A stretch of 64,000 nt of DNA. Source: Candidatus Omnitrophota bacterium (lineage in GTDB: Bacteria > Omnitrophota > Gorgyraeia > Gygaellales > Profunditerraquicolaceae). Within the stretch, counting starts at the first letter, position 1. Each line of letters begins with the position of its first letter. Positions 1-64,000 of the stretch are shown here, piece by piece. The translations under genes and the position numbers were made by a program. The notes below the pieces were generated by a model. The model made no database searches. It saw only the letters and a list, made by a program, of their open reading frames with translations, and was not told the origin of the DNA. The DNA lies in NCBI GenBank assembly GCA_016208765.1, contig JACQXK010000071.1, forward strand, positions 22,429-86,428. Reading direction: 5' to 3'.

Positions 1-706
1 GTAAGGCCACAAGTTTTGTTTTAAATCTTATTAAATCATCCGTGATCAGGTTAGCGGCGATAAAATCAAACTTTATTTTTGGGTTAAATTTGGCAAAATC
101 AATTGCCTTTAGATAAGCCGGCTTAATAGAATTAAGGCAGAAATTATTCTTTGCGGTCTTAATCGCCTGTCTGTCAAAATCAATGGCATATATCAGGCCT
201 GCTCCGCAACAAGCAGCAATTACTGAAAGAATGCCTGAGCCTGTCCCGATATCAAGAAAACTCAGGAACCTACCTTGTTTCTTGGCGATTAACTGTGCTA
301 CCATCTGAGTTGTCGGGTGCGTGCCTGTTCCGAAAGCAACAACTGTATCAATATAGATTCTTTTGAGCGTTTTATTTTTAGAGAAATCTCTTCTGCCTAC
401 AGGAATAACCCTAATCTTCTTTGTAATATTAAAAGGCTTGAAATATTTCTTCCAGCGAGTCTTCCAGTCGGAATCTTTTAAAAGTATCCTTTTAAGATTG
501 ACCCCCTTTAAGCCTGAAAGTGAAATTCTTCTTTGTAAACCCACAGCTTCTTTATGTGTTTTTGGAAAAACCGACAGAGAAACCTTATCCTTCTGTTTCT
601 TCTCAACAATCTCATCCTGTTTAATTCCACAATTTAAAAGTATAGAATTCAACAGTTCAAGAGCGCCTGAAGCATTCTTCCTTAAACTAAGCCTTAATTC
701 TATCAT
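1..706 (-). CDS. prmA: ribosomal protein L11 methyltransferase PrmA (C-terminus runs off window start)
   Basis: Minus-strand translation gives MIELRLSL...THPTTQMVAQ...LDIGTGSGILSVIAA...IYAIDFD (SAM-binding motif); ATG at 706; the overlapping plus ORF 363-1181 is antisense and spurious. Confidence 0.8.
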   Translation of the reverse strand, partial: MIELRLSLRKNASGALELLNSILLNCGIKQDEIVEKKQKDKVSLSVFPKTHKEAVGLQRRISLSGLKGVNLKRILLKDSDWKTRWKKYFKPFNITKKIRVIPVGRRDFSKNKTLKRIYIDTVVAFGTGTHPTTQMVAQLIAKKQGRFLSFLDIGTGSGILSVIAACCGAGLIYAIDFDRQAIKTAKNNFCLNSIKPAYLKAIDFAKFNPKIKFDFIAANLITDDLIRFKTKLVAL

Positions 707-709
707 CTA

Positions 710-2668
710 CTATTCGTATCTTAACGCCTCAATAGGATCAAGCCTGGATGCCTGCTTTGCCGGCCAGAGCCCAAACACAACACCAACAATTAATGAAAAC
801 ACCGTCGCAAGAATCACAGAAGATGCTGAAACAATCATGCTCCAACCGGCAATAAAAGTAACCAAAGCCGACACGCCTGCACCTAATAAAATTCCTCCCA
901 GCCCCCCAAAAACTGACATTAAAACAGCCTCAATCAAAAACTGCACCAGAATATCCCGGTTATTTGCCCCGATTGCCTTACGCAGGCCGATCTCGCGCGT
1001 GCGCTCGGTAACAGACACAAGCATAATGTTCATAATGCCAATTCCACCGACAAAAAGAGAAATTGCAGCAATAGCACCCAGCAATAAAGACATAGTTTTA
1101 GTCGTGGCCTCTAAAGTTTTTTTGATATCAGCCATATTCCTGACTTCAAAAGAATCCTCGTTGTCTTTTCTCAAACGATGAAGCTTTATGATCATTGTGG
1201 AGATTGACTCTGAAAGGGCGTCCATTGCCTGCGGGTCGCGGCATTCAATAAAAATATAGTCAACATACTGTTTTCCAAATAAACGATACATTGCGGTTGT
1301 CACCGGGATAAGAATAACATCATCCTGGTCGCGAAAAGTAGAGGCCCCCTTTTCAGGCAATACTCCGATTACCTGAAAATTAATTAAATTAATTTTAATT
1401 ACTTCCCCTATCGGATTGGCTTCTCCAAAAAGTTCTCTTGCCACAGTTGTGCCTAATAATGCCACTTTTTCACGCATCCTTACTTCTGATGCGTTAAAAA
1501 ACCTGCCGGCTTCCGGAGTAAATGAACGCATATATTCATAATCAACATCAACACCTTCAACCTGAGTATTCCAGTTTTTGTTGGAATAAACAATTTGTCC
1601 GCGCCCGGATACCGATGGGCTAACCCGGACAATTTCATCTGATAAATTACGCAAGGCATCCACATCCTGAAAAGTAAAACGGGTAACTGTGCCGGATTCA
1701 AGCGCTACTCCGTGTAATTTGGGAGAACCGGCCCTTAAAACCAAAAGGTTTGAGCCAAGCCCTGCTAACTGTTTCTCAATTGCCGCCTTAGCTCCTTGCC
1801 CCAAAGCAAGCATGGCAATCACCGCGCCTACTCCAATTAATATACCTAATATAGACAAAAATGACCTTAGTTTATGCGACCATATCGCAAAACAGGCTTC
1901 TCGCAGATAATCAACAAACTTTGCTCCTGTTGATGCTGCGGATTTTTTATCAAACTCTACGCTATCTGAAACAACCGGATTTGCTATAAACGCCTTACCG
2001 CTATTTGCCTCATCAGAAACAATCTGCCCGTCACGCATAAAAATAATTCTTTTCGCATGCTCGGCAATTTCTCTTTCATGAGTAACAATAATTACAGTTT
2101 TACCTTCCTGGTTGAGCTGTTTTAAAATATTTAAAATTTCTTCTTTGCTTTTAGAATCAAGGTTTCCAGTTGGTTCATCAGCAAGGATAATCGGAGGGTC
2201 ATTAACCAATGCCCTGGCAATAGCAACACGCTGCTGCTGGCCTCCGGAAAGCTCATTCGGACGGTGTGATATGCGATCTTTTAACCCGACAAGCTCAATT
2301 TTCTGACGAGCTTTTTCCCTGAGGTGCCTTTTCCCGGCGTAAATTAAAGGCAACTCCGCGTTATCAAGCGCTGTCAGCCGGGACAATAAATGAAACTGCT
2401 GAAAAACAAAACCAATTAACTGATTTCTGATAACAGCGAGCTTCTCATCGCTCAGGCCTTTAATCTCTTTATTGTCTAAAACATAAGTCCCTGCGTCCGG
2501 CCGGTCCAATAAACCAAGCACATGCATTAATGTAGATTTGCCGGAACCCGACGGGCCCATGATCGCCACAAACTCACCCGCAGAAATCTTCAGCGAAACA
2601 TTATTAAGGGCGCGCACTTCAGTATCACCCATCTTGTATGTCTTATGTATATTCTTAAAATCAATCAT
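710..2668 (-). CDS. macB: MacB-type ABC transporter (fused ATPase + FtsX-like permease)
   Basis: Walker [10 protein letters not shown], signature [15 protein letters not shown], Walker [13 protein letters not shown]-terminal 4-TM permease with large periplasmic loop; likely start [11 protein letters not shown] (ATG 2668) rather than ORF-track start 2782. Confidence 0.85.
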
Positions 2669-2669
2669 A

Positions 2670-3560
2670 TCAATTTTTTTGTTTATCTTCCTTTTTCTTT
2701 GCGCCAAACGGAGTAAACGGGCTTGAAGCAGAACTGCCCTTAGGAAGAGAATATTTTTTCTCCTTAACCAAAACAATATCATCAGTATTTATTCCGTATA
2801 TAACCTGAATATTCTTTTCGTCAGAAATACCCGTCTCTATTAAACGTTTTGTTGGTGCGTTCCCGGTAGCATCTTTAATAAACACATACTCCTTGCCATT
2901 CTCTTTAATTACCGCTTCGCCAGGGACAAGCAACGCTCCGTCAACTGACTTATTAACAAAATAAATGGTAGCATTCATCCCTGAACGAAAGAACGCAGGG
3001 GTCTCTTCCGGGAGCAAATCAACCTCATAAGTAGTAACGTTATTTACTGTTTTTGACTCATAATAAATATGGTCCACAACAGCCTTTATTTTTTCAAGCG
3101 GGTAAGCATCAAGGCTTAAAACCACCTCCTGACCAAGCTTTACTTTTCCGATATCAGTTTCATCAACCTGCGCCCTGACAATCAACTTATCCGAAAGGAC
3201 AATCACTGCATCGCTGGTAGTTACAGTTTGACCCGGCTGCGTCTTTGAAACGATCACTTCACCGTCTATCGGAGAAATTAGAGGGATAGCTTTATACACA
3301 TCTTTCCAGTATTCTAAAGATTTCTCTCCCTGGCCGCGAGCCGCATCCAACAGGGCCGCGCGCTCAGTAGAACTCATCCAGGCTAAAGTTTCTCCTGTTT
3401 TTACTTTTTGGCCTTCTTTAACCAGGATTTCTTCAACCCTTCCTCCTACCGGAGGCTTGATCTCCAGCCTGTTTTTAGGCAGCACCGAGCCAACAGTAGA
3501 AAATGTGCTCTGGACACTGCCGGAAAAAGGCAATCCAGCCTGCCTCAGCCAAAAGCGCAT
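2670..3560 (-). CDS. HlyD/MacA-family periplasmic adaptor (membrane fusion protein); N-terminus/start uncertain
   Basis: Lipoyl-like half motifs (VGGRVEEILVKEGQKVKTGETLA ... ISPIDGEVIV), beta-barrel/MP-domain-like C-terminus; ORF frame overlaps upstream OMF gene and no clear TM anchor found. Confidence 0.6.
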   Translation of the reverse strand: MRFWLRQAGLPFSGSVQSTFSTVGSVLPKNRLEIKPPVGGRVEEILVKEGQKVKTGETLAWMSSTERAALLDAARGQGEKSLEYWKDVYKAIPLISPIDGEVIVSKTQPGQTVTTSDAVIVLSDKLIVRAQVDETDIGKVKLGQEVVLSLDAYPLEKIKAVVDHIYYESKTVNNVTTYEVDLLPEETPAFFRSGMNATIYFVNKSVDGALLVPGEAVIKENGKEYVFIKDATGNAPTKRLIETGISDEKNIQVIYGINTDDIVLVKEKKYSLPKGSSASSPFTPFGAKKKEDKQKN

Positions 3561-4797
3561 CTGACTGAGCCAGTAAATAATTCTTTTTTGCCTTAACCAA
3601 GTCATCTTCAATAATAATCCAGTTATCAAATGAAATAAATCCGATTGAATATTGCGCCTCGGCAATCCTTGAGCGTTCTTCTGTAGCATTTAGTATTTGT
3701 TTCTGCACATTAACAAATTCTAAAGTATCCTGCAGTAAAACCCAAGACTGTTCAAGGCTTACAACAGCCGTATCCCTGACGCTTCTTTCGTTTTCACCTG
3801 CCTGCCTGAGTTCTGATTTTGCCTGTGACACCTGCGCAACCCTTAGGCCGCCTTCAAATATGGGCACGCTTAAACCCAAACCTGCATTCCATTGGTTGGT
3901 TGCCGGCGGCCAACTGGAACCAGCCTTGTCCACAGATGCTGAACCGATTAACTGAGGGCTGAAATTTCCATAAGCCGACCTGACATTGTAAAAAGCAGCC
4001 GCTTTTTTGGCAGCAGCCTCCAGGACTGAAGGGTTATTCTTTACTATCACTTCAAAGTCAGGTTTTATTTTTGCTGTATCGCGCACGACAAAATTCCCGC
4101 TGACAAGTATCGGCATGAACTCCTTACGGCCCATTTCTTTGGTTAACTGGCGCTGAAAAAATTCAACATTCCTCTTTGCCTGGGCAAGCTCATAATTCGC
4201 CTGGCTAAGGTTCGCCTGAGCAGTCAGCAATGCGCCTTTGTGTTCAAGACCGGAATAATAACGCATAGTAATCAATTCCAGATTATCCCGCCGTATCTTG
4301 ATAATCCCTTCCACGACCTTAACCAGTTCCTGGGCTTCCAGTAATTTTACAAAAGCATTACGCAGGCTTAGCCTTATTTCAGAAGAAGCAAAACGATAAC
4401 TTTGTTTAGCCGTCTCAATATTTTGTTTTGCCGTGTTAACTTCATTAAGTGTTTTAAAACCGTCAAAAATTAATTGTGAGCCGGTTGCCCCATAAGAATA
4501 CGAATCACCCGATGTGGCAGATGACAGGTTTTGCGAAGAAGATTTACCTGTTTTGGATGTAGAGGCGTTAAGATCTGCGTTAATTTGGGGATAAAGCGAG
4601 CTTGCCGTAATTGTCTTGGCTGATTTCTGCTGGCTGATGTTTTCAACAGCAGAAATTAAATCCGGATTATTAACCCTGGCTTCAACCAAACAACCCTTCC
4701 AGTCAAGCGCTTCTTCGGCACAAAGCCCCTGCGTTTGTTGAAACAATATGCTTAAGCTAAAAATAACTGTTACAAAAAGATTAAATATTATTTTCAT
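3475..4797 (-). CDS. TolC/OprM-family outer membrane efflux factor
   Basis: N-terminal signal peptide; two-repeat OMF architecture with coiled-coil-rich segments; C-terminal ...LLAEAGW resembles the OMF C-terminal LGGGW-type ending. Confidence 0.8.
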   Translation of the reverse strand: MKIIFNLFVTVIFSLSILFQQTQGLCAEEALDWKGCLVEARVNNPDLISAVENISQQKSAKTITASSLYPQINADLNASTSKTGKSSSQNLSSATSGDSYSYGATGSQLIFDGFKTLNEVNTAKQNIETAKQSYRFASSEIRLSLRNAFVKLLEAQELVKVVEGIIKIRRDNLELITMRYYSGLEHKGALLTAQANLSQANYELAQAKRNVEFFQRQLTKEMGRKEFMPILVSGNFVVRDTAKIKPDFEVIVKNNPSVLEAAAKKAAAFYNVRSAYGNFSPQLIGSASVDKAGSSWPPATNQWNAGLGLSVPIFEGGLRVAQVSQAKSELRQAGENERSVRDTAVVSLEQSWVLLQDTLEFVNVQKQILNATEERSRIAEAQYSIGFISFDNWIIIEDDLVKAKKNYLLAQSDALLAEAGWIAFFRQCPEHIFYCWLGAA

Positions 4798-4806
4798 CGT
4801 TACAGG

Positions 4807-5037
4807 TTAAGATATTTTCTGTTTTATTTTGGTCAACATTTCAGTGGCGTGCTCTAAAAATTGCGTGAACTGCTCAGCAGGGATCAAGCCAATCGGCCCG
4901 CCTGGCTTTGCAAAAACTACGAGTTTGTCTCCTGTCTTAATTTCAAACTGCTTACGGATTTCAGAAGGAATAACCACCTGCCCTCTTTCTCCTACGGTTA
5001 CAGCGCCATACATCTTTGGCATGGGGAACTTTTTCAT
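4807..5037 (-). CDS. AbrB/MazE/SpoVT-family DNA-binding protein
   Basis: 76 aa; GAVTVGERGQVVIPSEIRKQFEIKTGDKLVV matches the swapped-hairpin AbrB/SpoVT domain. Confidence 0.7.
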   Translation of the reverse strand: MKKFPMPKMYGAVTVGERGQVVIPSEIRKQFEIKTGDKLVVFAKPGGPIGLIPAEQFTQFLEHATEMLTKIKQKIS

Positions 5038-5069
5038 TCTTGCCTCCTTGGAATAAAGTATGATTTGTG

Positions 5070-5106
5070 TGATTTGTATGATAAGTCTATCATATCATAC
5101 AAATCA
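5070..5106. promoter_or_regulatory. perfect 14-bp inverted repeat (tgatttgtatgata N9 tatcatacaaatca), candidate operator in divergent promoter region
   Basis: Arms 5070-5083 and 5093-5106 are exact reverse complements; extra half-site tgatttgt at 5061-5068; sits between AbrB-like gene and dedA. Confidence 0.4.
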
Positions 5107-5167
5107 TGTCAAGATAAAAATTATAGACAAACAGCAAACGACTGATATAATACCGCTAATATAAATT

Positions 5168-5803
5168 GTGAATAAAATGAAAACCAAAATCCTTCAATTC
5201 ATAAAATCACCGCTGTGGCTTTTAAGAAAAATGTACAACTGGACCTTGCATTGGGCAAAGACCAAGCAGGCGCCTTACGCGCTTTTTTGGCTGGCCTTTT
5301 GCGAAAGCTCATTTTTTCCAATACCTCCTGATGTTTTGCTTATTGCCATGGTCATGGCGGAAAGAAAAAAATGGGCATTCTATGCCATGATCTGCACTAT
5401 CGGCTCTGTCTGCGGGGCGCTGCTTGGTTATTTTATAGGCTTGGGGCTTTATGAAACAATAGGAAAAGTTATTATCAATACTTACCATCTAAACGCAACC
5501 GTGGAATTAGTAGGAAGAAAATTTGCAGAGAATTCCTTTATCACGATATTTACAGCCGCTTTTACCCCTATACCTTATAAGGTAATTACAATCGCCGCAG
5601 GTATTTTTAATATTTCTTTGGCGGTAGTGGTCATTGCCTCAATATTCGGAAGGGCAGGAAGGTTCTTTTTAGTAGCGCTTGGCCTTCGCGTATTCGGAAA
5701 GAAGATCGCCGACTCTATTGAAAAATACTTTGATATACTCTCAATTATATTTGTTCTATTGCTGGTGGGCGGGTTCTGGATAATCAAACATTTCGCTAAG
5801 TAG
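5168..5803 (+). CDS. DedA/YqaA-family membrane protein
   Basis: 211 aa multi-TM; FFPIPPDVLLIAMV and re-entrant-loop region typical of YqaA/DedA. Confidence 0.75.
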   Translation: MNKMKTKILQFIKSPLWLLRKMYNWTLHWAKTKQAPYALFWLAFCESSFFPIPPDVLLIAMVMAERKKWAFYAMICTIGSVCGALLGYFIGLGLYETIGKVIINTYHLNATVELVGRKFAENSFITIFTAAFTPIPYKVITIAAGIFNISLAVVVIASIFGRAGRFFLVALGLRVFGKKIADSIEKYFDILSIIFVLLLVGGFWIIKHFAK

Positions 5804-5838
5804 TTTTTAATAGCGGCCTTAAATTCAATTTAATACCC

Positions 5839-6759
5839 CTAAAGGCCTTGATAATAGTTATACGTAAGTAACGTTACTTCAGATATAAATTTCTTAGTAG
5901 ACTGAGCAAGCTTATCTTCGTGCCTGACCAAAACACAAATCAAAAAATCACCTTTATCAGTAAATACAATCCCCGCATCATGACAAATATGATTTTCTAA
6001 ACCTGTCTTGTGAACGACGAAGGTCCCCCTGGGAAGTTTTCTTGGAATACGATCGTTAATCTTCTGCTGGCCCAGTAATTCCAAACATCTTTCAGAAATA
6101 TCTTTATTCAGGAATTTCTTATAATAAATCCGCTTTAATAGATAAGCCATTTCTTGAGCCGTCGTATAATTCTCAGTTCCTTCCCTTCTTTCTGCAAAAT
6201 CCATCATCTTGCGGGAAATATTGGTATTTTTAAGGCCAATTTTATTGAAATATGCATTTAACAAATCAAATCCTAAGCGGTCTATCAACATATTAGCAGC
6301 AGTATTGTCACTTTGGGTGATCATAGGATTTAATAATTCTTCCAGTGTAAAAACAGAGCCAGATGGCTTGTCACCCAATACTTTTGACCCGGCCACCCTT
6401 ACAGAAGACCTGAGAATAACAGTATCTTCCAGGTTTATCTTTTTATCCTGTGCGGCATAAAAACAAGAAAGCATAATGGGGACTTTTACCAAGCTTGCAG
6501 AAGGCAGGAGCTTGTCCTGATTAAAAGCGATCTTCTGCCCGGTATCAAGATCTTCAACGACTAAACCAACTGCGCCTTTAAAATGCTTGACCTTGCTTAC
6601 TAAGGCCCTGCTTAAATGCAGCCACCCTGCCTTTCTCTTCTCCAATAGAATCTGTTTTCTTATGTTATTCTGATACCCTTGATATGCCTTGACTGCAAGA
6701 AATGCAGCTATCAAAAAGAAAATAAATAAAACTGAAATAAATTTTATTTTTGCTTTCAT
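5839..6759 (-). CDS. class A beta-lactamase-like serine hydrolase (secreted)
   Basis: Signal peptide; SxxK (SASLVK), SDN (QSDNTAANM) and KTG (HKTGL) motifs in class-A spacing. Confidence 0.7.
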   Translation of the reverse strand: MKAKIKFISVLFIFFLIAAFLAVKAYQGYQNNIRKQILLEKRKAGWLHLSRALVSKVKHFKGAVGLVVEDLDTGQKIAFNQDKLLPSASLVKVPIMLSCFYAAQDKKINLEDTVILRSSVRVAGSKVLGDKPSGSVFTLEELLNPMITQSDNTAANMLIDRLGFDLLNAYFNKIGLKNTNISRKMMDFAERREGTENYTTAQEMAYLLKRIYYKKFLNKDISERCLELLGQQKINDRIPRKLPRGTFVVHKTGLENHICHDAGIVFTDKGDFLICVLVRHEDKLAQSTKKFISEVTLLTYNYYQGL

Positions 6760-6783
6760 ATTTTTGATTTACTTCTGCCCAAA

Positions 6784-7200
6784 CTACTTGAAATGTTTCT
6801 TTCTGTTACGATCAGAAGATAAGCTTCCCTCCTGTTTTCGCAATTCAATCTCAGTATGAAGTTGCTTAGAAATAATCCGCTCAGTTTCTACCTTTATATT
6901 AGCGATCCTGATCAATTCTTCTTGTAACTTTATTCGTTCAGCGGTTTCTTTTTTTAACTCAAACCATCTATGCCAGGCAAAAAAAGCTAAACCTAAGCTC
7001 AAAGCTAAAAGTCCCGTAACAACTTCATCAACATAAATTATATTTTGAGGATGTTTCTCAAGGAAATTTACAATAAAAACAAATGCATCAAAGAAATACG
7101 AGAGAATAAATACAAAAATAGAAATAACAACAACTATAATCAAATCCTTAGAAGCAGCTGAAGCCTTAGACTTGGCATTATTATGTTTGTTTTCTGACAT
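6784..7200 (-). CDS. hypothetical membrane protein (2 TM + C-terminal coiled coil)
   Basis: ORF with hydrophobic helices and charged helical tail; no recognisable family. Confidence 0.4.
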   Translation of the reverse strand: MSENKHNNAKSKASAASKDLIIVVVISIFVFILSYFFDAFVFIVNFLEKHPQNIIYVDEVVTGLLALSLGLAFFAWHRWFELKKETAERIKLQEELIRIANIKVETERIISKQLHTEIELRKQEGSLSSDRNRKKHFK

Positions 7201-7234
7201 GTTAAGTATTATTTTACCTCATTTGTTTAATTAT

Positions 7235-7699
7235 TTACTGGGCAAACATTATTTTATCTTCAGGAGTCAGTCCACCCGCATATAACCACACGGAAAAAGA
7301 ACCGACTTCATCAACAATCTTTATAAGAGAACCGGTTGTTTCTATCTTCTGCCCCTTGACAAACTGCTCAACCTTGTTTTTATCTTTGAAGAAAATCAGT
7401 ATTCCATAAGGGATCCCGGCCTTGCTCATCTGCGGCTCTGTCACTACTTTGTAGAAATGTTCACCCTTATCAGTTCTTTCATCAAAAGTTGCCCAGTCTA
7501 TTACGTCTTTTATTGTAACGTTTGAGGATATTTCCTTATATCTGTACGTATCTTCAATCTGCCCTCTCTCTATTTCAGTTGCCTTGCTATATTGCCCGAT
7601 CAAATCGTCAACATTCATAGTTTGGCAAAAAGAAAAAACGGGCAAAAGAAACAAAAATGAGACCGCGACAAAAATCCTGGCTGCCATAGCCTTACGCAT
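7235..7699 (-). CDS. hypothetical secreted protein
   Basis: N-terminal signal peptide (AARIFVAVSFLFLLPVFSFC). Confidence 0.4.
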   Translation of the reverse strand: MRKAMAARIFVAVSFLFLLPVFSFCQTMNVDDLIGQYSKATEIERGQIEDTYRYKEISSNVTIKDVIDWATFDERTDKGEHFYKVVTEPQMSKAGIPYGILIFFKDKNKVEQFVKGQKIETTGSLIKIVDEVGSFSVWLYAGGLTPEDKIMFAQ

Positions 7700-7763
7700 C
7701 TGTTTTCTCCTTTCTTAAACACCCTATTTTAGTTTTTATTTTACTTCAAAAAAACAAACCCGA

Positions 7764-8858
7764 TTATTTTAATTCAGCGCTTATATCAATAACGCTCTGA
7801 CGCACATCATCAATCGCAATTGAGCGTTCTAAGGCTCCGGGCATCAGGTCAAAACGCTTCAAATCAACTTTCTTTAACGCAGTATTTTCGTAAGTCTTAT
7901 AGTAAAGAACTTTATTAGTCAAATCCTTGATCACCACCCACTGCGCATAGCCCTCAAGCGTAATTAAAAGAGCTGGATTTTCTTTAATTACTCCTTTGGG
8001 AATATCCACAATATTCAAAATATGCTGCGCCAGATTGATTGCTTCCTCTGAATTCGCCGAAGGCAAGGCTTCGTCAACGCTTAGCGCCAAACGCACAAAA
8101 CGAGAAGGCGGCGTCCAATCTCCCGGCAAGCCAAGCATCCCGCTACCCACACCCGTCGGCTCAATCTTAATTCCACGGATCACCTTGTCTTTCTTGTCAT
8201 GCGCATCCAGATTGATATAATTCCGCAGGTTATTCAACTGATATGAAAATTCCGGGCGGTTAGTCATCACCCCCAACGGGTTATCATAAACCTTCACTTC
8301 TCCATCTATAAACTCAATAACCAGGTTCTTTCCGACAGCATCGTGCAACGCAATATGCAAATACAATTCACCATTTGCTTCTTTTAATTTGATGCCTGCG
8401 ACATTGATTTTAGGTAAAGCCTCTTTTACCTCATCAACATTCGCGAAATTACCCATAACCCAGGAACCAAAATCACTGATAGTTACGAATTTACCGGCAA
8501 TTGCTGGCTGATACTTGGCTCCGGTAAACATCAACGCATCAAAAGCAAGGCCTTTTTCATTAAAACCTTCCACATAGGAATTCTTGACATTAAAAGCGTC
8601 AATACCCAGAAAACCGTATTTATTAGTCCAACTGATACCTTTTACCCCCTTGTCATTAACGCTGGTAAACTGCCTATCCCGAGGAACAACTACTACATGA
8701 GAATGAAGATCAACGGCAAATTCCATAGAACGACCGATTATAATACTGCTATCTTTTGCTTTAATCTGAAAATCACTGCAGGCAAAAACTGCGTTAACCG
8801 ACAAAGCTAAAAATAAAATCAATGCTAACCAGAACTTTGTTGCAAGCTTATTCAACAT
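7764..8858 (-). CDS. Ntn-hydrolase, choloylglycine hydrolase / penicillin V acylase (linear amide C-N hydrolase) family
   Basis: Signal peptide followed by the nucleophile Cys (…AVFA|CSDF…), then GRSMEF (cf. GRNxD[FW]) and family-typical spacing. Confidence 0.6.
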   Translation of the reverse strand: MLNKLATKFWLALILFLALSVNAVFACSDFQIKAKDSSIIIGRSMEFAVDLHSHVVVVPRDRQFTSVNDKGVKGISWTNKYGFLGIDAFNVKNSYVEGFNEKGLAFDALMFTGAKYQPAIAGKFVTISDFGSWVMGNFANVDEVKEALPKINVAGIKLKEANGELYLHIALHDAVGKNLVIEFIDGEVKVYDNPLGVMTNRPEFSYQLNNLRNYINLDAHDKKDKVIRGIKIEPTGVGSGMLGLPGDWTPPSRFVRLALSVDEALPSANSEEAINLAQHILNIVDIPKGVIKENPALLITLEGYAQWVVIKDLTNKVLYYKTYENTALKKVDLKRFDLMPGALERSIAIDDVRQSVIDISAELK

Positions 8859-8944
8859 TGTTACCTCCTAGATCTTTTTTACAAACGCTTCAGATACAAC
8901 ATTGAAAACATCCCTATTTTGTGCGAAAAAACACTTGAATTATG

Positions 8945-9277
8945 TTAATGGTTCTTACGAGACGCAAAAATGAAATTGAAAAAATACTTTCTGAGAGACT
9001 CATCTGTAAATTTAAACTGGTTATCTCCTGTAAAATAACCCACGATTGCTTCTCGTAAACGGGCAATTTCTTTTAGGCGGGCAAAATTCTTTGTGCTATC
9101 TAAAGTCAAATCTATCAATTCAAGAGCGCGCTCAAAAGCCTGCTGCGCATATTCGGAATTGTTTTTTGACTGCCAGTTAAGGGCACGCTCAACCTCACTG
9201 CCGATATTTGCCATCTGCTCAATAAAAGACAGCTGATCCCAGCGTCCTGCTGCAAGGTTTTTATGCTGATAACTCAT
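8945..9277 (-). CDS. hypothetical small helical protein
   Basis: 110 aa; 4-nt start/stop overlap with upstream small gene (translational coupling). Confidence 0.4.
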   Translation of the reverse strand: MSYQHKNLAAGRWDQLSFIEQMANIGSEVERALNWQSKNNSEYAQQAFERALELIDLTLDSTKNFARLKEIARLREAIVGYFTGDNQFKFTDESLRKYFFNFIFASRKNH

Positions 9278-9615
9278 CTTTTAATCCATTTATTGACTAC
9301 GTTTACTATCTTGTTCCGGATAATCTCATTTTCAACGCCCCTGCTCTTATTCCCACGAGACGGACGCAAATTAATCATAGAGTCAAATTCAATAAACTCA
9401 TCGCCTTGCAATTCCGGATAAAAGTTGGTCCCCCAAAGACTATGTTGTTTTGAGCCATTTTCTAAAAGCAACGCCTCTAAATCTGGGTGCAGTTCAGCGT
9501 CAAGAGCAACAAGCTCCCTGTCCACATCCACAACTGCCTTTACAAGATTTCCAAAAGTATCCGTAGCCAATTGCTTAAGTTCATTAAGCGAAATAATCTC
9601 AATAATTATTTTCAT
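9274..9615 (-). CDS. DUF5674-like small protein
   Basis: ISLNELKQLA..FGNLVKAVVDV..ELHPDLEALLLENGS..LWGTNFYPE..EFDSMINLRP..N(K)SRGVEN pattern recalls DUF5674 family (from memory). Confidence 0.4.
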   Translation of the reverse strand: MKIIIEIISLNELKQLATDTFGNLVKAVVDVDRELVALDAELHPDLEALLLENGSKQHSLWGTNFYPELQGDEFIEFDSMINLRPSRGNKSRGVENEIIRNKIVNVVNKWIKR

Positions 9616-9711
9616 ACGCTGAATTATATCTCAAACAAAAGCTGCCTGCAACCAAATTTTACAAAAATTCGTTTGACTGAGTAGCTATTTAAGGTAAAAT
9701 ATTTAAACTAT

Positions 9712-9981
9712 TCCCCCTTAGCTCAGTCGGTAGAGCGAGTGGCTGTCAAATTGGCAGCTTCCGTGGGAAACCACGGTTGAAACTGCAGGAGAATTGCTGG
9801 AAGTCCTTACGGGATAATCAGCAGCCGAGCCCGCCGTTAAATTTTCGGCGAGGAAGGTTCAGAGACTATGCACCTGCTGCCTAAAGCGCAAGCTACGGTA
9901 AAGATATAGTCCACTTCCGAAAGTAATTTCGGGTTAAGTGTAACCACCAGGTCCGAGGTTCGAGTCCTCGAGGGGGAGCCA
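9712..9981 (+). tRNA. tRNA-Asn(GUU) gene interrupted by a group I intron in the anticodon loop (exons 9712-9746 and 9941-9981, CCA encoded)
   Basis: Exons fold into a cloverleaf: acceptor tccccct/aggggga, D-arm gctc-agtcggta-gagc, anticodon arm agtgg-ctGTTaa-ccacc (G34U35 from the 5' exon, U36 from the 3' exon), variable loop aggtc, T-arm cgagg-ttcgagt-cctcg, discriminator G + CCA. Confidence 0.8.
9747..9940 (+). ncRNA. group I self-splicing intron (194 nt, cyanobacterial tRNA-Leu-intron-like core)
   Basis: Exact R element GTTCAGAGACTA (9858-9869) and S element AAGATATAGTCC (9901-9912); P-like AATTGCTGGAAG and Q-like AATCAGCAGCC; P1 gctgt|c pairs with IGS ggcagc giving U·G at the 5' splice site; intron ends in G (9940). 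Confidence 0.8.
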
Positions 9982-9983
9982 TA

Positions 9984-10028
9984 AATAATACCCAGCTGAT
10001 TATTTATCAGCTGGGTATTATTATTTAA
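9984..10028 (+). terminator. rho-independent terminator after tRNA
   Basis: Perfect 15-bp stem aataatacccagctgat / atcagctgggtattatt with loop tattt, followed by a T-rich tract. Confidence 0.6.
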
Positions 10029-10128
10029 ACAGCACCAAACTAATCCTAATACAAAATCTTTCTCTTGCCTGCAAAAGGCTTTATGTTAAAATGAAACAAA
10101 TACGATTATTTCCGTAAAAAGGAGCAAT

Positions 10129-11100
10129 ATGTACGAAACATTTCTTTATACCTCGCAAAAGGAATTAAAAACAAACCTTACCCCTGATGAAATTCGCGAA
10201 GCCTTAAAAGACGAAAATAATCTCCTCTGGGTAGATATGAAGGACATTGACGATGCTGATATTGATATCCTCACTGAAATCTTTTGTTTGCATCCCTTGA
10301 CCATTGAAGATTTCATCATGGTAAACGCCCGCCCGAAAATAGAAAAATTTAAAGATTATATTTTCCTCGTCGCCTTCTCTATGGAGTCGCATGATAAAGC
10401 AAAAGGAAGAATCAACACCTTGGAGCTTGATTGCTGTTTAGGCAAAAACTTTCTTATTACCACACACAGCGATACCATGAATTCCCTTGCTGTAAGCAAG
10501 GAAAGGATCAAAAAATTATCCCCGATTATTATGAATGGAGCAGATTTTCTTCTTTATTCCCTTATTGAATGCATTGTGGACAGCTACTTCCCGATCATTA
10601 ACGAATTTGATAATATGGTTGACGAGATGAGTGACGAACTATTCAAAGACCCTTCAAATGAGACTCTCAAGAAAATATACAGCCTGAAGAATGAAATCAT
10701 GTACCTGCGCCGTACGATCGGCCCACAGGCAGATGTAATCGGCCTGGTTGCCCGAGGAGATTTTCCTCTTGTTAGCGCGTCTAATATGATTTATTTCAGG
10801 AATATTCATGACAATCTGATAAGGCTAAACGATATCGTTGGAACTTCGCGGGATATTGTAACAGGGGCAATGGAGGCTTATGTTTCTGTTGTCTCAAACC
10901 GTTTAAACGAAATCATGAAAACCCTTACCGTGATTGCCACGATCATGATGCCTTTAACGCTTATTGCAAGTATCTATGGCATGAATTTTAAACACATGCC
11001 TGAACTTAACAGCAAATTAGGATATCCGACAGTAATTGGCTTTATGGTTATCTCAATTATTGCAATGCTTGCTTATTTCAAACGTAAAAAGTGGATTTAA
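10129..11100 (+). CDS. corA: CorA magnesium/cobalt transporter
   Basis: 323 aa; C-terminal 2 TM with the YGMNF signature (IYGMNFKHMPE). Confidence 0.9.
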   Translation: MYETFLYTSQKELKTNLTPDEIREALKDENNLLWVDMKDIDDADIDILTEIFCLHPLTIEDFIMVNARPKIEKFKDYIFLVAFSMESHDKAKGRINTLELDCCLGKNFLITTHSDTMNSLAVSKERIKKLSPIIMNGADFLLYSLIECIVDSYFPIINEFDNMVDEMSDELFKDPSNETLKKIYSLKNEIMYLRRTIGPQADVIGLVARGDFPLVSASNMIYFRNIHDNLIRLNDIVGTSRDIVTGAMEAYVSVVSNRLNEIMKTLTVIATIMMPLTLIASIYGMNFKHMPELNSKLGYPTVIGFMVISIIAMLAYFKRKKWI

Positions 11101-11112
11101 AAAACCTTAGGC

Positions 11113-13041
11113 CTAAATCATCCGCCCTTCAAGCTCAATAATCTTCTTACCTATTTCAATAAGGATCTTTTCTATTTCTTTCATGCGCCTGCCGTAATCG
11201 CGGGCAGTTTCTTCGTCGCGGAAAATCTTGGGGTCTGAAAGGGCGCGCGCCTTGGCATAACTCTCAAGCTGCAAGCCTTCTCTTTCTTTCTCTAATTTTG
11301 TAATCTCAGTGCGGATAGTAGAATTACTGGCTTTACGCTTCTTCTCTTCATCTTTAATCTTTCTTTCTTCTTCTCTTTTCCTGTGTCTTTCTTCTTCTAT
11401 TCTTAACTTTACAGGGTCAGCTTTTGGTTTTGAACGGAGAGAGACAGCTTCCTGCCTGTCTCTTGCCTCAAGGTAATAATCAAATGCCCCGGGAAACTTG
11501 CGCACATTGCCGCTTTTAACCTCATAAACAACATTTGCCACCTGGCGCACAAAATAAATATCATGGCTGATAAAAACAACTGTCCCCTCATATTCATTCA
11601 AGGCCCTAACTAAGGCCTCAACCGCATCCACATCAAGATGTGTTGTCGGTTCATCCAATAATAAGAAATTCGGGGGATTAATCAAAAGCTTTGCCAAAAT
11701 TAAACGGCTTTTCTCACCGCCGGATAATACCTTGACCTTTTTATCTGCATCATCTCCGGTAAATAAAAACGCCCCTAAAACTGTGCGGATAGTTTCTTCA
11801 GACATATAACCAGGTGCAGCAGAGTATGCCTCGCGTAAAACCGTATTTTCAGGGCTTAACACATCAAGCCGTGTCTGTGAAAAATATCCTGTATCAACAT
11901 TGTGCCCGGCAATGCGGTTACCGCAATCAATATCCACCACGCCTGCCATAATCTTTAAAAGCGTAGATTTACCGGCGCCGTTTTCTCCGGCTAAAACCGC
12001 TTTCTCACCCTGAGTAATCTCAAAATCAAAATCCTTATAAACCTGGATCTCGCCGTAACTTTTAGAAATTTTCTCAAGCTGCATCACTCTGTGCCCGCTT
12101 CTTCTTGTCGGAGGAAAATGAAAACTTTTAATGCTTTCCCGCGTATCCGGCGGAAGTTCCACTGCCTCTTTCTCAAGCCGCTCAAGGGCTGTGCGCTTGG
12201 AGCGCACCGCAGCAGACTTATTTGGCTGGGCGTGAAAACGCGCTACAAACTCTTCAAGTTGCTCTCTCTTTTTTTCCTGCTCTTTAAACTGTTTTTCTAA
12301 GTGAATACGCCTTTCTTGCTTGACTTCTTCATAATGTTCGTAATTACCCCGCACTTTAAAGATCTTACCGTGCTCAAGGATCAAAGTATAATTAGTAACT
12401 TCTGTCAAATAAGCCTTGTCATGGGAAATCATGATAAATGTGCCGTCAAAAGAAGCCAGATAATCCTTAAGCCACAATGCTGCATTAAGGTCCAAGTAGT
12501 TTGTTGGCTCATCTAAAAGAAGCAAATCATACTGAAATGTCAAAAGCTTTGCCAACAAAGTGCGCATCTGCCATCCGCCGCTTAGCTGGGTAATCGGGCG
12601 GTTAAAATCTTTTTCCTTAAAGCCAAGCCCGGCAAGAATCTTTTTTGCTTTGTGTTCAAGCTCAAAGAATCCCAATATTTCCAGCTCATGTAAAGCCTCG
12701 CCATACCTGTGGCTTGCCGCCTCATTTTTCTCTTCAAGTTTCTCTTTTTCCTGCTTAAGGCGCAATATCCTCTCATCTCCTTCGGTCAACTCCGAGAGCA
12801 CCGTGCGCTCTGAGTGGAATTTTGACTCCTGGGCGAGATAACCGATATGCGTATTTTTATTTATTTTAATTTCTCCAGAGGATGGCTCAAGTTCGCCAAG
12901 GATCAAAGAAAATAAAGTACTCTTGCCAGACCCGTTAGGGCCGATCAAGCCAATTTTTTCTCCTTGATTAATACTCAGCGATATTCCTTCAAAGAGGGTT
13001 TTCTTACCGTAATTTTTTGAAACATTAGATATACTGATCAT
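11113..13041 (-). CDS. ABC-F family ATPase (tandem ABC domains, no TMD; Uup/YheS/EttA-like)
   Basis: Two Walker A motifs (GPNGSGKST, GENGAGKST), two LSGG signatures, charged coiled-coil linker and C-terminal coiled-coil tail. Confidence 0.85.
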   Translation of the reverse strand: MISISNVSKNYGKKTLFEGISLSINQGEKIGLIGPNGSGKSTLFSLILGELEPSSGEIKINKNTHIGYLAQESKFHSERTVLSELTEGDERILRLKQEKEKLEEKNEAASHRYGEALHELEILGFFELEHKAKKILAGLGFKEKDFNRPITQLSGGWQMRTLLAKLLTFQYDLLLLDEPTNYLDLNAALWLKDYLASFDGTFIMISHDKAYLTEVTNYTLILEHGKIFKVRGNYEHYEEVKQERRIHLEKQFKEQEKKREQLEEFVARFHAQPNKSAAVRSKRTALERLEKEAVELPPDTRESIKSFHFPPTRRSGHRVMQLEKISKSYGEIQVYKDFDFEITQGEKAVLAGENGAGKSTLLKIMAGVVDIDCGNRIAGHNVDTGYFSQTRLDVLSPENTVLREAYSAAPGYMSEETIRTVLGAFLFTGDDADKKVKVLSGGEKSRLILAKLLINPPNFLLLDEPTTHLDVDAVEALVRALNEYEGTVVFISHDIYFVRQVANVVYEVKSGNVRKFPGAFDYYLEARDRQEAVSLRSKPKADPVKLRIEEERHRKREEERKIKDEEKKRKASNSTIRTEITKLEKEREGLQLESYAKARALSDPKIFRDEETARDYGRRMKEIEKILIEIGKKIIELEGRMI

Positions 13042-13044
13042 AGA

Positions 13045-13644
13045 TTATAGCGCTCGGCGGGCTTCAAGAGACTTAGAGAGAGTCGTGGAATCTGCGTACT
13101 CAAGATTAGAGCCAACCGGTATCCCAAGGCCAATGCGGCTCAAAGACACTCCGGTCGGTTTAATAAGCTTTGTTAAATAGATTGCTGTGGTTTCGCCCTC
13201 AGTGTCCGCGTCGGTAGCGATGATAATTTCTTTAATATTATTTTGTTTGATCCTGTTCATCAGCCCGTCAATCTTTAAATCACCCGGGCCCTTTCCCTCT
13301 AATGGAGAAATTGACCCTAACAACACATGATACACCCCATGATATGTCCCTGCTTTCTCAATGGCGGCAACATCACTTGTTTTCTCAACTATACAAACAA
13401 CATCTTTATTCCGTCGGATATCAGAGCAGATCCTGCAGGTTTCTTCCTCGCTTAAATTATTGCAGATTGAGCAAAAACGCACATTTTCTTTTACGCGCGC
13501 AATTGACTCAGACAAATCCTTAGCTTCCTGATTTGAAGCTCCTAAAATATGGTTCACAATCCGCTCGGCACTGCGCCTTCCAATACCCGGAAGCCTTACA
13601 AGGCATTCAATTAATTTCTCTATGGATTCAGTATAATTTGCCAT
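13045..13644 (-). CDS. recR: recombination protein RecR
   Basis: HhH (LPGIGRRSAERI), C4 zinc finger (CSICNNLSEEETCRICS), Toprim domain. Confidence 0.9.
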   Translation of the reverse strand: MANYTESIEKLIECLVRLPGIGRRSAERIVNHILGASNQEAKDLSESIARVKENVRFCSICNNLSEEETCRICSDIRRNKDVVCIVEKTSDVAAIEKAGTYHGVYHVLLGSISPLEGKGPGDLKIDGLMNRIKQNNIKEIIIATDADTEGETTAIYLTKLIKPTGVSLSRIGLGIPVGSNLEYADSTTLSKSLEARRAL

Positions 13645-15269
13645 TACCTGTCTTCTTTCACCACTCTGCCATTAAACATATCAAGGGCGGATTTAACAAA
13701 AGGATGATTCAACCCTTCTTCTTCCTGCACTACCTCGTCGGAAAGATTAAAATTAACGCGCAGCCTGGACTTTAAAATATCAAAAAGCGCCTTTTCAATT
13801 ATAGCGCGGTTATCTTTTGATTCAAGCGCCTCTTTATGCAAGGAGCAGTTCATCGGGAAGCTCACAGTTAAGGTTGCTCCCTTTAATTTCATTGGCTGCC
13901 CCTCATCTAAATAAGTCGCCACTGACATTTTTATAGTACTAAGCCCTGATACAATACTTTTCCAACCCGCCCTTATTTCTTCAAGGGTTATATTTACATC
14001 AGCATCAGCCGCAGAGTCTTCTATAGGAGCATCTTTCCGGGGCTTGATAGCAGTGGATTCTTTTTGCGGAAGAACAACATTTCTTTTATCTATATGCTGT
14101 TTTTCTGATTTCTCCGCAGGCGGCTGCATGGGACGCTCTGTGTTTTTTTGCAACACAGGAGCAGCAATATTAGCTTGTGGCTTTTTTTCACAGCTCAAAC
14201 GGACCAGGTTTACCTCCAACCCGATACGTAGGGAATCAAAACGCCTCGCCATGTCCTGAGTATTAGCTAAAATATTAAACGCGCTAAATATCTCATCCAG
14301 GCTAAGAGCCCGGCTTTGCTCTAAAAGTTTTACACATATATCTTCAGGTAAATCAATAAGTTTTGCATCAGCCTTACTAACCTTGGCAATCATAAGGTTG
14401 CGAAAATGCTCAATTAAATTCGTCAAAAAAACATTTATATCTTTTCCCTCGTCAATTAATTTATTTAATAACGCTAACGCTGCCTGCGGGTCATGTTTAA
14501 TGATCCGTTCTGTAATCTCAAAGAGAACTTCCTGCTCAACCAACCCCAGCACGGAAATTACGTCTTTTAAAGAAATTTTCTGCTGGGAAAATGAAACCAG
14601 CTGGTCCAAAACTGACTCAGCATCCCTTAAAGAGCCGTCGCTAGATTTAGCAATGGCGAATAAAACCTCTTTATCCACATTTATTTTCTCAGCCGTAACA
14701 ATACGCTCAAGCTGAGACGCTATTTCACGGGCAGTGATCCTGCGAAAATCAAAACGCTGGCAACGCGAAAGTATTGTCGGAAGGACCTTGTTTGGATTAG
14801 TGGTGGCAAAAATAAATTTAACAAACTCCGGCGGCTCCTCAAGTGTCTTTAAAAGCGCGTTAAATGCCTCTGTTGTAAGCATATGCACTTCATCAATAAT
14901 ATAGATCTTGAACTTACCCGAGGTAGGAGCAAATTTAACATTTTCCCGCAAGACCCTGATTTCATCAATCCCGCGGTTTGAAGCGCCGTCAATTTCAATC
15001 ACATCAAGGCTGCGGCCTTCACTGATTTCCTTACAGGATGCGCATTGCTGACAAGGATTTGCTAATAGGCCGTCCTTGCAATTAAGCGATTTAGCCAGTA
15101 TCCTGGCGCAGGAAGTCTTGCCCACTCCGCGCGGCCCGGCAAACAGGTAGGCATGCGCCAAGCGGTTCTTCTGGATGGCATTTTTTAAAACACCGGTGAC
15201 ATGAATTTGCCCGACAACTTCATCAAAGTTTTTCGGGCGCCATTTTAAGGCAAAAACTGTATAAGACAT
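13644..15269 (-). CDS. dnaX: DNA polymerase III subunit gamma/tau
   Basis: AAA+ clamp-loader motifs GPRGVGKTS, zinc module CxxC, box VII SRC (SRCQRF). Confidence 0.9.
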   Translation of the reverse strand: MSYTVFALKWRPKNFDEVVGQIHVTGVLKNAIQKNRLAHAYLFAGPRGVGKTSCARILAKSLNCKDGLLANPCQQCASCKEISEGRSLDVIEIDGASNRGIDEIRVLRENVKFAPTSGKFKIYIIDEVHMLTTEAFNALLKTLEEPPEFVKFIFATTNPNKVLPTILSRCQRFDFRRITAREIASQLERIVTAEKINVDKEVLFAIAKSSDGSLRDAESVLDQLVSFSQQKISLKDVISVLGLVEQEVLFEITERIIKHDPQAALALLNKLIDEGKDINVFLTNLIEHFRNLMIAKVSKADAKLIDLPEDICVKLLEQSRALSLDEIFSAFNILANTQDMARRFDSLRIGLEVNLVRLSCEKKPQANIAAPVLQKNTERPMQPPAEKSEKQHIDKRNVVLPQKESTAIKPRKDAPIEDSAADADVNITLEEIRAGWKSIVSGLSTIKMSVATYLDEGQPMKLKGATLTVSFPMNCSLHKEALESKDNRAIIEKALFDILKSRLRVNFNLSDEVVQEEEGLNHPFVKSALDMFNGRVVKEDR

Positions 15270-15336
15270 AGCTTAATTATAACAGAGTTGAGGCTAAAAA
15301 GTAAGGTATTTTTAGGCGGCACGCGCCTGATTTATA

Positions 15337-15717
15337 TCACCTTATTTTAATTTCCACCTCAGGATTATTTTTAATAGTATTATGCACAGGGCAATTCTTT
15401 ACAAATTCATGCAGGGCCTTTAACCTACGCTCATCAAGCACTACGCCATTTAAGTCCACCTGAATATTAATCTTCCTGAAACAAACCGGCGCTTCTTTGC
15501 TTAAATCTGCCTCTACGCTGATAATAAACTTACCAAGATTAAGCTTTGCTCCCTCGGCGTATTTACGCACATAAACCCCGATACAAGTCCCTAAACTTGC
15601 AAGAAACGCATCAGGAGGCGTTACGCCTTTTCCGTTTACATCTACAACAAATTCATAATCTTTTGATTTCACATTAAATAAATAATCACTATTGCTGGTT
15701 ATGTCTACCTGGTACAT
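15337..15717 (-). CDS. OsmC/Ohr-family peroxiredoxin-like protein
   Basis: 126 aa; conserved Cys pair regions (LGTCIGVY … KNCPVHNTI). Confidence 0.75.
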   Translation of the reverse strand: MYQVDITSNSDYLFNVKSKDYEFVVDVNGKGVTPPDAFLASLGTCIGVYVRKYAEGAKLNLGKFIISVEADLSKEAPVCFRKINIQVDLNGVVLDERRLKALHEFVKNCPVHNTIKNNPEVEIKIR

Positions 15718-15735
15718 TTTGTCTCCTTTTAGTTT

Positions 15736-18588
15736 TTACCTGCACAAATAAAAAAACGGGCAATGGCGGCAGTAACGGGGATTAGTTTCATCCGCCTTAA
15801 AACAAACCTCCGGATTAATAATCTCACTCAACACAGCATCCATTGCCTTAAGGTAAATCTCCATTATTTTCTCCCTGCTTGAAAACTGTTCTTCTTTTCT
15901 AAAAAGCCTTTCAAGGGTCAAATTCTTTAAAGAATACAACCCTGCATTAAGCTTCGCTTCCTGAAAACGCTTATCGCAGGAAACCAGATAAAGATACAAA
16001 GGAAGCTGAAATGATTTCAAAGTATTCTTCAATTTTTCTCTTGTAAATCCAGCTTTTTCAATTTTCTCCGCATCAAGAGGAAGGACTTCACGGGTATACC
16101 CGGTTTTATAATCAAGTATCAAAAAACTTTTCTCGCTTAAGCGGTCAATACGGTCAACCTTGGCTGTAAATTTGTAATCACGGCCCGACAGGTTTATCTG
16201 GGCGTCAAAACGCTCTTCAACACAAATCAATTCCTCAACATCACGCTCCTCTTCATTCTTGATAAATTTATCCATCCGGTAATCAAGCACTGCCTTAATT
16301 AAAAACGAATCAGATTTCATTTTACGCGTAAAATCAGTTTCAAATTTTTCATTGAGGCTGTTAAAGAAATTATCCCTAAATCTTTTGTCAAAACTTGGCT
16401 TTTTGTTTAAAAACTGGCTAAAAGTTTCTTCCAATAGGTCATGCAGAAAGTTGCCGATATCCACTGCCTCCGGCTCATCAGACAATTCATCTTTTTCTTC
16501 TAATCCTAAACAATAGTGATAATAAAATTTAAGAGGGCAAGCAAGGTATGTATTAAGGCTTGAAGCAGAATAACGCAGACCCTTTAGATGGCTAATAATT
16601 TTTGAGTCTTTCTTTATCTCCAATGTTTTCGGCAAAACCTCAACCTTAAAACTTGCCTGCGGGATTGAAACAACCTCAAGGGAATTTTTATTCTTCTGCT
16701 CCTGCCAGATCAGCTCTTCAATAAAACGGCTCTTTTCTTTATCCGGCCGCTTCTGATAAATTAAATGCACTGTCTTTGCCCCGGAAATCAGCCGCCTAAA
16801 CTGATAACGCTGGATCTCTTCTTCCTTTTCAAGGCGGTTTATCCCTAAACCAATCATTACCTCGCGCGGAATAAGCGGCTCATATATTTTCATGCTGGGA
16901 AGCACTGCTTCATTAACATCCAGGATTATTACATTTTCAAAACTTAAAACCCTGGTTTCAAATAAACCGAGGACTTGCAAGCCCTTTAAAGGAGACCCTG
17001 AGAAAGAAATCAACTCGGCATCTATTTTATTATCAAAAATCTTAAAGATTTCCTCCTTGCTAAATGGCTCGCGGTTAAAACCGGAATTAAACAATTCCTC
17101 TTTAATCTCAAATATCTTCTCGGCCATTTTAAGGTTCAATGGATACGCTGCCAAATGGCTTTTTTCAACCAAGCACTTCATAAACTCTTCCAAGCTTAAA
17201 GAAAATTCGTAAAAATTACCGAGATTCTCCCATAAACCGAATAATAACCCGTGTAATTTTTCTACGGTGCTTTTTAGCTCATCAAAGGTAACCTCAATCT
17301 CCATGCTTTTCATGGTAACAAGCGCCAAATCATAAAGCTCGCGCAGTTTTTCAATCTCAGAAAGTTTTACAAACAAGCTCCCGCCTAAAGAAGTCTTTTC
17401 TGCCCCAATAAGCACTTCTTCTATTTTATGCACCAAAACCCTGGTAACAGAAGCCTCTCCAAACAGACGCAAATTTTTCACCAGAGGATGCGCCAATAAT
17501 TTCAGGTAATCTTTTGTATAATACTGCCCATCTTTTTTAGTTTCCTGCGCATTAAAAACACACTCAAACAGCGAATACAAAGCGCTTCTTTTTAGAGGAT
17601 ACCCCATAGAAACATTAAAATTATCCGTATATGATGCCACTTCAGATAACAAAGGGATTAAATTGTCAGGCTGAGGCAATACAATTACCGTATCATCCAA
17701 ATTATTAATTTTCTTCAGCGCCTCGCGGGCAAGGCCAACCTCAGAATGCACGTCAAAACCGGTTTGAATAGAAATCTTTGGAGCGTGGCTTTTAGTGTGC
17801 TGCGCCTGATCTGCAGAACTCAAGCTGACAGGAAGAGCAATCTCTTTATACAAATTTTCCAGGACCGGCCACTCGCTGCTATCCCCCTGAAAAAAACAAG
17901 TAGCTTTCCCGGCATCCAACAGGGCCTTAACAATTGCTTTCTCGGTTTTATGCAAATAAAAGAATCCACAGAAACAAATCCGGTCAAACTCCGCAAAATC
18001 AACTTCAGAGATATATTTTGAAGCTAATAAATAGCTTAATCCGCGTGAGTATAATTTCTTTTCAATCTGCCGGGCGTGAAATTCCTGCCTAATAGCAATA
18101 ATGCTTTCTAACAAGCAGTTAATATTTTCCGGCACATCAAACCCGATTGCAGCTTTAAATTCTACGTTTTTAAGCGGCTGATAAGGGATATTTTCCAGGT
18201 CAAGTTGTTCAATAAAAGAAAGCACCTCTCTCGCCCACGGCAGAAACCGCGCAAAGCTTTCCCTCTCTTTTAAAATATCCGGGGCAATTTCCTGCGCAAG
18301 TTTATAAATCATAAAGGCAGCCTCTAAATCAGAGATCTTACCGCAGGCAGATTTTTTCTCCAAAATGTACTGCACAAATTCATCAATAGAAAAAAATGCC
18401 GGTGAAATAAAACCTTTATTAAAAACCTGCCCTAACTGCCTTTTTAAAAAAAGCCCCGGCCGCCTGCCGCCGAAAACAAAACAAACCCTTGAGATATCCC
18501 TGCCCTTGCCGATAAAGTTCTCCTTGGCAAAGCCGCAAAGCTTTTCTATAAAATTATCTGATAGCTTATAAGTAATTATTTTGTCCAC
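15736..18588 (-). CDS. addB: AddB/RexB-like helicase-nuclease subunit B (degenerate ATPase, RecB-family nuclease with Fe-S Cys cluster)
   Basis: 950 aa; degenerate Walker A; C-terminal PD-(D/E)XK with LDYKTG and Cys pattern C-x10-C-x2-C-x5-C (CFKADETNPRYCRHCPFFYLC). Confidence 0.7.
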   Translation of the reverse strand: MDKIITYKLSDNFIEKLCGFAKENFIGKGRDISRVCFVFGGRRPGLFLKRQLGQVFNKGFISPAFFSIDEFVQYILEKKSACGKISDLEAAFMIYKLAQEIAPDILKERESFARFLPWAREVLSFIEQLDLENIPYQPLKNVEFKAAIGFDVPENINCLLESIIAIRQEFHARQIEKKLYSRGLSYLLASKYISEVDFAEFDRICFCGFFYLHKTEKAIVKALLDAGKATCFFQGDSSEWPVLENLYKEIALPVSLSSADQAQHTKSHAPKISIQTGFDVHSEVGLAREALKKINNLDDTVIVLPQPDNLIPLLSEVASYTDNFNVSMGYPLKRSALYSLFECVFNAQETKKDGQYYTKDYLKLLAHPLVKNLRLFGEASVTRVLVHKIEEVLIGAEKTSLGGSLFVKLSEIEKLRELYDLALVTMKSMEIEVTFDELKSTVEKLHGLLFGLWENLGNFYEFSLSLEEFMKCLVEKSHLAAYPLNLKMAEKIFEIKEELFNSGFNREPFSKEEIFKIFDNKIDAELISFSGSPLKGLQVLGLFETRVLSFENVIILDVNEAVLPSMKIYEPLIPREVMIGLGINRLEKEEEIQRYQFRRLISGAKTVHLIYQKRPDKEKSRFIEELIWQEQKNKNSLEVVSIPQASFKVEVLPKTLEIKKDSKIISHLKGLRYSASSLNTYLACPLKFYYHYCLGLEEKDELSDEPEAVDIGNFLHDLLEETFSQFLNKKPSFDKRFRDNFFNSLNEKFETDFTRKMKSDSFLIKAVLDYRMDKFIKNEEERDVEELICVEERFDAQINLSGRDYKFTAKVDRIDRLSEKSFLILDYKTGYTREVLPLDAEKIEKAGFTREKLKNTLKSFQLPLYLYLVSCDKRFQEAKLNAGLYSLKNLTLERLFRKEEQFSSREKIMEIYLKAMDAVLSEIINPEVCFKADETNPRYCRHCPFFYLCR

Positions 18589-21500
18589 TTAAACTCCGAC
18601 CTCAATTTTAGTTAAATCATCAAGATAAATCAAAATTCCCTTTACTTCTGACTTAGGATAAATTTCCTTGATAATGCCGACATACTCTTTTACCTGTTTC
18701 TGATAGGTATCATCCGCAACTTTTGCGCTCTTATAATCAATAATGACCACCTCATCTTTTTTTACGATCAGCCGGTCTATTCTTTTTGTCTGGCCTTGCC
18801 GGGAAACAATCTCTTTTTCCTGATAAACTTCTGCATCTTTAAGGTAAAAATATTCCGAAAAGGCTTTATCTTTCAATAAACTACGTGCAGTTTTTTCGCA
18901 AGCGGAAAAATCAGTAAAATGAGGGAATCTTTTCCTTGCCTGTTTGAAAGCATTATTAATCACCAAGTCCTCATCCTGATTATGAAGATTCCCGATATTT
19001 GACAACACAAAATGCAAGACATCCCCTTTTAATATCTTCTCTCTTTGCACAAGGACAGTTTCATCAATAAACTCATCATGCAGAAAATGTATCCAGTCCT
19101 TATAAGCGCAAACCGGTATTTCAAAATTAGACAGATCTTTAAGCTTGCCTTTTTTGATAGAACTTAACTTTTCTCCTATCTCAAAATCGTTTTGCTCAAA
19201 GATCAAACTTGCAAAATTCAGTTTATTCCCTATCCGGGGAGAAACATAAATATATAACTCATCACGAGAGCGGGTAAGAGCCACATAAACACTGTTTAAT
19301 TCATCAATAAAAGACTTTAGGTATTCTTTTCTTATAATTTCCCTGAGGCCATCAGAAAAATCCCCGAATCTCTGTTTAACATAAAGCAGTTTTAGCTCGC
19401 CGTCATCAGAATCCACTATATCCGAATCAAGCTTAATATCCATTTCAAGAAAAGGTATTACCACCGCAGAAAACTCAAGGCCCTTTGATTTATGGATTGT
19501 CATCACCCTTACTGATTCTTCACTGGTGACATTAACAAACAAGTCTTCGTCTCTGGCATTATCAAAAAACCCAAGAAAATCAGAAACACCCGGATTTTCC
19601 TCCTCCTGTTCCTTGATTAATTCCAGAAAACGCATAAAAAACCCCTGATAAGAGGGAAAATTACCAAGAATTGAAAACTTACCGTAAATAGTAACCACAA
19701 ATTCATAAAGAGGGACAAACCCCGCTTTGCGAAAGAAATCTTTAAAAAGGTTATCCCAGGCTTCAGGAAATTCCTTCTGAAATTTACGGTAAAGATAACT
19801 CTTATCTTCTGCGTCATGATTGAGCTCAAAGATAAAGTCTCGGATTTTATCCTGCGATATTCCTGAAGCACGGCAAAAAATATCCCCCATAATAAAAGAG
19901 GCAAACGAAAGATCGTCAATCGGAGAATTAAGAAACTTTAAAAAAGACACCAGCTCTTTGATGTAAGAATTCTCGCGGATATTAAGCGTCTTTTCAGATT
20001 CAACTGGGATATTTTTCTCCAGAAGCCAGGACGTTACTAATTGCACATCATCATTGGTGCGAGTTAAAATGCCGATATCTTTAGCAGGAAATCTTTCTCT
20101 TAAATCCTGGATCTGGAAAAGCAGCTTCTCTTTAAGCGCGCCATTTCTCTCGTCTTCATTCTTATAATTAAGAAATTCAGACTTAATGTAGCCGCCGGAT
20201 TTATGAATAACAACCTCTTGTTTAGCGCCCTTAAAAATACGCATTATTTCTTCTGCACAAGATTCGGATAATTCTTTTTTAATTTCTTCTTTACTTAAAA
20301 AACGCGATAAATTCTCCTCTGAAAACACTGCATTGTTAAATTCAACAATATTTCCTGCACTGCGGAAGTTTTTTTGCAAAACATCGCTAATTATTAGATA
20401 CCCTTTAAACTGCTCTTTTACAGTATCAATTAAAGAGACCTCTCCTCCTCTAAACCGGTAAATAGCCTGTTTCTTGTCACCGACATAAAAAAGCGATCCT
20501 GCTCCGGCAAGCGCCTCATCAACCATCGTCTTCAGATTCTCCCATTGCAACAGGCTCGTATCCTGAAATTCATCCAGCAAGAAATGCCTGAAGCGCGTGG
20601 CAAGGCGAAGATAAAGCTCAGGAAGTTCCAGCGATTTCTCATCAAATAAAATACGCGCCTTTTTATTTAATTCCTCCAGGAATAAAACATCGTCCTTAGA
20701 AGACTTTATCTTTAAATCATCAAGCACGCGGTTAAAGATATCAATATAATAATTAAATTTAAACAAAGCCTCCAATTCACAAAGCTGTTTTAATCCTGTT
20801 CTTATCCGGTTCCAAAGCAATTCAATTTCCTCAGAAAGGCTATATCCTTTATTCAAAGGAAATGACTCCCGGTTAAAATAATTAGACAGCTTTGTGATAT
20901 CAAATTTTTCTTTGTCTTCATTTGGAAAATCCGACAGGTAACCAGCAAACCTCTTATCTGCGCCTTCCGGAACATTTTGGCTAAGTCTTACAATTAATTC
21001 AATTACCTCGTTTCTTCGCATGATAAAATCTTTGATTTCAATGTTGCTGCGGATAAATTTACCGTGGTATTTATTGCTGCGGGAATATAAGCCGGCAATA
21101 ATAGTAGCAATGTCTTTCTTGGGAAACCAGCCTTCTTTATTTTCAATATAAAGATATTGTTTCAAAAACCCCCGGAATAATTCCAAGGCATCTTTATCAG
21201 AACCTGCTTTATCAATCAATTTATCAAGGCTGTACTCCAGATATTCCTTATACTCGGTTTGCGTCTTAAAGCCGGCGGATAAATCAAGTTTAAAGGCGCA
21301 TCCGGATAATATGGCATTAATAAAACTATCAATAGTCTGAACCTGAAAAAACTGATAGTTAGACAAGAGTGTATCCATGATCCGGAAAGCTTTTTTGCAC
21401 GCGGCATCCTCGGGCACGCCCAGGAATTCAATTACTTCATTTTTCTCTTCAAGGCTTTTAAATTTATCAAGGGCGATTTTTTTTAAGAAATCAAGGATCC

Positions 21501-21699
21501 TCTCCTTCATTTCAAGGGCGGCTTTATTGGTAAAGGTAATGGCAAGGATTGTCTCAAGGGGGATTTCCTGCGCAGCTAAAGAAGGATTAATTAAAAGCTT
21601 GATATACCTTTTAGCTAAGGCATACGTCTTTCCGCTTCCTGCAGATGCCTCGGTGACATAAATACAAGGGAGAGTTTCTTTTGATGCTTTTTGAACCAT
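18589..21699 (-). CDS. addA: AddA/RexA-like UvrD-family helicase with C-terminal RecB-type nuclease
   Basis: Walker A ASAGSGKTYALAKRY, motif Ia ITFTNKAALEMKERI, C-terminal nuclease motifs (GDVLHFVLS … IIDYKSAK). Confidence 0.8.
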   Translation of the reverse strand: MVQKASKETLPCIYVTEASAGSGKTYALAKRYIKLLINPSLAAQEIPLETILAITFTNKAALEMKERILDFLKKIALDKFKSLEEKNEVIEFLGVPEDAACKKAFRIMDTLLSNYQFFQVQTIDSFINAILSGCAFKLDLSAGFKTQTEYKEYLEYSLDKLIDKAGSDKDALELFRGFLKQYLYIENKEGWFPKKDIATIIAGLYSRSNKYHGKFIRSNIEIKDFIMRRNEVIELIVRLSQNVPEGADKRFAGYLSDFPNEDKEKFDITKLSNYFNRESFPLNKGYSLSEEIELLWNRIRTGLKQLCELEALFKFNYYIDIFNRVLDDLKIKSSKDDVLFLEELNKKARILFDEKSLELPELYLRLATRFRHFLLDEFQDTSLLQWENLKTMVDEALAGAGSLFYVGDKKQAIYRFRGGEVSLIDTVKEQFKGYLIISDVLQKNFRSAGNIVEFNNAVFSEENLSRFLSKEEIKKELSESCAEEIMRIFKGAKQEVVIHKSGGYIKSEFLNYKNEDERNGALKEKLLFQIQDLRERFPAKDIGILTRTNDDVQLVTSWLLEKNIPVESEKTLNIRENSYIKELVSFLKFLNSPIDDLSFASFIMGDIFCRASGISQDKIRDFIFELNHDAEDKSYLYRKFQKEFPEAWDNLFKDFFRKAGFVPLYEFVVTIYGKFSILGNFPSYQGFFMRFLELIKEQEEENPGVSDFLGFFDNARDEDLFVNVTSEESVRVMTIHKSKGLEFSAVVIPFLEMDIKLDSDIVDSDDGELKLLYVKQRFGDFSDGLREIIRKEYLKSFIDELNSVYVALTRSRDELYIYVSPRIGNKLNFASLIFEQNDFEIGEKLSSIKKGKLKDLSNFEIPVCAYKDWIHFLHDEFIDETVLVQREKILKGDVLHFVLSNIGNLHNQDEDLVINNAFKQARKRFPHFTDFSACEKTARSLLKDKAFSEYFYLKDAEVYQEKEIVSRQGQTKRIDRLIVKKDEVVIIDYKSAKVADDTYQKQVKEYVGIIKEIYPKSEVKGILIYLDDLTKIEVGV

Positions 21700-21916
21700 G
21701 ATAGAAAACCTATAAAATTACAAACAATCTATCTAAACTAATTAGATGTCCCGCTAAAAACAATAAAATAAATTGTTACAACGATTACGATTAACGCCGC
21801 CACAATATGATAAAAATATTTATGCTTAAGGATCTTGTCTAACATATACACGCTTCCTTTCTGCTTTAAACAACGGCATAAACCAAGGCCAAAGATTAAA
21901 CAATCGCTGAACTGTG

Positions 21917-23128
21917 TTATAAATACACAATATCTTCCGCATGATACAACGAAAGAAACAAAAGCATATAATCGCGCAGGTGCCGCGTAATCAAAAAGTT
22001 ATTTCTTATGTGCTCTCTGCCATTTTCTCCCAGTTTCTTTGCATATTCAGGGCTAGTTAGAAGCTGCTTGATTGCAAAGCTTGCCCCTTCAACAGAATGA
22101 CAAAGCAATCCTGAATATTTATGTTTTATCTGTAACGGTATTCCTCCAACATTTGAAGCCACAACCGGCTTTGCCTTCCATAAAGCTTCTGCCACCGTCA
22201 AGCCAAAACCTTCCTTAAGAGACTTTTGCACAACCACATCTGAGGCCCTTTGCAACGCATTCACCGCTATATCATCATGAGGCAATAAAAGAATATGAAT
22301 ATCCGGATCATTATTTGCACTTTCTTTAACCTCAGACAACACTTTAAACCCCTCAGGGTCATCTTCTGCAGTTCCGCCTGCCAATATTAATTGACAGTTA
22401 ATATATCTTTTTACCTGCTTATACGCTTCAACCACCCCCACAGGATCCTTTAAACGGTCAAAGCGCGATATCTGGGTAATAATCGGCTTGTCCTTTTTGA
22501 TATTATTCTTTCGCAAAACAGAATCTATCATTTCCTGCGGCAATTCCTTGTTCTTATCGCTTAAAGGGTCAATGGAGGGAGGGATCAAAAACTGCCTGAT
22601 TGGCAGCTTCCTTGAAAAACTTGGAGCAGAAAATACCGCGGAATCATATTTAATTATAAAATCCAAAAGAAAATCCCAGACTTTTTCATTGGGATTAGAA
22701 ACATCAATATGGCACCGCCAGAGCCATTTGTTATTGCTTCTTTTCTTCACCAATGCTATTGGCTGCGGGTCATGGATAAAAACTATGTCCCCATAGGTAT
22801 CAAGGTTTTTAATATTTTCTTCACTTGTCTCTAAAAATATATCAAAATCGTTTTTAGTAACCTCACCGGAACGGCCATGCAGAACATTATGAAATTTCTT
22901 TGTAACATCAAAAAAACTCTCACCGCCTTTTATTACATCCCATTTTGTATCTACGCCCAGGTCCTTTAATAGAGGAACCATACGGTTCAATATTTCAGCA
23001 ACACCCCCTCCCATGGGAGTAGAATTTATATGTTGAATAACCTTGCCTTTTAATCTCTCTCCCAGAAGCCTTAAATCATCAATAACAGACTGGCCGACTA
23101 ACGGGATATAATCTTCTATATTTACCAT
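21917..23128 (-). CDS. treT: GT4 glycosyltransferase, TreT-like trehalose glycosyltransferring synthase
   Basis: Strong resemblance (recalled from memory) to archaeal TreT blocks: INSTPMGGGVAEIL…WLWRCHID…PPSIDPL…KPIITQISRFD…HDDPEG…QRASDVVVQKSLKEGFGLTVAEALWKAKPVV. Confidence 0.7.
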   Translation of the reverse strand: MVNIEDYIPLVGQSVIDDLRLLGERLKGKVIQHINSTPMGGGVAEILNRMVPLLKDLGVDTKWDVIKGGESFFDVTKKFHNVLHGRSGEVTKNDFDIFLETSEENIKNLDTYGDIVFIHDPQPIALVKKRSNNKWLWRCHIDVSNPNEKVWDFLLDFIIKYDSAVFSAPSFSRKLPIRQFLIPPSIDPLSDKNKELPQEMIDSVLRKNNIKKDKPIITQISRFDRLKDPVGVVEAYKQVKRYINCQLILAGGTAEDDPEGFKVLSEVKESANNDPDIHILLLPHDDIAVNALQRASDVVVQKSLKEGFGLTVAEALWKAKPVVASNVGGIPLQIKHKYSGLLCHSVEGASFAIKQLLTSPEYAKKLGENGREHIRNNFLITRHLRDYMLLFLSLYHAEDIVYL

Positions 23129-23800
23129 CTATTCTGATATCCTCTCTTCAATTATTTCTATAATAGTTTCCCTTAAATCTTCTAATGTGCGCGTGTAAGG
23201 GTCAAAGTTGGAGATATTATCCGCCAGTTCCTTATCATGCAAGGAACTTCCTATCCACAATGAAAAGTCATTCGTTGGTTTCTCAAGCCTTAGGCGCGCT
23301 TCAAAGAAATGAAAATAAATTGAATCCATGGTTATTTTCTTAAGCACATTCACGAACTCACTTAAGTCATAAGCAACATACGATGTCGGCAAGACAAAAC
23401 TAACTGATTTAATAAAATAGAATTCTTCTCCTAAGCGGGCAAACTTGAGCTTTGCAAAAGCGCTTTCATCAAGATATTTTTCAATGGTTTGAGCAATTTT
23501 CTCACGTAAACTGCGTATCGTAGAAAACTGCATAGTATCAATACTCGCCAGCTTTTCCCCAAGTTCATCTTCTCCGAGCACGTCAGTAACCCAATAAGCA
23601 AAATCATTTGGCGGCTCAGGGGAAAGAAATTGATGCTGCTGCAGGAACCTGTGGGTATGATGATAAATACATGAACCGGGAACTTCTTTGATAAGCGCCA
23701 AAAACTGCCCCAAAGTGCTGGCCCTTAGCCCGGTCAACTCAGACAAGTGCAGCCTTGTGCAAAATCTAAACGGTTCGCTTGCTCTCTTAATAGTTGGCAT
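23129..23800 (-). CDS. conserved hypothetical protein embedded in trehalose cluster
   Basis: 223 aa soluble ORF abutting treT start and 7 nt from otsB stop; no recognisable motif. Confidence 0.4.
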   Translation of the reverse strand: MPTIKRASEPFRFCTRLHLSELTGLRASTLGQFLALIKEVPGSCIYHHTHRFLQQHQFLSPEPPNDFAYWVTDVLGEDELGEKLASIDTMQFSTIRSLREKIAQTIEKYLDESAFAKLKFARLGEEFYFIKSVSFVLPTSYVAYDLSEFVNVLKKITMDSIYFHFFEARLRLEKPTNDFSLWIGSSLHDKELADNISNFDPYTRTLEDLRETIIEIIEERISE

Positions 23801-23806
23801 ACTGCG

Positions 23807-24601
23807 TTACCCCTGTTGCAGTAAAATTTTCTTAAGCAGAATCGGAACTTCCCTGCTATTTAAAAGATAATAATCGGCAAAAGAGCGTTTCTTCCTGCCA
23901 ATTGCTATCGTGATGCCCTTATTTTTCAGCGCCCGGAACGCGTCTTCGTCAGTAAGGTCATCCCCTATATAAACAGGAACAACCGGTTTTCCTTTTAAAC
24001 TAAATACTTGCCTGGCCAAAAGCCATAAAACAACTTTTCCTTTATCCCAATCTACATTCGGCCTGATTTCTAAAACCTTTTTACCCGGGCTGACCTTTAT
24101 CTGCCCCTTTACATTATAAGTTATAGTTGCTTCATGAAAAATAGTTTTTATTTTTGAAACGAGTTCTTTATGAATCATCCTAAAATGCAGGCTCAATGAC
24201 AAGCCTTTGTCTTCTATCAAAACTCCCTTAAATTTAGAGAGCCTTTCTTCTAAATCACTTTTTATTTTTAATAGGAGCTTCCGATATTGCCCGGCAACCG
24301 AAAAAATGTATTTAATCTTCGGGCCCTCAATTTCTAAACCGTGATTTCCTGCGTAAATTATATTTTTGATCCCGACTCTTTTTTTTATATCCTTGAGGCT
24401 TCTTCCACTTATAACAGCTATTTTAAAATCTTTCTTTAGGGCAAGCCTGTCCAACAATTCTTTTGTCTTTTTAGCAAGCCTTGCCTTTGACGGAAGGGCA
24501 ACTATTTCAGCTAACGTACCATCAAAATCCAAAAATAAAAATATCGGCACGGACTTTATCTTTTTCAGCAACAAGCTATGTTTACTAAACACATACTCCA
24601 T
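23807..24601 (-). CDS. otsB: trehalose-6-phosphate phosphatase (HAD superfamily)
   Basis: HAD motif I FLDFDGTLA, T6PP-like cap; probable start MEYVFSK (24601) just after otsA stop. Confidence 0.8.
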   Translation of the reverse strand: MEYVFSKHSLLLKKIKSVPIFLFLDFDGTLAEIVALPSKARLAKKTKELLDRLALKKDFKIAVISGRSLKDIKKRVGIKNIIYAGNHGLEIEGPKIKYIFSVAGQYRKLLLKIKSDLEERLSKFKGVLIEDKGLSLSLHFRMIHKELVSKIKTIFHEATITYNVKGQIKVSPGKKVLEIRPNVDWDKGKVVLWLLARQVFSLKGKPVVPVYIGDDLTDEDAFRALKNKGITIAIGRKKRSFADYYLLNSREVPILLKKILLQQG

Positions 24602-24606
24602 TAACC

Positions 24607-26847
24607 CTACCCTGCTTCTTTCTTTAATGCAGACAGCTCTGTTATGATCTTCCCCGCCCAACGGTAGACATTATTTTCCTTAACGATATTTCTCATGTTC
24701 TCCATCCGCTTTCTTTTTTCTTCAACCGGCATTTCAATGGCGAATTTTATCGCATCTGAAAATTCTTCAATAGAATACGGGTTTATTTGTATTGCATCCG
24801 TTAACTCCCGAGATGCCCCTGTAAAACGGCTTAATATCAGAGTGCCGCTTAAATCGTTCTTTGATGAAACATATTCCTTTGCAACCAGGTTCATCCCGTC
24901 GTGCAAAGAGCTCACAATACACAGGTCAGCCAAGGAATAATAAGGTACGATTTCCTCCGGGGAAAAGTGGCGTTTTAAATAAACGATCGGGTTCCAGACC
25001 CCGTCAGAATACTTCCAGTTTTTCTTTTCCACTAATTCATCAATCTCTGCAATAAGTTCATGATAACGCTTAATATGCGTCCTGCTGGGAGCTGCCAATT
25101 GGACAAAAACAAATTTATTTCTATACTGGGGGTACTTCTCAAGAAACCTGTCTATTGCCATTATCCTCTCAATAATACCCTTGGTATAATCAATTCTATC
25201 AACTCCCAAAGCAACTACTTTATCTTCCAAATTGTATTCTTTGCGGATTTTTTTTATCTGTTCAGGATCAATCTTAAGAATATTCCCTCCGATATAGCCA
25301 TCAACGCTGATTGGGAAAGCCCTGACAAACGTCTCTTTATTTGCCCTGACAATACTGAATTTTTCAGTATCAACACGGCACTCAACCAGGCGATTGGCAG
25401 TATCAAGAAAATTATTGCAATGAAACTGAAGATGAAAACCGATTAAATCACAAGCCAGCATTCCTTCAAGGATCTCATGCTGGTAAGGGCAAATCGCAAA
25501 AACCTCAGGGTTAGGCCAGGGAATATGCCAAAATATGGCAACTATTGCATCAGGCCTTTTTTCCTTAATCATTTTTGCAAGAAGAGTAAAATGGTAATCC
25601 TGGATAAAAACAAAAGGGTTTTTTGCCGGCAGTTCTTCCAGAATGCTATCCGCAAATTTCTGGTTTACTTTTTTATACATCTGCCAGTCTGTTTCCCTGA
25701 AAATTGGGCGCGTATGAGTAACGTGGCAAAGAGGCCATAAGCCCTCGTTTGAAAAGCCGTAGTAATACCCATCCTCTTCTTCTTTTGTAAGCCATACTCT
25801 TTTAAGGATATAGCGGTCTTCACCCGGAGGCACACCCAATTTGTTCTTTGAATTTACAAATTGCCTGTCGGCATTTGCGCTCCCGTGGGCAACCCAAGTA
25901 CCGCCGCATGCCCGTAAAATCGGGTCTATTGCCGTAACTACTCCGCTTGCAGGGCGCACGCATTTTGGAACACCTGTATTTTCATCTATTATATGAAGAT
26001 ACGGCTCTCTGTTAGAAACAACAAAAAACGCGTTCTCCCCCAATTTTGCATGGATTAAATCACGGAGCTTCGCCTCAGTCCAAACCTCTTCTTTTTGTAT
26101 TCTAACATGCGCCTCATCTGAAACTGCTTTACGGGCCACCCTAAGCCCCAAAGCGACCTGCTCAACTTCACTAATAAGCTTCCCAAATTCTCCTTCTTCC
26201 TTAAACGGCCTCAGCTTATCCGTCTCGCCCCGCTGAAAATGGCTGAACCATTGCGTTAACCTGCGTACCGGTAAAATAAATATCTGACGCTGAATCAAAA
26301 AAGCAATTATCGTAATTAACAAAATTAAAATAATTAACGTTACACTGATCTTCTTCCATAACTCGGTTAAAGTATTAAACATATAGGAGGTATCATAAAG
26401 GACCTCCACTAACCCTAAAACATTGTTATCATCATCCAAGACTGGCTGCACATAACTATAAACAGTATATTCCCTGAAACTTTCAAGCTCTCCGCGGGGA
26501 TTCTTATTTATAAGCATGTCCTTAATATACGGCTTGTCTTTCTGGCTCCAGTCAGAGAAACGCTCTGTGATTGCCAAAATCTGCCCGTCTTTGTCATAGA
26601 TTGCACAACCCTGGAGCCTTTCTTTTCTTTGAAAGATCTCCACCAAACGATTGGCTGATTTTAGATCATTATTAACAAGGATGTATCGCGCAGACAACTC
26701 AAGGCTCTCATTAACTGTCTTGGCCTTTCTTTTTAGATCATCCATTAATTTATCCTGCGTAAAACGCACCTGGACAATACCGGATACCGTAAAAACTACC
26801 GAAATAATAATTAAAATCGGTAAAATAAATAAAAGGACTCTTTTCAT
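24607..26847 (-). CDS. otsA: trehalose-6-phosphate synthase (GT20, OtsA) fused to N-terminal TM sensor domain + HAMP-like linker
   Basis: C-terminal ~470 aa carry OtsA blocks (YYYGFSNEGLWPLCH, IQDYHF, GT-B fold); N-terminal ~280 aa = TM1, ~150-aa extracytoplasmic Cache-like domain, TM2, amphipathic HAMP-like segment. Confidence 0.8.
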   Translation of the reverse strand: MKRVLLFILPILIIISVVFTVSGIVQVRFTQDKLMDDLKRKAKTVNESLELSARYILVNNDLKSANRLVEIFQRKERLQGCAIYDKDGQILAITERFSDWSQKDKPYIKDMLINKNPRGELESFREYTVYSYVQPVLDDDNNVLGLVEVLYDTSYMFNTLTELWKKISVTLIILILLITIIAFLIQRQIFILPVRRLTQWFSHFQRGETDKLRPFKEEGEFGKLISEVEQVALGLRVARKAVSDEAHVRIQKEEVWTEAKLRDLIHAKLGENAFFVVSNREPYLHIIDENTGVPKCVRPASGVVTAIDPILRACGGTWVAHGSANADRQFVNSKNKLGVPPGEDRYILKRVWLTKEEEDGYYYGFSNEGLWPLCHVTHTRPIFRETDWQMYKKVNQKFADSILEELPAKNPFVFIQDYHFTLLAKMIKEKRPDAIVAIFWHIPWPNPEVFAICPYQHEILEGMLACDLIGFHLQFHCNNFLDTANRLVECRVDTEKFSIVRANKETFVRAFPISVDGYIGGNILKIDPEQIKKIRKEYNLEDKVVALGVDRIDYTKGIIERIMAIDRFLEKYPQYRNKFVFVQLAAPSRTHIKRYHELIAEIDELVEKKNWKYSDGVWNPIVYLKRHFSPEEIVPYYSLADLCIVSSLHDGMNLVAKEYVSSKNDLSGTLILSRFTGASRELTDAIQINPYSIEEFSDAIKFAIEMPVEEKRKRMENMRNIVKENNVYRWAGKIITELSALKKEAG

Positions 26848-26892
26848 TCTCTTTGCCTCCCTTATGCCATCTTAAAACCAAAAACCGCCAAC

Positions 26893-26930
26893 TAAATATT
26901 TAGATTGGCGGCCCGACCATCAATGTTCCC
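26893..26930 (-). terminator. rho-independent terminator (minus strand)
   Basis: Hairpin ccgccaa…ttggcgg followed by T-run on minus strand, downstream of gene 26999-27682. Confidence 0.5.
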
Positions 26931-26998
26931 TCTAGAAATGTCTTTTCATTTCCAGACCACTTATTATGCATAATTATCTTATTTCATTTTAGCGCATT

Positions 26999-27682
26999 TT
27001 ACTGATATTGCAATACCTTAATCGTCTCACCTTTTAAAATCTTCGGCAAGGGCTGCGCGTCAATGCGCAGGCCGCCATCATGCTCAATTTTAATGGTATA
27101 AAGCATTCCGGGAATAAACTTTGTTCCCGGAGCCTCTATTTGGGCGTTTTTAATTCCAAGCTTACTGGCTTCTTTAGGTTCCAAAGCATATTGCCAAAAC
27201 TTCTCCCAAAACTTATTTTCAAACCTACTTACAGGCCCTTCAATTTTATATCCAGAAGGAATACTGTTTGCTTTATTAATTTCAAACACCTCTACACTAT
27301 GATCAGAAAGCACAAATGCCTTCATAAAAATATACGCGCTTTTTCCCCTTAAAGAATCTCCCCTTTTTACATACAGATCGTCAAACCTGATTACCATTGA
27401 TTGAAACTGAATAATATTTCCTGAAAAGGTAAAATATTTGGCAGGCAGGGGATTTAATTTTGTATCATATTCCAGAAATTTAATAGTGGTATATGTTTTT
27501 TGTAACTGAGGATCAAACCTTACGTCAGTAACCAAAACCTCGGCAGCCCTTGAATCAGCGCTTAAACGCTCAATAATCTTTAACAAAACCTGTTTTTGGC
27601 GGTAAGAATTAAGAAAATACAGCACAACCAAACAACAGATAAAAGCAGTAATCAATAATTTTATATTAATTTTTGCATTCAT
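26999..27682 (-). CDS. hypothetical N-terminally membrane-anchored protein
   Basis: Probable start MNAKINIKLLITAFICCLVV (ATG 27682); ORF-track N-terminal extension to 27847 runs through a repeat/tRNA-flank and is rejected. Confidence 0.5.
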   Translation of the reverse strand: MNAKINIKLLITAFICCLVVLYFLNSYRQKQVLLKIIERLSADSRAAEVLVTDVRFDPQLQKTYTTIKFLEYDTKLNPLPAKYFTFSGNIIQFQSMVIRFDDLYVKRGDSLRGKSAYIFMKAFVLSDHSVEVFEINKANSIPSGYKIEGPVSRFENKFWEKFWQYALEPKEASKLGIKNAQIEAPGTKFIPGMLYTIKIEHDGGLRIDAQPLPKILKGETIKVLQYQ

Positions 27683-27758
27683 TATAAAATAATTAGGGAC
27701 GTTTCTAATTTCTTGTCTTGTGCCAAGAATAAATAGAAACGCCCCCTCTCTAAAGATA

Positions 27759-27924
27759 CATTGTTTTGCTGCCGTAGTTTTGCTGGATTTATCTAGCGAA
27801 GTTGAAGCAGGCACTTCGCTCGCTACAGCCCTTGTCACATAAGGCACTGGCTAAGTAAAAGCTTTTCCACGAAGGCACCAAAACACATTGTTTTGGTGCC
27901 GTAGTTTTGCTGGATTTATCCAGC
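27759..27924. repeat. 39-nt imperfect direct repeat pair (27759-27797 and 27886-27924) plus two palindromic hairpins downstream of tRNA-Ser
   Basis: cattgttttgCtgccgtagttttgctggatttatcTagc vs cattgttttgGtgccgtagttttgctggatttatcCagc; hairpins ggcaccaaaaca…tgttttggtgcc and gtagttttgctgga…tccagcaaaactac. Confidence 0.6.
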
Positions 27925-27931
27925 AAAACTA

Positions 27932-28020
27932 CGGAGAGGCTGGGATTTGAACCCAGGGACCCAGTTTCCCAGGTCAACTCATTAGCAGTGAGTTGCTTTC
28001 GACCACTCAGCCACCTCTCC
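27932..28020 (-). tRNA. tRNA-Ser(GCU)
   Basis: Minus-strand GGAGAGGTGGCTGAGTGGTCGAAAGCAACTCACTGCTAATGAGTTG + long variable arm + GGTTCAAATCC T-arm; anticodon loop ctGCTaa; no encoded CCA. Confidence 0.85.
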
Positions 28021-28133
28021 GAAAAATTTTTAATGTAAAAATTTTTTGGCACTTGAGAAACGGGTTTCATTAATGAAACCCGCGACGAAAGTGCCTAAAA
28101 TAATTTATGTCAAAATTAATTCTTCTTTCCCGC

Positions 28134-28625
28134 TCAACTATTTAATAACGGGCGGGATCCCGCACCATGAGAAAGACGCTTACGGGAAAAGAATTCCTTT
28201 AGCAAAGAGCTGCACTCATCTTTTAACACACCGCCTGAAACCTTTACACGGTGGTTAAGTTTTTTGTGATTTGCAATATTTACCACTGACCCGCAGGCGC
28301 CGGTCTTGGGGTCTTTTGCGCCATAAATAATATCTTTTACCCTTGCTAACACAAGAGCGCCAGCGCACATGCTACATGGTTCAATAGTAACATACAAAGA
28401 TGCCCCATTCAACCACTTGCAATCCAAATAATTAGCTGCAGAAGTCAAGGCCAGCATCTCAGCGTGTGCAGTCGGATCTTTAAGCCGCTCTACCTGATTA
28501 TGCCCGCGGGCAATAATCCTCCCTTCATGCACAACCACAGCCCCTACCGGCACTTCATCTTCTTCAAATGCCTTTTGCGCCTCTTTAAGCGCTTCGGACA
28601 TATATAATTGATGTTTCTTTAACAC
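28134..28625 (-). CDS. tadA: tRNA-specific adenosine deaminase
   Basis: CDA-fold zinc motifs HAEMLAL and PCSMCAGAL. Confidence 0.9.
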   Translation of the reverse strand: MLKKHQLYMSEALKEAQKAFEEDEVPVGAVVVHEGRIIARGHNQVERLKDPTAHAEMLALTSAANYLDCKWLNGASLYVTIEPCSMCAGALVLARVKDIIYGAKDPKTGACGSVVNIANHKKLNHRVKVSGGVLKDECSSLLKEFFSRKRLSHGAGSRPLLNS

Positions 28626-28653
28626 AATGCAGGCCTATTTTATTTGAAATTAA

Positions 28654-28727
28654 TGCGCCCAGCAGGAATCGAACCTGCAACAACCAGCTCCGTAGGCTGA
28701 TGCTCTATCCAATTGAGCTATGGGCGC
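28654..28727 (-). tRNA. tRNA-Arg(ACG)
   Basis: Minus-strand GCGCCCATAGCTCAATTGGATAGAGCATCAGCCTACGGAGCTGGTTGTTGCAGGTTCGATTCCTGCTGGGCGCA; anticodon loop ctACGga. Confidence 0.85.
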
Positions 28728-28804
28728 AATGATCCTTTACACAAGAGTAATAATTTTACCACAACCAGGCATGAAATAAAACTTAAATTTCTCCCTGTGA
28801 CCGG

Positions 28805-29191
28805 CTACTGTTCAGGAGAAGCTGTTTTGTCCTTATCTTTAACTAAAACAATCAACTTAGCCACACGAACACCAATGCTATTAGTTATAAAGTAAATCTT
28901 AACTTTATTATTCTGTTTTATTTCATCTATGCTGATTTGCTTATTATCTTTGCCAATTATATTCGCTCCATAATCAATCAGAAACCTGATCCTATTCCCG
29001 TTATCATCTAAAATATAAATTTCCGCCCTCAGACCCTTCCCGGTATTCCGCGGTTTCACATAGTCAACAACACCTGCATAAAAAGGAAGCGCCAGAGACG
29101 GCTCAGAACCTGAATTGTCTTGCCCTAAAACATGCTGTGTAAATAATAATCCTGCACAAAATAACATAACCAATAGCTTAATATTCTTCAT
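28805..29191 (-). CDS. hypothetical secreted protein
   Basis: Signal peptide MKNIKLLVMLFCAGLLFTQHVLG. Confidence 0.4.
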   Translation of the reverse strand: MKNIKLLVMLFCAGLLFTQHVLGQDNSGSEPSLALPFYAGVVDYVKPRNTGKGLRAEIYILDDNGNRIRFLIDYGANIIGKDNKQISIDEIKQNNKVKIYFITNSIGVRVAKLIVLVKDKDKTASPEQ

Positions 29192-29319
29192 AATATTCTC
29201 CCTCCCGCTAAATCAATTGTTTTAAGTTATTATACAATTGTTTACAGAAAATTGAAATGGTTTACAAAGGCCTCACAGATAATCACTGCTCTTCGCTCAT
29301 CCTTTGAGAAAAACCACTC

Positions 29320-29811
29320 TTAGGCACTAAAAACATCCTTGATCAATTTGGCAAGTAGTTGCGCAGATTTTTTTATTTCCTGCGATGGTTTTAGGCCAAA
29401 GGCAACGGTCTTAGGCTGAATACACAAAAGAATAACCTTGCAACCAAGGCAAGCCGTAAGATAATCTGCCATCACTTTTAGCGACATGCGGTGTGTGCCA
29501 AGATTTGTTCCGTGGATATTATCCAAATCCACAACCTCAGCATAGCCTGCTTTCTTACCAAGGTCGGCGGAATCAATAATTAAAACGTGTGTAGGGCAAA
29601 ACTGTTTAATTTCTCCGGTGAGATTTTCCGGGCTGGTGGAGCCAAAAATACTTTTAAAGCAAGGATTGTTTTTAAAAAGACGGGATAAATTTCCTGTTAC
29701 AATTAACCCTGCTGCATCATCTGCGCGCAAGTCTGAACCAACTCCCAAGAAAACTGTTTTCTTCGCGCTACGAAGATGTTTTTTTAGCGTCGCTTTTAGT
29801 TTCTGCACCAA
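29320..29811 (-). CDS. hycI: [NiFe] hydrogenase maturation endopeptidase (HycI/HyaD family)
   Basis: VFLGVGSDLRADDAAGL … HVLIIDSAD pattern of hydrogenase maturation proteases; overlaps upstream Fe-S subunit gene by ~44 nt. Confidence 0.75.
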   Translation of the reverse strand: MVQKLKATLKKHLRSAKKTVFLGVGSDLRADDAAGLIVTGNLSRLFKNNPCFKSIFGSTSPENLTGEIKQFCPTHVLIIDSADLGKKAGYAEVVDLDNIHGTNLGTHRMSLKVMADYLTACLGCKVILLCIQPKTVAFGLKPSQEIKKSAQLLAKLIKDVFSA

Positions 29812-30151
29812 AAACCACCTTTAACTTCTGCGGATCAAGCTGAGCCAATTCCACTTCTTTTGTATATTCCAGCGCTTTCTTTAAACAGGAATCCACGCAC
29901 TGCGCGCAATAAATACATTTACCCAAATCTATCGCTGCTTCAAACTGCTTCTCACCTACCTGATTTATAGTAATGGCATTTGTCGGACAGTCTTTCATGC
30001 AAAGCTTGCACCCGATGCATTTTTCAGGATGGAATTTAAGCTTGCCGCGATAATGCTCAGGAAGCTCTAATTTTTCTTTCGGGTACATTATTGTAACCGG
30101 CTTTTTCATCCCTGTGCGCAAAACCTCTCTTAACATCTTTCCCGGCCTCAT
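29768..30151 (-). CDS. 2x[4Fe-4S] ferredoxin-like subunit (NuoI/HycF/MbhN-like)
   Basis: CIGCKLCMKDCP and CIYCAQCVDSC motifs. Confidence 0.8.
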   Translation of the reverse strand: MRPGKMLREVLRTGMKKPVTIMYPKEKLELPEHYRGKLKFHPEKCIGCKLCMKDCPTNAITINQVGEKQFEAAIDLGKCIYCAQCVDSCLKKALEYTKEVELAQLDPQKLKVVFGAETKSDAKKTSS

Positions 30152-31089
30152 TTAATCATCACTCCTTTAACCGCCAAGTTTAATAAAAGCTGCATCATGG
30201 CAAGCGGCACCAGGTATTTCCAGCAAAAATTAATCATCTGGTCAATCCTCAGGCGAGCTACAATTGTGCGCGCCAAAGAAATCAAGAAAATAATAGATAG
30301 CAGTTTAACCAAGAATATTACAAAATCCAGAAAAGAATTATATGTCAAAGCAAACGGCAGAAACACCGCCGACAACAATGCAGCGCCCACAATCATTTCA
30401 ATATTTAATGTCAGCTTTAAAAACGCCAAAAGTTTACCGCTATATTCGGTAAAACCTCCGGCGACAATCTCGGTTTCTGCCTCCGGGATATCAAAAGGCG
30501 TCTTCTCTAATTTTCCCAATAGGGCAATCAACGAAATTACAAATCCTCCTAAATTCATCAACCACAACCAAGGGTGTATTACGTAAAATTCCGCGATCTT
30601 TGTCAGGCTCCATGTATTGGCAAGAAGCGCCGAGGAAAGGATCCCCATAAAAAGCGGAACCTCATAAGCAAATAACTGCGTAAGCGAGCGCACTGTCCCG
30701 ATACGCGCATACAAAGATGTTGAATACCAGCCGCCTATAAAAAATGACAGTGTGGGAATTGTTAAAAGATACAACACAACTAAAATATCACCGTTAAATG
30801 AATACAATGCCTCCGGCGTCCAGAGCGGAATATAGAAAAATGCAGTTACCACTGAAGCTGCTGCAAACAAAGGCGCCATTTTAAACATTGTAGGATTAGC
30901 CTCTGAAGGAATAATCTCCTGCTTGCCCAATAATTTTATAAAATCTGCCACCGGCTGAAACCACGGAGGGCCGACCCTGTTCTGCAAACGTGCATAGATC
31001 TTACGATCAATAAATTCTCCCAAAAAAGAAAGCACCGCTAGAAATAAAAATCCCGGGAAAATCATCATTGAAAATATCGCGCTAAACAT
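30148..31089 (-). CDS. NuoH/HycD/MbhM-like integral membrane subunit
   Basis: 313 aa, 8 TM, complex-I subunit-1 family pattern. Confidence 0.8.
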   Translation of the reverse strand: MFSAIFSMMIFPGFLFLAVLSFLGEFIDRKIYARLQNRVGPPWFQPVADFIKLLGKQEIIPSEANPTMFKMAPLFAAASVVTAFFYIPLWTPEALYSFNGDILVVLYLLTIPTLSFFIGGWYSTSLYARIGTVRSLTQLFAYEVPLFMGILSSALLANTWSLTKIAEFYVIHPWLWLMNLGGFVISLIALLGKLEKTPFDIPEAETEIVAGGFTEYSGKLLAFLKLTLNIEMIVGAALLSAVFLPFALTYNSFLDFVIFLVKLLSIIFLISLARTIVARLRIDQMINFCWKYLVPLAMMQLLLNLAVKGVMIK

Positions 31090-32330
31090 TAATACTTACT
31101 CAACCTTTCTTGCAACTTCTTATTAAGCTTTCCAAAATCAACCCCACGCTTGCTGTGCCATTTAATGCTATAATCATGCAAAGCCTGCCAGGTCATTAAA
31201 TTCTCCTGCCCCCTGTTGTCCTGCTCTAAAGACACCAACCTGTCAGTGCAGGAAAAACACGGGTCAATTGCCGCGATCACAATCGGCATATCTGCCAAAA
31301 ATCTATCCTTTAACATATGCTTTACCGCCTGAACATTTGCCAATGTAGGCGCGCGCACTTTCACTCTTTCTGGTCTCTCTGTTCCGTTAGACTTAACATA
31401 ATGCACATCTTCTCCTCGCGGAGCCTCATAACGGCTAAGCGCCTCACCAACAGGGATCTTGCGAGGAGCCCTGACTGTAATTGGCCCATCAGGCAAATTC
31501 TTCAGGCACTGACGCACAATTTTATAAGCCTCCATCAATTCCTTGAGCCGCACTATTGTCCTTGCGTAAACATCAGCACCGGTATCTGTAATCACATCAA
31601 ATGAAATTTCTCCGTAAGAAGCATAAGGATCATCCTTACGCACATCCCTTTTTACTCCGGAGGCGCGCGCAGTCGGGCCAACCGCGTCAAAATGCAAAGC
31701 ATCATCATATGACAAAACGCCTACTCCCGACAAACGTTTAATAAGCGTAGTTTCTCCAAGCCCAAGTTCAATATAATATTTGGTCCTCTCTTCTAACAAA
31801 TCCATGGCCTTAAGTGTTTCCTGGATCTGAATAGAAGAAATATCTCGCCTGACTCCTCCGATGGTATTTATCCCATAATTAACCCGGTTTCCGGTAAGCT
31901 CTGCAAGAATATCCATAACAATTTCCCGGTCGCGCCAGGTATACATAAGTAAAGTATCAAATCCAATTTCATGCCCGGCAACTCCTAACCATAAAAGATG
32001 GCTGTGAATACGCTCAAGTTCAGCTACAAGCGTGCGAATATATAAAGCGCGCCTGGGAACAGCTAAACCCGCAATCTCTTCTACCGCCTGCACAAAACAA
32101 GTAGAGTGGGAATGCGAGCAAATCCCGCAGACTCGCTCAATCAAATACATATCCTGAATATATGTCCGCTCTTCGCAGGCTTTTTCAATACCACGATGGT
32201 TATATCCTAGCCTGATTTCCACACCTAAAATCTTCTCGCCACGCAGGGCCACGCTAAAACTTTCAGGCTCTTTTAATGCCGGATGCTGCGGCCCAATGGG
32301 TATTTTAAATTCTTCTGATGAATTATGCAT
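31089..32330 (-). CDS. group 4 [NiFe] hydrogenase large subunit (NuoD/MbhL/EchE-like)
   Basis: N-terminal RVCGICSHSH and C-terminal DPCFSCTDR Ni-Fe ligand motifs; probable start MHNSSEEF (ATG 32330), 4 nt after the NuoC-like stop. Confidence 0.8.
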   Translation of the reverse strand: MHNSSEEFKIPIGPQHPALKEPESFSVALRGEKILGVEIRLGYNHRGIEKACEERTYIQDMYLIERVCGICSHSHSTCFVQAVEEIAGLAVPRRALYIRTLVAELERIHSHLLWLGVAGHEIGFDTLLMYTWRDREIVMDILAELTGNRVNYGINTIGGVRRDISSIQIQETLKAMDLLEERTKYYIELGLGETTLIKRLSGVGVLSYDDALHFDAVGPTARASGVKRDVRKDDPYASYGEISFDVITDTGADVYARTIVRLKELMEAYKIVRQCLKNLPDGPITVRAPRKIPVGEALSRYEAPRGEDVHYVKSNGTERPERVKVRAPTLANVQAVKHMLKDRFLADMPIVIAAIDPCFSCTDRLVSLEQDNRGQENLMTWQALHDYSIKWHSKRGVDFGKLNKKLQERLSKY

Positions 32331-32793
32331 TTTCACCTGCTTTCTTATCAAGCATCTCCTGTTTCCAATCCTTACGTAAAGGAAATTGTCCAACCGGCCA
32401 GTCATCAGTTAATGGATAACGGTTCCCTTGAGGCAAACCTTCAACTTTAGCCCCAAATAAATCCACCAATTCTCTCTCATAAATCTCAGCTCCTGCAAAA
32501 TAAGGAATGATGCTTTTAATCACCGGATTTTCCTTAGGAACACTGACTTTTATATTTATCAGAATTCCGCCTTCTTTGGTCAAATGATAAATAAAACTTA
32601 AATTTTCCCCCTCATCCAGCCCTGTAATAGTGCATAAGTGCGTAAAATTAAAATGCTTCATTAAATAATCCAAGACATTTGTAAATTTATCAAGCCCCAC
32701 TCTCAGAAAGATCCTTCTTTCCCGCGGCTGGGTTATATTTCCTTCAAGAAAATTAAATTCTTTAACCAAATTCTGCATAATATTCTGTTCCAT
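32323..32793 (-). CDS. NuoC/MbhK-like 30-kDa-type subunit
   Basis: 156 aa with NuoC fold motifs (…GAEIYERELVDLFG…). Confidence 0.7.
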   Translation of the reverse strand: MEQNIMQNLVKEFNFLEGNITQPRERRIFLRVGLDKFTNVLDYLMKHFNFTHLCTITGLDEGENLSFIYHLTKEGGILINIKVSVPKENPVIKSIIPYFAGAEIYERELVDLFGAKVEGLPQGNRYPLTDDWPVGQFPLRKDWKQEMLDKKAGENA

Positions 32794-32795
32794 AT

Positions 32796-33239
32796 TTATT
32801 TACCTTCTTTCTGCTCAAGGCTCTGCAGCAATTTTACCACCCCGTCCATAATTGCCTTGGGGCTTGCCGGGCAACCCGGGATATAAGCAGACACCGGGAT
32901 AACCGCATTGATCCCGCCCTTAACATTATAGCAACCCTTAAAAACTCCTCCGGTGCACGAGCAAGTGCCTACTGCCACTACAAACTTCGGCTCAGACATC
33001 TGCTCATAAATACGCACCAATCTATCCTCTATCTGCCGCGTTACAGGCCCTGAACAAAGCAGAATATCAGCATGCCGGGGAGTAGCTTTTAACAATACCC
33101 CAAAGCGCTCCAAGTCATAACGCGGGGTAAGGGAAGCAATAATTTCTATGTCGCAGGCATTGCAGGCTCCGGTATTAAAATGTAACACCCACGGAGATTT
33201 TAAACGCGACCAGTTAATGATTTTCTGCACTACACCCAT
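32796..33239 (-). CDS. hydrogenase small subunit (NuoB/MbhJ-like, [4Fe-4S])
   Basis: Cys ligands in CNACDIE … GTCSCTGG … PGCP. Confidence 0.85.
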   Translation of the reverse strand: MGVVQKIINWSRLKSPWVLHFNTGACNACDIEIIASLTPRYDLERFGVLLKATPRHADILLCSGPVTRQIEDRLVRIYEQMSEPKFVVAVGTCSCTGGVFKGCYNVKGGINAVIPVSAYIPGCPASPKAIMDGVVKLLQSLEQKEGK

Positions 33240-33241
33240 AT

Positions 33242-33580
33242 TTAATTCTGCCTCCTCAACAAAATATACAACCCGATTACTGCTCCTAAGATATAAAAAG
33301 CTGCCATGGCAAAAGTAGCTACGGTCTCCATGGGAATTGTTGTAATAATCAATGTTGCCACATGTGCTAACGTGAAAAAGAATGCATACGGAAAGAAATT
33401 GGTGTAATCCGGCTGAGCAAGAGGATTATAACCTTCTTCCCCGCAGGCATACGGCTCCCCTGCCCCCGAGGCTACCTTCTCCTTTTTAAAAGCAAGTTTT
33501 GCAAAAAGAAACGAAAGCAGCCAAAAAAATGCCAGCACAATTAGGAACGCTACCGGCGGGCTGAGTAAAATCTTATTCAT
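33242..33580 (-). CDS. small membrane subunit of hydrogenase/Mrp module (MbhI/NuoA-like?)
   Basis: 112 aa, 3 TM, in-operon position. Confidence 0.4.
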   Translation of the reverse strand: MNKILLSPPVAFLIVLAFFWLLSFLFAKLAFKKEKVASGAGEPYACGEEGYNPLAQPDYTNFFPYAFFFTLAHVATLIITTIPMETVATFAMAAFYILGAVIGLYILLRRQN

Positions 33581-33583
33581 AAA

Positions 33584-33904
33584 TTAACCTTTCAGGCTCC
33601 TGATTTTCCTGACATCCAAAGACTTATTCTGTTTGTGGATCCCTAAAACAATACCAACAGCAATAGTCATTACCACTGCCTCAATAACAATCATAGTAAT
33701 AACAAGGCTCTGGGTCAGAGCAGTGTGCCCGCTTAAATAGCCTGCAACAATGATTAACAAAGTTACCGCCTTAATCAAAATCTCAACTCCGATCAAAGCG
33801 CGAATCAAATTAAAGGTAACTAAAATACAATATAACCCGATAATAAAAAGCATAATAATAAAAATTCCGAAAATCCAGAATAAATAAACTGCGGAAGCGC
33901 TCAT
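33584..33904 (-). CDS. MnhC/NuoK-like small membrane subunit
   Basis: 106 aa, 3 TM, NuoK/MrpC-like pattern. Confidence 0.55.
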   Translation of the reverse strand: MSASAVYLFWIFGIFIIMLFIIGLYCILVTFNLIRALIGVEILIKAVTLLIIVAGYLSGHTALTQSLVITMIVIEAVVMTIAVGIVLGIHKQNKSLDVRKIRSLKG

Positions 33905-34389
33905 TTTCTTAGTCTCTCCCTGAATAATATTACCACTCCAAAAACCCCGGTAATAAGAATAATGATCTGGCCCAGCAAATCAAGCTGCCTGAGGTTCCAT
34001 AAAACTGCACGCACGTCTTTTTCAACCTCAGGCGCAGGAAGCTTAAGGTTAAACTTAAACTGAATAAAACTTAAAATTAATCCTATGGCAACCACTAAAA
34101 ACGGCAGAAACCAAAACCTGCCAAGGCGCTCTTTCATGTGTGCAAGCACCTCTTCTTTAGTTAAAGGCTGTGTAAGGCTGATAGTGCTGACAAATAGAAC
34201 CGAGATTAACCCGGCGCACACTGACAATTCAAACACGGCAGCCAAAGGCGAATTAAGCCTGAACATAATAATGGTCAATATTGCGCTTGTTGCAGCCAAG
34301 CCGATTGCCGCGCGGATTAAACTACGCGTCATTACCGTCCATAAAGCCGCCAGCACCAAAGCTACCAAAACAATATAATTTAAATGCAC
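33901..34389 (-). CDS. MnhB-like membrane subunit
   Basis: 162 aa, 4 TM, MrpB/MbhE-like. Confidence 0.55.
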   Translation of the reverse strand: MHLNYIVLVALVLAALWTVMTRSLIRAAIGLAATSAILTIIMFRLNSPLAAVFELSVCAGLISVLFVSTISLTQPLTKEEVLAHMKERLGRFWFLPFLVVAIGLILSFIQFKFNLKLPAPEVEKDVRAVLWNLRQLDLLGQIIILITGVFGVVILFRERLRK

Positions 34390-34390
34390 C

Positions 34391-35812
34391 TTAACCCCCT
34401 AAAGGCAAAATAAACCTGTTTAATATTACCGGGAAGAATATCCCTACACCTACGGTGATTGCCGCAAGAATGATCTCCGGAACAACTATCCCAAGGCCAG
34501 CCTCTTTTATATTGATAAACTCTTCACTGATCTTGCCAAAGAAAACTTTTCTTTGCATAACAAGAAAATAACCTAAAGTAATAATACTTGCCAGCACCGC
34601 AACAGCAGCATAAACAAAATGTCCGGTTGATAAAAGCGCGATAACAATTAAAAGCTTGCTCCAGAATCCAGCCAAAGGCGGAATACCTGCGCAGGATAAA
34701 CTTCCTAATACAGAGGTCAGCCCGGTTACCGGCATTCTCTGGCTCAAACCGCAAACCCTATCCATATCACGCGTTCCGGTTTGCTGCTCAACTGCCGCAG
34801 CATTAACAAATAAAAGCGACTTAAATATTGCATGGTTAAATAAATGAAAACAGGCCGCAGCAACACCAAGCGAGGTGCCGCTTCCCAATGCCAAAATAAT
34901 ATAACCGACTTGGCTTATACTTGAATACGAAAGCATCCTTTTAAAATCACTTTGTGTAATAGCAGCGATCGCCCCGGCAACAATAGTAATTGCCCCCAAT
35001 AAAAGAAACACTGCGCAGATAGATTTGTGCATCCCAAACACTGAGACAGCAACCCTGATCAAAGCATAAACTCCGACTGCCTTAGTAACAATACCGGCTA
35101 AATAAACAGAAACAGGGCTTGGGGCCTCAGAATAAGCATCCGGAAGCCACCAGTGAAAAGGCACAACTCCTGCCTTAATAAATAAACCCACCAGGAAAAG
35201 CCCGACGGCTAAAACAATAGACGGGCTAAATGCCTGCGCAGTAAGGCTTGCGTTAATCTGAGAAAAGTCCGTTGAGCCGGAGGTAATTAAAAGCAAGGCT
35301 GTGCCGCAGAGTAAAAATATACTGGCTACTGCCGAAAAAATAATATATTTAAATGCGCCTTCGTAAGCAAGAATATTCGTTTTAAAAGCGATCAGAATAA
35401 ATGAAATCACAGCTGCGATTTCCAAGAAAACATACAAAGAAAAAATATCCCGCACCAGCACTATGCCATTTAACGCTGATAGAGAAATCAATATCAGGCT
35501 TGCAAAATCAAATCTTTCTTTTCTCTCCTTTATTAAGGCTCTTCCGATAACAGCCGTAACAAAAGATACTATTCCAATACACAAAAGCATTAAAATTGCC
35601 AATTTATCCGCAACCAGATTAAATTTAAAAAATGTGCCGATGATGCCAAACTTGGTCTGCCAAAAATGACAATCAAAACACAGGACCATCAAGACCTGCA
35701 GCAAAGATAAAACAATTGCCGCCACAGGAGCAAGGCTGCGCATTACTTTTCTAATCGGCAGATTTAAAATAATCACACAGCAAAAAGGCACTAAAATTAA
35801 TAAATGGCTCAC
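34391..35812 (-). CDS. NuoN/MrpD-like proton-translocating antiporter-type subunit
   Basis: 473 aa, ~14 TM, antiporter-like core (FHLxNHAxFK). Confidence 0.75.
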   Translation of the reverse strand: MSHLLILVPFCCVIILNLPIRKVMRSLAPVAAIVLSLLQVLMVLCFDCHFWQTKFGIIGTFFKFNLVADKLAILMLLCIGIVSFVTAVIGRALIKERKERFDFASLILISLSALNGIVLVRDIFSLYVFLEIAAVISFILIAFKTNILAYEGAFKYIIFSAVASIFLLCGTALLLITSGSTDFSQINASLTAQAFSPSIVLAVGLFLVGLFIKAGVVPFHWWLPDAYSEAPSPVSVYLAGIVTKAVGVYALIRVAVSVFGMHKSICAVFLLLGAITIVAGAIAAITQSDFKRMLSYSSISQVGYIILALGSGTSLGVAAACFHLFNHAIFKSLLFVNAAAVEQQTGTRDMDRVCGLSQRMPVTGLTSVLGSLSCAGIPPLAGFWSKLLIVIALLSTGHFVYAAVAVLASIITLGYFLVMQRKVFFGKISEEFINIKEAGLGIVVPEIILAAITVGVGIFFPVILNRFILPLGG

Positions 35813-35821
35813 AACACTCTC

Positions 35822-37654
35822 CTATAATCCGGCAAAAAACAGCAAAAACACCAATGCTGCCGAAACAATTGACAAACCCAAATACAGCGAATAATTCCCG
35901 TTCTGCAAATTTCTAATCTGCATACTCAGCGCGTAAACAGTTTTAACGCTGAATTTCTCATAAACCCAATCTACCCCCCGGTCAATCTTCCAGCTAAGCG
36001 CTGAAACTAAATTAACAACTTTTAACCCGATTTCATAGGGATCAAAAAATCTCTTTTCTGCCTTGTTGTATATGCCCGATAAAATCGGAGCATAACGAAT
36101 ATAATCCAATGCTTTAAGGCCGCTGCCTTTCATTAATACGCCAAAAATATGGTTTACTATTGCAGCAACCAAAACAATAACACTTATAATTATCAATTTA
36201 ATATTACCCGGCATCCCCGCAAAATGATGCCCGTTTAATTTTGCTCCCAATATCGGCTCAATCAAATGCTTAAGAGGCAGGGAATTAAAAACACCGAAAA
36301 TAATACAACCTGCGGCAATTACAATCATCGGGACAAGCATGCCTAAGGGCGCCTCTTTAACTTGTTTGTTTTCCGAACTGGCTTTGCCAAAAAATGCGGC
36401 ATGCCCCAATTTTAAGAATGAAGCTGCGGTAAAAAATGAACCTGCGATCGCACAGAGATAAAACAGCAGCCCTCTTTCAAGCGCTGCGTCATACACAAGT
36501 TCCTTTGAGAAAAACCCATTGAACGGCCAAACGCCGGAAATAGAAGCAGCGGTAATAACAAAACAAATAAGAGTAACCGGCATCTTTATTCCCAAACCTC
36601 CGAGTTTTTCCAAATTAGTGGTTCCTGCCTGCTTTTCAACTGAGCCGCCAGTCAGGAAAAGGCAGCTCTTATACATTGCATGGTTAATCATATGAAATAA
36701 ACCGCCGATAATCCCCACAGGAATTGCCGTACCAATACCTAAGATCATATATCCAACCTGGCTAATCGCATGATACGACAAAAGCCGCTTGTAATCCTTT
36801 TGCACAAGCGCCATCATTACAGCAAGCAAAATAGTAATTACACCCACTGTCATAAGTAAAACACTCAGCCAAGATTCGTGTGTCAGCTGAAACATGTCCA
36901 AAGAAATACGCGCCAGAAAATAAATTCCCAAAAGCTTTTCTAATGCAGCAGGAATAAGCGCCATAAATGGAAGCGGGGCGTCAGTGGCTGCGTCAGGGAT
37001 CCAGGAATGAAAAGGCATGGATCCTGCCTTAGAGATCGCCCCTATCATTAAAAGGATAAAAGCTAAACTGGCGCCCAACCCAAGGGGAAGGTTAATCTTT
37101 GAAATTGTCAATGTCCCTGCAAGATGCGCAGTAAGCACAATTCCGATCATCATACACAAATCTGTAACTCCATTAATAACAAAGGCTTTAGTGGCAGTTT
37201 TAAAAGCATTTTTATTGCCAATGGCAATCATGCCAAAGAGCGACATTAACAAGCCTTCCCAGAAGAAAAGCAAAACCACCAGATTATCCGCTAAAACCGC
37301 TCCATTGATAAAAGCCAACGAGATTAAAAGATAAGCATAAAACTGGCCGAGATGTTCTTTAGCGCGCATAAAAAATAACGAATAAAGAGTAACCAAAAAT
37401 CCAAAACCAGCAGCAGCTAAAATAATAAATGCGCTAAAATGATACAACCGAAAAGAAACATCAATACCAAAACCAAGCCAGGGTAAATTAAAATTAAGGT
37501 TTTTCCCGAATAAAACAAACGCGATAAATAAATTAACTGCCGCGGCAATCAAACTTATGCCTTCAGTAAAAATCCGCTGTTTCCTGCCCAGGATACAAAG
37601 AATGCCCGCAAGAAAAGGCAATAATATAGGCAAGAATAATATTTTTATATTCAT
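35822..37654 (-). CDS. NuoL/MrpA-like antiporter-type subunit
   Basis: 610 aa with NuoL-type C-terminal extension; WxPDA motif (HSWIPDAATDAPLP). Confidence 0.75.
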   Translation of the reverse strand: MNIKILFLPILLPFLAGILCILGRKQRIFTEGISLIAAAVNLFIAFVLFGKNLNFNLPWLGFGIDVSFRLYHFSAFIILAAAGFGFLVTLYSLFFMRAKEHLGQFYAYLLISLAFINGAVLADNLVVLLFFWEGLLMSLFGMIAIGNKNAFKTATKAFVINGVTDLCMMIGIVLTAHLAGTLTISKINLPLGLGASLAFILLMIGAISKAGSMPFHSWIPDAATDAPLPFMALIPAALEKLLGIYFLARISLDMFQLTHESWLSVLLMTVGVITILLAVMMALVQKDYKRLLSYHAISQVGYMILGIGTAIPVGIIGGLFHMINHAMYKSCLFLTGGSVEKQAGTTNLEKLGGLGIKMPVTLICFVITAASISGVWPFNGFFSKELVYDAALERGLLFYLCAIAGSFFTAASFLKLGHAAFFGKASSENKQVKEAPLGMLVPMIVIAAGCIIFGVFNSLPLKHLIEPILGAKLNGHHFAGMPGNIKLIIISVIVLVAAIVNHIFGVLMKGSGLKALDYIRYAPILSGIYNKAEKRFFDPYEIGLKVVNLVSALSWKIDRGVDWVYEKFSVKTVYALSMQIRNLQNGNYSLYLGLSIVSAALVFLLFFAGL

Positions 37655-39096
37655 CGTACTAATCCCAACATTTGCACAGCAGCAGTTTTAGCGAAGAAAG
37701 AAGGATAATAAATAAACACTCCTCCTACAAAAGACAGAAAAGCTAACAATGCCACAGAAAAAATCATCAATGGCCCCTTTTCTCTTGCCAGTGGGCTTCG
37801 TCCTTCTCCAAGAAAAACCAGATTAAATACTCTGAATAAATAAATAATAGTCAGAAACGCTCCGAACAAATAAACCAGCACAATCCAAAACGGCATAGCC
37901 TTGATACTGCCGGCAAAAACCAGATATTTGCTGAAAAATCCGCCAAACGGAGGCACTCCCATTACTGAAAACGCACAAAACAAAAATGAAATTGCTGTAA
38001 TCGGCATAGTTTTTATCAAACCGCCAAGCTGAGTAATATCCTTGGTTTTTGTATTCTGCTCAACGATACCCGCACAAAGAAAAAGCCCTGCCTTTGCCAA
38101 ACCGTGCATCAGAATATATAATAATGCCCCAGTCACAGCTAATTCATTACCGACGGCAAAACCAAAGAATATAAAACCGATCTGGCTGATAGTAGAGTAA
38201 GCAATAATTCTTTTTAGATCCGTTTCAAGAAGCGCTGCACCCGCTGAAACAATCGCGCTTAGCGCAGCTATAATAACCACCAGAACCCGCAGAAAATCCG
38301 GCACAATGAATGTCACAATAAAAAGCCTGGCAAAAACATAAACACCAATCTTCACCAAAACCGCAGCGTGCAAAAGTGCGGTTACAGGAGAAGGTGCAAC
38401 GCCTGCATCAGGAAGCCAGGTCTGAAAAGGCAAAGTTGCCGACTTGGAAAATATGCCGCAAAGGATTAAAATCAGCGCCAACACGGGAATAGGGCTCGTT
38501 TTCCCCGCAAGCTTGATTGCTGATAAATCAAATGACCCTGTCTGCTGATAAATCATTAAAAAACCCAGCAACATCAGCAATGCGCCGAAAACTGTCACCA
38601 AAAATGATTTGTCCGCCTTAAGCACCTGCTGCTTCTGACGGAAGAACCCGATCAAACGCCAGCTCGTAACTCCGGTAATTTCCCAGAAAATATAAAGTAA
38701 AATCAAATTTGAAGAGAAAATCAGCCCCATCATCGCTCCCAAAAACAATGTGACCATGGAGTAATATTCGTCCTGATTTTCATAGTGGCTGATGTAATTA
38801 AAAGAATACATAATAATAATTGAACTGATTAAAGAAGAGGTGCATGCCATGAATATTGCTAATGCGTCGGCAGTAAAGCTGAGGTTAAATCCTAACGGAA
38901 GGGATTTGACAAAAATAATGGGTTTACCGGACAAGGCCTGAGGGATCAAAAGACAGGAAAAAAACAAAGCTGATAAAACAAACAACAGGCTCAGGGCATT
39001 ACGCAGGCTCTTTGAAAAGCGGCCTACGAGCGGCAAGGCCAACGCTCCCAATATAGGTAAAAATACTATACAAAAAATAAATAGTTCGTTTTTCAT
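37651..39096 (-). CDS. NuoM/MrpD-like antiporter-type subunit
   Basis: 481 aa; TWLPDAGVAPSPV motif. Confidence 0.75.
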   Translation of the reverse strand: MKNELFIFCIVFLPILGALALPLVGRFSKSLRNALSLLFVLSALFFSCLLIPQALSGKPIIFVKSLPLGFNLSFTADALAIFMACTSSLISSIIIMYSFNYISHYENQDEYYSMVTLFLGAMMGLIFSSNLILLYIFWEITGVTSWRLIGFFRQKQQVLKADKSFLVTVFGALLMLLGFLMIYQQTGSFDLSAIKLAGKTSPIPVLALILILCGIFSKSATLPFQTWLPDAGVAPSPVTALLHAAVLVKIGVYVFARLFIVTFIVPDFLRVLVVIIAALSAIVSAGAALLETDLKRIIAYSTISQIGFIFFGFAVGNELAVTGALLYILMHGLAKAGLFLCAGIVEQNTKTKDITQLGGLIKTMPITAISFLFCAFSVMGVPPFGGFFSKYLVFAGSIKAMPFWIVLVYLFGAFLTIIYLFRVFNLVFLGEGRSPLAREKGPLMIFSVALLAFLSFVGGVFIYYPSFFAKTAAVQMLGLVR

Positions 39097-39238
39097 AAGT
39101 AAAAACCACCTGTTGCTATTCCGGCTATTTCATATTATCTACGGTGATAATAATGATGCTTACGGTGGGAATTTAAAGCCTTAATTGGCTAGTATGGATG
39201 TTTATTTTAACAAAAAGCTTTACGATGTCAATACTATT

Positions 39239-40735
39239 TTATTTCAAGAAATCTAAAACCAAATCCCCTGCCTGAAGCCCGGAGATAAAACAGCCGTGCA
39301 CACCTGGCCCAGGCCAAGTCCATTCGCCTGCTAAATATAACCCTTTAATCCGTGTTTTCTGAGGCAGGCGGTTTTCTCCTGACTGCCTCACCAAAGGAGA
39401 AAAACCGTAAATCGCTCCTTGCGTTGATTGAGTAAAACGCTCAACAGTTAATGGAGTGGCAATTTCTTTTACCTCAATATATTTGCTAAACCCTGGCAAG
39501 TATTTCTCAACGCGCCTAATTAAGATTTGCGCTACCTTTTCCTTCTTAGCAATATATTCTGACTCAGCTAAATCCTCCCAATTAGTGTAAGAATCCAAAG
39601 TCATCACCAAAAGGCTTCCTTTCCCTTGAGGCACAAGCCCCGGGTCAATTTGCGCATGGTCAACCAGCTCAAGCGGGCATTCTTCATAATCACCGGTCAG
39701 GCAATATTGAAAGTTATTATCATGATCGTAAGTAGCATTAATTGAAAACACAGGCTGGTTCATCCCCAGGTTTTTTGCTGGGACACTCAGGCCCAAATAC
39801 ACCTGAAACGCTGAGACGGAGTTTTCCATATTCTTTAATTCTTGTGCATATTTCTGCTTTAAAGAATCATCGTCCAGGAATTTAGTTAAAGTATCAACGG
39901 CATTGGCATTAGAAATCACAGACCTTGCCTCAATCTCATCGCCTTTATCAGTAATTACTGACTTAGCCCTTCCTTTTTGCGTTACTATTTTAACTGCTGA
40001 GGTATTAAACTTAAATTCAACCCCTTTTCTCTTCATTTCCTGGACCATCACCTCAAACAACCTGCCAAAACCTCCTTTTACATAACAAGTGGGAGCAAAA
40101 TAATAACCCCTAAAGACCAAGAGGAAATAAAACGCAGAGGCCATTGAAGGAGGGAGCCCGATAAACCGCCATAAATCGGATAAAATACCGATAAGTTTTT
40201 CGTCTTTAATGTACTGTTTCAACAAATCCTTCAATGTGAGACGTGAAATTTTCAAAATCTCACTAAAAAAGACCGGAGAAATCGCTATTTTCAGAAAATA
40301 AGGAATCTGCCAGTGGCAGAAATTGTCAAATTGATTGTAGAATTTTCCAATCCGTAGGAATAACTTTTGGATATTTTCTGCTTCAGAAGGAAAATTGTTT
40401 ATCAAATATTCTTTAAAGTGCTCCGAAGAGAAATCAAGGACAAAATCATGTTCAGGATAGATTACGCGGGCAAAATTCTCTAAATCAATAAAGTCAATTT
40501 TGCTGGCGAACCCGGCGTCTTCAAGGAATTTGCGCATCTCCCCGTCTTTACCAAGGCTGTCCACGCAATGCAGGCTTGACTCAAAAACAAAACCTTTTCT
40601 TTTAAAAACAGTAGCGCACCCTCCGGGAACTGGCTGCTTTTCCAAAATAATGACTTTCTTGCCATTTTGTGCAAGGCTCAGCGCAGAAAATAACCCACCT
40701 ACGCCAGCACCAATTATTACACAATCATATCGCAT
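39239..40735 (-). CDS. FAD-dependent oxidoreductase, phytoene desaturase (CrtI) family
   Basis: N-terminal Rossmann YDCVIIGAGVGGLFSALSLAQNGKKVIILEK and CrtI-family C-terminus. Confidence 0.7.
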   Translation of the reverse strand: MRYDCVIIGAGVGGLFSALSLAQNGKKVIILEKQPVPGGCATVFKRKGFVFESSLHCVDSLGKDGEMRKFLEDAGFASKIDFIDLENFARVIYPEHDFVLDFSSEHFKEYLINNFPSEAENIQKLFLRIGKFYNQFDNFCHWQIPYFLKIAISPVFFSEILKISRLTLKDLLKQYIKDEKLIGILSDLWRFIGLPPSMASAFYFLLVFRGYYFAPTCYVKGGFGRLFEVMVQEMKRKGVEFKFNTSAVKIVTQKGRAKSVITDKGDEIEARSVISNANAVDTLTKFLDDDSLKQKYAQELKNMENSVSAFQVYLGLSVPAKNLGMNQPVFSINATYDHDNNFQYCLTGDYEECPLELVDHAQIDPGLVPQGKGSLLVMTLDSYTNWEDLAESEYIAKKEKVAQILIRRVEKYLPGFSKYIEVKEIATPLTVERFTQSTQGAIYGFSPLVRQSGENRLPQKTRIKGLYLAGEWTWPGPGVHGCFISGLQAGDLVLDFLK

Positions 40736-40742
40736 GTTTTAT

Positions 40743-41585
40743 TTAGGCAGAAAGCCTGTTTAAGAAATTAATAGATTCCTGAATAACTTTTTCTTTTTCC
40801 TGGTCAATGGTAATCATATGGTAGCTGTCTTCTAAAATAACCAGGTTTTTATCAGAAGACCCGATACGGGCATAAACATACTGTGAGTTCTTTAAACTGA
40901 CCATATCGTCTTCGCGGGCATGAATCAGAAGGATAGGTGTTTTAACCAAAGGGATTTCATTTTTCACCAGCTTAACAAACTGATGATGCTGATAAAGGCA
41001 GGCAAGAGGAAAATACGGGCTGCCGAATAATGCCAAATCTTTATAATCCGGATTTTTTGCCCGCGCATATTTATAAAAACGATGGATTGTTTCACGCAAA
41101 TATTTATCTTTGAGGCCATATGGCCAGCCCTCGCGGATCCCAAGCCGGTTCCTGATAAAAGGAATGCTCCAGCCAAATTCAAGCAGGATTTTTCCTTTAT
41201 TCAGGCCCCAGCCGTCATAAAACAAGGTCGGAGCCAAAGCAACAATTCCAGGAACCTGCGAAGGGAATTTATAGGCAAGATGCACAGCCATCATTGCGCC
41301 CATAGACAGCCCTGCAACAAAAACCTGCGGATATTCTTTACTTAATTCCTGAAAATCTCTCACGCAGGCCGCTTCTATCTCCTGCCAGGTCACTTTTTTT
41401 AAATCATCCTGGCTGCCGCAATGACGAGGAAGGGCATTACACATCACTGTAAAACCGGCTTTATGCATAGCCTTGCCCAAATGGTTCATTTCATTTGGGG
41501 TACCGGTTATACCGTGGATTAAAAGCACTGCCCTTGGGCCTGCTTTTAAGAAGAAATTTTTCTTTATTGAATTTTCCTGAGCCAT
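40743..41585 (-). CDS. alpha/beta-hydrolase fold esterase/lipase
   Basis: Nucleophile elbow GLSMGAMM; Asp/His triad candidates near C-terminus. Confidence 0.7.
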   Translation of the reverse strand: MAQENSIKKNFFLKAGPRAVLLIHGITGTPNEMNHLGKAMHKAGFTVMCNALPRHCGSQDDLKKVTWQEIEAACVRDFQELSKEYPQVFVAGLSMGAMMAVHLAYKFPSQVPGIVALAPTLFYDGWGLNKGKILLEFGWSIPFIRNRLGIREGWPYGLKDKYLRETIHRFYKYARAKNPDYKDLALFGSPYFPLACLYQHHQFVKLVKNEIPLVKTPILLIHAREDDMVSLKNSQYVYARIGSSDKNLVILEDSYHMITIDQEKEKVIQESINFLNRLSA

Positions 41586-41667
41586 AATAATCGCTTATTC
41601 TACCACAAAAAAAAGTATTGTAAATTTTAATGTTGTCTAAACATATATTTTTGCTATATTATTTACC

Positions 41668-42807
41668 ATGCGGGCAGAAAGCAATTTATCCTTCTTGGTT
41701 TCTCATTCAATTAAAGATATTCCCGAGGCAGACTGGAACCGTCTTTTTGGAGAAAATATCATTGAAGGTTTCGGTTATCATAAAACGCTGGAAGATTCAA
41801 ATCTAAAGGAATTCTCCCTCCGCTATCTGCTTGCAAGAAATAATGGCACCCTTGTTGCGATCATTCCCTTTTTTATCTCTGATTTTTCATTTACGACTCT
41901 TATACAGGGAAAATTACAGAAACTTATTTTTGCAATACAAAAAGTGTTCCCTCGTTTCTTAAGATTTAAACTTCTTTTTGCCGGTTCCCCAACTGGTGAA
42001 GAACTCTATGTAGGAATAGACAAAAATGAAAACTTAGAAAATATTCTTAACGGAGCAACACACATTCTTAAGCTTATCGGCAAAAAAGAAAAAACTGCCG
42101 CCACACTCTTCTTTAATCTTTCCGAAAAACACAAAGATATCACAAGGTACCTTAACAAACAATCATTTACCGGCATGAAAAGCTTCCCTAATACTGTACT
42201 TGAAATCTCGGCTGCCTCTCTTGATGATTATATTAACCAGCTGGGAAAAAGCACGCGCAAAAGCTTGAGGAAGAAACTAAGAGACACTCAGAATTCAACT
42301 CAATTAAGAACGCAGGTAACAGAAGATATTTCAGCAGTTAAAGACAGGATTTACGAATTATACCTGAACAATCTTACTGACTCTGAGGTCAGCTTTGAAA
42401 TTCTCACGCCTGAATTTTTCACAAACGTAGCTAAATATATGCCCGGAATTGCAAAGTATTTCCTCACCTGGGACAATGGGAATATTATCGCTTTTAACCT
42501 GTTGTTTATCAAAGGCGATACCGCTATTGACAAATTTATAGGTTTTGACAAAGAGCTTTCTCACAAATATAACCTTTATTATGCAACATTTTCGCATAAC
42601 TTAGATTACTGTATTAAAAACAAGATAAAATTCTACCAATTAGGAGTTACTGATTATGAACCTAAAACAAGGCTGGGAGCACAAATTATTCCGTTATATG
42701 TTTATACCAAATTCATGAATCCTTTATTGAATTTTGTTGCAAAGCCGATAATATCGCTAATTCAACCTGCCAACTTTGACCCCGTATTAAAAGCCCTTAA
42801 ATACTGA
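41668..42807 (+). CDS. DUF482/FemAB-like GNAT-fold acyltransferase family protein
   Basis: 379 aa; N-terminal region (IKDIPEADWNRLF…FGYHKTLEDSNL) resembles DUF482/FemAB-like proteins (from memory). Confidence 0.4.
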   Translation: MRAESNLSFLVSHSIKDIPEADWNRLFGENIIEGFGYHKTLEDSNLKEFSLRYLLARNNGTLVAIIPFFISDFSFTTLIQGKLQKLIFAIQKVFPRFLRFKLLFAGSPTGEELYVGIDKNENLENILNGATHILKLIGKKEKTAATLFFNLSEKHKDITRYLNKQSFTGMKSFPNTVLEISAASLDDYINQLGKSTRKSLRKKLRDTQNSTQLRTQVTEDISAVKDRIYELYLNNLTDSEVSFEILTPEFFTNVAKYMPGIAKYFLTWDNGNIIAFNLLFIKGDTAIDKFIGFDKELSHKYNLYYATFSHNLDYCIKNKIKFYQLGVTDYEPKTRLGAQIIPLYVYTKFMNPLLNFVAKPIISLIQPANFDPVLKALKY

Positions 42808-43078
42808 ACCTTTTGCAAAAATCATAATTTTCTCTGACAATAAACATCGCATCCTGCCTTTGATACATTTATAATCTTTAAGCGAGTCAATTTCACAAAA
42901 ATCGGCATTACTAAACAACTTTCTAAAACGACTTGATAGATCAAAATCCCGAACACTTTTTTCTACAAAAACCTTCCGTGAAGATAAATTTCTTTATTTA
43001 TACTTAATACATCCCGCGCATTTAGCTCTATTTTGGGTAAATTCAGGCTAACCGATTTAACAATTTCCTGCGCGAGTT

Positions 43079-43798
43079 TTAAACGCGAAGATTATTTTTG
43101 AAAGATTCGCATATAAGGTTTACAGCAGATTTTACTGCGGAGAAAATCTTTGCTTTTAATTCCGGCTCCATATCAAAATAGAACGGCTTTTCATTTATAA
43201 TATCGCTTACATAAAAAAGTGCGGCTGCCTTTAATGCGCAATGCTTAGCTGCTGCAAAAAATGCTGAGCACTCCATCTCAACCACGTCTACCTGCTCTTT
43301 TATTAATGAATCATGCATTTCTTCTTCTAATCTTAGGCTCCCCAAAGTGGCGCAAGAAACTTCCTTTACCCCTATTTCTCTACGATAAGTTAACAAAACC
43401 TTAAATAAATCAGCGTCCGGATAGAAAATATTGCTTTTTTTAAATTTGTCTTTTAACAACTCGCTAAAGCTCTCATTCTCCCAGCATTTAGAAGGCGCCA
43501 CCAAGCTGCCGATATCAAGCCCGTTATTTTTGTTAACAAGCCCGCAGGAGCCAAAAAGAATAATATTCTCGCAAACTGTCTCTTTAAGATATAAAACCGC
43601 ATCTGCTGTAAAAGCAGCTCCCATACCGGTTTGGATAACAGTGTAATCATTATGATTGCCTGAGCAAAATAATTTTCCTTTTGTTAAACTGTTTATCTTA
43701 AACTCAGCCAATATCCCTTTAGGCAATAAAGGCAATAAAATACAATTCTTCTTTATTTCAGAGGCATCCACCCCGAATAAAGCTTTAAATTTTGTCAT
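43079..43798 (-). CDS. PNP/UDP-1 family nucleosidase/phosphorylase (MTA/SAH/5'-dAdo nucleosidase- or futalosine hydrolase-like)
   Basis: GMGAAFTADAV…IILFGSCGLV…VDVVEMECSAFF blocks of the PNP_UDP_1 fold. Confidence 0.55.
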   Translation of the reverse strand: MTKFKALFGVDASEIKKNCILLPLLPKGILAEFKINSLTKGKLFCSGNHNDYTVIQTGMGAAFTADAVLYLKETVCENIILFGSCGLVNKNNGLDIGSLVAPSKCWENESFSELLKDKFKKSNIFYPDADLFKVLLTYRREIGVKEVSCATLGSLRLEEEMHDSLIKEQVDVVEMECSAFFAAAKHCALKAAALFYVSDIINEKPFYFDMEPELKAKIFSAVKSAVNLICESFKNNLRV

Positions 43799-44874
43799 AT
43801 CTGAATTAAGTTGTATTCCAAATTTCCCAAGCCGATTTGCGCAGCGTGTTTAAACATCTCTTCATGCACCGCCTTCTGAGGATGCGAGATCTTACCGTAA
43901 TCAGAAATTACATCTGAAGTCGCCTTATCAAGGCTCAAAACATCAGTAGAAAAAAATATGCCGCAGTTATCAAAAATCATTTTTGCGTTTTTATCAGACT
44001 CGCAGTCACATCCTTTGGTAATATCAAAAGCAAAATTAAAAAATAACTTCTGCTTAAATTTAGAAAGGATAAAATTAGCCACGGTATTCATGCGCTTACA
44101 GAATATTAACGGGTCTTCGTGCCAATTAATATAAACCGCGCAAGATTTGCACGCTGAAATACACTCGCCACAGCCAATACAGGTATCCTGATCAATAACA
44201 GACTTATCATCTTTTAGAGTAATCGCCTTTACAGGACAAACCACAACACAACATCCGCAACCAGTACATTTATTTTTTATAATACTTGGCTTTAAAGATG
44301 AATGCTGCACTTGTTTTGTTGCACGACTACTCATGCCCATAGCTACATTCTTAATACCTGCAGCAAAACCACTTACTATGTGCCCGGTAACATGCGAACA
44401 GACAACCAGGCTATTTAGCATCCCTATAAAAGAAGGAACTTTAATGGCTTTGATTAAATCTTCGTTCAAAACATACTCCCTGCCATCCTGGCCAAAAAGC
44501 CCGTCGGCAATAATAAAAGGGGCTTCCACGCGCGAATGGCCAAACCCCTTACTCTGCGCCAGATTCAAATGATCAACGGCATTCTGGCGCTCACCGCTAT
44601 AAATTACACAGGTATCAAATAAAAAAGGTTTTGCCCTTTTGTTTTTCAACTCCAGGACCAGTGCCTTTAAAAAAACCGGGTTCAAATTATAAACACAAGC
44701 AGAATCTCCGATAGTAAGCTTTACCGGAATAAATTCATTTTCTTCAAAAACAAAGGAAGGCGCCAGCTTGTGCAGCAATTTTTTAAACCCTTCCAGCCTT
44801 ACCTCAGCATCTTTTGAATTAATTCTTATAAAATATACATCACTTTTCATATTTGTTTTTAAAATAACCTCCAA
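43795..44874 (-). CDS. DUF362-family protein with 2x[4Fe-4S] ferredoxin insert
   Basis: CTGCGCCVVVCP and CIGCGECISAC motifs within a DUF362-like scaffold. Confidence 0.5.
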   Translation of the reverse strand: MEVILKTNMKSDVYFIRINSKDAEVRLEGFKKLLHKLAPSFVFEENEFIPVKLTIGDSACVYNLNPVFLKALVLELKNKRAKPFLFDTCVIYSGERQNAVDHLNLAQSKGFGHSRVEAPFIIADGLFGQDGREYVLNEDLIKAIKVPSFIGMLNSLVVCSHVTGHIVSGFAAGIKNVAMGMSSRATKQVQHSSLKPSIIKNKCTGCGCCVVVCPVKAITLKDDKSVIDQDTCIGCGECISACKSCAVYINWHEDPLIFCKRMNTVANFILSKFKQKLFFNFAFDITKGCDCESDKNAKMIFDNCGIFFSTDVLSLDKATSDVISDYGKISHPQKAVHEEMFKHAAQIGLGNLEYNLIQI

Positions 44875-45733
44875 AATTATGAATGTAAATATTATACCTC
44901 TTTTTGGCGGTTAACGCCGCATTTTTAATCTCTTCTTCTATATTTTTAAAAACATTAATATAAAATTCTGCGTCAGAAAGCATACGCTCATAAGGTTGCT
45001 GTAAAGAAGGCTCAACCAGGTTAATCTTATTGATGATTTCCTTAATATTAGGTAAATTAAAGTTCAAACATTCAAGTTCTATTGATTCGGCGCCTTCAAA
45101 CTTATTAAAAATATCTTTTAAGCTTGAAACAAAAGGTAAAACCGGAGAAAAATAAGGAACAACTGAAATGCCTTCGCCAATTAAAGTGTTTATTGCCTGT
45201 TCGCGCAATTTAAAATCAGGGCTCTTAGGCTCAAGCACTGCCTTAAACTTTTGTCCAAAATTATTCAGAGTAAAATAAACCTTACGGCAAAACCCTGCTT
45301 TTAATAACGGCAGATAATCCAGAATAAATGGCGAGCGGGTTAAAATCACAAAATTAACCTTATGCTTATTAAGAATATCTAAAATCTTCTCTGTAATTTT
45401 ATATTTTCTCTCTATCGGCTGAAAACACTCTGTAGTTGAGCCTAATAAAACCTGCTTGGGCTTATTCTTGATAATTTCATTTTCTAATAATTCAGGAGCA
45501 TTAACGCGGATATCCACATATTCACCCCAGGGTTTATTTTTCCTGCTCACCACCCTGTTTCCACGAACATAACAGTATAAACAACCAAATTCACAGCCCA
45601 TAAACGGGTTAATTACAAAATCCCCCAGGCCGATGGAAGTCGGATTAAGGATCCGTGATATTTTTACTTCATTAAATTCAGGCATTTTTTTCAAGCAGGT
45701 TTCCGATATAAGATTTGGTAAATTTAAAACCAT
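44840..45733 (-). CDS. radical SAM protein, SplB-like (COG1533 'DNA repair photolyase' family)
   Basis: NPFMGCEFGCLYCYVR matches the SplB-type CxxxCxxC context. Confidence 0.65.
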   Translation of the reverse strand: MVLNLPNLISETCLKKMPEFNEVKISRILNPTSIGLGDFVINPFMGCEFGCLYCYVRGNRVVSRKNKPWGEYVDIRVNAPELLENEIIKNKPKQVLLGSTTECFQPIERKYKITEKILDILNKHKVNFVILTRSPFILDYLPLLKAGFCRKVYFTLNNFGQKFKAVLEPKSPDFKLREQAINTLIGEGISVVPYFSPVLPFVSSLKDIFNKFEGAESIELECLNFNLPNIKEIINKINLVEPSLQQPYERMLSDAEFYINVFKNIEEEIKNAALTAKKRYNIYIHNFGGYFKNKYEK

Positions 45734-46985
45734 GCTCCTTGATCTTACTCATAAAGATTTCCATCCTTTGAAACGCTATTTTATTTAATTTATAGTCAGC
45801 GCCTTTATCTGCCTCGGTGCCGTCATAATAAGTAAACGGGTTGACTTGTTCAATTTTAGGAATCAATACTTTATTCTTTACGATAAAATCAAGGCTCTCC
45901 TGAAAATCGCTATCAGTCTCCCCGGGATAACCCACAATAATACTTACGCCAAAGTTTAACCCGGCGCTATTAAGCTTCTTAAAAAAAGCAATTGCTTCTT
46001 CTTTGCTAAAACCCTTCTGCATCTTTAAAAGCGTATTATTGCATCCAGATTCAAGCCCGACAAAAAGATTATAACAACCGCTTTTCTTCATCTTTAAAAA
46101 AAGCTCATCCGGCATATCGTTACGAACGGCAACCTGCGCTTCCCAATTAATAGAGCCGAAATTATTAATAATTTCACCACACAGCCTGCCAAACTTCGCT
46201 AAATCCGCATTGAGTAAAGAATCAAAGAAAACAAAATACTTTATCCCGTGCCTTTCTTTATAAAACCTGATTTCTTCTATCAAGCTTTCAATGCTTCTTG
46301 CGCGATAGCCGCGAAAAATTAGCCTCTCTGAACAAAAACGGCATTTTCTAATGCATCCTCGCGAAAACTGTAGCGGTAAAGCAACTTTTCCCGGATAATT
46401 TTCTAAGTTTAGCCCGGCATAGCGGGGAAAATTCAAATCACTCAAAGTATCCATTTGCTCAAATTCTGCCCATCTCTTAGTTTGCCTGCCTGAAACAAGA
46501 TTCAATAACGGCTTCTCTCCTTCACCAACTACAAAATAATCAGCCCATTTAGAGAATTCTTCGCCAAAATTATCCTTATTCTTGAAAAACTGCCGGCAGA
46601 TTTCCGGGCCACCAAGAATAATTTTAATTTCCTTTTTCCTGGATTTAAGCTCTTGGGTTATTTTTTGCGTCGTATAGAAATTGCTTTTATAACAGGAAAA
46701 CCCGATAATATCACAAGCAAGCATCTTCTCAATGGCAGAATCAAACTCTTTGGAATACTTACTCTTTAATATGCCAAACAAATCTTGCTCAAGCCGTATA
46801 TTACAACTCACCAGCCATTCTCTTTTAAGATCCGTATCAGCAAGGTTATAAAAATAATTATTTAGATCGTAAATTTCAGAAGGAAATCCGTTCTTATTCA
46901 GGAAGGCCTGTAAAAATCCAAGGCCCAAAGGCGGCATCTTCGGCCAAAATGGAGGAAGGATTGTTAAAAGCAGTTGTTTGGCCAT
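45678..46985 (-). CDS. B12-binding-domain radical SAM enzyme (class B)
   Basis: N-terminal cobalamin-binding-like Rossmann domain, then FSRGCIRKCRFCSE (CxxxCxxC). Confidence 0.7.
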   Translation of the reverse strand: MAKQLLLTILPPFWPKMPPLGLGFLQAFLNKNGFPSEIYDLNNYFYNLADTDLKREWLVSCNIRLEQDLFGILKSKYSKEFDSAIEKMLACDIIGFSCYKSNFYTTQKITQELKSRKKEIKIILGGPEICRQFFKNKDNFGEEFSKWADYFVVGEGEKPLLNLVSGRQTKRWAEFEQMDTLSDLNFPRYAGLNLENYPGKVALPLQFSRGCIRKCRFCSERLIFRGYRARSIESLIEEIRFYKERHGIKYFVFFDSLLNADLAKFGRLCGEIINNFGSINWEAQVAVRNDMPDELFLKMKKSGCYNLFVGLESGCNNTLLKMQKGFSKEEAIAFFKKLNSAGLNFGVSIIVGYPGETDSDFQESLDFIVKNKVLIPKIEQVNPFTYYDGTEADKGADYKLNKIAFQRMEIFMSKIKEHGFKFTKSYIGNLLEKNA

Positions 46986-47002
46986 TTTTCATAAAATATT
47001 TC

Positions 47003-47464
47003 TTATTTTTTTAACCTAATCCTGCCGATTTTCTCCTGCAGGTTTCCCATCGGACAAATTACACACCAACTTCTATGCTTAGTGGTTACCCCCAAGGCCA
47101 AGGCAATCACAGTAGTAATAATGCAAGCACTTACGAAAACTGCCCCAATAGCAAAAAAATTTCCACCTGCATTAATGATTCTTAAAGAAATTACCAGTAA
47201 AAACAACACAAAAATTAGCCAACGAAACCACTCTTTGGTAAATAAACGGGGAACCGGCTTATTCAGGCTGATTTTTGAGACTACAATATCCAGAAAAGCC
47301 CCCCGCGGGCAAAGATGCCAACACCAAAATCGTCCCTTAAAAACTGCAAGCATTAAGAAAATCGCCATCATCCCCACGACAAGGTATCCTAAAAGCGGGG
47401 AAAATAGCCCGCCAATCAGGATAAGCGGTAAAAACCAAATCATAATTAATTGCGTTTTTTTCAT
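47003..47464 (-). CDS. small membrane protein with two CxxxCP(R/M)G motifs (Fe-S/redox-membrane protein fragment-like)
   Basis: 153 aa, 4 TM; CWHLCPRG and CVICPMG. Confidence 0.4.
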   Translation of the reverse strand: MKKTQLIMIWFLPLILIGGLFSPLLGYLVVGMMAIFLMLAVFKGRFWCWHLCPRGAFLDIVVSKISLNKPVPRLFTKEWFRWLIFVLFLLVISLRIINAGGNFFAIGAVFVSACIITTVIALALGVTTKHRSWCVICPMGNLQEKIGRIRLKK

Positions 47465-47483
47465 TAAAAAAGCTCCTGTTCTT

Positions 47484-47600
47484 GTAACCGTTCAGTAAAC
47501 GGGGGTGGATATTGTCATGCCCGCTTACGCGGGAATGACTTACCCCCCACAGTAACTGACCGGTTACCTGCTCTCAACCTTTTTTACTTGCCATAAATAT
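47484..47600. promoter_or_regulatory. ~85-nt imperfect palindrome (long hairpin with nested GC hairpin) followed by T-run; candidate 5'-UTR structure/terminator
   Basis: gtaaccgttcagtaaacgggggtgg … gtcatgcccgcttacgcgggaatgac … ccccccacagtaactgaccggttac then cttttttac. Confidence 0.3.
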
Positions 47601-47639
47601 ATGTATGCTATATTATTATCTTAGAGTAGACTCTAAACA

Positions 47640-48917
47640 TTGTCAACCACCAAAAATATGTCTCCAAGAATCCTTAAGCACCCGGAAAGAAAATTAGTCT
47701 TAGAAAATTTCTTCTCTCTTACCATACTACAAGGCCTAAGTTATCTCCTGCCGCTAATTATACTCCCCTATCTTATCCGCGTAATTGGCGCAGAGCGTTT
47801 TGGCCTGATTGCATTCGCCCAGGCCTTTGTCCACTATTTTATGATCCTTACTGACTACGGCTTCAGCCTTACTGCCTCAAGAAGGATTTCCCTGCACAAA
47901 GATAAAAAACACAAAATAAAAACAATTTTCTCCTCGGTAATGACAATAAAGATCCTTCTCACCGCGTTTAGCTTTATTATTATGCTCTTACTTATCCAAA
48001 GCATCCCCCGTTTCAGGCAGGATTGGCTGGTGTATATGTTCAGCTTTGGTGCGGTAACCGGAAACATTCTCTTTCCTGTCTGGCTGTTTCAAGGGGCAGA
48101 GAGAATGAAATATGTTACAGCAATAAACGTAATCGGAGGATTAATTTATACAGCCTGTATCTTTATTTTTGTTAGAAGCACTGCAAATTATATTTATGTC
48201 CCACTGCTTAATTCTCTGCTTGCCTTAGGAACAGGCATTGCCGGGCTTATTATCGCCTTTAAAAAATTCGGCCTTGAATTTGTAGAACAACCTTTTGAGC
48301 TTATTCAGGAGGAGTTTAAAACCGGATGGAGCGTTTTTGTTTCTGTAGTAGCAATCAACGCCTACACATCAACGCGTATTTTCGCCATGGGCCTTCTAAC
48401 CAACAATATTCTTACCGGATACTATTCTATTGCCGAACGTATCGCCTATTTTGTCCAAACATTTCCCTTAGATTCATTTTCACAGGCAATCTACCCGCGG
48501 CTCAACCGTATTTTCCATAAAAATAATGAGCGTGCTTTAAAGTTAATGCGCAAAATTCAAGCCTCAACCACTCTTTCCTATGTAGTGGCCATCCCGATTA
48601 TTTTCCTTTTAGCTCCCTGGATCGTAGGAATAATCTGCGGGCAAAAGTTTGAAGCGGTAATTTTAAATTTAAGGCTGCTTTTAATTGCGGCATTTTTTGT
48701 CTGCGCGAATGCATTCAGGATCCAGTTTCTTTTAGTCTGCGGAAGACAGGACATTTATTCAAAACTGCATCTTGCAGCAGCAATGGTAGGGCTTCCCTTA
48801 ATATTTGTCTTTGTATTTCTATTTTCTTATCCGGGCGTTGCCATTTCGGCGATTACCATGGAATTCGCCATTCTTTTGGTGACTAAACACACCATCAAAA
48901 AATACAGCATATATTAG
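47640..48917 (+). CDS. Wzx-like oligosaccharide/polysaccharide flippase (MOP superfamily)
   Basis: 425 aa, ~12 TM, polysaccharide biosynthesis protein family N-terminus. Confidence 0.7.
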   Translation: MSTTKNMSPRILKHPERKLVLENFFSLTILQGLSYLLPLIILPYLIRVIGAERFGLIAFAQAFVHYFMILTDYGFSLTASRRISLHKDKKHKIKTIFSSVMTIKILLTAFSFIIMLLLIQSIPRFRQDWLVYMFSFGAVTGNILFPVWLFQGAERMKYVTAINVIGGLIYTACIFIFVRSTANYIYVPLLNSLLALGTGIAGLIIAFKKFGLEFVEQPFELIQEEFKTGWSVFVSVVAINAYTSTRIFAMGLLTNNILTGYYSIAERIAYFVQTFPLDSFSQAIYPRLNRIFHKNNERALKLMRKIQASTTLSYVVAIPIIFLLAPWIVGIICGQKFEAVILNLRLLLIAAFFVCANAFRIQFLLVCGRQDIYSKLHLAAAMVGLPLIFVFVFLFSYPGVAISAITMEFAILLVTKHTIKKYSIY

Positions 48918-49429
48918 GGAGTAAAATATTTTGGAGGCTCCCCGATTTTCTTCAATAAATTATTAATTTCTGCTTTTAATTCAATAACTCGCTGTTCCCG
49001 GCCCAACATAACTTTATTGAATTTTTCAAGCTGACCAAGCTTGTCCTGTAACCCTTCCTGCATTTTCTTAAAATCAGTTATATCAAAAGAGTATTCTATC
49101 ATATATATAAGCTTACCATTATCGTCAAAAACAGGATCCCCATGCACCTCCATAATCCGCTGATTTCCTTGTGAGTCAAAATGGACATGTTCTGTTTTAA
49201 CAGGCTGTTTTAACTTCTTTAGCTCGCTTAACGGGCAAATATGCGGGCTTGCACAAGGCGTTGATGAATGATGGGTAAGCTCATAACATTTTGAATTTTC
49301 ATTAAGCTCTCCAAAACCACATGCCTTATTGGCAAACACAACCTGATAATTATTCACATCTACAACGTAGAATGGATGCTGGACTGAATTAATAATCGAT
49401 TGTAAATATTTAATAGGGTCTTCTTTCAT
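48914..49429 (-). CDS. PAS-domain protein with Cys/His-rich insert
   Basis: PAS-like fold segments; CYELTHHSSTPCASPHICP. Confidence 0.45.
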   Translation of the reverse strand: MKEDPIKYLQSIINSVQHPFYVVDVNNYQVVFANKACGFGELNENSKCYELTHHSSTPCASPHICPLSELKKLKQPVKTEHVHFDSQGNQRIMEVHGDPVFDDNGKLIYMIEYSFDITDFKKMQEGLQDKLGQLEKFNKVMLGREQRVIELKAEINNLLKKIGEPPKYFTP

Positions 49430-49453
49430 TTTTCTCCTTTTGTTGTCGCAAAA

Positions 49454-50134
49454 CTATTTGTATATAATAGGGTCAGGAATTCCCGCTTTTTTAAACGCCT
49501 CAAGCCTTTCATTGCATGCGCCGCACTTACCGCAAGCCTTGTCTTGTCCTTTATAACAAGTCCATGTCAAAGAATAATCCACCCCTAATTGCGCTCCCTT
49601 CTTAACAATATCGCCCTTATCCAAATCCAAATAAGGAGCCTCTAACTCCACCGGTTCCCAATCTGCCAGGGAAATTGCGCGCTTCATCGCCTCAACAAAT
49701 TCCTTTCGGCAATCAGGATATACCGCATGGTCACCGGCGTGAGCTCCATAAAAAACTTTCTTCGCCCTTAAGCTTATCGCATAACCAACAGCCAGAGACA
49801 GAAAAATCATATTTCTGTTTGGCACAACAGTAAGTTTCATATTTTCTTCTTTGTAATTGCCTTCGGGGACTTGTGTATCCTCTGAAGTAAGCGCGCTGCG
49901 ATATAACAACTCCTTACCTGCTTGGATTAAATCTATAATTTTGTGTGGGATATTCAGTTTCTTACAGGTCTTCCTGGCAAACTCCAGTTCTTTAGAATGC
50001 CTCTGATTATAATTTATGCTTAAAGCGTATACTTCATAACCCTGATTTAGAATATCGTACAAAAGGGTTGTACTGTCCATGCCTCCAGAAAGAATAATCA
50101 CCGCTTTATTAGAAACCATCTGACTCTCTCTCAT
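49454..50134 (-). CDS. queC: 7-cyano-7-deazaguanine synthase
   Basis: PP-loop SGGMDSTT, C-terminal zinc motif [11 protein letters not shown]. Confidence 0.85.
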
Positions 50135-50180
50135 ATCAACATAAAGATTGCAGGAATAATTTTAGCTTATAAGAAATATT

Positions 50181-50543
50181 TTATCCTATAAATTTATTTA
50201 TTTTGCTTAATAATTCATTCGGCTCAAACGGCTTAGTTACATAATCATCTGCGCGTGCATCATTGGCTACTTTTGCAATATCCATAGCGCTTGCAGTAAA
50301 TAAAATAACAGGAATGTTTTTGTATTTTTCGTCAAGCTTCAGTTTCTTACAAAGCTCGTCACCCTGCATTCCCGGTAAAAGTAAATCCAGCAATATCAAA
50401 TCACAAACACCATTCTCCAGATACACTATTGCTTCTTCAGCATTAAATGCAGTTACAATTTCATACCCAGAATATTTTAACCTTGTTGTTGCAACATCTA
50501 TAATATCTGGTTCATCATCAACAACAAGGATCCTTTTTGCCAT
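50181..50543 (-). CDS. stand-alone response regulator receiver domain (CheY-like)
   Basis: ILVVDDEP … DLILLDLLLPGMQG … receiver motifs; start MAKRILVVDD 1 nt after HK stop. Confidence 0.8.
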   Translation of the reverse strand: MAKRILVVDDEPDIIDVATTRLKYSGYEIVTAFNAEEAIVYLENGVCDLILLDLLLPGMQGDELCKKLKLDEKYKNIPVILFTASAMDIAKVANDARADDYVTKPFEPNELLSKINKFIG

Positions 50544-50544
50544 A

Positions 50545-52839
50545 TTACACCACACCTTTTTTAATAGGTAACGTAAAATAAAAAGCTGTTCCTTTGGCTG
50601 ATTCGCTAACCTCACCAGCAGGCAGGCCCACTTCGCTGATAGACTTAGGCTCTGCCCAGATCTTCCCCTTATGCACTTCTATTATTTTCTTACAAATTGA
50701 TAGCCCAAGGCCTGCCCCTTCTCTTCCTGCATGTAATTGGGTGAATTCTTGGAATAATTTTGGCAGGCTCTCTTCTTTTATTCCTATGCCCGTATCTTTA
50801 ACCATAACCTGGACGAAATCTCCTGCCTTACTGGTAGCGATAACAACACCGCCCTTATCGGTGAACTTTAAAGCATTATTCACCAAATTAGCCAAAACTT
50901 CAATAATTTTATCATGATCACATTGAACCTGAGGAAGCTTATCATCAAGTCGCAATTCAAAAGTTAAGTTTCTTTTCTTAAACAAAGGCTCCATTGCATT
51001 TTGTATGCCCTTAATTATTTCATTTATATCATTGTTTTCTATTTTAAATTCAATTTTCCCGGATTCAAGTTTCTGGAAATCTAATATTTCAACAATCAGC
51101 CTATCCAATCTATCCACATTCTTCTTAGCTATAGTTAAGTATTTTGTTTGTTCATCATTAATATTACCTGTTATCTTATCTAAAACCAAGGATATGCCTT
51201 CCTTAATAGAGGCAAGCGGCGTTCTTAGCTCGTGAGAAACCATAGATGTAAACTGCGTCTTAACGCGCGAAGCCTCCTGTAAATCAATCATAATATGCAG
51301 CATTGCCCTCTGCATTCTGGTTAAACTCTTGCTTTGCTCTTTAAGGTCACTTTCCTTTCTTTCCAAATCGCTTATAATTGCCATAATCTGACGCATATCC
51401 CTGGCCACTCCCACAATAGCAATAATTTGGCCGTCCTTTTGCATCAGCGAACCGCTAAAATTGATTGGGATCTTCTTACCCTGCTTAGTAAGAAAGGTTA
51501 AGCCAATATTATGCATAACCCCCTCATCAGTTATTTTCTGAAAGCATTTAAGCAATACCTCCCCTTCTTCTCCTTCTTCTTGCGCAAAAATATTCTTTAT
51601 TGGCTGGCCAATAAGCTCCGCTTCCCGATAACCCAGCAAGTCACATAAAGCCCTGTTTACTCCTTTTATAGAAAAAGCAGGGCTAATTATAACCAAACAG
51701 TCCACCATTGAAGAAATAATTGAATCCGTATAATCCTTCGCTGATACAAGCTCTTCTCTGGCCTTCTTTAAATTCTTAACCATTGAGTTAAAAGACACTG
51801 ATAGTTGGCCTATTTCATCTTTTGAGCCTATCTCTACTTGAGTATTCAAGTTACCATCGCTTATTTGAGTTGCTGCCCGGCCTAATTTAATTATTGGTTG
51901 TGAAAAATAATGTGAAAAAATCAGGGTAATTAAAAACGATAAAATTACCACAAATAAAAGAAATCCCATCATCCTGTTTTTCAACTCATTTGCGGGTGCA
52001 AAAACTATCTTTGCAGGAATGGCTAAAATTACACTCCAGCTATTGCCTGTAAAATCAATAAAACCTTTCTCTGTAGCAATAACCTCAAAATATTCTTTGT
52101 GGATTTTACACTTACCAGCAATAATCTTCTCTCCGGATAAAATATTTTGGGCAATTGCATAATGCCTAAGCCTATCTTTTAATATCCCATAACGATTATG
52201 GTTGGAATAAAGCAGGAGCCCTTGTTTATCCACCAAATCAATCTTTAAGGGCTGAGCATTGTTACCTATGCCAATAGCAAGCCTGGTTATCTCGTATAAT
52301 TTAGAAGTCGCTACCCTTCCCACCAGAACACCGGTCATTTTACCTTCCAGATAGACCGGATAAGCAAAGAAAATTACAGGGATCCTTAAAGAGTATGAAT
52401 ACCCTGCCAACTGAGCTATTGAAGGCGCGCCTTTTAAGATCTCTCTCCAATATTCACTCTGAACAAATAATGAATGTTGCTCCCCTATATCAATCCCGGA
52501 TGTATCCGCTATTCTTTTACCGTCCAAGTCAAGATAGGATAAAGAAATATAATTCTTATTTTCATTTCTGTAGTTGATTAAATCTTGCCTTATTTTATCC
52601 GGGTTAGATCCGCCTAATATCATCGCAAGCCGCACCGAGAAAGATCTCAAGTCTATTTTTCTCTCATACATAAACCTATCAATGATTTCAATGATTGTTG
52701 CTGCCCTAAACGCCAATTTATCCACTATCTGACACTCAAGCATCCTGACATTTGAAAAATAAACAAGGGAAGAAAGAACAACGGCCGAAACAAAAACAAT
52801 ACTAACAACTAAAACTGTAAATTTGGCTGCAAATTTCAT
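50545..52839 (-). CDS. sensor histidine kinase (periplasmic Cache-like domain, HAMP, PAS, HisKA, HATPase_c)
   Basis: H-box HELRTPLASI, N/G boxes in C-terminus, two TM flanking ~270-aa extracytoplasmic domain. Confidence 0.85.
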   Translation of the reverse strand: MKFAAKFTVLVVSIVFVSAVVLSSLVYFSNVRMLECQIVDKLAFRAATIIEIIDRFMYERKIDLRSFSVRLAMILGGSNPDKIRQDLINYRNENKNYISLSYLDLDGKRIADTSGIDIGEQHSLFVQSEYWREILKGAPSIAQLAGYSYSLRIPVIFFAYPVYLEGKMTGVLVGRVATSKLYEITRLAIGIGNNAQPLKIDLVDKQGLLLYSNHNRYGILKDRLRHYAIAQNILSGEKIIAGKCKIHKEYFEVIATEKGFIDFTGNSWSVILAIPAKIVFAPANELKNRMMGFLLFVVILSFLITLIFSHYFSQPIIKLGRAATQISDGNLNTQVEIGSKDEIGQLSVSFNSMVKNLKKAREELVSAKDYTDSIISSMVDCLVIISPAFSIKGVNRALCDLLGYREAELIGQPIKNIFAQEEGEEGEVLLKCFQKITDEGVMHNIGLTFLTKQGKKIPINFSGSLMQKDGQIIAIVGVARDMRQIMAIISDLERKESDLKEQSKSLTRMQRAMLHIMIDLQEASRVKTQFTSMVSHELRTPLASIKEGISLVLDKITGNINDEQTKYLTIAKKNVDRLDRLIVEILDFQKLESGKIEFKIENNDINEIIKGIQNAMEPLFKKRNLTFELRLDDKLPQVQCDHDKIIEVLANLVNNALKFTDKGGVVIATSKAGDFVQVMVKDTGIGIKEESLPKLFQEFTQLHAGREGAGLGLSICKKIIEVHKGKIWAEPKSISEVGLPAGEVSESAKGTAFYFTLPIKKGVV

Positions 52840-53849
52840 TTTTCCTTAATTAATTCCTCAATAAATTCAGGCGCAATAATTTCAGCCGGCGTAAACACCT
52901 GAGACAACTGGCCTCGCTTAATATAAAATTCGGATATAAAATGCATGCTTCGAGCAATCCTTGATTCTTTTCCTGATAACCCAACCATATCCAGAAAGTT
53001 AGCTTTTAAATCAGGCTGGATAATCCCATCCAAACCGTCAATCATCGCTTCTTTTGACATCCCCTCGGCCTGGCCCATAATTTTTATAGCTTCTTCTTTG
53101 TTGCTATAAATAAAATCCCGGGCTTCAAGAAGAGATTTCACAATCGCCTTTATTTCATCAGGCCTTTGCTTTATTATATTGTCGTTAAAAGCCAGAACAT
53201 CTATTATTATATCTGGGGCCTCTTTTGCATAAGCAATTATCTTGTAACCTTTTTTAATAGCCTCGGTTTTGGTGGGATTCCATGTGTGCCCTGCGTCTAT
53301 TGAACCTTTTTCCAACTCTGCTAAAACCTGATGGCTGGGTACAAGTTTAAAATAAACATCCGCCTCCTTAATGCCCGCTTTCTCTAAAGACTCTAAAACA
53401 AAAATATGAGAAAATGAATTTACTCCTTCAAAGCTTATTGTCTTTCCTTTTAGATCTGTTAACGAATCAATCTTAGGGTTTGCAATTATCACATCCCCCG
53501 TTGTAGAATAATCAACGATATAGACAACTCTTGTCGGGATGCCCTCAGAATTCACTCTTACGATATCAGGCATAACCGAAAAAACACCATCACAGCCGCC
53601 ATCTCTATACAACTCAAGCGATTCATACTGCTCTTTTTTTAAGATTAACTCCACATCAACCCCGTTTTTCTTAAAAAACCCCTTTTCCTGGGAGATAAAA
53701 GCATGGGCGTATCCCGGCCATACACTTATACCGATCTTTATCGGCTTCTTTGGCTCTTTCTGGGAACAAAAACACCCGGACATTATCACTACGGCTATTA
53801 ATAAAAATATAATTACCTCAAATCTGCGCATTGCAATTCTCCATGTCAA
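52836..53849 (-). CDS. NMT1/THI5-like periplasmic binding protein (SsuA/TauA/NrtA family), lipoprotein
   Basis: Lipobox-type signal (…MSGCF), type-II PBP fold. Confidence 0.6.
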   Translation of the reverse strand: MTWRIAMRRFEVIIFLLIAVVIMSGCFCSQKEPKKPIKIGISVWPGYAHAFISQEKGFFKKNGVDVELILKKEQYESLELYRDGGCDGVFSVMPDIVRVNSEGIPTRVVYIVDYSTTGDVIIANPKIDSLTDLKGKTISFEGVNSFSHIFVLESLEKAGIKEADVYFKLVPSHQVLAELEKGSIDAGHTWNPTKTEAIKKGYKIIAYAKEAPDIIIDVLAFNDNIIKQRPDEIKAIVKSLLEARDFIYSNKEEAIKIMGQAEGMSKEAMIDGLDGIIQPDLKANFLDMVGLSGKESRIARSMHFISEFYIKRGQLSQVFTPAEIIAPEFIEELIKEK

Positions 53850-53851
53850 TT

Positions 53852-55528
53852 TTAAACTGCCGGCTTTAACTTCTTTTCCAGCTCCCTTATCTTCTCCTCC
53901 AGCTCTTCCATCTTTAATTCTCTGTCCACGGCAAATTTACTAAATCGCTCCAAATCCCACAACCTCTCTTTTAATTCTTGTTCAATGCGTTTACGCTCGC
54001 TAACTTCTTTATACAAATCATCATTCGCTTTGGAAAGTTCTGCGGTCCTGACCTTCACGCGCAACTCTAATTCCGAATAAGATTCCTTCAGAGCTTCTCC
54101 CAATTTCCTGCTCTCAGTAATGTCGCGGCCCTCAGGAATCATAAAAATAACCCTGCCGGATTCGTCTTTGATTGGTTTCAGGGAAAAGTCAATGTAATGC
54201 AAACTCCCGTCTTTTGCAATATGAGTAGCTTCAAAACGCACGAATTCTCCTGACGCCACCTTCTTTATAGAATCGCGCAACTTTTGCTGCAACTCCCTGG
54301 AATGCACCCACCATGGCGTCTCCCAAAAAGGCTTATTTAGAACTGCAGAAACTTCAACTCCTGCAAATTCCAGCGCAGCCCTGTTAGCTTCTATTAAAAT
54401 ACCTTCAACAGTCATTAGGCCGATGAATTGATAAGTTTGGTCAAAAACAGCACGAACTTTAAGCTGGCTATCCCGCAAAGATATCTCAATTTCTTTACTT
54501 TTGGTAATATCGCGGATGAATGCAAACATCATGCCGCCATCTACTTGCATGTAATTAACGGTTACTTCAACATCCAGAATCTTACTATCTTTACACCTAT
54601 GTTTAGTTTCAAAACGGTCACAGCCTGTTTTTTTTACCTTTCCGATATGGTTTTCAACCCCTTCAGGACATTCTACCATTTCAATATCCTGGATCTTCAT
54701 TTTCATTAATTCCGGCAAACTGTAACCTATCATCCGACAGTATGCGTCATTTACATTTAAGAAATTGCCTTTTTCATCTACAACCCAGAAACCATCCATT
54801 GTGATCTTCAGAATAGCTTCATATTGCTTCTTCAGAAACTCATGTTCTATTTCATTCCGCGACCTTTCAATTATGTCATCCCTGATTTGCTCATAAAATT
54901 CCCTGCTGACCTTGCCCTTAGCCCTCTCTATAAATTCATCAGGGGAAATATAATAAGGATTGCGGCATACTGAATGATTGACGATGATTTTTGGATGCGC
55001 GTGGATCATATCAATCAAAGTCTGCGGATCAAATTTTCTTTCGCTATATTGGCAAAGCGCGATTATTTTACTCTTCGGGAGCAAATAATTAAGCCTTACC
55101 TCATACTCCATCAGCTTTTCCATTCCCTGCTGCTTTGCAAGACACCATGTCATTTCTCCGGTTACTCTTAAACCGCCATATCCTTCTTTTAAAGCGTGTT
55201 TTTCTAGATCTTTGAGCAATGCCATCATATGATCAGGATCAAAACAACCATCTTTAAGATAAGTTTCTTCCTTAGTGAAGAACTCAAATTGTTTTGTTTG
55301 AATATGCTTTTCAATGTCTATGTCAGATCCTTTAAAGGCTTTTACAACGTCTTCCTTTGAATTATCATCAACAACATAAATACACTTTTCATTATTTTGC
55401 AGGCCAATAAACATATACGGTATTATTACCGCAAACTGCTCATCGTGATTCTTATAAAAAGAGCAAACATGCTCACCAAGCCCGAAGTGTCTCAGTTCGC
55501 TGGTTATTTTTCCAGCCGTATTTTTCAT
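53852..55528 (-). CDS. MEDS-domain + tandem PAS + coiled-coil sensor protein without output domain
   Basis: N-terminal HVCSFYKNHDEQFAVIIPYMFIGLQNNEKCIYV (MEDS-type), two PAS folds, C-terminal heptad-rich tail. Confidence 0.55.
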   Translation of the reverse strand: MKNTAGKITSELRHFGLGEHVCSFYKNHDEQFAVIIPYMFIGLQNNEKCIYVVDDNSKEDVVKAFKGSDIDIEKHIQTKQFEFFTKEETYLKDGCFDPDHMMALLKDLEKHALKEGYGGLRVTGEMTWCLAKQQGMEKLMEYEVRLNYLLPKSKIIALCQYSERKFDPQTLIDMIHAHPKIIVNHSVCRNPYYISPDEFIERAKGKVSREFYEQIRDDIIERSRNEIEHEFLKKQYEAILKITMDGFWVVDEKGNFLNVNDAYCRMIGYSLPELMKMKIQDIEMVECPEGVENHIGKVKKTGCDRFETKHRCKDSKILDVEVTVNYMQVDGGMMFAFIRDITKSKEIEISLRDSQLKVRAVFDQTYQFIGLMTVEGILIEANRAALEFAGVEVSAVLNKPFWETPWWVHSRELQQKLRDSIKKVASGEFVRFEATHIAKDGSLHYIDFSLKPIKDESGRVIFMIPEGRDITESRKLGEALKESYSELELRVKVRTAELSKANDDLYKEVSERKRIEQELKERLWDLERFSKFAVDRELKMEELEEKIRELEKKLKPAV

Positions 55529-55778
55529 CTGATTCAGCCCCTCCTAAAAGTAAAAACCCAAATATTCTGACTGCTTATGCACAAAATATTTGGGTTGATT
55601 TTAGAGAAACTTGCAAGAGTAATTAGGCTTCTTTGATTACTCATATTCATATGCCTCCCTCATCTCCACAAAAACATGGTATTTACATAAATATTATATC
55701 ACCCGCATCTTAAAATGGCTAAAAATAAAATCTTTCTCTGCTCCTTGTAAAACAGATTAGATAGGGTATACTTTAATT

Positions 55779-55880
55779 GAGGGATGGGTAGAATAAAGGT
55801 GGTTATAGTTAACCATCCTTCGCGCAAGAGCTGGGGCTGTAGAAGTTTAACAGTGAACCCTGACTCTTGCTTCTTTTTTT
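55779..55880 (+). ncRNA. candidate small RNA (~100 nt) bounded by sigma70-like promoter and intrinsic terminator
   Basis: TTGTAA(55745)-N16-TATACT(55767); internal hairpins ggatgg/ccatcc and tggtta/taacca; terminator stem gcaagag…ctcttgc then TTCTTTTTTT (55871-55880); no ORF. Confidence 0.3.
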
Positions 55881-55884
55881 ATAA

Positions 55885-56613
55885 TTATTGCGGAACTTTC
55901 TCAAAATGCTGGTAATCTTTTAAAGATTTCCAGTTTCCTCCCCAAGTCCAGCCAAAACGTTTAAAAGTTTTTACAACAGGAGAATCGCAGGTGAGTGTTC
56001 CCGGCTTGTTTGGATCGTATACTGCGCCGGCAGGCAGCACAATGTCTCCTTTAATATAGGGATTTTGCACCGGATTTATATCAACGGCAAAACCATAGGC
56101 GTGCTTTGAAAGTTTTTTTCCTCCGGTTACCAATCTATAATTAAACGCAGAAGTATTATTGGCTAACATAGACTGGTCATCTTCATTCCATATTCCATTT
56201 TTTAAAAACCGGTCATGAGCTATCGGAATTACAGAAGCAATAGGGAATTTGTTCTCTAAGGCCACACGGAATACTTCTTGGATATCTTCTACGAGCCTTT
56301 CATCTATAACAAGCTGCCCCTTATGTATTTTCTTGTCAAAAGAATAATATACTACCTCTACAAGCCTTTGCCTTTCTTTAAATTCAGGCGGGCTTTCTTT
56401 TCTCAAAGCTTCAGCCAACGACATACTGCTATCAATGATCGGATTCTCCAAATAACCGAGAGGCGATTGCGCAAGTTGCCCTGCCGGAGCGCTTGTTGGG
56501 CCGCTTAACTTTGTGGCACATCCTGATAAAATTGCAGCAAAAAACAATAAATAAAAAAATAAATATTTCTTTAGCATAATAAAAAACGCACGGGTATTAA
56601 TGCTTGTTTTCAA
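55885..56613 (-). CDS. M15-family D,D-/L,D-carboxypeptidase-like zinc peptidase (lipoprotein)
   Basis: Lipobox LSGC; zinc site HAYGFAVDINP. Confidence 0.65.
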   Translation of the reverse strand: MKTSINTRAFFIMLKKYLFFYLLFFAAILSGCATKLSGPTSAPAGQLAQSPLGYLENPIIDSSMSLAEALRKESPPEFKERQRLVEVVYYSFDKKIHKGQLVIDERLVEDIQEVFRVALENKFPIASVIPIAHDRFLKNGIWNEDDQSMLANNTSAFNYRLVTGGKKLSKHAYGFAVDINPVQNPYIKGDIVLPAGAVYDPNKPGTLTCDSPVVKTFKRFGWTWGGNWKSLKDYQHFEKVPQ

Positions 56614-57967
56614 AATGCGCCAGTAAATCTTTCTTAGTGGCGCCTAATTTCTTAAGAGCTGCTTCATTATCCAAATTGTAGGCCCGGCAAAAAGTTGACA
56701 CGTCTTTAATGTTAGTAATTTTTTTCTGGGCCATTATTTCCAAAACTTTGGCGCGCACCTTTACTTCGTTCATGATCTGCTGCGACGTAAATCCCGAAGC
56801 TGTTGCCAGGCGGTCACGGTAAACTGTGCTGGGGGATATTTCTTTTACGTAATTGTGTTCAAAATCGTATTTCCATATCTGCGACAAAAGGACCATTCTT
56901 TGTTCCATCCCGCCTGTCTCGCTTACCTCTTCAATAGAACGGGAAACCTCGCCATTTACCAGTAATTTACGGGTAATAATAAAAACATCCACCAAATTGA
57001 CCAAAACCTCAGGCACATTCATCGGCTCGTTCTGCAACCTTAAAATCGCCTCTCTGGACGTTGAGGCATGAATAGTCCCTAAACAATTCTTCCCGATGTT
57101 TACCGCAGTCATTAAATCCTTCGCCTCAGCTCCTCTTACCTCTCCAACCACCACTCTATCAGGGCGCATCCTCAGGCTGTTTTTTACCAGATCCTCCATA
57201 CTCATATCATCGTCGCTTTCAAGTCGTGAACAACTTGCTTCAAAAGAAGTATCAAGTTCCAACGTATCTTCAATAACCACAATTCGTTCTGTGCTTGGTA
57301 TAAAACTAAACAGCGCGTTCATAAGGGTGGTTTTACCGGTGCCTGGGCCGCCGGCAATAATTATATTTGCCGGCCTGATTGACAAGCCTTCAATGTACAA
57401 CCATAATTGAGCCGCCAGGTGAAAACTCAATGCCCGTCTCTCAACCAGGTCAATTATGCTTAACGGCTCAACCTTGGCCTTAGTAATAGTAATCTGTGAA
57501 CCAAAAGGAGAAGCGCAAATATTAACCCTGCCTTTAATATTATGCAGCTCAAAATTGATAATTTTCTTTAAAGAACTCCTGCCTGAAAGGATCAGCAGCT
57601 TTTTAATAAAAAGCTCCAGTTGACGCTGGTTTGAGAATTTCTTGTCGGTGCTCACCAACCCCTTGCGGCTATGGTGAATATAAATGTTATTCAGTCCGTT
57701 GATGATAATATCCTCTACTTCATTATCACTAAGCAAATCATCAATTACGCCGTAAGAGAGAAAGTTTGTAATAAAGCTCCTCTTTGCCTCCGGAGCGCTG
57801 ATTGCTTTTAATTCATTAGGGATAATCTGCTCTTTTAGTTCACCGCTAATTTCATCTACAACCGCAGAAACAATATCTTCCCGTTCGGCATCCGAAAGCA
57901 TAAGATGAATTCTTCCGGCAAGCTTATCTAAAATCTCCGCTTCCAATTCAAAAAATTTGTCTGCCAT
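56597..57967 (-). CDS. type II/IV secretion-system ATPase, CpaF/TadA/VirB11 family
   Basis: Walker A AGGPGTGKTT, Walker B VIEDTLEL, motifs VVGEVRGAEA and GTIHAS. Confidence 0.8.
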   Translation of the reverse strand: MADKFFELEAEILDKLAGRIHLMLSDAEREDIVSAVVDEISGELKEQIIPNELKAISAPEAKRSFITNFLSYGVIDDLLSDNEVEDIIINGLNNIYIHHSRKGLVSTDKKFSNQRQLELFIKKLLILSGRSSLKKIINFELHNIKGRVNICASPFGSQITITKAKVEPLSIIDLVERRALSFHLAAQLWLYIEGLSIRPANIIIAGGPGTGKTTLMNALFSFIPSTERIVVIEDTLELDTSFEASCSRLESDDDMSMEDLVKNSLRMRPDRVVVGEVRGAEAKDLMTAVNIGKNCLGTIHASTSREAILRLQNEPMNVPEVLVNLVDVFIITRKLLVNGEVSRSIEEVSETGGMEQRMVLLSQIWKYDFEHNYVKEISPSTVYRDRLATASGFTSQQIMNEVKVRAKVLEIMAQKKITNIKDVSTFCRAYNLDNEAALKKLGATKKDLLAHFENKH

Positions 57968-58000
57968 TTATTCCCCTTTCTAAGAAAGAATCTGTTCTTA

Positions 58001-58615
58001 TCATAATAAAGCAAAGAGATTAATTTTGGCGTATTCGTGATTTGCAACATGTGGCTTTTCATCCGCGAAAAAGCTCAATTCCAGTTTTTTGTCCTGGGTA
58101 ACCGCTACTCCCTGTGCGAGGATCGTCTTAACTTTTTCAGATGGATCAAAATAATTTGTCACAAAGAAATCTTTACGCGTCCAGCTGTAATCCTTTATTC
58201 TCGCATCCTCTGATAAATCCTTGTCATAGATCTGAACTGCCCTACAGGAATTTCCCTTGAGGCTAATAAGTATAGGATGTGTTCCAAAATAATCAGCACC
58301 AGTCTCTCCCCAATTAGTCACAATGTATGAGCCGACACGCTGAGCATTCTCAAGTTCAAGCGGCCGAGGATAGCCAACTGAGTCAGGGACAACAGGCGCA
58401 AAGCGATAAATAAGCTTAGAATTTTTATAGACTGCCAGATATGATTGCGGTTGATGCGTGTCTGTTTTTATCACCACGGTATAATCGGTTCTAGATCTTA
58501 AAAAATATCGTAAGCCAATCCCGACACATACCGCAGCGACGCAGATAATAATTAGAATCCTTACTCTCATCGTAATCCCTATTTTTGTCATTAATTGGCT
58601 ATGCGGAAACTTCAA
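58001..58615 (-). CDS. hypothetical membrane-anchored periplasmic protein (weak YkuD-like H…SCR motif)
   Basis: N-terminal TM; FGTHPILISLKGNSCRAV faintly recalls L,D-transpeptidase active site. Confidence 0.3.
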   Translation of the reverse strand: MKFPHSQLMTKIGITMRVRILIIICVAAVCVGIGLRYFLRSRTDYTVVIKTDTHQPQSYLAVYKNSKLIYRFAPVVPDSVGYPRPLELENAQRVGSYIVTNWGETGADYFGTHPILISLKGNSCRAVQIYDKDLSEDARIKDYSWTRKDFFVTNYFDPSEKVKTILAQGVAVTQDKKLELSFFADEKPHVANHEYAKINLFALL

Positions 58616-58684
58616 AAATTGAATCCTAATTCTGGAAACAATACTTATTTCTGATTAAATACTAAGTCCCCGGAATTCATTCCC

Positions 58685-59920
58685 TTATTTTGAGAATTTT
58701 ATGCGTAAGAGCGCTACGAAAACAAGCAACGCGCTAAAAGTTAGAGGAGAATAAAAATAGAGCTTATTTGTAAATTCTTTGCCAAAAATTGAATACATGG
58801 TGCTGATATTAAGCAAATATGAGCCAGTGAGCAGGAAAATTAAAAGCTTCTCTTTAAACCCGGTTTTGATTAAATGATAACATATTACCATGTATGGAAA
58901 CAAGAGAAATATAAAAGTGGGTTTCCACGCATTCAAATTAAATAAAACCACGCAGACTGAAAGCAATCCGTAATCAACATAATAACAAAAAGGAGTATCT
59001 TTTTTATCAGTCTTCTTACAATATTTTAGAAGCGACAATCCATAGAGTATCACCGCCAGAAAAATAAATATTAGTTTTACCTGAGCCTGATTAAGATTGA
59101 ATGACCCAAACGGCATCGGAGGTGAATCAACCCAGTATTTCTTGCATCCAGGAGTGAATGAGCGTTGGCATAAACTAAGCATTGATTGATTCCTGGAGTC
59201 AAGAATAGTAGTTTCATCCAAAATAGAGCTTTGCGTCAGAAACGGCGCCCAAGCCTTAACATATTGTAAATTACTCTTCATTCCTATAAATACCCCTGGC
59301 AGCAAGAAGTAAATACCCATAAAGCAGATAATTGCACCCGCCAGTTTAAATTTACGCCTAAGGATAAAATAAGGAAGAAATATTATTGGCGTATATTTTA
59401 TCATGATGGAAAAGGCAAAAAACGCAGCGCCTAACAGCTCCCTTTTCTTTGAAGCGTAATACAATCCGGAGATCATGCTTGCGAGCATAAGTATATTTGA
59501 CTGGCCACTGTCAAGATTATGCAGAATGAATCTAAACGTACCCAAAAGGCCAAGTGCATATAACAAAAAGGTCTCTCTAGAACTTAAGGCGGCTTCACGC
59601 ACGAGCATCTTCTTTAGCAACACGAACATAATGATACATAATATAAAATTCAGGCTAAACCAAACAGTGTCCGCCGCTGACTGGTTCAATAATGCAAGGC
59701 CCGACATTAGTAATGCTACAACAGGAGTATATCTAAATTCGGCTGTTTCTTGGTCTCGCAGAACATAAATATCCTGATGCGCCAGCATCCTTTGCCCAGT
59801 GATATAAAAACAATTAAAATCTCCGTATTTACGGGTAGAAGCGCGATATTTATGGCTAATGAATAACCCCGTGAAAAGAATAACGCAGAAAATTATAACT
59901 GCAACTTTGTATTTTGGCAT
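58685..59920 (-). CDS. polytopic membrane protein, GT-C/DUF2029-like glycosyltransferase candidate
   Basis: 411 aa, ~10 TM. Confidence 0.35.
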   Translation of the reverse strand: MPKYKVAVIIFCVILFTGLFISHKYRASTRKYGDFNCFYITGQRMLAHQDIYVLRDQETAEFRYTPVVALLMSGLALLNQSAADTVWFSLNFILCIIMFVLLKKMLVREAALSSRETFLLYALGLLGTFRFILHNLDSGQSNILMLASMISGLYYASKKRELLGAAFFAFSIMIKYTPIIFLPYFILRRKFKLAGAIICFMGIYFLLPGVFIGMKSNLQYVKAWAPFLTQSSILDETTILDSRNQSMLSLCQRSFTPGCKKYWVDSPPMPFGSFNLNQAQVKLIFIFLAVILYGLSLLKYCKKTDKKDTPFCYYVDYGLLSVCVVLFNLNAWKPTFIFLLFPYMVICYHLIKTGFKEKLLIFLLTGSYLLNISTMYSIFGKEFTNKLYFYSPLTFSALLVFVALLRIKFSK

Positions 59921-60103
59921 GATTTTATAGTGTTGCGTTGGAAGGCATTGCTAGACAAATCTGATTTTCTGTATTCAAATATTTGTTTGTAGCTATCGGG
60001 TAATTTTAGGGACACAATGCGCTGTCCCCGGAACTTCAAAACTTCATCAAAGGCCTGGCACCTTGGGGAATGTCACCGGGACCTCCTATGCCTATAATAC
60101 AAC

Positions 60104-62671
60104 TTATTGACAGATTTTTACGGCTGGAATACCTATTTTATTTTCTATTCTCTGTTTATCTTTATAATCAATATGGTGCAGAGAACAGTGATCAACAATC
60201 ATGAACTTCATAACCCTTTTTGCTGTTTCAGAAAAATCTTCTTCATGCAGTTTTTCGACTATTTTTTCAATCTGAAGATTTTTCTTGTACCACATCAGAA
60301 TTCCATGTAGCACTAAGAAAAAGGCTGGGTTATTTTCTTTTTCGCATACATTAACAGCAATTTCAGTTAACTTGTCGGAGCCCAATGAATGCACAATCTT
60401 ATAAATAATACCACATACCACAAAAATATTTGAATTCCAAAATATCTTTTTTGCTATTTTTTCAAGCTCCTCTTCACTCAGTTTCTTATTTTTTGTTTCA
60501 TTTTCTTTTATAATTTTCTTCAATCTGTCTGATATAAAAGTAATTATAGTTTTTTGTCCTTCCTTATCTTTTATTATTGCGAAGAAAGAAGATAAAATCC
60601 TTAAATGAAGTTTCATGCCTGCCTCAAAAATTTCTTCTAGTTTTGGCTTCTCTAAAGAACCAGACCGATTTTTGATAATACACCCCATTACTTCTACTGT
60701 TCTTATGGCTCGTCTTAATTCCTTACCCAATGAATCTTCTAGGTCTTCATCTCTTTGATTTTGTTCCTTTTTCGATTGTTCATGGTGGTCTTGAATCTTT
60801 AGTCTTCCATTTCTTTCCATCTCAGGAGTTACATTATCGGGTGGCAAGGCTGCCTTAATAATACTCTCGACTTCTTCATCAAAGAATTTAACTTCCTCTT
60901 TTGTTAAAGTTGCCTCTTTATATTTATCAAATAAACATAACGCATTAAGATTAATATCGTTAAGGATATTCTCATTTTTCGAATGATGTACCATAAAAAC
61001 TGCAATATAAGCATTTTCGTTAACATGTAGATTATTCATTATCTTTTCTATTTCTTTTTTATTCTCCTCAAAATGTTCTGCGATATGTTTAGCAGCAAAA
61101 AAGTAATAAAGATACGAATGTGTGAATGAATAGTTATTAAGACTACCTCTTGAAACAATCTGGATTAGATTTTTAAGTAAAGTTGCGGTTTTAATAGGAA
61201 AATTAAATTTCTTCTGATAAAATTCCATAAATTTTGCAAAATCATCAACGGATAACTCTATTTTCTTTTCTTTGTAAATATAGAAAGCGAATTCAGTTAA
61301 GAAATTAATGTAAATATCAATTTCATCATTTTTTACTCCCTGTTTCCTTAAATAAAAGAATATTAAAGCCTGATAACAGTAACCCTGAGATGTTATTTCT
61401 TGATCAAGAGGTATTGCAAATGTATCGTAAGTAACTATAGCTGACAAAATAAAAAAAGGATACGCAGGAAGAATGCCCTTATCAATATTCTTGCCTAAAA
61501 TACTATCTGTCAGCTCTACCTTTTCATCAATGCTTTTGTAGCTATCAACGGATTTTATTTCTCTATTTGCCAAGCTTGTCCATTTTTTGATTAATTCGCA
61601 TCTTAACGAAGGCTTAAATTCCTTTATCTTAAAGTGGTTAAATGCTCCAATAAGCTTTTCGTCTCTGACATTTAAACCAAAAATGTCATCCACAATAACG
61701 ATACAATGAGAATAGACAGATAAAGCCTTAATATTCTTTTCCTTGTCTTTTGCGAGATAAAAATCATCAACTATCGGCACTATCCTCTCTTTATCGATTT
61801 GATCTAAATTGATACCCTCATATTGTTGATGAAATAAATAAGTTATTTTATTTTCAATCTTTCCCTTAAATTGATTCTCGCTATCATATACATAAACTGG
61901 AACAAAATTATGTTTTCGTAGCTCTTTGAAAATCATTTTGCACAATGCTGTTTTTCCTGACTGACCATCTCCTGCTATAAGAATCCTGGGATAATCCAAA
62001 AGATTTCTAATTAGTTCCTCTGAATTCATTTCTGCTTCGTATTCTCGTAACGCATTGAACTTACCCAAAGGGGGATACACAAAAATATCATCTAAAGAAA
62101 CTATTTCCTTCTGCGAGTGTGCCTTTGTTAGCATCTCAGCATTTTGTAAAAAGCTTTCAAATTCTCCTGTAACCTTAAGTTGTCTTATCTTTGCCTCTTT
62201 TTCAATTACCGTTTTCAGCCCTTCATAAACATTCTGCCATCCTTCGTCATGGTTTTTAAAATTAGAAACGGGGTTTCCATCGGTAGGCAAAACTAATAGC
62301 TTAGAAATGTCCACATCATCTGGCCATCCACAACTTGATAGAATAATTGAAACAACAGCTATTCCTTTCTTTTTTCTAAGCTCCATTGCTTTTGCTTTTT
62401 CCTTCAAGCAATTAGAAGAATTTAAAAAATTGGCAGATACAAATAGGCATATTATATCTACATCTTCTAAATTGTTATCGATTTTGCTCTGGTAATCATC
62501 ACCCGGTATAATCTTACGATCATACCATTCAATTATTGAATCATTATTCTTAAGAGGCGCTATATGTTTCCTAAATTGCTCAATATAAGGATTCTTAGTA
62601 AGGTTATCCTCGTGCGAGTATGCGATAAAAATCTTTAGTTTTGCATTTTCTTCCATTGTACTAACCTCCAT
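60104..62671 (-). CDS. TIR-domain protein fused to STAND/NACHT-like P-loop NTPase and long helical C-terminus (antiphage-type architecture)
   Basis: TIR blocks KIFIAYSHEDN … ICLFVSANFLNSSNCLKE; Walker A ILIAGDGQSGKTA; Walker B-like CIVIVDD; ~450-aa helical C-terminus. Confidence 0.7.
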   Translation of the reverse strand: MEVSTMEENAKLKIFIAYSHEDNLTKNPYIEQFRKHIAPLKNNDSIIEWYDRKIIPGDDYQSKIDNNLEDVDIICLFVSANFLNSSNCLKEKAKAMELRKKKGIAVVSIILSSCGWPDDVDISKLLVLPTDGNPVSNFKNHDEGWQNVYEGLKTVIEKEAKIRQLKVTGEFESFLQNAEMLTKAHSQKEIVSLDDIFVYPPLGKFNALREYEAEMNSEELIRNLLDYPRILIAGDGQSGKTALCKMIFKELRKHNFVPVYVYDSENQFKGKIENKITYLFHQQYEGINLDQIDKERIVPIVDDFYLAKDKEKNIKALSVYSHCIVIVDDIFGLNVRDEKLIGAFNHFKIKEFKPSLRCELIKKWTSLANREIKSVDSYKSIDEKVELTDSILGKNIDKGILPAYPFFILSAIVTYDTFAIPLDQEITSQGYCYQALIFFYLRKQGVKNDEIDIYINFLTEFAFYIYKEKKIELSVDDFAKFMEFYQKKFNFPIKTATLLKNLIQIVSRGSLNNYSFTHSYLYYFFAAKHIAEHFEENKKEIEKIMNNLHVNENAYIAVFMVHHSKNENILNDINLNALCLFDKYKEATLTKEEVKFFDEEVESIIKAALPPDNVTPEMERNGRLKIQDHHEQSKKEQNQRDEDLEDSLGKELRRAIRTVEVMGCIIKNRSGSLEKPKLEEIFEAGMKLHLRILSSFFAIIKDKEGQKTIITFISDRLKKIIKENETKNKKLSEEELEKIAKKIFWNSNIFVVCGIIYKIVHSLGSDKLTEIAVNVCEKENNPAFFLVLHGILMWYKKNLQIEKIVEKLHEEDFSETAKRVMKFMIVDHCSLHHIDYKDKQRIENKIGIPAVKICQ

Positions 62672-62690
62672 AAAGATATTCTATAAAGTC

Positions 62691-62868
62691 TTATTTTCTG
62701 CCAACTAATTCATCAATTGAAATTTCAAAAAAATCTGCCAATTTAGAAAGCGTCCCAATAGTTGAATTTTTGCTTTACCAGATTCGATTTTAGAAATCGT
62801 ATTATAGATTACGGGGACATTCCCGAAAGGAACACTTCCCCTTATAAAAAATTGAACCACAATCTATT
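62691..62868 (-). pseudogene. degraded XRE-family HTH gene remnant
   Basis: Frame 1 encodes …TLSKLADFFEISIDELVGRK*; shifted frame upstream encodes …NTISKIESGKAKI; no ATG, internal frameshift/stops. Confidence 0.3.
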
Positions 62869-62939
62869 GATCTGTAACTAATTATAAGCGTCTAGCCCGT
62901 CAACCTGGGGAGCACCCCCGGAACCATTCTCAATTGGTT

Positions 62940-63995
62940 TCATTTTCCAGATTTGGTTCGGTTATCTTGTTTGCACAACATTTGGCAATTCACTGCAACA
63001 GTCTTTCCACTTTCATGCCAAGGCTTTATATGATCAGCTTCCATTTCTTCTATATCAAAGCGCTTCTTGCATTTTACGCATTTACCTTTTTGTCTTTCGT
63101 ATGCTTCTCTCTTTTGTTTATCTGTAAATGCCCTAATATTTAAAAATTTTTCATCTCGTGTTAAAACATATGGATAAATGCCTGATTTTTTTGTTACATC
63201 TTCATCCTGCATTAATTCTTTGATCTCGGCCTCCAGTTTGCTAGCGCTCATTTTCTTATCTTTGAATTCGTTATACAGCTCACCCCATTGCACGCTATTC
63301 ATCTCTCGGCGATAATTTATAAAAATCTTTCGCACCCAAGCAATCACATCTTGAAAATACTGCCACAATTTTTCAGCATTCTGATCATGCTGATGTTTAG
63401 CCATATAATCTTCTATCTGGCCGTCGTTGATCCAAAAAAGTGCGATTTCTAAATATTCCTGCCGGATTGGCGTACCGCTGACTAATTGGCCCCCGTCATT
63501 TGCTAACCGGTATGCCGCACAATTTGATTTGCTAAATTTTAATTTCGCGTCACTAAGCCACGGTCCGGTATAAACAGCGTTACGGATTTCCTGGTCGTTA
63601 ACTTTTTCTCCGTAGGTGTTGATAATCCTAAACCAATCTAGCCGTTCTTTGTCCGTGCCTTCGCAGAAGTAAATCATTAGTTCATAATCAAAAATTTTAT
63701 CCTGTTCCTCTTTCGTTAGATTATGAAAATATCGGTCGTTCAATGAAAAATCTCCATTAACATATTGCCCGATGCTGATGGTGCGCTGTTGGCCGTCCAG
63801 CATCTCGTAACCGCCATCTTCTCTGATCATCCAATACATCACATTCAACGGAAAGCTATTTTTGATAGTTTCTATCACGGCATTGCGCTGTTTTTCTTTG
63901 TAAACAAATTCGCGCTGATATTTCGGGCGGATATCAAGCTTGCCGTTATAAGCCATCACGCCCTCTTCGGCGCTGTCTTTATAGCCCTCAATCAC
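62940..63995 (-). CDS. DUF262 (ParB/GmrS-like NTPase-nuclease) + C-terminal HNH endonuclease; GmrSD-like type IV restriction-type protein
   Basis: DIRPKYQREFVY … LDGQQRT (DUF262 DGQQR motif); C-terminal CVKCKKRF…ADHIKPWHESGKT…NCQMLCKQDN (HNH); N-terminus abuts window end. Confidence 0.75.
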   Translation of the reverse strand: MIEGYKDSAEEGVMAYNGKLDIRPKYQREFVYKEKQRNAVIETIKNSFPLNVMYWMIREDGGYEMLDGQQRTISIGQYVNGDFSLNDRYFHNLTKEEQDKIFDYELMIYFCEGTDKERLDWFRIINTYGEKVNDQEIRNAVYTGPWLSDAKLKFSKSNCAAYRLANDGGQLVSGTPIRQEYLEIALFWINDGQIEDYMAKHQHDQNAEKLWQYFQDVIAWVRKIFINYRREMNSVQWGELYNEFKDKKMSASKLEAEIKELMQDEDVTKKSGIYPYVLTRDEKFLNIRAFTDKQKREAYERQKGKCVKCKKRFDIEEMEADHIKPWHESGKTVAVNCQMLCKQDNRTKSGK

Positions 63996-64000
63996 TTTAC

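Follow-up and report, generated by a model that had tools for sequence, protein, structure and literature searches.

A tRNA-Asn(GUU) gene split at position 35/36 by a compact group I intron in a Candidatus Omnitrophota genome

The tRNA-Asn(GUU) gene described here belongs to a MAG of Candidatus Omnitrophota (GCA_016208765.1, contig JACQXK010000071.1), from which a stretch of 64,000 nt (the window) was analysed. Its anticodon is split between positions 35 and 36 (U35/U36) by an insert of 194 nt. The locus very probably encodes, as one transcription unit, a precursor tRNA-Asn(GUU) with a compact group I ribozyme of 194 nt that represents a mobile element in its endonuclease-less form. A preliminary description had already named the gene, the length of the intron and its place in the anticodon loop; ARAGORN and an Rfam match of 80.8 bits agree, and its coordinates proved right to the base.

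Locus and gene organization

The exons, the intron and the flanking signals are arranged as follows.

9673..9700, plus strand: promoter-like site for the tRNA gene (TTGACT, 16 nt, TAAAAT; 10/12 matches in a consensus scan), 11 nt before the tRNA 5' end
9712..9746, plus strand: 5' exon, 35 nt, tRNA-Asn positions 1-35 (acceptor 5' strand, D arm, anticodon stem 5' strand, C32 U33 G34 U35)
9747..9940, plus strand: group I intron, 194 nt, beginning directly after U35 and ending at ωG9940 (Rfam and covariation over 71 homologues)
9941..9981, plus strand: 3' exon, 41 nt, positions 36-76 (U36 A37 A38, anticodon stem 3' strand, variable loop, T arm, acceptor 3' strand, G73, encoded CCA)
9984..10022, plus strand: perfect 17-bp hairpin just 3' of the tRNA (read from the sequence)

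The split-gene pattern has one match in the window and none in 100 shuffles, which is far beyond chance. The putative promoter at 9673..9700 lies in an upstream block that is also conserved before the gene of a sister Omnitrophota genome (L122/L123), and the 5' exon is identical in that genome and in several other Omnitrophota-type loci. The 17-bp hairpin may be a terminator or a processing signal; the terminator scan flagged nothing at the locus, the hairpin being passed over because no T-run follows it. No ORF of useful length was found in any frame of 9747-9940, in agreement with the preliminary description.

Ribozyme fold and splice sites

The group I model Intron_gpI (Rfam RF00028), against which a search had been suggested beforehand, matches positions 9737-9933 over its full length (model positions 1-253) with 80.8 bits (E = 6e-19), the gathering threshold being 50 bits. 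The P1-P9 fold, likewise put forward for checking, is supported by covariation in a MAFFT alignment of 71 sequences, the window intron and 70 related ORF-less introns. In this alignment 79.9% of cells are paired, versus 62.9% in shuffles (0/500 reach 79.9%) and 32-47% when the partners are slid, and the covariation score of the fold is 0.441 versus 0.148. The window intron carries the consensus base at every invariant column and at every column conserved to at least 90%. The elements of the fold are listed below.

9742..9758, plus strand: P1, exon G9742-U9746 with the internal guide sequence G9754-C9758; U9746·G9754 wobble at the 5' splice site
9747-9753, plus strand: L1, CAAAUUG
9761..9776, plus strand: P2 hairpin, CCGUGG / CCACGG, with a GAAA tetraloop as L2
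9783..9789, plus strand: P3 5' strand, partner 9873-9879 (Rfam alignment and model)
9794-9799 / 9819-9824, plus strand: P4, the classical P and Q elements
9803-9806 / 9812-9815, plus strand: P5, inside P4
9825-9826 / 9856-9857, plus strand: P6 (model)
9830-9836 / 9846-9853, plus strand: P6a (model)
9857-9868, plus strand: R element, GTTCAGAGACTA
9862..9867, plus strand: P7 5' strand, within the R element, with bulged A9863
9873..9879, plus strand: P3 3' strand, 5 nt (9868-9872) after R
9880..9898, plus strand: P8 hairpin, GCAA loop, internal loop CCUAAAG...CUACGG
9901-9912, plus strand: S element, AAGATATAGTCC
9908..9912, plus strand: P7 3' strand, within the S element
9913-9916 / 9936-9939, plus strand: P9.0, enclosing P9 and ending directly at ωG9940
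9917-9922 / 9927-9932, plus strand: P9 hairpin, GUAA loop, 88% paired

The R and S elements noted earlier are thus present at 9857-9868 and 9901-9912, and the P/Q-like elements reported with them are those of P4. The P1 pairs UG, GC, UA and CG each occur in 71/71 sequences, with C32-G, U33-A and G34-C invariant; the U·G pair with which P1 had been said to end at the 5' splice site is U9746·G9754, shared by all 71 homologues. In P2, 96.9% of cells are paired and 6/6 pairs have changed on both sides, while in P4 the three inner pairs reach 100% pairing and swap completely from one core type to the other. All five pairs of P7 are invariant in 71/71 sequences, and its G9864-C9911 pair is presumed, by analogy with Tetrahymena and Azoarcus, to be the guanosine-binding pair. 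The P9.0 pairs nearest to P7 and to ωG are 100% and 99% paired, with covariation (AU64 GU4 GC3 and CG53 UA9 AU5 UG3, respectively). The intron ends in G9940, as the preliminary description had it; all of 110 reconstructed introns end in G, and 109/110 have at least 2 of the 3 pairs adjoining ωG. Both predicted splice sites are fixed by the alignment, the one by U9746·G9754 and the other by ωG9940 beside the co-varying P9.0.

The remaining helices are less uniform. P6/P6a form a variable peripheral region, in which 69-70% of cells are paired with many compensatory changes. P3 is only 63% paired, which is attributed, by inspection, to a one-column MAFFT offset between two core types; the overall conclusion is independent of this offset. 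A U·U mismatch in P3 (U9784/U9878) counts against the proposed reading but is conserved across the Omnitrophota clade. A P10 helix is possible in the window (U9941·G9753, A9942-U9752, A9943-U9751), although, by inspection, the alignment shows no conservation 5' of the guide sequence, which counts against it. GNRA loops cap P2, P8 and P9, and would be candidates for tetraloop contacts such as the L2-P8 and L9-P5 contacts of subgroup IC3. The internal loop of P8 (CCUAAAG...CUACGG) may resemble the 11-nt GAAA-tetraloop receptor known from the Azoarcus intron. Helices P7.1/P7.2 between P7 and the P3 3' strand are a hallmark of subgroup IA. The R element and the P3 3' strand are only 5 nt apart in the window intron, which therefore has no P7.1/P7.2 domain and in this respect departs from subgroup IA.

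Related introns, homing endonuclease and distribution

The sister genome has identical exons and the same junctions, and its ribozyme core is 92.5-93% identical to that of the window, which makes its intron the closest relative found; the intron family is shared with Patescibacteria and Nitrospirota. Its intron bears an ORF of 107 aa in the P1 loop (L1), where the HNH ORF of other relatives is likewise inserted. The 107-aa ORF matches PHROG HNH endonuclease families (E = 1e-28 and 3e-26); in Pfam, HNH was reached only at E = 0.01, below threshold. Since the sister intron carries this gene at the same site, the window intron is the endonuclease-less version of a mobile intron. Synteny through CorA orthologues could be followed only for the 88%-identical protein; CorA loci at 72-75% identity have different neighbours and no tRNA-Asn. 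Among the copies found, the HNH proteins of Omnitrophota and those of CPR share 46-70% identity. The pair of sister introns with and without the ORF, together with the graded lengths of the Omnitrophota-type introns (194 to 618 nt), illustrate the usual cycle of gain and decay of a homing endonuclease.

The genome scan yielded at least 120 loci; for at least 107 of them, reconstruction gave a tRNA-Asn(GUU) interrupted at 35/36, with introns of 184-618 nt. The loci are mostly from Patescibacteria, with at least about 20 of the Omnitrophota type. With at least 107 species representatives, these numbers suggest that the class is much commoner in draft genomes than the 28 cases among 4,934 complete genomes would indicate. 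The window intron aligns with 63 CPR-labelled introns, and in a rough NJ tree its clade is sister to a minority CPR core type, apart from the majority CPR type. The split-gene pattern had 0 matches in IMG/VR, and blastn in INPHARED gave no match; no phage or viral reservoir was seen in these collections. An intron-agnostic pattern (tRNA-Asn D arm, CTGT and a non-T base) gave 120 or more matches in viral contigs, nearly all of them ordinary tRNA-Tyr(GUA), and was replaced by a pattern of the S element and exon 2.

Proposed splicing of the precursor

After transcription, the intron would fold into P1-P9, and the guide sequence G9754-C-A-G-C9758 would pair with G31-C32-U33-G34-U35 of the exon. 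The U35·G9754 wobble would be offered to attack by a free guanosine bound at G9864-C9911 of P7. After this first step, P9.0 would bring the terminal G9940 into the same guanosine site, and ligation of the exons would give the mature 76-nt tRNA-Asn with anticodon GUU. What the data show are the sequence, the fold with its covariation, the homology and the distribution; catalysis and splicing of the window copy, and homing, are predictions. As the window intron has no P7.1/P7.2 domain, unlike the relatives assigned to IA1 in the literature, the activity of those relatives is not simply transferable to it.

It is quite unlikely that splicing has been lost and the intron is a decayed relic, in which case the locus would be a tRNA pseudogene and an intron-less tRNA-Asn gene elsewhere would do the work. 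The loss of the homing endonuclease gene, the missing P7.1/P7.2 domain and the U·U mismatch in P3 would fit such a decay. The visible part of the genome is 64 kb, which leaves room for a second tRNA-Asn gene. The genome has only one other public assembly, that of Logan for SRR12113406, in which the contigs break at both splice junctions and the intron is on neither flanking contig; the breaks hint at a second sequence sharing the exons. However, every invariant or nearly invariant core position is intact, and all helices are maintained, with compensatory changes relative to the 93%-identical sister intron, e.g. in P2. The exons, the promoter block and the encoded CCA are conserved as well, and the same arrangement has been kept in at least about 20 Omnitrophota-type species. 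The lack of an ORF is itself common: most of the functional tRNA introns surveyed in PMC13011429 have none.

Identity of the tRNA

When spliced in silico, the exons give a tRNA-Asn(gtt) of 76 nt, for which ARAGORN finds a cloverleaf with anticodon GUU. The spliced tRNA has U8, A14, G18G19, U33, GTTCGA, U1-A72, G73 and CCA; the uppermost pair of its anticodon stem is a mismatch, A27·C43, which counts against the reading. The pair U1-A72 with G73 is typical of bacterial tRNA-Asn, and G1-C72 is an identity element of tRNA-Thr. Among the matches listed, uninterrupted genes with the predicted junction were called tRNA-Asn(gtt) in 116/116 cases, and the best uninterrupted tRNA-Asn genes listed are identical to the predicted product at 65/73 positions. 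An intron-less allele with identical exons was sought in a metagenome scan. At least 120 uninterrupted tRNA-Asn genes share the junction, and among those listed none exceeds 89% identity. The 26 Omnitrophota-type loci contain neither a native tRNA-Thr nor an intron-less tRNA-Asn. A tmRNA, considered and dismissed in the preliminary description, is rejected here too, as ARAGORN finds none.

Standard ARAGORN reports no tRNA at the unspliced locus, and ARAGORN with the option -i reports tRNA-Thr (tgt) i(34,194), with the insert 2 nt upstream. Read in this way, the gene would be a tRNA-Thr(UGU) carrying the 194-nt insert at 33/34 (intron 9745-9938), an identity regarded as highly improbable. With the sites so shifted, the 5' exon again has a terminal U (U9744) and the intron a terminal G (G9938), and the anticodon loop CUUGUAA has 7 nt. 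The partner of U9744, however, is A9756 and not G in 71/71 homologues, the U·G wobble being at U9746, and G9938 lies inside the co-varying P9.0, while in the shifted register most pairs fail to form (0-2 of 3). The U1-A72 pair and G73 of the tRNA body also speak against tRNA-Thr, as does the tRNA-Asn identity of all 116 listed uninterrupted genes with the Asn junction. An identical 2-base mis-call by ARAGORN/tFind has been documented and refuted by sequencing of the spliced product (Nakagawa et al., PMC13011429), and the tRNA-Thr(UGU) call at the window locus is this documented artefact.

That the tRNA-Asn(GUU) gene owes its intron to an artefact of assembly or binning, which chimerically joined the intron of another organism into the contig, is scarcely credible: the source is a MAG and the intron is missing from both flanking contigs of the independent Logan assembly, but more than 100 genomes that were assembled independently have an intron between the same exons with the junctions exactly alike, among them the syntenic sister genome from two projects (ENA and JGI), and the guide sequence is complementary to the anticodon loop of the gene itself.

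Significance

The novelty that the preliminary description implied for a tRNA-Asn intron does not hold, and its list of four classical tRNA hosts predates Williams 2020 and PMC13011429. The class was catalogued in 2020 (Williams, as cited in PMC13011429) and its self-splicing was shown in Patescibacteria in 2025-26; the window locus is therefore a new host lineage and not a new phenomenon. The results add a further candidate phylum to an intron class described only recently, show that HNH-bearing copies are not confined to Patescibacteria, and leave the understanding of group I introns unchanged. The Omnitrophota host, the HNH-bearing copies outside Patescibacteria and the loss of P7.1/P7.2 are apparently undescribed so far. 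As standard tRNA finders miss the gene or call it tRNA-Thr, Omnitrophota MAGs will give the false impression of being without tRNA-Asn, which affects estimates of completeness; the missed annotation has already been pointed out for Patescibacteria. It is tentatively proposed, with the balance of probability against it, that three things hold jointly for an Omnitrophota-wide intron lineage: it would be spread by an HNH homing endonuclease that it shares with Patescibacteria, implying gene flow between two ultra-small host-associated phyla; it would have shed P7.1/P7.2 and yet be active, as a minimal natural IA-type derivative; and it would interrupt the sole tRNA-Asn gene, so that the decoding of Asn needs self-splicing.

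Comparison with known systems

The introns of Azoarcus tRNA-Ile(CAU) and cyanobacterial tRNA-Leu(UAA), both of subgroup IC3, are the classical bacterial tRNA introns. The window intron presumably shares with them a compact ribozyme of about 200 nt in the anticodon loop with no ORF. It presumably also has in common with them the GAAA-capped P2, the GNRA-capped P9, a CCUAAG/UAUGG-like receptor motif in P8 and a P9.0 that delivers ωG. The host tRNA and the site differ, however (36/37 and 34/35 in the Azoarcus and cyanobacterial introns, 35/36 in the window), and subgroup models place the nearest relatives of the window intron in IA, not IC (PMC13011429). The Synechocystis tRNA-fMet intron with I-Ssp6803I and other endonuclease-bearing tRNA introns are similar in that their lineages occur both with and without the endonuclease gene; the endonuclease is of the PD-(D/E)XK family in the Synechocystis type (PMC13011429) and of the HNH family in that of the window, whose own copy has no such gene.

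The tRNA-Asn 35/36 introns were detailed in Patescibacteria by Nakagawa, Amikura, Omae and Suzuki (mSystems 2026, PMC13011429; bioRxiv July 2025), according to whom Williams 2020 (bioRxiv 10.1101/2020.01.27.920355) had listed them as 'Asn.4Ug'. For one of them, precise self-splicing in vitro was reported, with sequencing of the ligated tRNA and an ωG-to-C control, and a tRNA-Asp intron at the same site was shown to self-splice in vitro too (PMC13011429). The window intron is inserted exactly at 35/36, and its junctions match the published table and the sequences of Table S5 (PMC13011429). It shares with the Patescibacteria class the host gene, the insertion point CUGU|...G|UAA, the GCAG guide sequence and the S element, and its core can be aligned with 53-79% identity to the CPR copies found. 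The ARAGORN mis-call as Thr(UGU) 33/34 is the same, and the lengths are similar (184-894 nt published in PMC13011429 versus 184-618 nt found). Some members of the Patescibacteria class carry an HNH endonuclease; such copies of the 35/36 intron were confined to Patescibacteria in PMC13011429 and are now found in Omnitrophota-type genomes as well. The host phylum differs, since Omnitrophota is absent from the text of PMC13011429 and appears in its Table S5 only for a tRNA-fMet 33/34 intron labelled IC3.

A tRNA-Asn 35/36 intron of Nitrospirota (IA1; GCF_900169565.1, Table S5 of PMC13011429) aligns throughout with the window intron. The two introns have nearly the same IGS-P2-J2/3 string (GCAGCTTCC..GGAAAC..GGTTGAAAC), and they agree in the type of their P, Q and R elements, in the site and in the layout of P9.0/P9. 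In Nitrospirota, Uhrbacteria and other relatives, R is separated from the P3 3' strand by about 47 nt, where P7.1/P7.2 are located, whereas the window intron and the whole Omnitrophota clade lack this segment.

Gene structure and host locus

The tRNA-Asn(GUU) gene is split between tRNA nucleotides 35 and 36 by a group I intron, and the finding is real. The preliminary description had interpreted the locus as a tRNA-Asn with a group I intron in its anticodon loop, and correctly: the insert matches the Rfam group I model, the exons are called as Asn, and in relatives the P1 pairs at the 5' splice site are conserved and P9.0 at the 3' splice site co-varies. The gene consists of the following parts.

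9712-9746: exon 1, TCCCCCTTAGCTCAGTCGGTAGAGCGAGTGGCTGT
9747-9940: intron, 194 nt
9941-9981: exon 2, TAACCACCAGGTCCGAGGTTCGAGTCCTCGAGGGGGAGCCA

The joined exons are called by ARAGORN as a 76-nt tRNA-Asn(gtt) that has all the conserved nucleotides expected of a tRNA and a gene-encoded CCA, in agreement with the fold and GUU anticodon first proposed. The adjacent CorA is 100% identical to that of a MAG labelled 'Candidatus Omnitrophica bacterium', a label also borne by the best homologues. Genes of ordinary chromosomal type flank the locus (DUF5674, CBAH-family hydrolase, CorA, ABC-F, RecR and DnaX). A promoter-like TTGACT-16-TAAAAT has its 3' end 11 nt upstream of the tRNA. Other features of the window are listed here.

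9274-9615 (-) and 8945-9277 (-): gene pair directly upstream of the tRNA gene, encoding a DUF5674 protein (Pfam E = 4e-36) and, next to it, a 110-aa protein with no family match
9984-10022: perfect 17-bp hairpin (AATAATACCCAGCTGAT / ATCAGCTGGGTATTATT), 3 nt past the tRNA CCA, unflagged by the terminator scan because no T-run follows it
26902-26959 (-): nhaA-I riboswitch match (Rfam, 39.8 bits, barely over the gathering score of 37)
27931-28021 (-): tRNA-Ser(GCU), uninterrupted and ordinary
28653-28728 (-): tRNA-Arg(ACG), uninterrupted and ordinary

The tRNA-Ser(GCU)/tRNA-Arg(ACG) pair is also present in several related Omnitrophota-type loci.

Ribozyme fold

The Rfam search recommended in the preliminary description was run, and Intron_gpI matched 9737-9933 over the full model with 80.8 bits (E = 6e-19; gathering score 50). 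The alignment stops at G9933 because the model ends after P9. Both the R (9857-9868) and S (9901-9912) elements recognized earlier were located in the insert.

Structural elements of the intron
9742-9746 / 9754-9758: P1, U9746·G9754 at the 5' splice site
9761-9766 / 9771-9776: P2, GAAA loop
9783-9789 / 9873-9879: P3, U·U mismatch 9784/9878
9794-9799 / 9819-9824: P4, classical P and Q elements
9803-9806 / 9812-9815: P5
9825-9857: P6 and P6a, variable periphery
9862, 9864-9867 / 9908-9912: P7, A9863 bulged
9880-9898: P8, GCAA loop
9913-9939: P9.0 and P9, GUAA loop
9940: ωG, the intron-terminal G

In a MAFFT alignment of 71 ORF-less tRNA-Asn introns including this one (A1), standard pairs occupy 79.9% of pair cells versus 62.9% when shuffled (0 of 500 shuffles reach the observed value) and 32-47% in a partner-sliding control; the covariation score is 0.441 versus 0.148. 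Double changes are abundant in P2, P4 and P9, and P7 is invariant. P3 is apparently weaker in the pairing count, which is attributed, by inspection, to its 5' strand being one column out of register in the MAFFT alignment between the two core sequence types. The window intron has the consensus base at all invariant and all ≥90%-conserved A1 columns and therefore gives no sign of a disabled core. By analogy with Tetrahymena and Azoarcus, G9864-C9911 would be the G-binding pair, and the receptor-like motif CCUAAAG...CUACGG may support an L2-P8 contact. A three-pair P10 can form in the window and, on inspection of the alignment, is unconserved among relatives.

Splice sites and isotype

In P1, exon nucleotides G31-C32-U33-G34-U35 (9742-9746) pair with C9758-G9757-A9756-C9755-G9754, which places the U·G wobble at U9746. 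P9.0, 3' of S, pairs A9913-U9916 with A9936-U9939, encloses the P9 hairpin and abuts G9940. A P1 ending in U·G and an intron-terminal G had been described at the outset; the U·G and three adjoining P1 pairs recur in 71/71 aligned introns. Of the P9.0 pairs, the two adjoining ωG are formed in 100% and 99% of these sequences and co-vary, and at least two of three ωG-adjacent pairs are present in 109 of 110 introns examined.

ARAGORN calls no tRNA at the split locus in default mode, and in intron mode gives tRNA-Thr(tgt), shifting the 194-nt insert two bases upstream, a consequence to be considered in annotation. This tRNA-Thr(UGU) reading is rejected. It makes U9744 the wobble base, but U9744 pairs with A in 71/71 introns, and at its 3' end only 0-2 of three pairs lie next to the terminal G (110 introns). 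U1-A72 and G73 of the tRNA body are features typical of bacterial tRNA-Asn. The predicted Asn junction was found uninterrupted in at least 120 metagenome contigs; among the matches listed, all 116 ARAGORN-callable genes with it are tRNA-Asn(gtt), and the best are 65/73 identical to the predicted spliced product. Mis-calling of tRNA-Asn 35/36 introns as Thr(UGU) 33/34 by ARAGORN/tFind was already described by Nakagawa et al. (PMC13011429). The Asn reading of the gene stands.

In the Logan assembly of SRR12113406 (same genome), one contig (L370) ends at window 9747 and another (L001) starts at 9941; the contig ends lie 0-1 nt from the splice junctions, and both contigs lack the intron. A de Bruijn graph would break at 9941 if the sample has TAACC... 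preceded by a base other than the intron's G, and the break at 9747 falls one base later than this explanation predicts. The pattern suggests that SRR12113406 is heterogeneous at exactly this locus; candidate sources are an intron-less allele, a second gene copy, spliced RNA and a different intron variant.

Sister genome and HNH endonuclease

A sister genome is represented by two contigs from separate projects, L122 (ENA) and L123 (JGI), with CorA 88% identical to that of the window. Its tRNA-Asn has identical exons and the same junctions, and is inverted relative to CorA. The intron is 556 nt long, with a ribozyme core 92.5-93% identical to the window's; the extra sequence sits in the P1 loop and encodes a 107-aa protein (TTG start, preceded by GGAGGTGA). 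Its sequence includes CxxC...EFHH...CANCHRELH and gives matches to HNH-endonuclease families of PHROG (1e-28 and 3e-26), with Pfam HNH at E = 0.01 only. The ORF stops at the UGA of J2/3, so that its last codons overlap P1' and P2. This comparison marks the window intron, with its seven-base L1, as an endonuclease-less form of the sister genome's mobile intron; the two genomes fit ORF loss and ORF gain alike.

Mobile elements cluster at this tRNA: L123 has a gene for a 615-aa large serine recombinase (156-2003, +) directly at the 3' end of the tRNA, which the gene as called overlaps on the opposite strand, and in L122 an rve-family transposase (1801-2376, +) lies between tRNA and CorA.

Distribution

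A scan of 185,579 species-representative genomes for S element, gap, GTAA and tRNA 3' half gave at least 120 loci. tRNA-Asn(GUU) split at 35/36 was reconstructed at at least 107 (107 of the 120 matches listed); in two more an exon-1-like sequence precedes the S element by ~545 nt, six are truncated at a contig or sequence edge and five are unclear or false.

Reconstructed loci by label, among the matches listed
Patescibacteria/CPR: 63
Omnitrophota: 13
Gammaproteobacteria/proteobacterium: 13
Unlabelled: 8
Planctomycetales, Omnitrophota-type exons: 5
Bdellovibrionales: 4
Bacteroidia: 1

The automated labels of some of these MAGs may be wrong or unreliable. Loci labelled 'Gammaproteobacteria' (L132, L144, L152 and others), 'Bdellovibrionales' (L170, L173, L217, L226) and 'Planctomycetales' (L138, L172, L191, L222, L230) have tRNA-Asn exons either of CPR type, with an exon 1 of 34 nt, or of Omnitrophota type, whose 35-nt exon 1 is identical or nearly so to the window's.

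Among the matches listed, introns are 184-618 nt long; those of Omnitrophota type are 194 nt (the window intron, the shortest), ~200-430 nt or 533-618 nt, the longest with an HNH ORF. Identity of the HNH proteins to the one in the sister genome is 74-99% within the Omnitrophota type and 46-70% in CPR copies. A rough neighbour-joining tree (190 core columns, no bootstrap) has two clades, one with most CPR introns and one where the Omnitrophota introns form a single clade with a CPR subset as its sister.

The split gene was found in none of the viral contigs or phage records searched. In a phage tRNA array on a 167-kb viral contig (L083, IMGVR_UViG_3300031994_000013, 13914-14129), ARAGORN intron mode reports tRNA-Asn(gtt) with a 68-nt insert, below the size of a group I intron and without an RF00028 match; a skipping-rope RNA (Rfam, 51 bits) follows directly.

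Comparison with the published class

The preliminary description named no known bacterial tRNA-Asn intron, but the class is published, with experimentally validated Patescibacteria members, and the window copy is an instance of it in a new host phylum. Williams (bioRxiv 2020) extended the known settings of tRNA group I introns from 4 to 21, among them 'Asn.4Ug', the 35/36 site, according to Nakagawa et al. (bioRxiv July 2025, then mSystems January 2026; PMC13011429). The latter reported in-vitro self-splicing, with the ligated tRNA sequenced and an ωG-to-C mutant blocked, and 28 introns at 35/36 among 4,934 complete genomes (Patescibacteria 19, Cyanobacteriota 3, Nitrospirota 3, Bacillota_A 1, Bipolaricaulota 1, Pseudomonadota 1), 25 of them assigned to subgroup IA; HNH genes were present in four tRNA-Asn introns of Patescibacteria. 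Omnitrophota is absent from their text and has one entry in Table S5 (tRNA-fMet 33/34, IC3); a full-text literature search for Omnitrophota/Omnitrophica and introns found nothing relevant. The class is distributed more widely than complete genomes suggested, and HNH-bearing copies occur outside Patescibacteria.

The anatomy of the window intron is compact and looks Azoarcus-like. An insert of ~47 nt separating R from the P3 3' strand (A1 columns about 340-380) is present in a subset of the tRNA-Asn introns, from Uhrbacteria and 'Gammaproteobacteria'-labelled MAGs (L232, L235, L197, L153, L198, L194, L180, L183); the Omnitrophota clade and most CPR introns in A1 are without it. The window intron is alignable throughout with a Nitrospirota tRNA-Asn intron labelled IA1 (PMC13011429). 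It lacks the ~47 nt at that position, the site of P7.1/P7.2, and the missing domain is a point of note.

Follow-up and report, generated by a model that had tools for sequence, protein, structure and literature searches.

What is known of how bacteria control compatible-solute synthesis concerns mainly transcription or soluble effectors. The osmosensing transporters ProP, BetP and OpuA follow another route, in which one membrane protein senses stress and raises compatible solutes without new gene expression. For trehalose, the known OtsA/TPS enzymes are described as cytosolic and regulated by effectors or by gene expression (PMC6879718). In the msc-gt-tpsp operon of Thermoproteus tenax, TPS and TPP activities are found together with a GT4 glycosyltransferase and an MscS-type channel, without a membrane sensor or a riboswitch (PMC3634074).

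Extracytoplasmic sensing through HAMP domains is found in WalK (YycG) and other extracytoplasmic-Cache/HAMP histidine kinases, and in HAMP-linked receptor enzymes such as the YfiN/DgcN diguanylate cyclases, the SiaA PP2C phosphatases and the HAMP adenylate cyclases, in which a TM sensor, a HAMP domain and an enzyme are joined in one polypeptide. The receptor enzymes make or remove signalling molecules or phosphoryl groups. To our knowledge, a GT20 enzyme has not been described before as the output of a receptor enzyme.

Here we analysed a window of 64,000 nt (the whole stretch of DNA under study) from Candidatus Omnitrophota bacterium (assembly GCA_016208765.1, contig JACQXK010000071.1, positions 22,429-86,428 of the forward strand), in which an otsA gene is fused to an N-terminal sensor region. 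The product, like the soluble OtsA/TPS enzymes (E. coli 1gz5/1uqu; Mycobacterium thermoresistibile 5jij), has a GT-B fold, with about 29-35% identity and an adjacent otsB, but it carries a 273-aa TM-Cache-TM-HAMP-linker extension that these enzymes lack and its GT20 domain falls below the OtsA equivalog cut-off. Its N-terminal plan (TM1, single-Cache/PDC, TM2, HAMP) is identical to that of WalK, whereas its output is a GT-B glycosyltransferase rather than DHp/CA, with no phosphorelay and no response regulator. Unlike in the HAMP-linked receptor enzymes, the output domain produces a metabolite in bulk, from which a compatible solute is made, and compared with T. tenax the TPS is fused to a sensor, the TPP is a separate gene and the MscS-type channel is found in related loci.

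Organisation of the locus

The sensor-otsA gene spans exactly 24607-26847 on the minus strand and encodes 746 aa from an ATG start, with a ribosome binding site (GGGAGG) 8 nt upstream. It is the first gene of an operon in the order sensor-otsA, otsB, orfY/DUF5752, treT, with a predicted riboswitch in the leader. The features, all on the minus strand, were as follows.

26902-26959, minus strand: predicted nhaA-I class (Li+-I/Na+-II type) riboswitch aptamer in the operon 5' leader (Rfam RF03057)
26874-26913, minus strand: predicted terminator-type expression platform, hairpin GCCGCCAAUCUAAAUAUUUAGUUGGCGG followed by a U-run (minimum-free-energy fold)
26776-26838, minus strand: TM1, residues 4-24 (Kyte-Doolittle and AlphaFold helix)
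26353-26775, minus strand: predicted extracytoplasmic single-Cache/PDC sensor domain, residues 25-165 (AlphaFold, Foldseek, family profile)
26287-26352, minus strand: TM2, residues 166-187 (Kyte-Doolittle and AlphaFold helix)
26128-26286, minus strand: HAMP-like module, residues 188-240 (alignment to kinase HAMP; sub-threshold Pfam match)
26029-26127, minus strand: helical output linker, residues 241-273 (residue and spacing conservation)
24607-26028, minus strand: GT20 trehalose-6-phosphate synthase domain, residues 274-746 and stop codon (Pfam PF00982)
23807-24601, minus strand: otsB, trehalose-6-phosphate phosphatase (Pfam Trehalose_PPase E = 2e-45; TIGR00685 167.9 bits, cut-off 68)
23129-23800, minus strand: DUF5752/OrfY-like protein (Pfam DUF5752 E = 5e-69)
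21917-23128, minus strand: TreT-like GT4 glycosyltransferase, trehalose glycosyltransferring synthase family (Pfam TreT_GT1 E = 8e-55, Glycos_transf_1 E = 6e-28)

The probable start of otsB is the ATG at 24601, 5 nt past the otsA stop codon as read from the junction sequence; alignments with otsB homologues begin at residue 21 of the longer ORF. The DUF5752/OrfY-like protein matched PDB 4cso ("ORFY protein, transcription factor") over its full length (E = 7e-22), and in related loci its gene always comes before treT. The TreT-like protein scored 372 bits with the NCBIfam TreT model, below the equivalog cut-off of 775.

A consensus scan of 21500-28200 for promoters and terminators returned numbers close to expectation (20 promoter-like sequences against 16.4 expected, and 6 terminator-like sequences against 5.7), and did not pick up the terminator of the riboswitch. 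The upstream ORF at 26999-27847 was considered as a member of the system and rejected, as it has no family match and no relatives beside otsA in other loci. The annotated N-terminus of this ORF overlaps a repeat downstream of a tRNA-Ser; its true start is therefore probably internal.

Membrane topology and the extracytoplasmic domain

Two strongly hydrophobic segments were identified, with Kyte-Doolittle 19-residue peaks of 2.96 (TM1, approximately residues 4-24) and 3.24 (TM2, residues 166-187). Lysine and arginine residues flank the segments on the N-terminal side and after TM2, with MKR preceding TM1. Based on the hydropathy and the placement of these residues, the topology is N-in/C-in with an extracytoplasmic loop of 141 aa (residues 25-165), making the product a bitopic membrane protein with a cytoplasmic OtsA domain. 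In the AlphaFold model, TM1 is helical and runs unbroken into the first sensor helix (H2-59), and TM2 lies inside a single continuous helix (154-205).

The AlphaFold model of residues 22-168 (pLDDT 89.6, pTM 0.81) showed the features of an sCache domain, with a long helix at the N-terminus and then a five-stranded, PAS-like sheet. When this periplasmic model was searched with Foldseek, the closest structure was WalK 4ywz (TM 0.76), followed by CitA and DcuS; the matches to WalK (4ywz, 5is1, 7dud), CitA (2j80, 1p0z) and DcuS (3by8) had E values down to 1e-7 and TM scores up to 0.81, and WalK, CitA, DcuS and KinD were the top matches with a probability of 1.00. Sequence searches led to the same relative, with the family profile reaching the WalK extracellular domain (E = 4e-6) and the NCBIfam WalK model aligning with residues 2-245 (E = 2e-8). 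With Pfam, the periplasmic loop gave scores below the cut-off for dCache_1 (21.6-24.2 bits) and sCache_3_2 (17-21.7 bits), the latter being found at E <= 0.01 in 6 of 19 family members, while sCache_4 exceeded its cut-off of 22.1 (23.2 bits) only with the isolated domain as query and stayed below it in the whole protein.

The periplasmic domain is thus predicted from the model to be a WalK-like single-Cache/PDC sensor domain, a single Cache rather than a double one because the model matches single-Cache/PDC structures. A dCache identity was ruled out, as the model has only one PAS-like module. Few periplasmic residues are conserved throughout the family: F72, R75, E76, G80, Y84, G88, P135, G145, D152 and Y155. 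We know of no small-molecule ligand for the WalK extracellular domain, which acts with partner proteins; since this domain is the nearest structural relative, gating by a ligand is not guaranteed.

The HAMP-like module and linker

The segment after TM2 scored 17 bits with Pfam HAMP, below the cut-off of 25. It is, by BLASTP, colinear with a homologous histidine kinase (P0351) in which residues 186-237 are a Pfam HAMP domain (49.6 bits), and profile searches gave weak matches to the Af1503 and Tsr HAMP domains at the same position (E ~0.03-0.05). Among the family members, Pfam HAMP was found at E <= 0.01 in 2 of 19 (best 1.9e-6), and precomputed PF00672 annotations are present on the homologues P0134, P0147, P0176 and P0414. 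In the full-length AlphaFold model, of a monomer, the helix 154-205 is followed by a loop and a second helix (220-250). The layout is of the HAMP type, about 50 residues of helix-connector-helix right after the last TM segment, with a proline in AS1 (P193), a glycine at the start of the connector (G207) and E227 in AS2, conserved among relatives in 78/78, 75/80 and 80/80 sequences, respectively. Judged from these alignments, residues 188-240 appear to form a HAMP-like module homologous to accepted HAMP domains.

The linker (241-273) has five residues that are invariant in 80/80 sequences (A246, R249, W256, T257 and L261), and in the HAMP-like module A238 is, like E227, identical in all of them. 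The distances along this path are also fixed, with 29 residues from W164 to P193 (78/78), 29 from E227 to W256 (79/80) and 23 from W256 to N279 (80/80), and the HAMP connector, at 33 to 39, is the sole variable stretch between TM2 and the first GT20 strand. As these spacings are kept while the identity of the N-terminal region among relatives falls to about 24%, a transmission path is favoured over a plain tether.

The order of elements proposed in the first-pass annotation (a Cache-like extracytoplasmic domain between TM1 and TM2, then a HAMP-like segment and GT20) was therefore borne out by hydropathy, Pfam, AlphaFold and Foldseek, with an N-terminus that is membrane-bound and has a sensor fold, rather than being soluble or lacking one. 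The extracytoplasmic domain has a length of 141 aa instead of ~150, and of the domains that it had named for checking (Pfam GT20, dCache/sCache and HAMP), GT20 was found outright, the Cache is single and not dCache, and HAMP reached 17 bits against the cut-off of 25.

The GT20 domain

Pfam Glyco_transf_20 covered residues 274-739 (E = 2e-121, 406.3 bits, cut-off 32.5). The domain matched PDB OtsA 5jij (E = 2e-83), and its model was similar to OtsA structures in Foldseek, with target-normalised TM scores of 0.87-0.89 (0.89 for 5l3k/1uqu, rmsd 3.1-3.3). In the alignment with E. coli OtsA (NC_000913), R9, G22, Y76, W85, D130, H154, R262, K267, R300, D361 and E369 are all conserved, which we take from the OtsA structure papers to be the donor/acceptor-binding and catalytic residues. 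R280, in the motif VVSNREP on and just after the first strand of the GT-B N-lobe, corresponds to the glucose-6-phosphate-binding Arg9 of E. coli OtsA. By its residue content, the GT20/OtsA domain is complete and probably catalytically competent.

The NCBIfam equivalog cut-offs were not reached with TIGR02400 (416.1 against 564.85 bits) or PRK14501 (478.9 against 634), and this lower score together with full-length coverage indicates a divergent subfamily. Among the NCBIfam models, the TPSP-type PRK14501 was nearest, and the GgpS model also matched (315 bits).

Distribution of the fusion

The fusion, in one frame, was found in at least 387 species-representative genomes of uncultured bacteria (Omnitrophota, Acidobacteriota, Elusimicrobia and others). 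Detailed counts are for the best 80 of these loci; going by record titles, Acidobacteriota account for 42 of them, Omnitrophota for 17, Elusimicrobia for 9 and other groups for 12. The N-terminus and GT20 were contiguous, colinear and in a single frame in all 80 loci inspected, and independent assemblies yielded more than 120 homologues at full length (743-746 aa). With the N-terminal 273 aa alone as query, 463 clusters (50% identity) were obtained at E <= 1e-3, and among the matches that were long enough nearly all had GT20 directly after. Homologous TM-Cache-TM units were also found on GGDEF outputs (P0233 and P0247, about 32% identity) and on HAMP-HisKA-HATPase outputs (P0351 and P0316), and weak NCBIfam matches were seen to the N-termini of DgcN/YfiN and SiaA.

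By these comparisons the fusion is real and ancient, and the sensor is a portable signalling module. The survey of homologues and the check for a frameshift suggested earlier thus turned out in favour of the fusion. Full-text literature searches found no description of a fusion of trehalose-6-phosphate synthase with a sensor, in agreement with the first-pass annotation, which was aware of no characterised example.

A predicted riboswitch in the operon leader

The aptamer lies 55 nt upstream of sensor-otsA and matched Rfam RF03057 over the full model (1-55). Its score of 39.8 bits exceeds the gathering threshold of 37, and the E value was 5e-6 when 1.6 kb were searched and 2e-4 for the whole window. 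The conserved aptamer core GGGU / GAGG / GGUCGGGCCGCC is present. In an RNAalifold analysis of 19 related leaders, stems P1 and P2 were recovered with compensatory changes in 8 of 14 pairs, and GG-U, AGG and the P2 hairpin core (G.CGGGCCGC) were invariant. The minimum-free-energy fold of 26862-26962 on the minus strand consists of P1 and the terminator hairpin (-29.4 kcal/mol, z = -3.26), and the 5' arm of this hairpin overlaps the 3' arm of P2. An equivalent GAUGGCGG plus U-run arm, complementary to CCGCCAUC, is present in 19/19 aligned leaders. The leader of the operon is thus predicted to carry an alkali-cation riboswitch of the nhaA-I class together with its terminator platform. This riboswitch, a putative second regulatory layer directly upstream of the gene, had been missed in the first-pass annotation.

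White et al. 2022 validated the nhaA-I RNAs as ON-switches for Li+, and the variants with a terminator as ON-switches for Na+ (PMC9646797). In the same study, otsA was the associated gene in 16 of 944 nhaA-I cases, and the terminator-bearing variants were reported only in Deltaproteobacteria, before genes of unknown function (PMC9646797). The RNA described here is like the Li+-I/Na+-II riboswitches in its conserved core and covarying P1/P2, and it has a terminator platform similar to the one found in Na+-II variants, but the 19 examples are from Omnitrophota/Elusimicrobia-type MAGs and stand ahead of otsA, mscS and ion-transport genes. They would extend terminator-type nhaA-I variants beyond the Deltaproteobacteria. 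At the discriminator nucleotide, by our own mapping of the published "position 54", the window has U (Li+-I-like) and not C (Na+-II), and by the same mapping U is found in 18/19 leaders.

In the related Omnitrophota/Elusimicrobia-type loci, nhaA-I was found upstream of sensor-otsA on the same strand in 17 of 26. An MscS channel gene was located between the riboswitch and otsA in four of those loci, and a Na+/Ca2+ exchanger gene in one. A search for nhaA-I in the distant Acidobacteriota-type loci did not find it, while the sensor is retained there; because this branch lacks the riboswitch, a two-layer scheme is not universal in the family.

Discussion

The best explanation of these results, and in our judgement a fairly probable one, is a receptor-type trehalose-6-phosphate synthase under two-layer control by riboswitch and sensor. 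In the first layer, salt stress would raise Na+ or Li+ in the cytoplasm, and the higher cation level would stabilise P2 of the aptamer, which would block the overlapping terminator and turn on transcription of the operon. In the second layer, the enzyme would dimerise via a TM/HAMP four-helix bundle, and the Cache domain would read an extracytoplasmic cue, most likely tied to the osmotic, ionic or envelope state. The cue would then travel as a rearrangement of helices along TM2, HAMP and the linker to the first beta-strand of the GT-B N-lobe, in the VVSNREP/R280 region, and T6P synthesis would thereby be tuned post-translationally. Trehalose would be released by OtsB, TreT and OrfY could provide a second trehalose route or act as partners, and the MscS channel in the same operon of related genomes could serve as a release valve.

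Compatible-solute synthesis would in this way be gated directly by an extracellular signal, as the first-pass annotation had supposed. Such gating is made more plausible by the invariant helical spacing from TM2 to the catalytic domain, by the occurrence of the sensor module on GGDEF and histidine-kinase outputs and by the osmotic/ionic-stress context of the operon. The dependence of activity on a signal, the dimerisation and the direction of regulation are likewise proposals, and we know of no precedent for HAMP control of a GT-B glycosyltransferase.

Another possibility is that the N-terminal module is a mere membrane anchor or scaffold, holding OtsA at the inner membrane near MscS, TreT/OtsB or membranes needing protection, with no signalling and with constitutive activity once the riboswitch permits expression. 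No ligand or signal is known for the sensor, regulation could come from the riboswitch alone, and trehalose synthase complexes with partner-dependent activation do exist (T. tenax TPSP with GT; PMC3634074). However, an anchor has no need for a folded, conserved Cache domain of 141 aa or for a HAMP-type module, or for a TM2-to-catalytic spacing that is residue-exact across phyla at about 24% identity; moreover, the same module drives GGDEF and kinase outputs, and the Acidobacteriota-type branch kept the sensor with no riboswitch. We regard a mere anchor as rather unlikely. Signalling could also be real with the Cache domain binding, instead of a small molecule, components of the envelope or accessory proteins, in the way that WalK binds YycH/YycI, or with the TM/HAMP region sensing membrane tension, thickness or temperature. 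This would agree with the WalK extracellular domain being the best match in both structure and sequence, including the integrative WalK-YycH model 9a5d, and with conserved periplasmic residues that are sparse and look structural rather than pocket-like. It is nevertheless unlikely, given that the ligand-binding CitA and DcuS match almost equally well and that no conserved accessory gene was found beside otsA in 80 loci, none of which has a relative of the window's upstream ORF.

The remaining alternatives concern the enzyme and the gene itself. The scores below the NCBIfam equivalog cut-offs (TIGR02400, PRK14501) and the 315-bit match to GgpS could mean that the GT20 domain makes no T6P here, and has another product such as glucosylglycerol phosphate or is a regulatory pseudo-enzyme that binds sugar nucleotides. 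This is very improbable, as the OtsA donor- and acceptor-site residues listed above are all conserved, the top PDB matches are all T6P synthases and a trehalose-phosphatase gene follows 5 nt downstream. An assembly or frameshift artefact joining a sensor gene to otsA, in favour of which nothing was found, is hardly conceivable with more than 120 homologues of full length from independent assemblies; a chance or frameshift origin is excluded because the architecture is colinear and in one frame in 80/80 loci.

Beyond the receptor-type synthase of this window, a wider proposal can be made of a family of transmembrane receptor-glycosyltransferases, in which a Cache-HAMP module allosterically gates a GT-B enzyme and solute synthesis is switched by an extracytoplasmic cue, in Omnitrophota/Elusimicrobia stacked on a cation riboswitch and an MscS valve. 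This is tentative, with the balance slightly against it. If true, HAMP would gain a new class of output, and both an inside signal (Na+/Li+) and an outside signal would feed into trehalose production. The outputs of HAMP/Cache modules, so far signalling enzymes, would come to include a bulk metabolic glycosyltransferase, which raises the structural question of how rearrangement of a four-helix bundle could control GT-B closure or acceptor binding.

What the osmosensing transporters are to solute uptake, a receptor-type OtsA would be to solute synthesis. ProP, BetP and OpuA import solutes and sense via cytoplasmic or lipid-facing elements, whereas the sensor-otsA product would synthesise the solute and use a Cache-HAMP module. 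The link to the riboswitch provides a concrete physiological handle, namely salt or alkali-cation stress. The family is widespread in abundant and poorly understood groups, such as soil and peat Acidobacteriota, groundwater Omnitrophota and Elusimicrobia, and since its members are annotated only as "trehalose-6-phosphate synthase", inferences on stress physiology from genomes miss a regulatory layer. Our analysis suggests that in these bacteria the production of a protective sugar may be controlled directly from envelope signals.

Domain layout and conservation of the fusion

The ORF at 24607-26847 (-) is a single frame of 746 aa, in agreement with the first-pass annotation, and starts with an ATG that has a ribosome-binding site (GGGAGG) 8 nt 5' of it. 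In a hydropathy scan of its product, sensor-OtsA (19-residue Kyte-Doolittle windows, threshold 1.6), no hydrophobic segment besides TM1 and TM2 exceeded the threshold.

Residues ~4-24: TM1, Kyte-Doolittle peak 2.96
Residues ~166-187: TM2, Kyte-Doolittle peak 3.24
Residues 274-739: Glyco_transf_20 (GT20), the OtsA catalytic domain, Pfam E=2e-121

These peaks and the Pfam match bear out the initial proposal of TM1, an extracytoplasmic domain and TM2 ahead of GT20. Basic residues flank the membrane segments (MKR ahead of TM1, others past TM2). The OtsA substrates, NDP-glucose and glucose-6-phosphate, are cytoplasmic, and as the catalytic domain requires both, the protein is predicted to be N-in/C-in with residues 25-165 extracytoplasmic.

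Full-length homologues (743-746 aa) formed more than 120 clusters with 76-96% identity from independent assemblies; those with a named source were nearly all Candidatus Omnitrophota, annotated just as 'trehalose-6-phosphate synthase'. When the N-terminal 273 aa were searched against 1.84 billion representatives, 463 clusters were matched (E<=1e-3), and GT20 followed the N-terminal module in nearly all sufficiently long matches, including Acidobacteriota proteins with only 22-30% N-terminal identity. Scanning one genome per GTDB species showed the module to be encoded at at least 387 loci, the best 80 of which were labelled as 42 Acidobacteriota, 17 Omnitrophota, 9 Elusimicrobia and 12 others; since all are MAGs, any single label may be in error. 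The N-terminus and GT20 shared one contiguous frame in all of these 80. The possibility that the fusion is an artefact is refuted by the independent assemblies and this single frame, and the homologue survey suggested in the first-pass annotation found the fusion conserved. On these comparisons, it can be regarded as real, old and widespread.

A single-Cache sensor domain

Pfam Cache-clan models scored only near or below threshold against residues 25-165. The NCBIfam WalK N-terminal sensor region aligned with residues 2-245 (E=2e-8), and a profile built on the N-termini of 19 diverse family members matched the extracellular domain of WalK (E=4e-6) from sequence alone. The AlphaFold2 model of residues 22-168, made from a 112-sequence alignment (pLDDT 89.6, pTM 0.81), begins with a long helix, continues through a sheet of five strands with helices between them, and ends in a further helix. 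Its best PDB matches by Foldseek included the WalK/YycG extracellular domains (4ywz, TM 0.76; 5is1; 7dud), CitA (2j80, 1p0z), DcuS (3by8) and KinD. The model indicates a single-Cache/PDC sensor fold for residues 25-165, so the 'Cache-like' description was correct, while a double Cache (dCache) was rejected as the modelled domain is single.

Two relatives from the representative protein search carry a duplicated sensor: P0238 (913 aa), a form of the fused enzyme in which two copies of the periplasmic sensor domain stand in tandem ahead of TM2-HAMP-GT20, and P0316 (660 aa), a histidine kinase.

The HAMP-like segment and linker

The proposed HAMP-like segment held up by position, residues 2-260 being colinear with the histidine kinase P0351, whose own HAMP (residues 186-237) is unambiguous in Pfam at 49.6 bits, but in sensor-OtsA itself the Pfam score of 17 bits was below the cut-off of 25. 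Some homologues exceeded the threshold, and the family profile weakly matched the Af1503 and Tsr HAMP domains at this position. Homologous TM-Cache-TM units are fused to HAMP-HisKA-HATPase in P0351 and P0316, and to GGDEF in P0233 and P0247 (~32% identity, residues 3-207).

In the full-length model (pLDDT 84.6), the end of the Cache domain, TM2 and AS1, the first HAMP helix, form a single helix (154-205), followed by a loop, helix 220-250, a short break with W256-T257 and helix 258-268, with the first GT20 strand at residue 274. Sensor-OtsA was aligned with 79 of the best 80 related loci, giving the following spacings.

W164 to P193: 29, in 78/78 sequences
P193 to E227 (HAMP connector): 33-39, variable
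E227 to W256: 29, in 79/80 sequences
W256 to N279: 23, in 80/80 sequences

Residues E227, A238, A246, R249, W256, T257 and L261 were invariant in 80/80. N279-R280 lie within the motif VVSNREP, which starts on the first GT20 strand, and R280 corresponds to Arg9 of E. coli OtsA, which binds the acceptor phosphate. In receptors, HAMP-to-output linkers are rigid helical couplings. The fixed TM2-to-GT20 spacing would be expected of such coupling, and because it is kept despite low identity in the distant group (22-31% across TM1/Cache/TM2/HAMP/linker vs 54% in GT20), a transmission path is suggested rather than a flexible tether.

The catalytic domain

The GT20 domain matched solved T6P synthases by sequence (5jij, E=2e-83), and its fold matched them with a TM of 0.89, normalised to target. 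Aligned with E. coli OtsA (from NC_000913), the domain keeps R9, G22, Y76, W85, D130, H154, R262, K267, R300, D361 and E369, which we take to be the donor-binding, acceptor-binding and catalytic residues, and it looks catalytically competent. Since its scores did not reach the NCBIfam OtsA and TPSP equivalog cut-offs, it is assigned to a divergent subfamily, with the TPS portion of the bifunctional TPSP enzymes as nearest kin. A rival reading is that GT20 makes a product other than T6P, or is a pseudo-enzyme.

Operon and neighbouring genes

The otsA stop is followed after 5 nt by the otsB start, and then by two paired genes.

23129-23800 (-): DUF5752 protein, full-length match to PDB 4cso 'ORFY protein, transcription factor', E=7e-22
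21917-23128 (-): TreT-type GT4 glycosyltransferase

This pair is constant downstream of otsA/otsB across phyla, and the sensor-otsA/otsB/DUF5752/treT cluster is common to Omnitrophota, Elusimicrobia and many Acidobacteriota, with otsB missing from this position in several Acidobacteriota loci. The pair is a candidate for a second trehalose route, a regulator or an OtsA partner.

The surroundings contain several other features.

9712-9981 (+): group I intron in a tRNA gene (Rfam RF00028 at 9737-9933, 80.8 bits); tRNA-Thr(tgt) with a 194-nt intron by ARAGORN with introns allowed, an insecure identity
15337-15717 (-): OsmC-like protein gene, ~6 kb downstream of the trehalose operon
26999-27847: 282-aa ORF, its 5' end overlapping the distal 48-nt repeat copy
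27753-27927 and 27931-28021 (-): tRNA-Ser(gct), then two 48-nt direct repeats (90% identical, 127 nt apart) with hairpin-forming sequence
29320-32405 (-): hydrogenase cluster upstream of the operon (HycI-type protease, 4Fe-4S protein, NADH-dehydrogenase-subunit-1-like protein, NiFe large subunit)

Because the 282-aa ORF as listed extends into the repeat, it probably has an internal start (MNAKINIK...); it matched no family, and no relative of it was found next to otsA elsewhere. The hydrogenase cluster and OsmC-like gene fit an anaerobic Omnitrophota chromosome.

An nhaA-I riboswitch in the leader

The 151-nt gap ahead of the otsA start codon contains an RNA that was absent from the first-pass annotation.

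26902-26959 (-): nhaA-I RNA (RF03057), a Li+/Na+ riboswitch class, Rfam 39.8 bits vs gathering threshold 37
26874-26959 (-): aptamer and terminator together

A hairpin and U-run lie directly 3' of the aptamer, and aptamer stem P2 uses the hairpin's 5' arm, GCCGCCAAUC, as its own 3' arm. The minimum-free-energy fold of the leader comprises stem P1 and the terminator (-29.4 kcal/mol, z=-3.26). In 19 aligned leaders, this aptamer/terminator overlap was present in all 19 and compensatory changes occurred at 8/14 P1/P2 pairs.

Among 26 related Omnitrophota/Elusimicrobia-type loci, 17 had nhaA-I at or above the gathering score, 5' of sensor-otsA on the same strand, within ~170 nt of its start in 6 of the 17. 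In most of the remaining positive loci a single gene intervenes; four of these genes encode MscS channels, one a Na+/Ca2+ exchanger and one an unrecognised product.

L008:2177-3271 (+): MscS channel
L010:403-1470 (+): MscS channel
L013:4939-6000 (+): MscS channel
L021:258-1331 (+): MscS channel
L061:5020-5949: Na+/Ca2+ exchanger

In L002 and L003, the gene that the riboswitch immediately precedes (OmpA/LysM, Band 7) is farther upstream of otsA. No nhaA-I was found in the 12 distant, mostly Acidobacteriota, loci searched. Downstream of treT, L021 and L022 each have a further nhaA-I-type leader, that of L021 an Rfam match and that of L022, found by motif search only, preceding a gene for a ClC chloride channel.

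The nhaA-I RNAs are Li+-responsive ON switches, with rare terminator-bearing variants, 'Na+-II', responding to Na+ (White et al. 2022, PMC9646797). Genes following 944 representatives included otsA (16), glycosyltransferase (5) and mscS (3), and otsA-linked examples were suggested as possible Na+ sensors in osmotic stress (PMC9646797). Terminator-type variants were reported only in Deltaproteobacteria (PMC9646797), whereas the leader described here is from Omnitrophota, and by our own mapping of the published position its 'position 54' is the common U, not the Na+-II C.

Proposed mechanism and comparison with known systems

Sensor-OtsA has the architecture of a receptor, its catalytic site is intact and its rigid linker is conserved; its operon includes the phosphatase gene, and the leader a cation riboswitch. 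Cation-triggered antitermination could switch the operon on, and the protein may dimerise via its TM/HAMP bundle. The Cache domain would read an extracytoplasmic cue and relay it through HAMP and linker to the GT20 N-lobe, potentially altering acceptor binding or lobe closure. A pure membrane anchor is disfavoured, as the single-Cache fold, the HAMP-type segment with its linker and the fixed spacing count against it. A rival to direct sensing of a cue is a WalK-like sensor relying on partner proteins or the membrane itself.

At the level of the whole system, the closest analogue is the msc-gt-tpsp operon of T. tenax, whose GT4 protein is an activator of TPSP (PMC3634074), and the MscS gene between riboswitch and sensor-otsA in related Omnitrophota loci mirrors its arrangement. 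The searchable literature yielded no account of a receptor enzyme with the Cache-HAMP-GT20 layout, in line with the earlier remark that the fusion was not known to be characterised, and databases name the protein plainly as a T6P synthase. Strong comparative evidence points to sensor-OtsA as a probable receptor enzyme. Its individual parts (OtsA, sCache, HAMP and nhaA-I) are all of known kinds; what appears to be new is the Cache-HAMP-GT20 combination.

Follow-up and report, generated by a model that had tools for sequence, protein, structure and literature searches.

The window analyzed here, a stretch of 64,000 nucleotides from a Candidatus Omnitrophota MAG, harbors what we take, with a probability of about 0.45, to be an uncharacterized radical SAM (rSAM) tailoring module in which a PNP-like nucleosidase clears 5'-deoxyadenosine-type products. 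A sequence-only reading of this DNA had already suggested that the nucleosidase could act on 5'-deoxyadenosine-type molecules, which is also its best reading here, and that the pathway is uncharacterized, a claim that stands since no curated NCBIfam cut-off was reached. The operon is a trimmed form, specific to its lineage, of a cluster that is conserved throughout Candidatus Omnitrophota and occurs sporadically elsewhere (Brocadiales, Elusimicrobiota and some further lineages), and its long SPL-family rSAM gene (SPLlong) has been reduced to a relic. The wider cluster, the relic and a fifth gene encoding a Fer4_5 membrane protein were all absent from the earlier reading.

Extent and layout of the operon

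Four minus-strand open reading frames (ORFs), with outer coordinates 43079-46985, had been described as an operon for a B12-binding rSAM, an SplB-like rSAM, a DUF362 protein with a ferredoxin domain (DUF362Fd) and a PNP/MTAN-family nucleosidase. Pfam and NCBIfam bore out the domain calls (PNP_UDP_1 for the nucleosidase), and the four tightly overlapping ORFs are real: hundreds of homologues for each show that they are not due to chance, and pairwise dN/dS values of 0.066 to 0.143 against the sister contig L009, which average over both lineages, indicated purifying selection. The unit is, however, larger than four genes, as it also comprises the Fer4_5 gene upstream and the relic of a sixth gene just downstream of the PNP-like gene (Table 1). 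Its five co-oriented genes (Fer4_5 membrane protein, B12-rSAM, small SplB-type rSAM, DUF362Fd and PNP-like enzyme) overlap or nearly abut, the stop codon of Fer4_5, probably the first gene of the operon, lying 17 nt upstream of the B12-rSAM start, and from this spacing only we infer that the five are co-transcribed. The promoter-like site 5' of the first gene is a candidate only, since such sites were no more numerous here than in shuffles of the region.

Table 1. Features of the operon and its surroundings, in window coordinates
Feature	Coordinates	Strand	Length	Evidence
Candidate promoter-like site, TTGACA-17-TAAGAT, 5' of the first gene	47618..47646	minus		consensus scan, 10/12 matches
Small membrane Fe-S protein, Fer4_5/NapH-like, two CxxxCP motifs	47003..47464	minus	153 aa	PF12801, 45 bits, two stretches
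Cobalamin-binding-domain rSAM (B12-rSAM), class B, methyltransferase-like	45678..46985	minus	435 aa	PF02310 + PF04055
Small SplB/COG1533-type rSAM	44840..45685	minus	281 aa	PF04055, 41.7 bits
DUF362 protein (DUF362Fd), LarA-like fold, 2x[4Fe-4S] ferredoxin insert	43795..44850	minus	351 aa	PF04015, 84.8 bits, + Fer4 families
Divergent PNP_UDP_1 nucleoside-cleaving enzyme (PNP-like), DeoD/MTAP fold	43079..43798	minus	239 aa	PF01048, 68.8 bits
Pseudogene relic of long SPL-family rSAM gene	42812..43078	minus	~270 nt	tblastn + DNA alignment

The overlaps between the four genes had been given as 55, 35 and 4 nt. Only the last, an ATGA overlap between DUF362Fd and the PNP-like gene, was upheld; the other two were overstated because they had been taken from the longest possible ORFs, in which the first overlap would in fact be 56 nt. 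On the basis of homologue N termini, the start of the small rSAM was moved from 45733 to the ATG at 45685 (MPEFNEVKISRILNPT), leaving an overlap of 8 nt with the B12-rSAM (ATGCCTGA). Likewise, the start of DUF362Fd was moved from 44874 to the ATG at 44850, in line with an MKSDVYF-like N terminus in 31 of 31 aligned homologues, leaving 11 nt shared with the small rSAM. Although these overlaps are shorter than claimed, they are tight, and translational coupling remains probable.

The radical SAM and iron-sulfur proteins

Families were assigned with Pfam and NCBIfam profiles at curated cut-offs. None of the proteins reached a curated NCBIfam cut-off, thus excluding mqn, hopanoid, BchE, ladderane, MiaB/RimO, SP lyase, DeoD and MTAN, and no characterized enzyme is orthologous to any of them. 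In the B12-rSAM, whose translation shows the cluster motif CIRKCRFC, both PF02310 (36.8 bits, cut-off 32.1) and PF04055 (77.8 bits) were above cut-off. Class B rSAM methyltransferases such as MgmA, PhpK, TokK and CysS likewise combine an N-terminal B12-binding domain with an rSAM core carrying CxxxCxxC, but the window protein scored far under the cut-offs for MgmA (70 versus 360 bits) and PhpK (99 versus 600 bits), and its best NCBIfam scores were at most 101 bits against cut-offs of at least 251. Its closest solved relative was 9ccb (E = 2.5e-10), an entry cited in a paper on MgmA, a B12-dependent rSAM methyltransferase (PMC11796369). The small rSAM carries GCEFGCLYCY and matched best the PA0069, Rv2578c and 'mobile pair B' families, with 73 to 101 bits against cut-offs of 360 to 430; a search for a sequence relative of solved structure found none.

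The AF2 model of DUF362Fd (pLDDT 86.7) resembled most closely, among solved folds, the lactate racemases of the LarA superfamily (DUF2088; nickel-pincer nucleotide enzymes; E = 2.6e-6, TM 0.47). DUF362 and DUF2088 are placed in the same Pfam clan, CL0471 (PMC11770544). DUF362Fd differs from LarA, however, in that TM values reach only 0.4 to 0.48 and identity 8 to 12%, and in its inserted 2x[4Fe-4S] ferredoxin domain, which resembles clostridial ferredoxins. Neither LarB nor LarC was found in the clusters, a LarE-type match was negligible (20 versus 150 bits), and the searchable literature yielded no description of a function for DUF362. The Fer4_5 protein scored 28.5 bits for the NapH subfamily, where the cut-off is 213, and is 92% identical to its L009 copy. 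Compared with L009, dN/dS was 0.059 for the Fer4_5 protein, 0.086 for the B12-rSAM, 0.143 for the small rSAM, 0.080 for DUF362Fd and 0.066 for the PNP-like enzyme.

Conservation of the cluster and the SPLlong relic

A scan with the PNP alignment yielded 80 loci (132 relatives confirmed), mainly from Omnitrophota. Over 82 loci, the usual order was (PAS-HD)-(TtcA-like)-B12-rSAM-small SplB-like rSAM-DUF362/2x[4Fe-4S]-PNP-like-long SPL-family rSAM. SPLlong was the most constant member (56 of the 82 clustered loci), and the fixed order also held DUF362Fd (41, immediately 5' of the PNP-like gene), the B12-rSAM (31) and the small rSAM (27, nearly always immediately 3' of the B12-rSAM). The steadiest core was DUF362Fd-PNP-SPLlong, with conserved overlaps: the ATGA overlap of DUF362Fd with the PNP-like gene recurred in 25 of 39 loci, and the PNP-like gene overlapped SPLlong in 48 of 48. 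Neither this gene order nor the profile searches matched any member to a known pathway, which agrees with the earlier claim that the arrangement differs from the canonical mqn, hopanoid and bchE ones. The accompanying guesses of a RiPP-, lipid- or quinone-like pathway found no support, as no precursor peptide, prenyl or lipid gene was conserved with the cluster across the 82 loci.

Other arrangements occur. The PNP-like gene lies immediately 3' of the small rSAM in four loci (L027, L031, L032 and L037), it stands in SPLlong-only arrangements in Elusimicrobiota, and most Brocadia loci have a PNP homologue with no adjoining rSAM gene. Among the 82 loci, the window lineage and L009 are the only ones with the small Fer4_5 gene at its position upstream of the B12-rSAM, while 18 others have a large Fer4_5 polyferredoxin beside the cluster. 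Five of the 82 carry an inserted gene for a TtcA-like PP-loop tRNA-thiolase homologue (180 bits, cut-off 272), and in many Omnitrophota the genes around the cluster form a syntenic housekeeping neighborhood (fba, pyk, Dus). CrtI-like, hydrolase and FemAB-like neighbors were found in 2 loci only. Close to the window operon, a CrtI/HpnE-like oxidase lies 2.3 kb away, and a QueC-like ORF, recognized from its motif alone, has a counterpart in the closest relative contig but in no other locus.

The relic covers only the N-terminal ~165 codons of SPLlong and is disrupted. In tblastn with 56 SPLlong proteins, identity reached 54 to 56% over 34 to 37 aa, with in-frame stops, and DNA alignment to the 5' part of SPLlong in L009, undisrupted there across the ~1 kb covered, revealed deletions of 183 and 31 nt and a 1-nt indel. 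The homology stops at about 42812, immediately ahead of the CxxxCxxC core, and the stop codon of the convergent FemAB-like gene is 5 nt away. SPLlong aligns over the whole catalytic core of Geobacillus spore photoproduct (SP) lyase (SplB; 4fhc/4rh0; E = 5e-27) and keeps its CxxxCxYCY motif, but scored 133 bits against 400 for TIGR04070. The H-donor Cys140 of SP lyase is replaced by Glu or Gln in 56 of 56 SPLlong proteins (Glu in 53), and SPLlong has in addition a ~90-aa N-terminal extension and four extra invariant cysteines in a C-x-C-x6-C...C set. The loss of this cysteine and the gain of four others indicate that its chemistry differs from that of SP lyase.

The PNP-like enzyme and the role of the module

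Sulfolobus MTAP acts on 5'-modified adenosines, and the hexameric form (1jdv) was the best Foldseek match (E = 1e-17, TM 0.75) to the AF2 model of the PNP-like enzyme (pLDDT 91.9), followed by DeoD PNPs. With these proteins it shares the fold, the GSCG loop, the Met-Glu ribose site and the Ser-Asp base-protonating pair, retaining equivalents of DeoD Ser90, Met180, Glu181, Ser203 and Asp204, of which Ser84 (Ser90), Met175/Glu176 (Met180/Glu181) and Asp199 (Asp204) are invariant in its family. In contrast, identity is only 16 to 20%, TIGR00107 gave 29 bits against 232, and the phosphate-binding Arg87 of DeoD is a leucine; because one phosphate-binding arginine is missing, hydrolysis and phosphorolysis are both possible. 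The family also has four invariant and two near-invariant cysteines, and an invariant hydrophobic N terminus, F4-x-x-L7-F8-G9. In DeoD, the N-terminal segment contributes His4 to the 5'-OH site of the neighboring subunit; the hydrophobic motif appears to map onto this segment and would suit a 5'-deoxy or 5'-alkyl substituent. An exhaustive phmmer search matched only 377 of 1.84e9 representative clusters at E<=1e-3, too few to include the large canonical PNP/MTAN families, and the protein thus belongs to a small separate family with the DeoD/MTAP fold. No canonical MtnN or MtnP was found in 1.37 Mb of related loci, a weak test given that these are loci and not whole genomes.

In the tailoring module that we favor, both rSAM enzymes would cleave SAM to the 5'-deoxyadenosyl radical and tailor a substrate, the class B enzyme most likely through a cobalamin-dependent methylation-type step on an unactivated C or P and the SplB-type enzyme most likely through a C-C or C-H radical rearrangement or a lyase-type step. 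Low-potential electrons would be supplied by the membrane Fer4_5 protein, a possible entry point, and by the two [4Fe-4S] clusters of DUF362Fd, whose LarA-fold domain may catalyze a reductive step as well; we infer the roles of these two proteins from cofactor motifs and fold alone. The PNP-like enzyme would then cut the N-glycosidic bond of a 5'-deoxyadenosine-type product, returning adenine and relieving product inhibition.

A known pathway in disguise, whether futalosine menaquinone, hopanoid side chain, BchE, ladderane lipid or MiaB/RimO methylthiolation, is highly improbable. The B12-rSAM does weakly resemble the ladderane B12-rSAM (TIGR04072; 101/360 bits), HpnJ (75.8/577.6), BchE (82/481) and MiaB/RimO (66/251), a CrtI/HpnE-like oxidase is nearby, and Brocadia has PNP homologues; yet these scores are all 3 to 8 times under the cut-offs, the Brocadia B12-rSAM orthologue likewise falls short of TIGR04072 (100 versus 360 bits), and the CrtI-like, hydrolase and FemAB-like genes are no conserved part of the cluster. 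No mqn, MqnB/C/E, HpnH or futalosine-hydrolase family was among the matches listed, and the PNP-like enzyme scored 18.3 against 187.1 bits for HpnG. We also judge it quite unlikely that the genes serve to modify or repair tRNA or DNA, or to salvage a modified nucleoside. In such a system, the base targeted by the SPL-type rSAMs would be part of a polynucleotide or a nucleoside, and its modified form would be freed or recycled by the PNP-like enzyme. The SP lyase-like core and motif of SPLlong, the SplB/COG1533-type families of the small rSAM, the TtcA-like gene and the fba, pyk, Dus neighborhood fit this reading, but no NCBIfam tRNA- or DNA-modification family was reached, the TtcA-like gene is limited to five loci, isoelectric points were not above the proteome background, and we know of no action of the DeoD/MTAP fold on polynucleotides. 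The model would be QueK/QueL of queuine salvage, in which a nucleoside hydrolase is likewise encoded with an rSAM lyase (PMC11130926); the likeness is one of logic. QueK belongs to another hydrolase family, IPR023186 (PMC11130926), and outside the closest relative contig the QueC-like ORF of the window does not accompany the cluster.

A pathway based on adenosylation, as with MqnE/MqnB or HpnH/HpnG, is unlikely. Here the 5'-deoxyadenosyl radical would be joined to a substrate by one rSAM, ancestrally SPLlong, and the adduct would then lose its adenine to the PNP-like enzyme, leaving a ribosyl-derived C5 unit for processing by the B12-rSAM, the small rSAM and DUF362Fd. Both known rSAM adenosylation systems employ a dedicated PNP_UDP_1-superfamily enzyme that cleaves the adenine-ribose bond, and the hopanoid set likewise includes an additional B12-domain rSAM. 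The divergent chemistry of SPLlong and the hydrophobic N-terminal motif, which would suit a 5'-C-linked substituent, are consistent with this pathway, as is the adjacency and overlap of the PNP-like gene with SPLlong in several phyla, a pattern of consecutive steps. However, there is no orthology with these sets: the nucleosidase is DeoD/MTAP-like and not MTAN/MqnB/HpnG-like, no rSAM of the window is similar to MqnE or HpnH, and neither a squalene-hopene cyclase nor a chorismate-derived context is a conserved companion of the cluster. Moreover, the PNP-like gene is under purifying selection here (by a dN/dS that averages both lineages) despite the SPLlong relic, and it adjoins different rSAM types, or none, among the loci, indicating that the role of the nucleosidase is not bound to one rSAM partner. 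Within the tailoring module, the near-universal adjacency or overlap with SPLlong (48 to 56 loci) still exceeds what a pure by-product scavenger would need and points to a more specific partnership.

Operon structure and encoded proteins

The four minus-strand ORFs that a sequence-only reading had placed at 43079-46985 were present in our ORF calls, and Pfam agreed with the domains proposed for them, i.e., B12-binding plus Radical_SAM (B12-rSAM; rSAM, radical SAM), Radical_SAM (small rSAM), DUF362 plus 4Fe-4S (DUF362Fd, with an inserted 2x[4Fe-4S] ferredoxin domain), and PNP_UDP_1 (PNP-like). The four-gene operon is thus real but has two further parts, namely, an upstream gene on the same strand, which encodes a Fer4_5 membrane protein and ends 17 nt 5' of B12-rSAM, and a downstream relic. 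Overlaps of 55, 35, and 4 nt had been claimed, of which the last, an ATGA at the DUF362Fd/PNP junction, was unchanged after revision of the starts, while the other two are longest-ORF values (55 being really 56). Since 31 of 31 aligned DUF362Fd homologues have MKSDVYF-like N termini, we place its start at ATG 44850 (351 aa; overlap, 11 nt), and since small rSAM orthologues begin with M-x-EFNEVKISRILNPT, we place that start at ATG 45685 (281 aa), leaving an overlap with B12-rSAM of 8 nt, ATGCCTGA. A promoter-like TTGACA-17-TAAGAT is found at 47646..47618, sites of this kind being no more frequent in the region than in shuffled sequences. Control by a SAM or cobalamin riboswitch was rejected, because no Rfam family matched 42700-47800 at E ≤ 1.

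The PNP-like protein is 100% identical to a Candidatus Omnitrophica MAG protein, and the operon proteins share 80-92% amino acid identity with those of the sister contig L009. As far as these sequence comparisons and the corresponding dN/dS values go, all five genes are functional and none is a chance ORF.

Positions, lengths, and dN/dS values (window versus L009) of the features discussed; positions refer to the window unless a related locus is named
Feature	Position	Strand	Length	dN/dS	Remark
Fer4_5 membrane protein	47464..47003	-	153 aa	0.059	Two Fer4_5/NapH-type CxxxCP motifs
B12-rSAM	46985..45678	-	435 aa	0.086	Longest ORF
Small rSAM	45733..44840	-	297 aa	0.143	Longest ORF
DUF362Fd	44874..43795	-	359 aa	0.080	Longest ORF
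PNP-like	43798..43079	-	239 aa	0.066	ORF
SPLlong relic	42812-43078	-			
FemAB-like gene	41668..42807				Convergent
CrtI-like, hydrolase, FemAB-like block	39239-42807				
SPLlong 5' part, L009	8815-9871				After PNP
B12-rSAM/small rSAM pair, L061	13860-17210				Candidatus Brocadia
B12-rSAM/small rSAM pair, L067	5033-7327				Candidatus Brocadia
Convergent pair, L003	9962-12344				Adjoins cluster
Apparent tRNA gene	~9713-9990	+			
Group I intron	9737-9933				RF00028, 80.8 bits
AddAB-like pair	15736-21699	-	1036 and 950 aa		UvrD-type helicase, PDDEXK nuclease
ORF 3' of nhaA-I RNA	24607-26847		746 aa		
nhaA-I RNA	26902-26959	-			RF03057, 39.8 bits
TIR/ATPase_2 protein gene	60104-62671	-	~850 aa		

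B12-rSAM matched PF02310 (36.8 bits; cut-off, 32.1) and PF04055 (77.8 bits; cut-off, 29.5), and its translation contains the cluster motif C-IRK-C-RF-C. An N-terminal B12-binding domain together with a CxxxCxxC core makes it a putative class B cobalamin-binding rSAM enzyme in the broad sense. It scored far below the cut-offs of the PhpK family (99 bits versus 600), BchE (TIGR02026; 82 versus 481.35), HpnJ (TIGR03471; 75.8 versus 577.6), and the MgmA family (70 versus 360), and HpnR (TIGR04367) reached 42.9 bits (cut-off, 650). The MiaB/RimO/MtaB model (TIGR00089) gave 66.3 bits (cut-off, 251); those enzymes consist of UPF0004, rSAM, and TRAM domains, whereas the N terminus of B12-rSAM is B12-binding and Pfam finds no TRAM in it. 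A link to ladderanes was considered, since TIGR04072 (ladderane-associated B12 rSAM) was its best NCBIfam match and PNP homologues occur in Brocadia, but it was rejected because both B12-rSAM (101.3 bits) and its Brocadia orthologue in L061 (100.1 bits) fell far below the cut-off of 360. The closest solved structure was 9ccb (E = 2.5e-10), which is cited in a paper on the B12-dependent methyltransferase MgmA (PMC11796369). For the small rSAM, Pfam found Radical_SAM alone (41.7 bits), the only families matched were the uncharacterized SplB/COG1533-type PA0069, Rv2578c, and "mobile pair B" (73-101 bits versus cut-offs of 360-430), and the search for a solved sequence relative returned none.

DUF362Fd matched DUF362 (84.8 bits) and two 4Fe-4S ferredoxin motifs in Pfam. 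The closest folds to its AF2 model (pLDDT, 86.7) were LarA lactate racemases (E = 2.6e-6; TM, 0.47), from which it differs by the insertion of a clostridial-type 2x[4Fe-4S] ferredoxin. This likeness fits the placement of DUF362 and DUF2088 in one Pfam clan (PMC11770544), although the relation is by fold only, Pfam calling DUF362 and not DUF2088, the domain that defines the LarA superfamily. Neither LarB nor LarC was found in 82 loci bearing PNP homologues, and the LarE model gave 20.5 bits (cut-off, 150) with a TtcA-like protein encoded in some of them. Our literature search found no functional study of DUF362 (PF04015, COG2006), nor of COG1533, PA0069, Rv2578c, or an Omnitrophota radical SAM enzyme.

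The PNP-like protein matched PNP_UDP_1 (68.8 bits), and its AF2 model (pLDDT, 91.9) was closest to the hexameric Sulfolobus MTAP 1jdv (E = 1e-17; TM, 0.75), followed by DeoD-type PNPs, with Foldseek TM values of 0.67-0.76 against DeoD/MTAP structures. Ser90, Met180, Glu181, Ser203, and Asp204 of Escherichia coli DeoD are kept as S84, M175, E176, S198, and D199, with D199, M175, and E176 invariant in the family alignment; the protein therefore combines the NP-I fold with equivalents of the catalytic Asp204 and the ribose-binding Met180/Glu181, by which a DeoD-type PNP is recognized. In contrast, the phosphate ligand Arg87 is replaced by a nearly invariant Leu81, and Arg24 and Arg43 may correspond to Lys27 and Lys/Arg40, in a region aligned by eye only. 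Scores were low against TIGR00107 (DeoD equivalog; 29.4 bits versus 232.25), NF005522 (MTA/SAH nucleosidase, MtnN/Pfs; 28.2 versus 161), and HpnG (TIGR03468; 18.3 versus 187.1), and hmmalign aligned only a short central segment with E. coli MTAN. Four cysteines never vary within the family (Cys19, Cys76, Cys85, and Cys149), and two more hardly do (Cys105 and Cys177); Cys85 occupies the position of DeoD Cys91, and the cysteines are candidates for a metal or Fe-S site or for disulfide bonds of the kind present in Sulfolobus MTAP. When 1.84 billion representative proteins were searched exhaustively with phmmer, only 377 relatives were found at E ≤ 1e-3 (107 at E ≤ 1e-30), so the protein and its relatives form a small branch that stands apart within the superfamily. 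No canonical MTAN or DeoD was found in 1.37 Mb of related loci, a weak test covering ~20 kb per genome.

Conservation of the cluster and loss of SPLlong

Scanning the PNP-family alignment against 185,579 species genomes gave 80 loci, mainly from Omnitrophota and otherwise from Brocadia and other anammox bacteria, Elusimicrobiota/Endomicrobia, Desantisbacteria, Auribacterota, and one bin labelled Chlamydiae. ORFs were called and clustered in all loci, and neighbors were counted over 82 PNP-bearing loci. SPLlong, a long SPL-family rSAM protein (~450 aa; PF20903), was encoded in 56 of the 82, nearly always directly 3' of PNP, and DUF362Fd, directly 5' of PNP, in 41. B12-rSAM was found in 31 loci, the small rSAM in 27, a PAS-HD regulator in front of the cluster in 22, and a TtcA-like PP-loop protein (180 bits; cut-off, 272) in 5. 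The order of the full cluster is PAS-HD, (TtcA-like), B12-rSAM, small rSAM, DUF362Fd, PNP, SPLlong. PNP and SPLlong overlapped in all 48 loci compared (by 34 nt in 27 of these), DUF362Fd and PNP were joined by ATGA in 25 of 39, and B12-rSAM and small rSAM overlapped in 12 of 22.

The cluster appears to consist of two modules, the trio DUF362Fd-PNP-SPLlong and the pair B12-rSAM plus small rSAM. In two Brocadia genomes the orthologous pair lies 3-5 kb from the PNP homologue, the small rSAM gene is directly 5' of PNP in L027, L031, L032, and L037, and in Elusimicrobiota PNP has SPLlong alone as rSAM neighbor. The window operon is a trimmed copy of this phylum-wide conserved cluster. A 171-aa PAS protein of the window was considered as a truncated PAS-HD and rejected, the similarity not being significant. 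In L061, a BshB1-type deacetylase gene (191 bits; cut-off, 182.5) follows the rSAM pair. The full cluster is often followed 3' by a convergent gene pair, which in other Omnitrophota adjoins it in L003 and 17 other loci and of which neither gene occurs in the window; it encodes a ~470-aa NapH+NapG-like membrane polyferredoxin (Fer4_5) and a second DUF362 protein, the N-terminal stretch of which resembles a Tat signal.

SPLlong, the most constant neighbor of PNP, is reduced to a pseudogene relic in the window. Searching with SPLlong proteins by tblastn gave matches of up to 54-56% identity over 34-37 residues, with in-frame stops, in the "intergenic" stretch just 3' of PNP. A DNA alignment showed homology of 43078..~42812 to the initial ~480 nt of SPLlong in L009, where the 5' part of the gene is undisrupted for ~1 kb to the contig end; compared with that copy, the relic bears deletions of 183 and 31 nt, a frameshifting 1-nt indel, and stop codons. 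The homology ends just before the CxxxCxxC core, indicating that the 3' two-thirds were lost in the window lineage, and the end of the relic is 5 nt from the stop of a convergent FemAB-like gene. Genes for a FemAB-like GNAT protein, an alpha/beta hydrolase, and a CrtI/carotenoid-isomerase-like FAD oxidase now stand at the site of the lost part; they were found only in the window and in Logan contigs with an identical PNP protein, other Omnitrophota having at this site the SPLlong 3' part and the pair of polyferredoxin and second DUF362 protein. The block looks like a replacement or insertion. The oxidase scored 195 bits versus 587 for carotenoid isomerase and 178 versus 238 for the CrtI family, and a carotenoid/hopanoid link through these CrtI/HpnE-like, hydrolase, and FemAB-like genes was rejected, since they are confined to the window lineage and the site of SPLlong loss.

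Over its core, SPLlong aligned with the spore photoproduct (SP) lyase of Geobacillus (E = 5e-27), and the L003 protein gave 132.9 bits with the SP lyase model TIGR04070, below the cut-off of 400. The cluster/tyrosine motif CxxxCxYCY is kept; C182, C186, and C189 are invariant in 56 members, Y188 is present in 52 and Y190 in 43, with Phe otherwise. In SP lyase, Cys140 is the H-atom donor. In the alignment to 4rh0/4fhg this catalytic cysteine (Cys140/141) is replaced in SPLlong, by Glu in 53 of 56 members and Gln in 3. From this replacement, four additional invariant cysteines, and an N-terminal extension of ~90 aa, we conclude that SPLlong is not an SP lyase.

Proposed function and alternatives

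In dozens of genomes, a co-oriented, overlapping, and selected gene set thus combines three kinds of Fe-S/radical enzyme with a nucleoside-cleaving enzyme. Two rSAM enzymes may tailor a substrate, B12-rSAM by a class B, methylation-type reaction and the small rSAM by a SplB-type radical C-C or C-H reaction. The Fer4_5 membrane protein and DUF362Fd, by means of its ferredoxin domain, would deliver the electrons; the LarA-fold domain of DUF362Fd may itself catalyze a reductive step, and the PNP-like enzyme would cleave the adenine-ribose bond of a 5'-deoxyadenosine-type product. We prefer to see in this cleavage the removal of a by-product (probability, about 45%), because PNP stays under selection in the window without SPLlong and because the rSAM gene 5' of or adjoining PNP differs between genomes. 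The near-universal coupling of PNP to SPLlong would rather suit the main rival, a pathway of adenosylation followed by deadenylation like that of MqnE/MqnB or HpnH/HpnG, which we regard as unlikely. Somewhat more doubtful is a system acting on nucleic acids or modified nucleosides, to which the SPL homology, the TtcA-like gene of some loci, and the precedent of QueK/QueL (PMC11130926) point; isoelectric points of the operon proteins are uninformative on nucleic acid binding, the proteome median already being 8.95, and a queuosine link through a neighboring QueC-like ORF was rejected, since only the closest relative contig shares that ORF, which in the other loci is not conserved with the cluster. 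Equally speculative is the idea that the trio DUF362Fd-PNP-SPLlong, with the rSAM pair as an option, produces or consumes a novel molecule derived from a nucleoside. This would be either a third case of radical-SAM adenosylation plus deadenylation or a nucleotide-derived cofactor made for the LarA-fold, Fe-S DUF362 enzyme, which, if true, would be the first function assigned to the large DUF362 family.

That the operon is a known pathway in disguise is very improbable, this being excluded as far as the tools could test. All operon proteins scored below the curated NCBIfam cut-offs. The matches with E ≤ 0.01 listed for either the PNP-like protein or the small rSAM included no MqnB, MqnC, or MqnE family, nor did the best 25 of the 28 for B12-rSAM, and HpnH was not among the NCBIfam matches listed for the operon proteins; we take NCBIfam to include models for futalosine hydrolase and MqnC/MqnE. 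The initial view of an uncharacterized pathway distinct from mqn, hopanoid, and bchE arrangements was therefore borne out, whereas the accompanying guesses of a RiPP, lipid, or quinone product found no support. A defense system was rejected because PADLOC gave no meaningful and no multicomponent match among the operon proteins; B12-rSAM had a generic rSAM match (PDC-M51A, 76 bits), DUF362Fd matched BrxP through a ferredoxin motif (E = 9.5e-4), and the other proteins had no match.

Radical-SAM tailoring operons with a dedicated nucleosidase are a known kind, and nothing in these findings contradicts current knowledge; the families here are all without a characterized member. Omnitrophota are widespread, uncultured, and in many cases ultra-small, with scant experimentally grounded biochemistry, and in this uncultured phylum the cluster, one of its conserved and syntenic gene sets, is a well-defined target for experiments. 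It unites DUF362, which shares a clan with the nickel-pincer enzyme LarA, an SP-lyase-like protein lacking the catalytic Cys of the lyase, a small, isolated PNP branch, and a pair of class B and SplB-type rSAM enzymes, families with no assigned function. If the product were identified, several hundred to a few thousand metagenomic proteins would gain an annotation, and a new radical chemistry, acting on a nucleoside-type substrate, could come to light. The loss of SPLlong in the window, set against a sister lineage with at least its 5' part, offers a natural comparison for gene interdependence.

Other features of the window

The group I intron lies inside an apparent tRNA gene that ARAGORN did not call; it follows a 5' exon that stops within the anticodon arm, and the last nucleotides of the 3' exon are ...GGTTCGAGTCCTCGAGGGGGAGCCA. 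An nhaA-I RNA, classed by Rfam as a riboswitch (gathering score, 37), lies just 5' of the 746-aa ORF. The TIR/ATPase_2 protein has a defense-like architecture, and its gene adjoins those of a GT87-family glycosyltransferase and a T2SSE ATPase. An AddAB-like helicase-nuclease pair is encoded on the minus strand.
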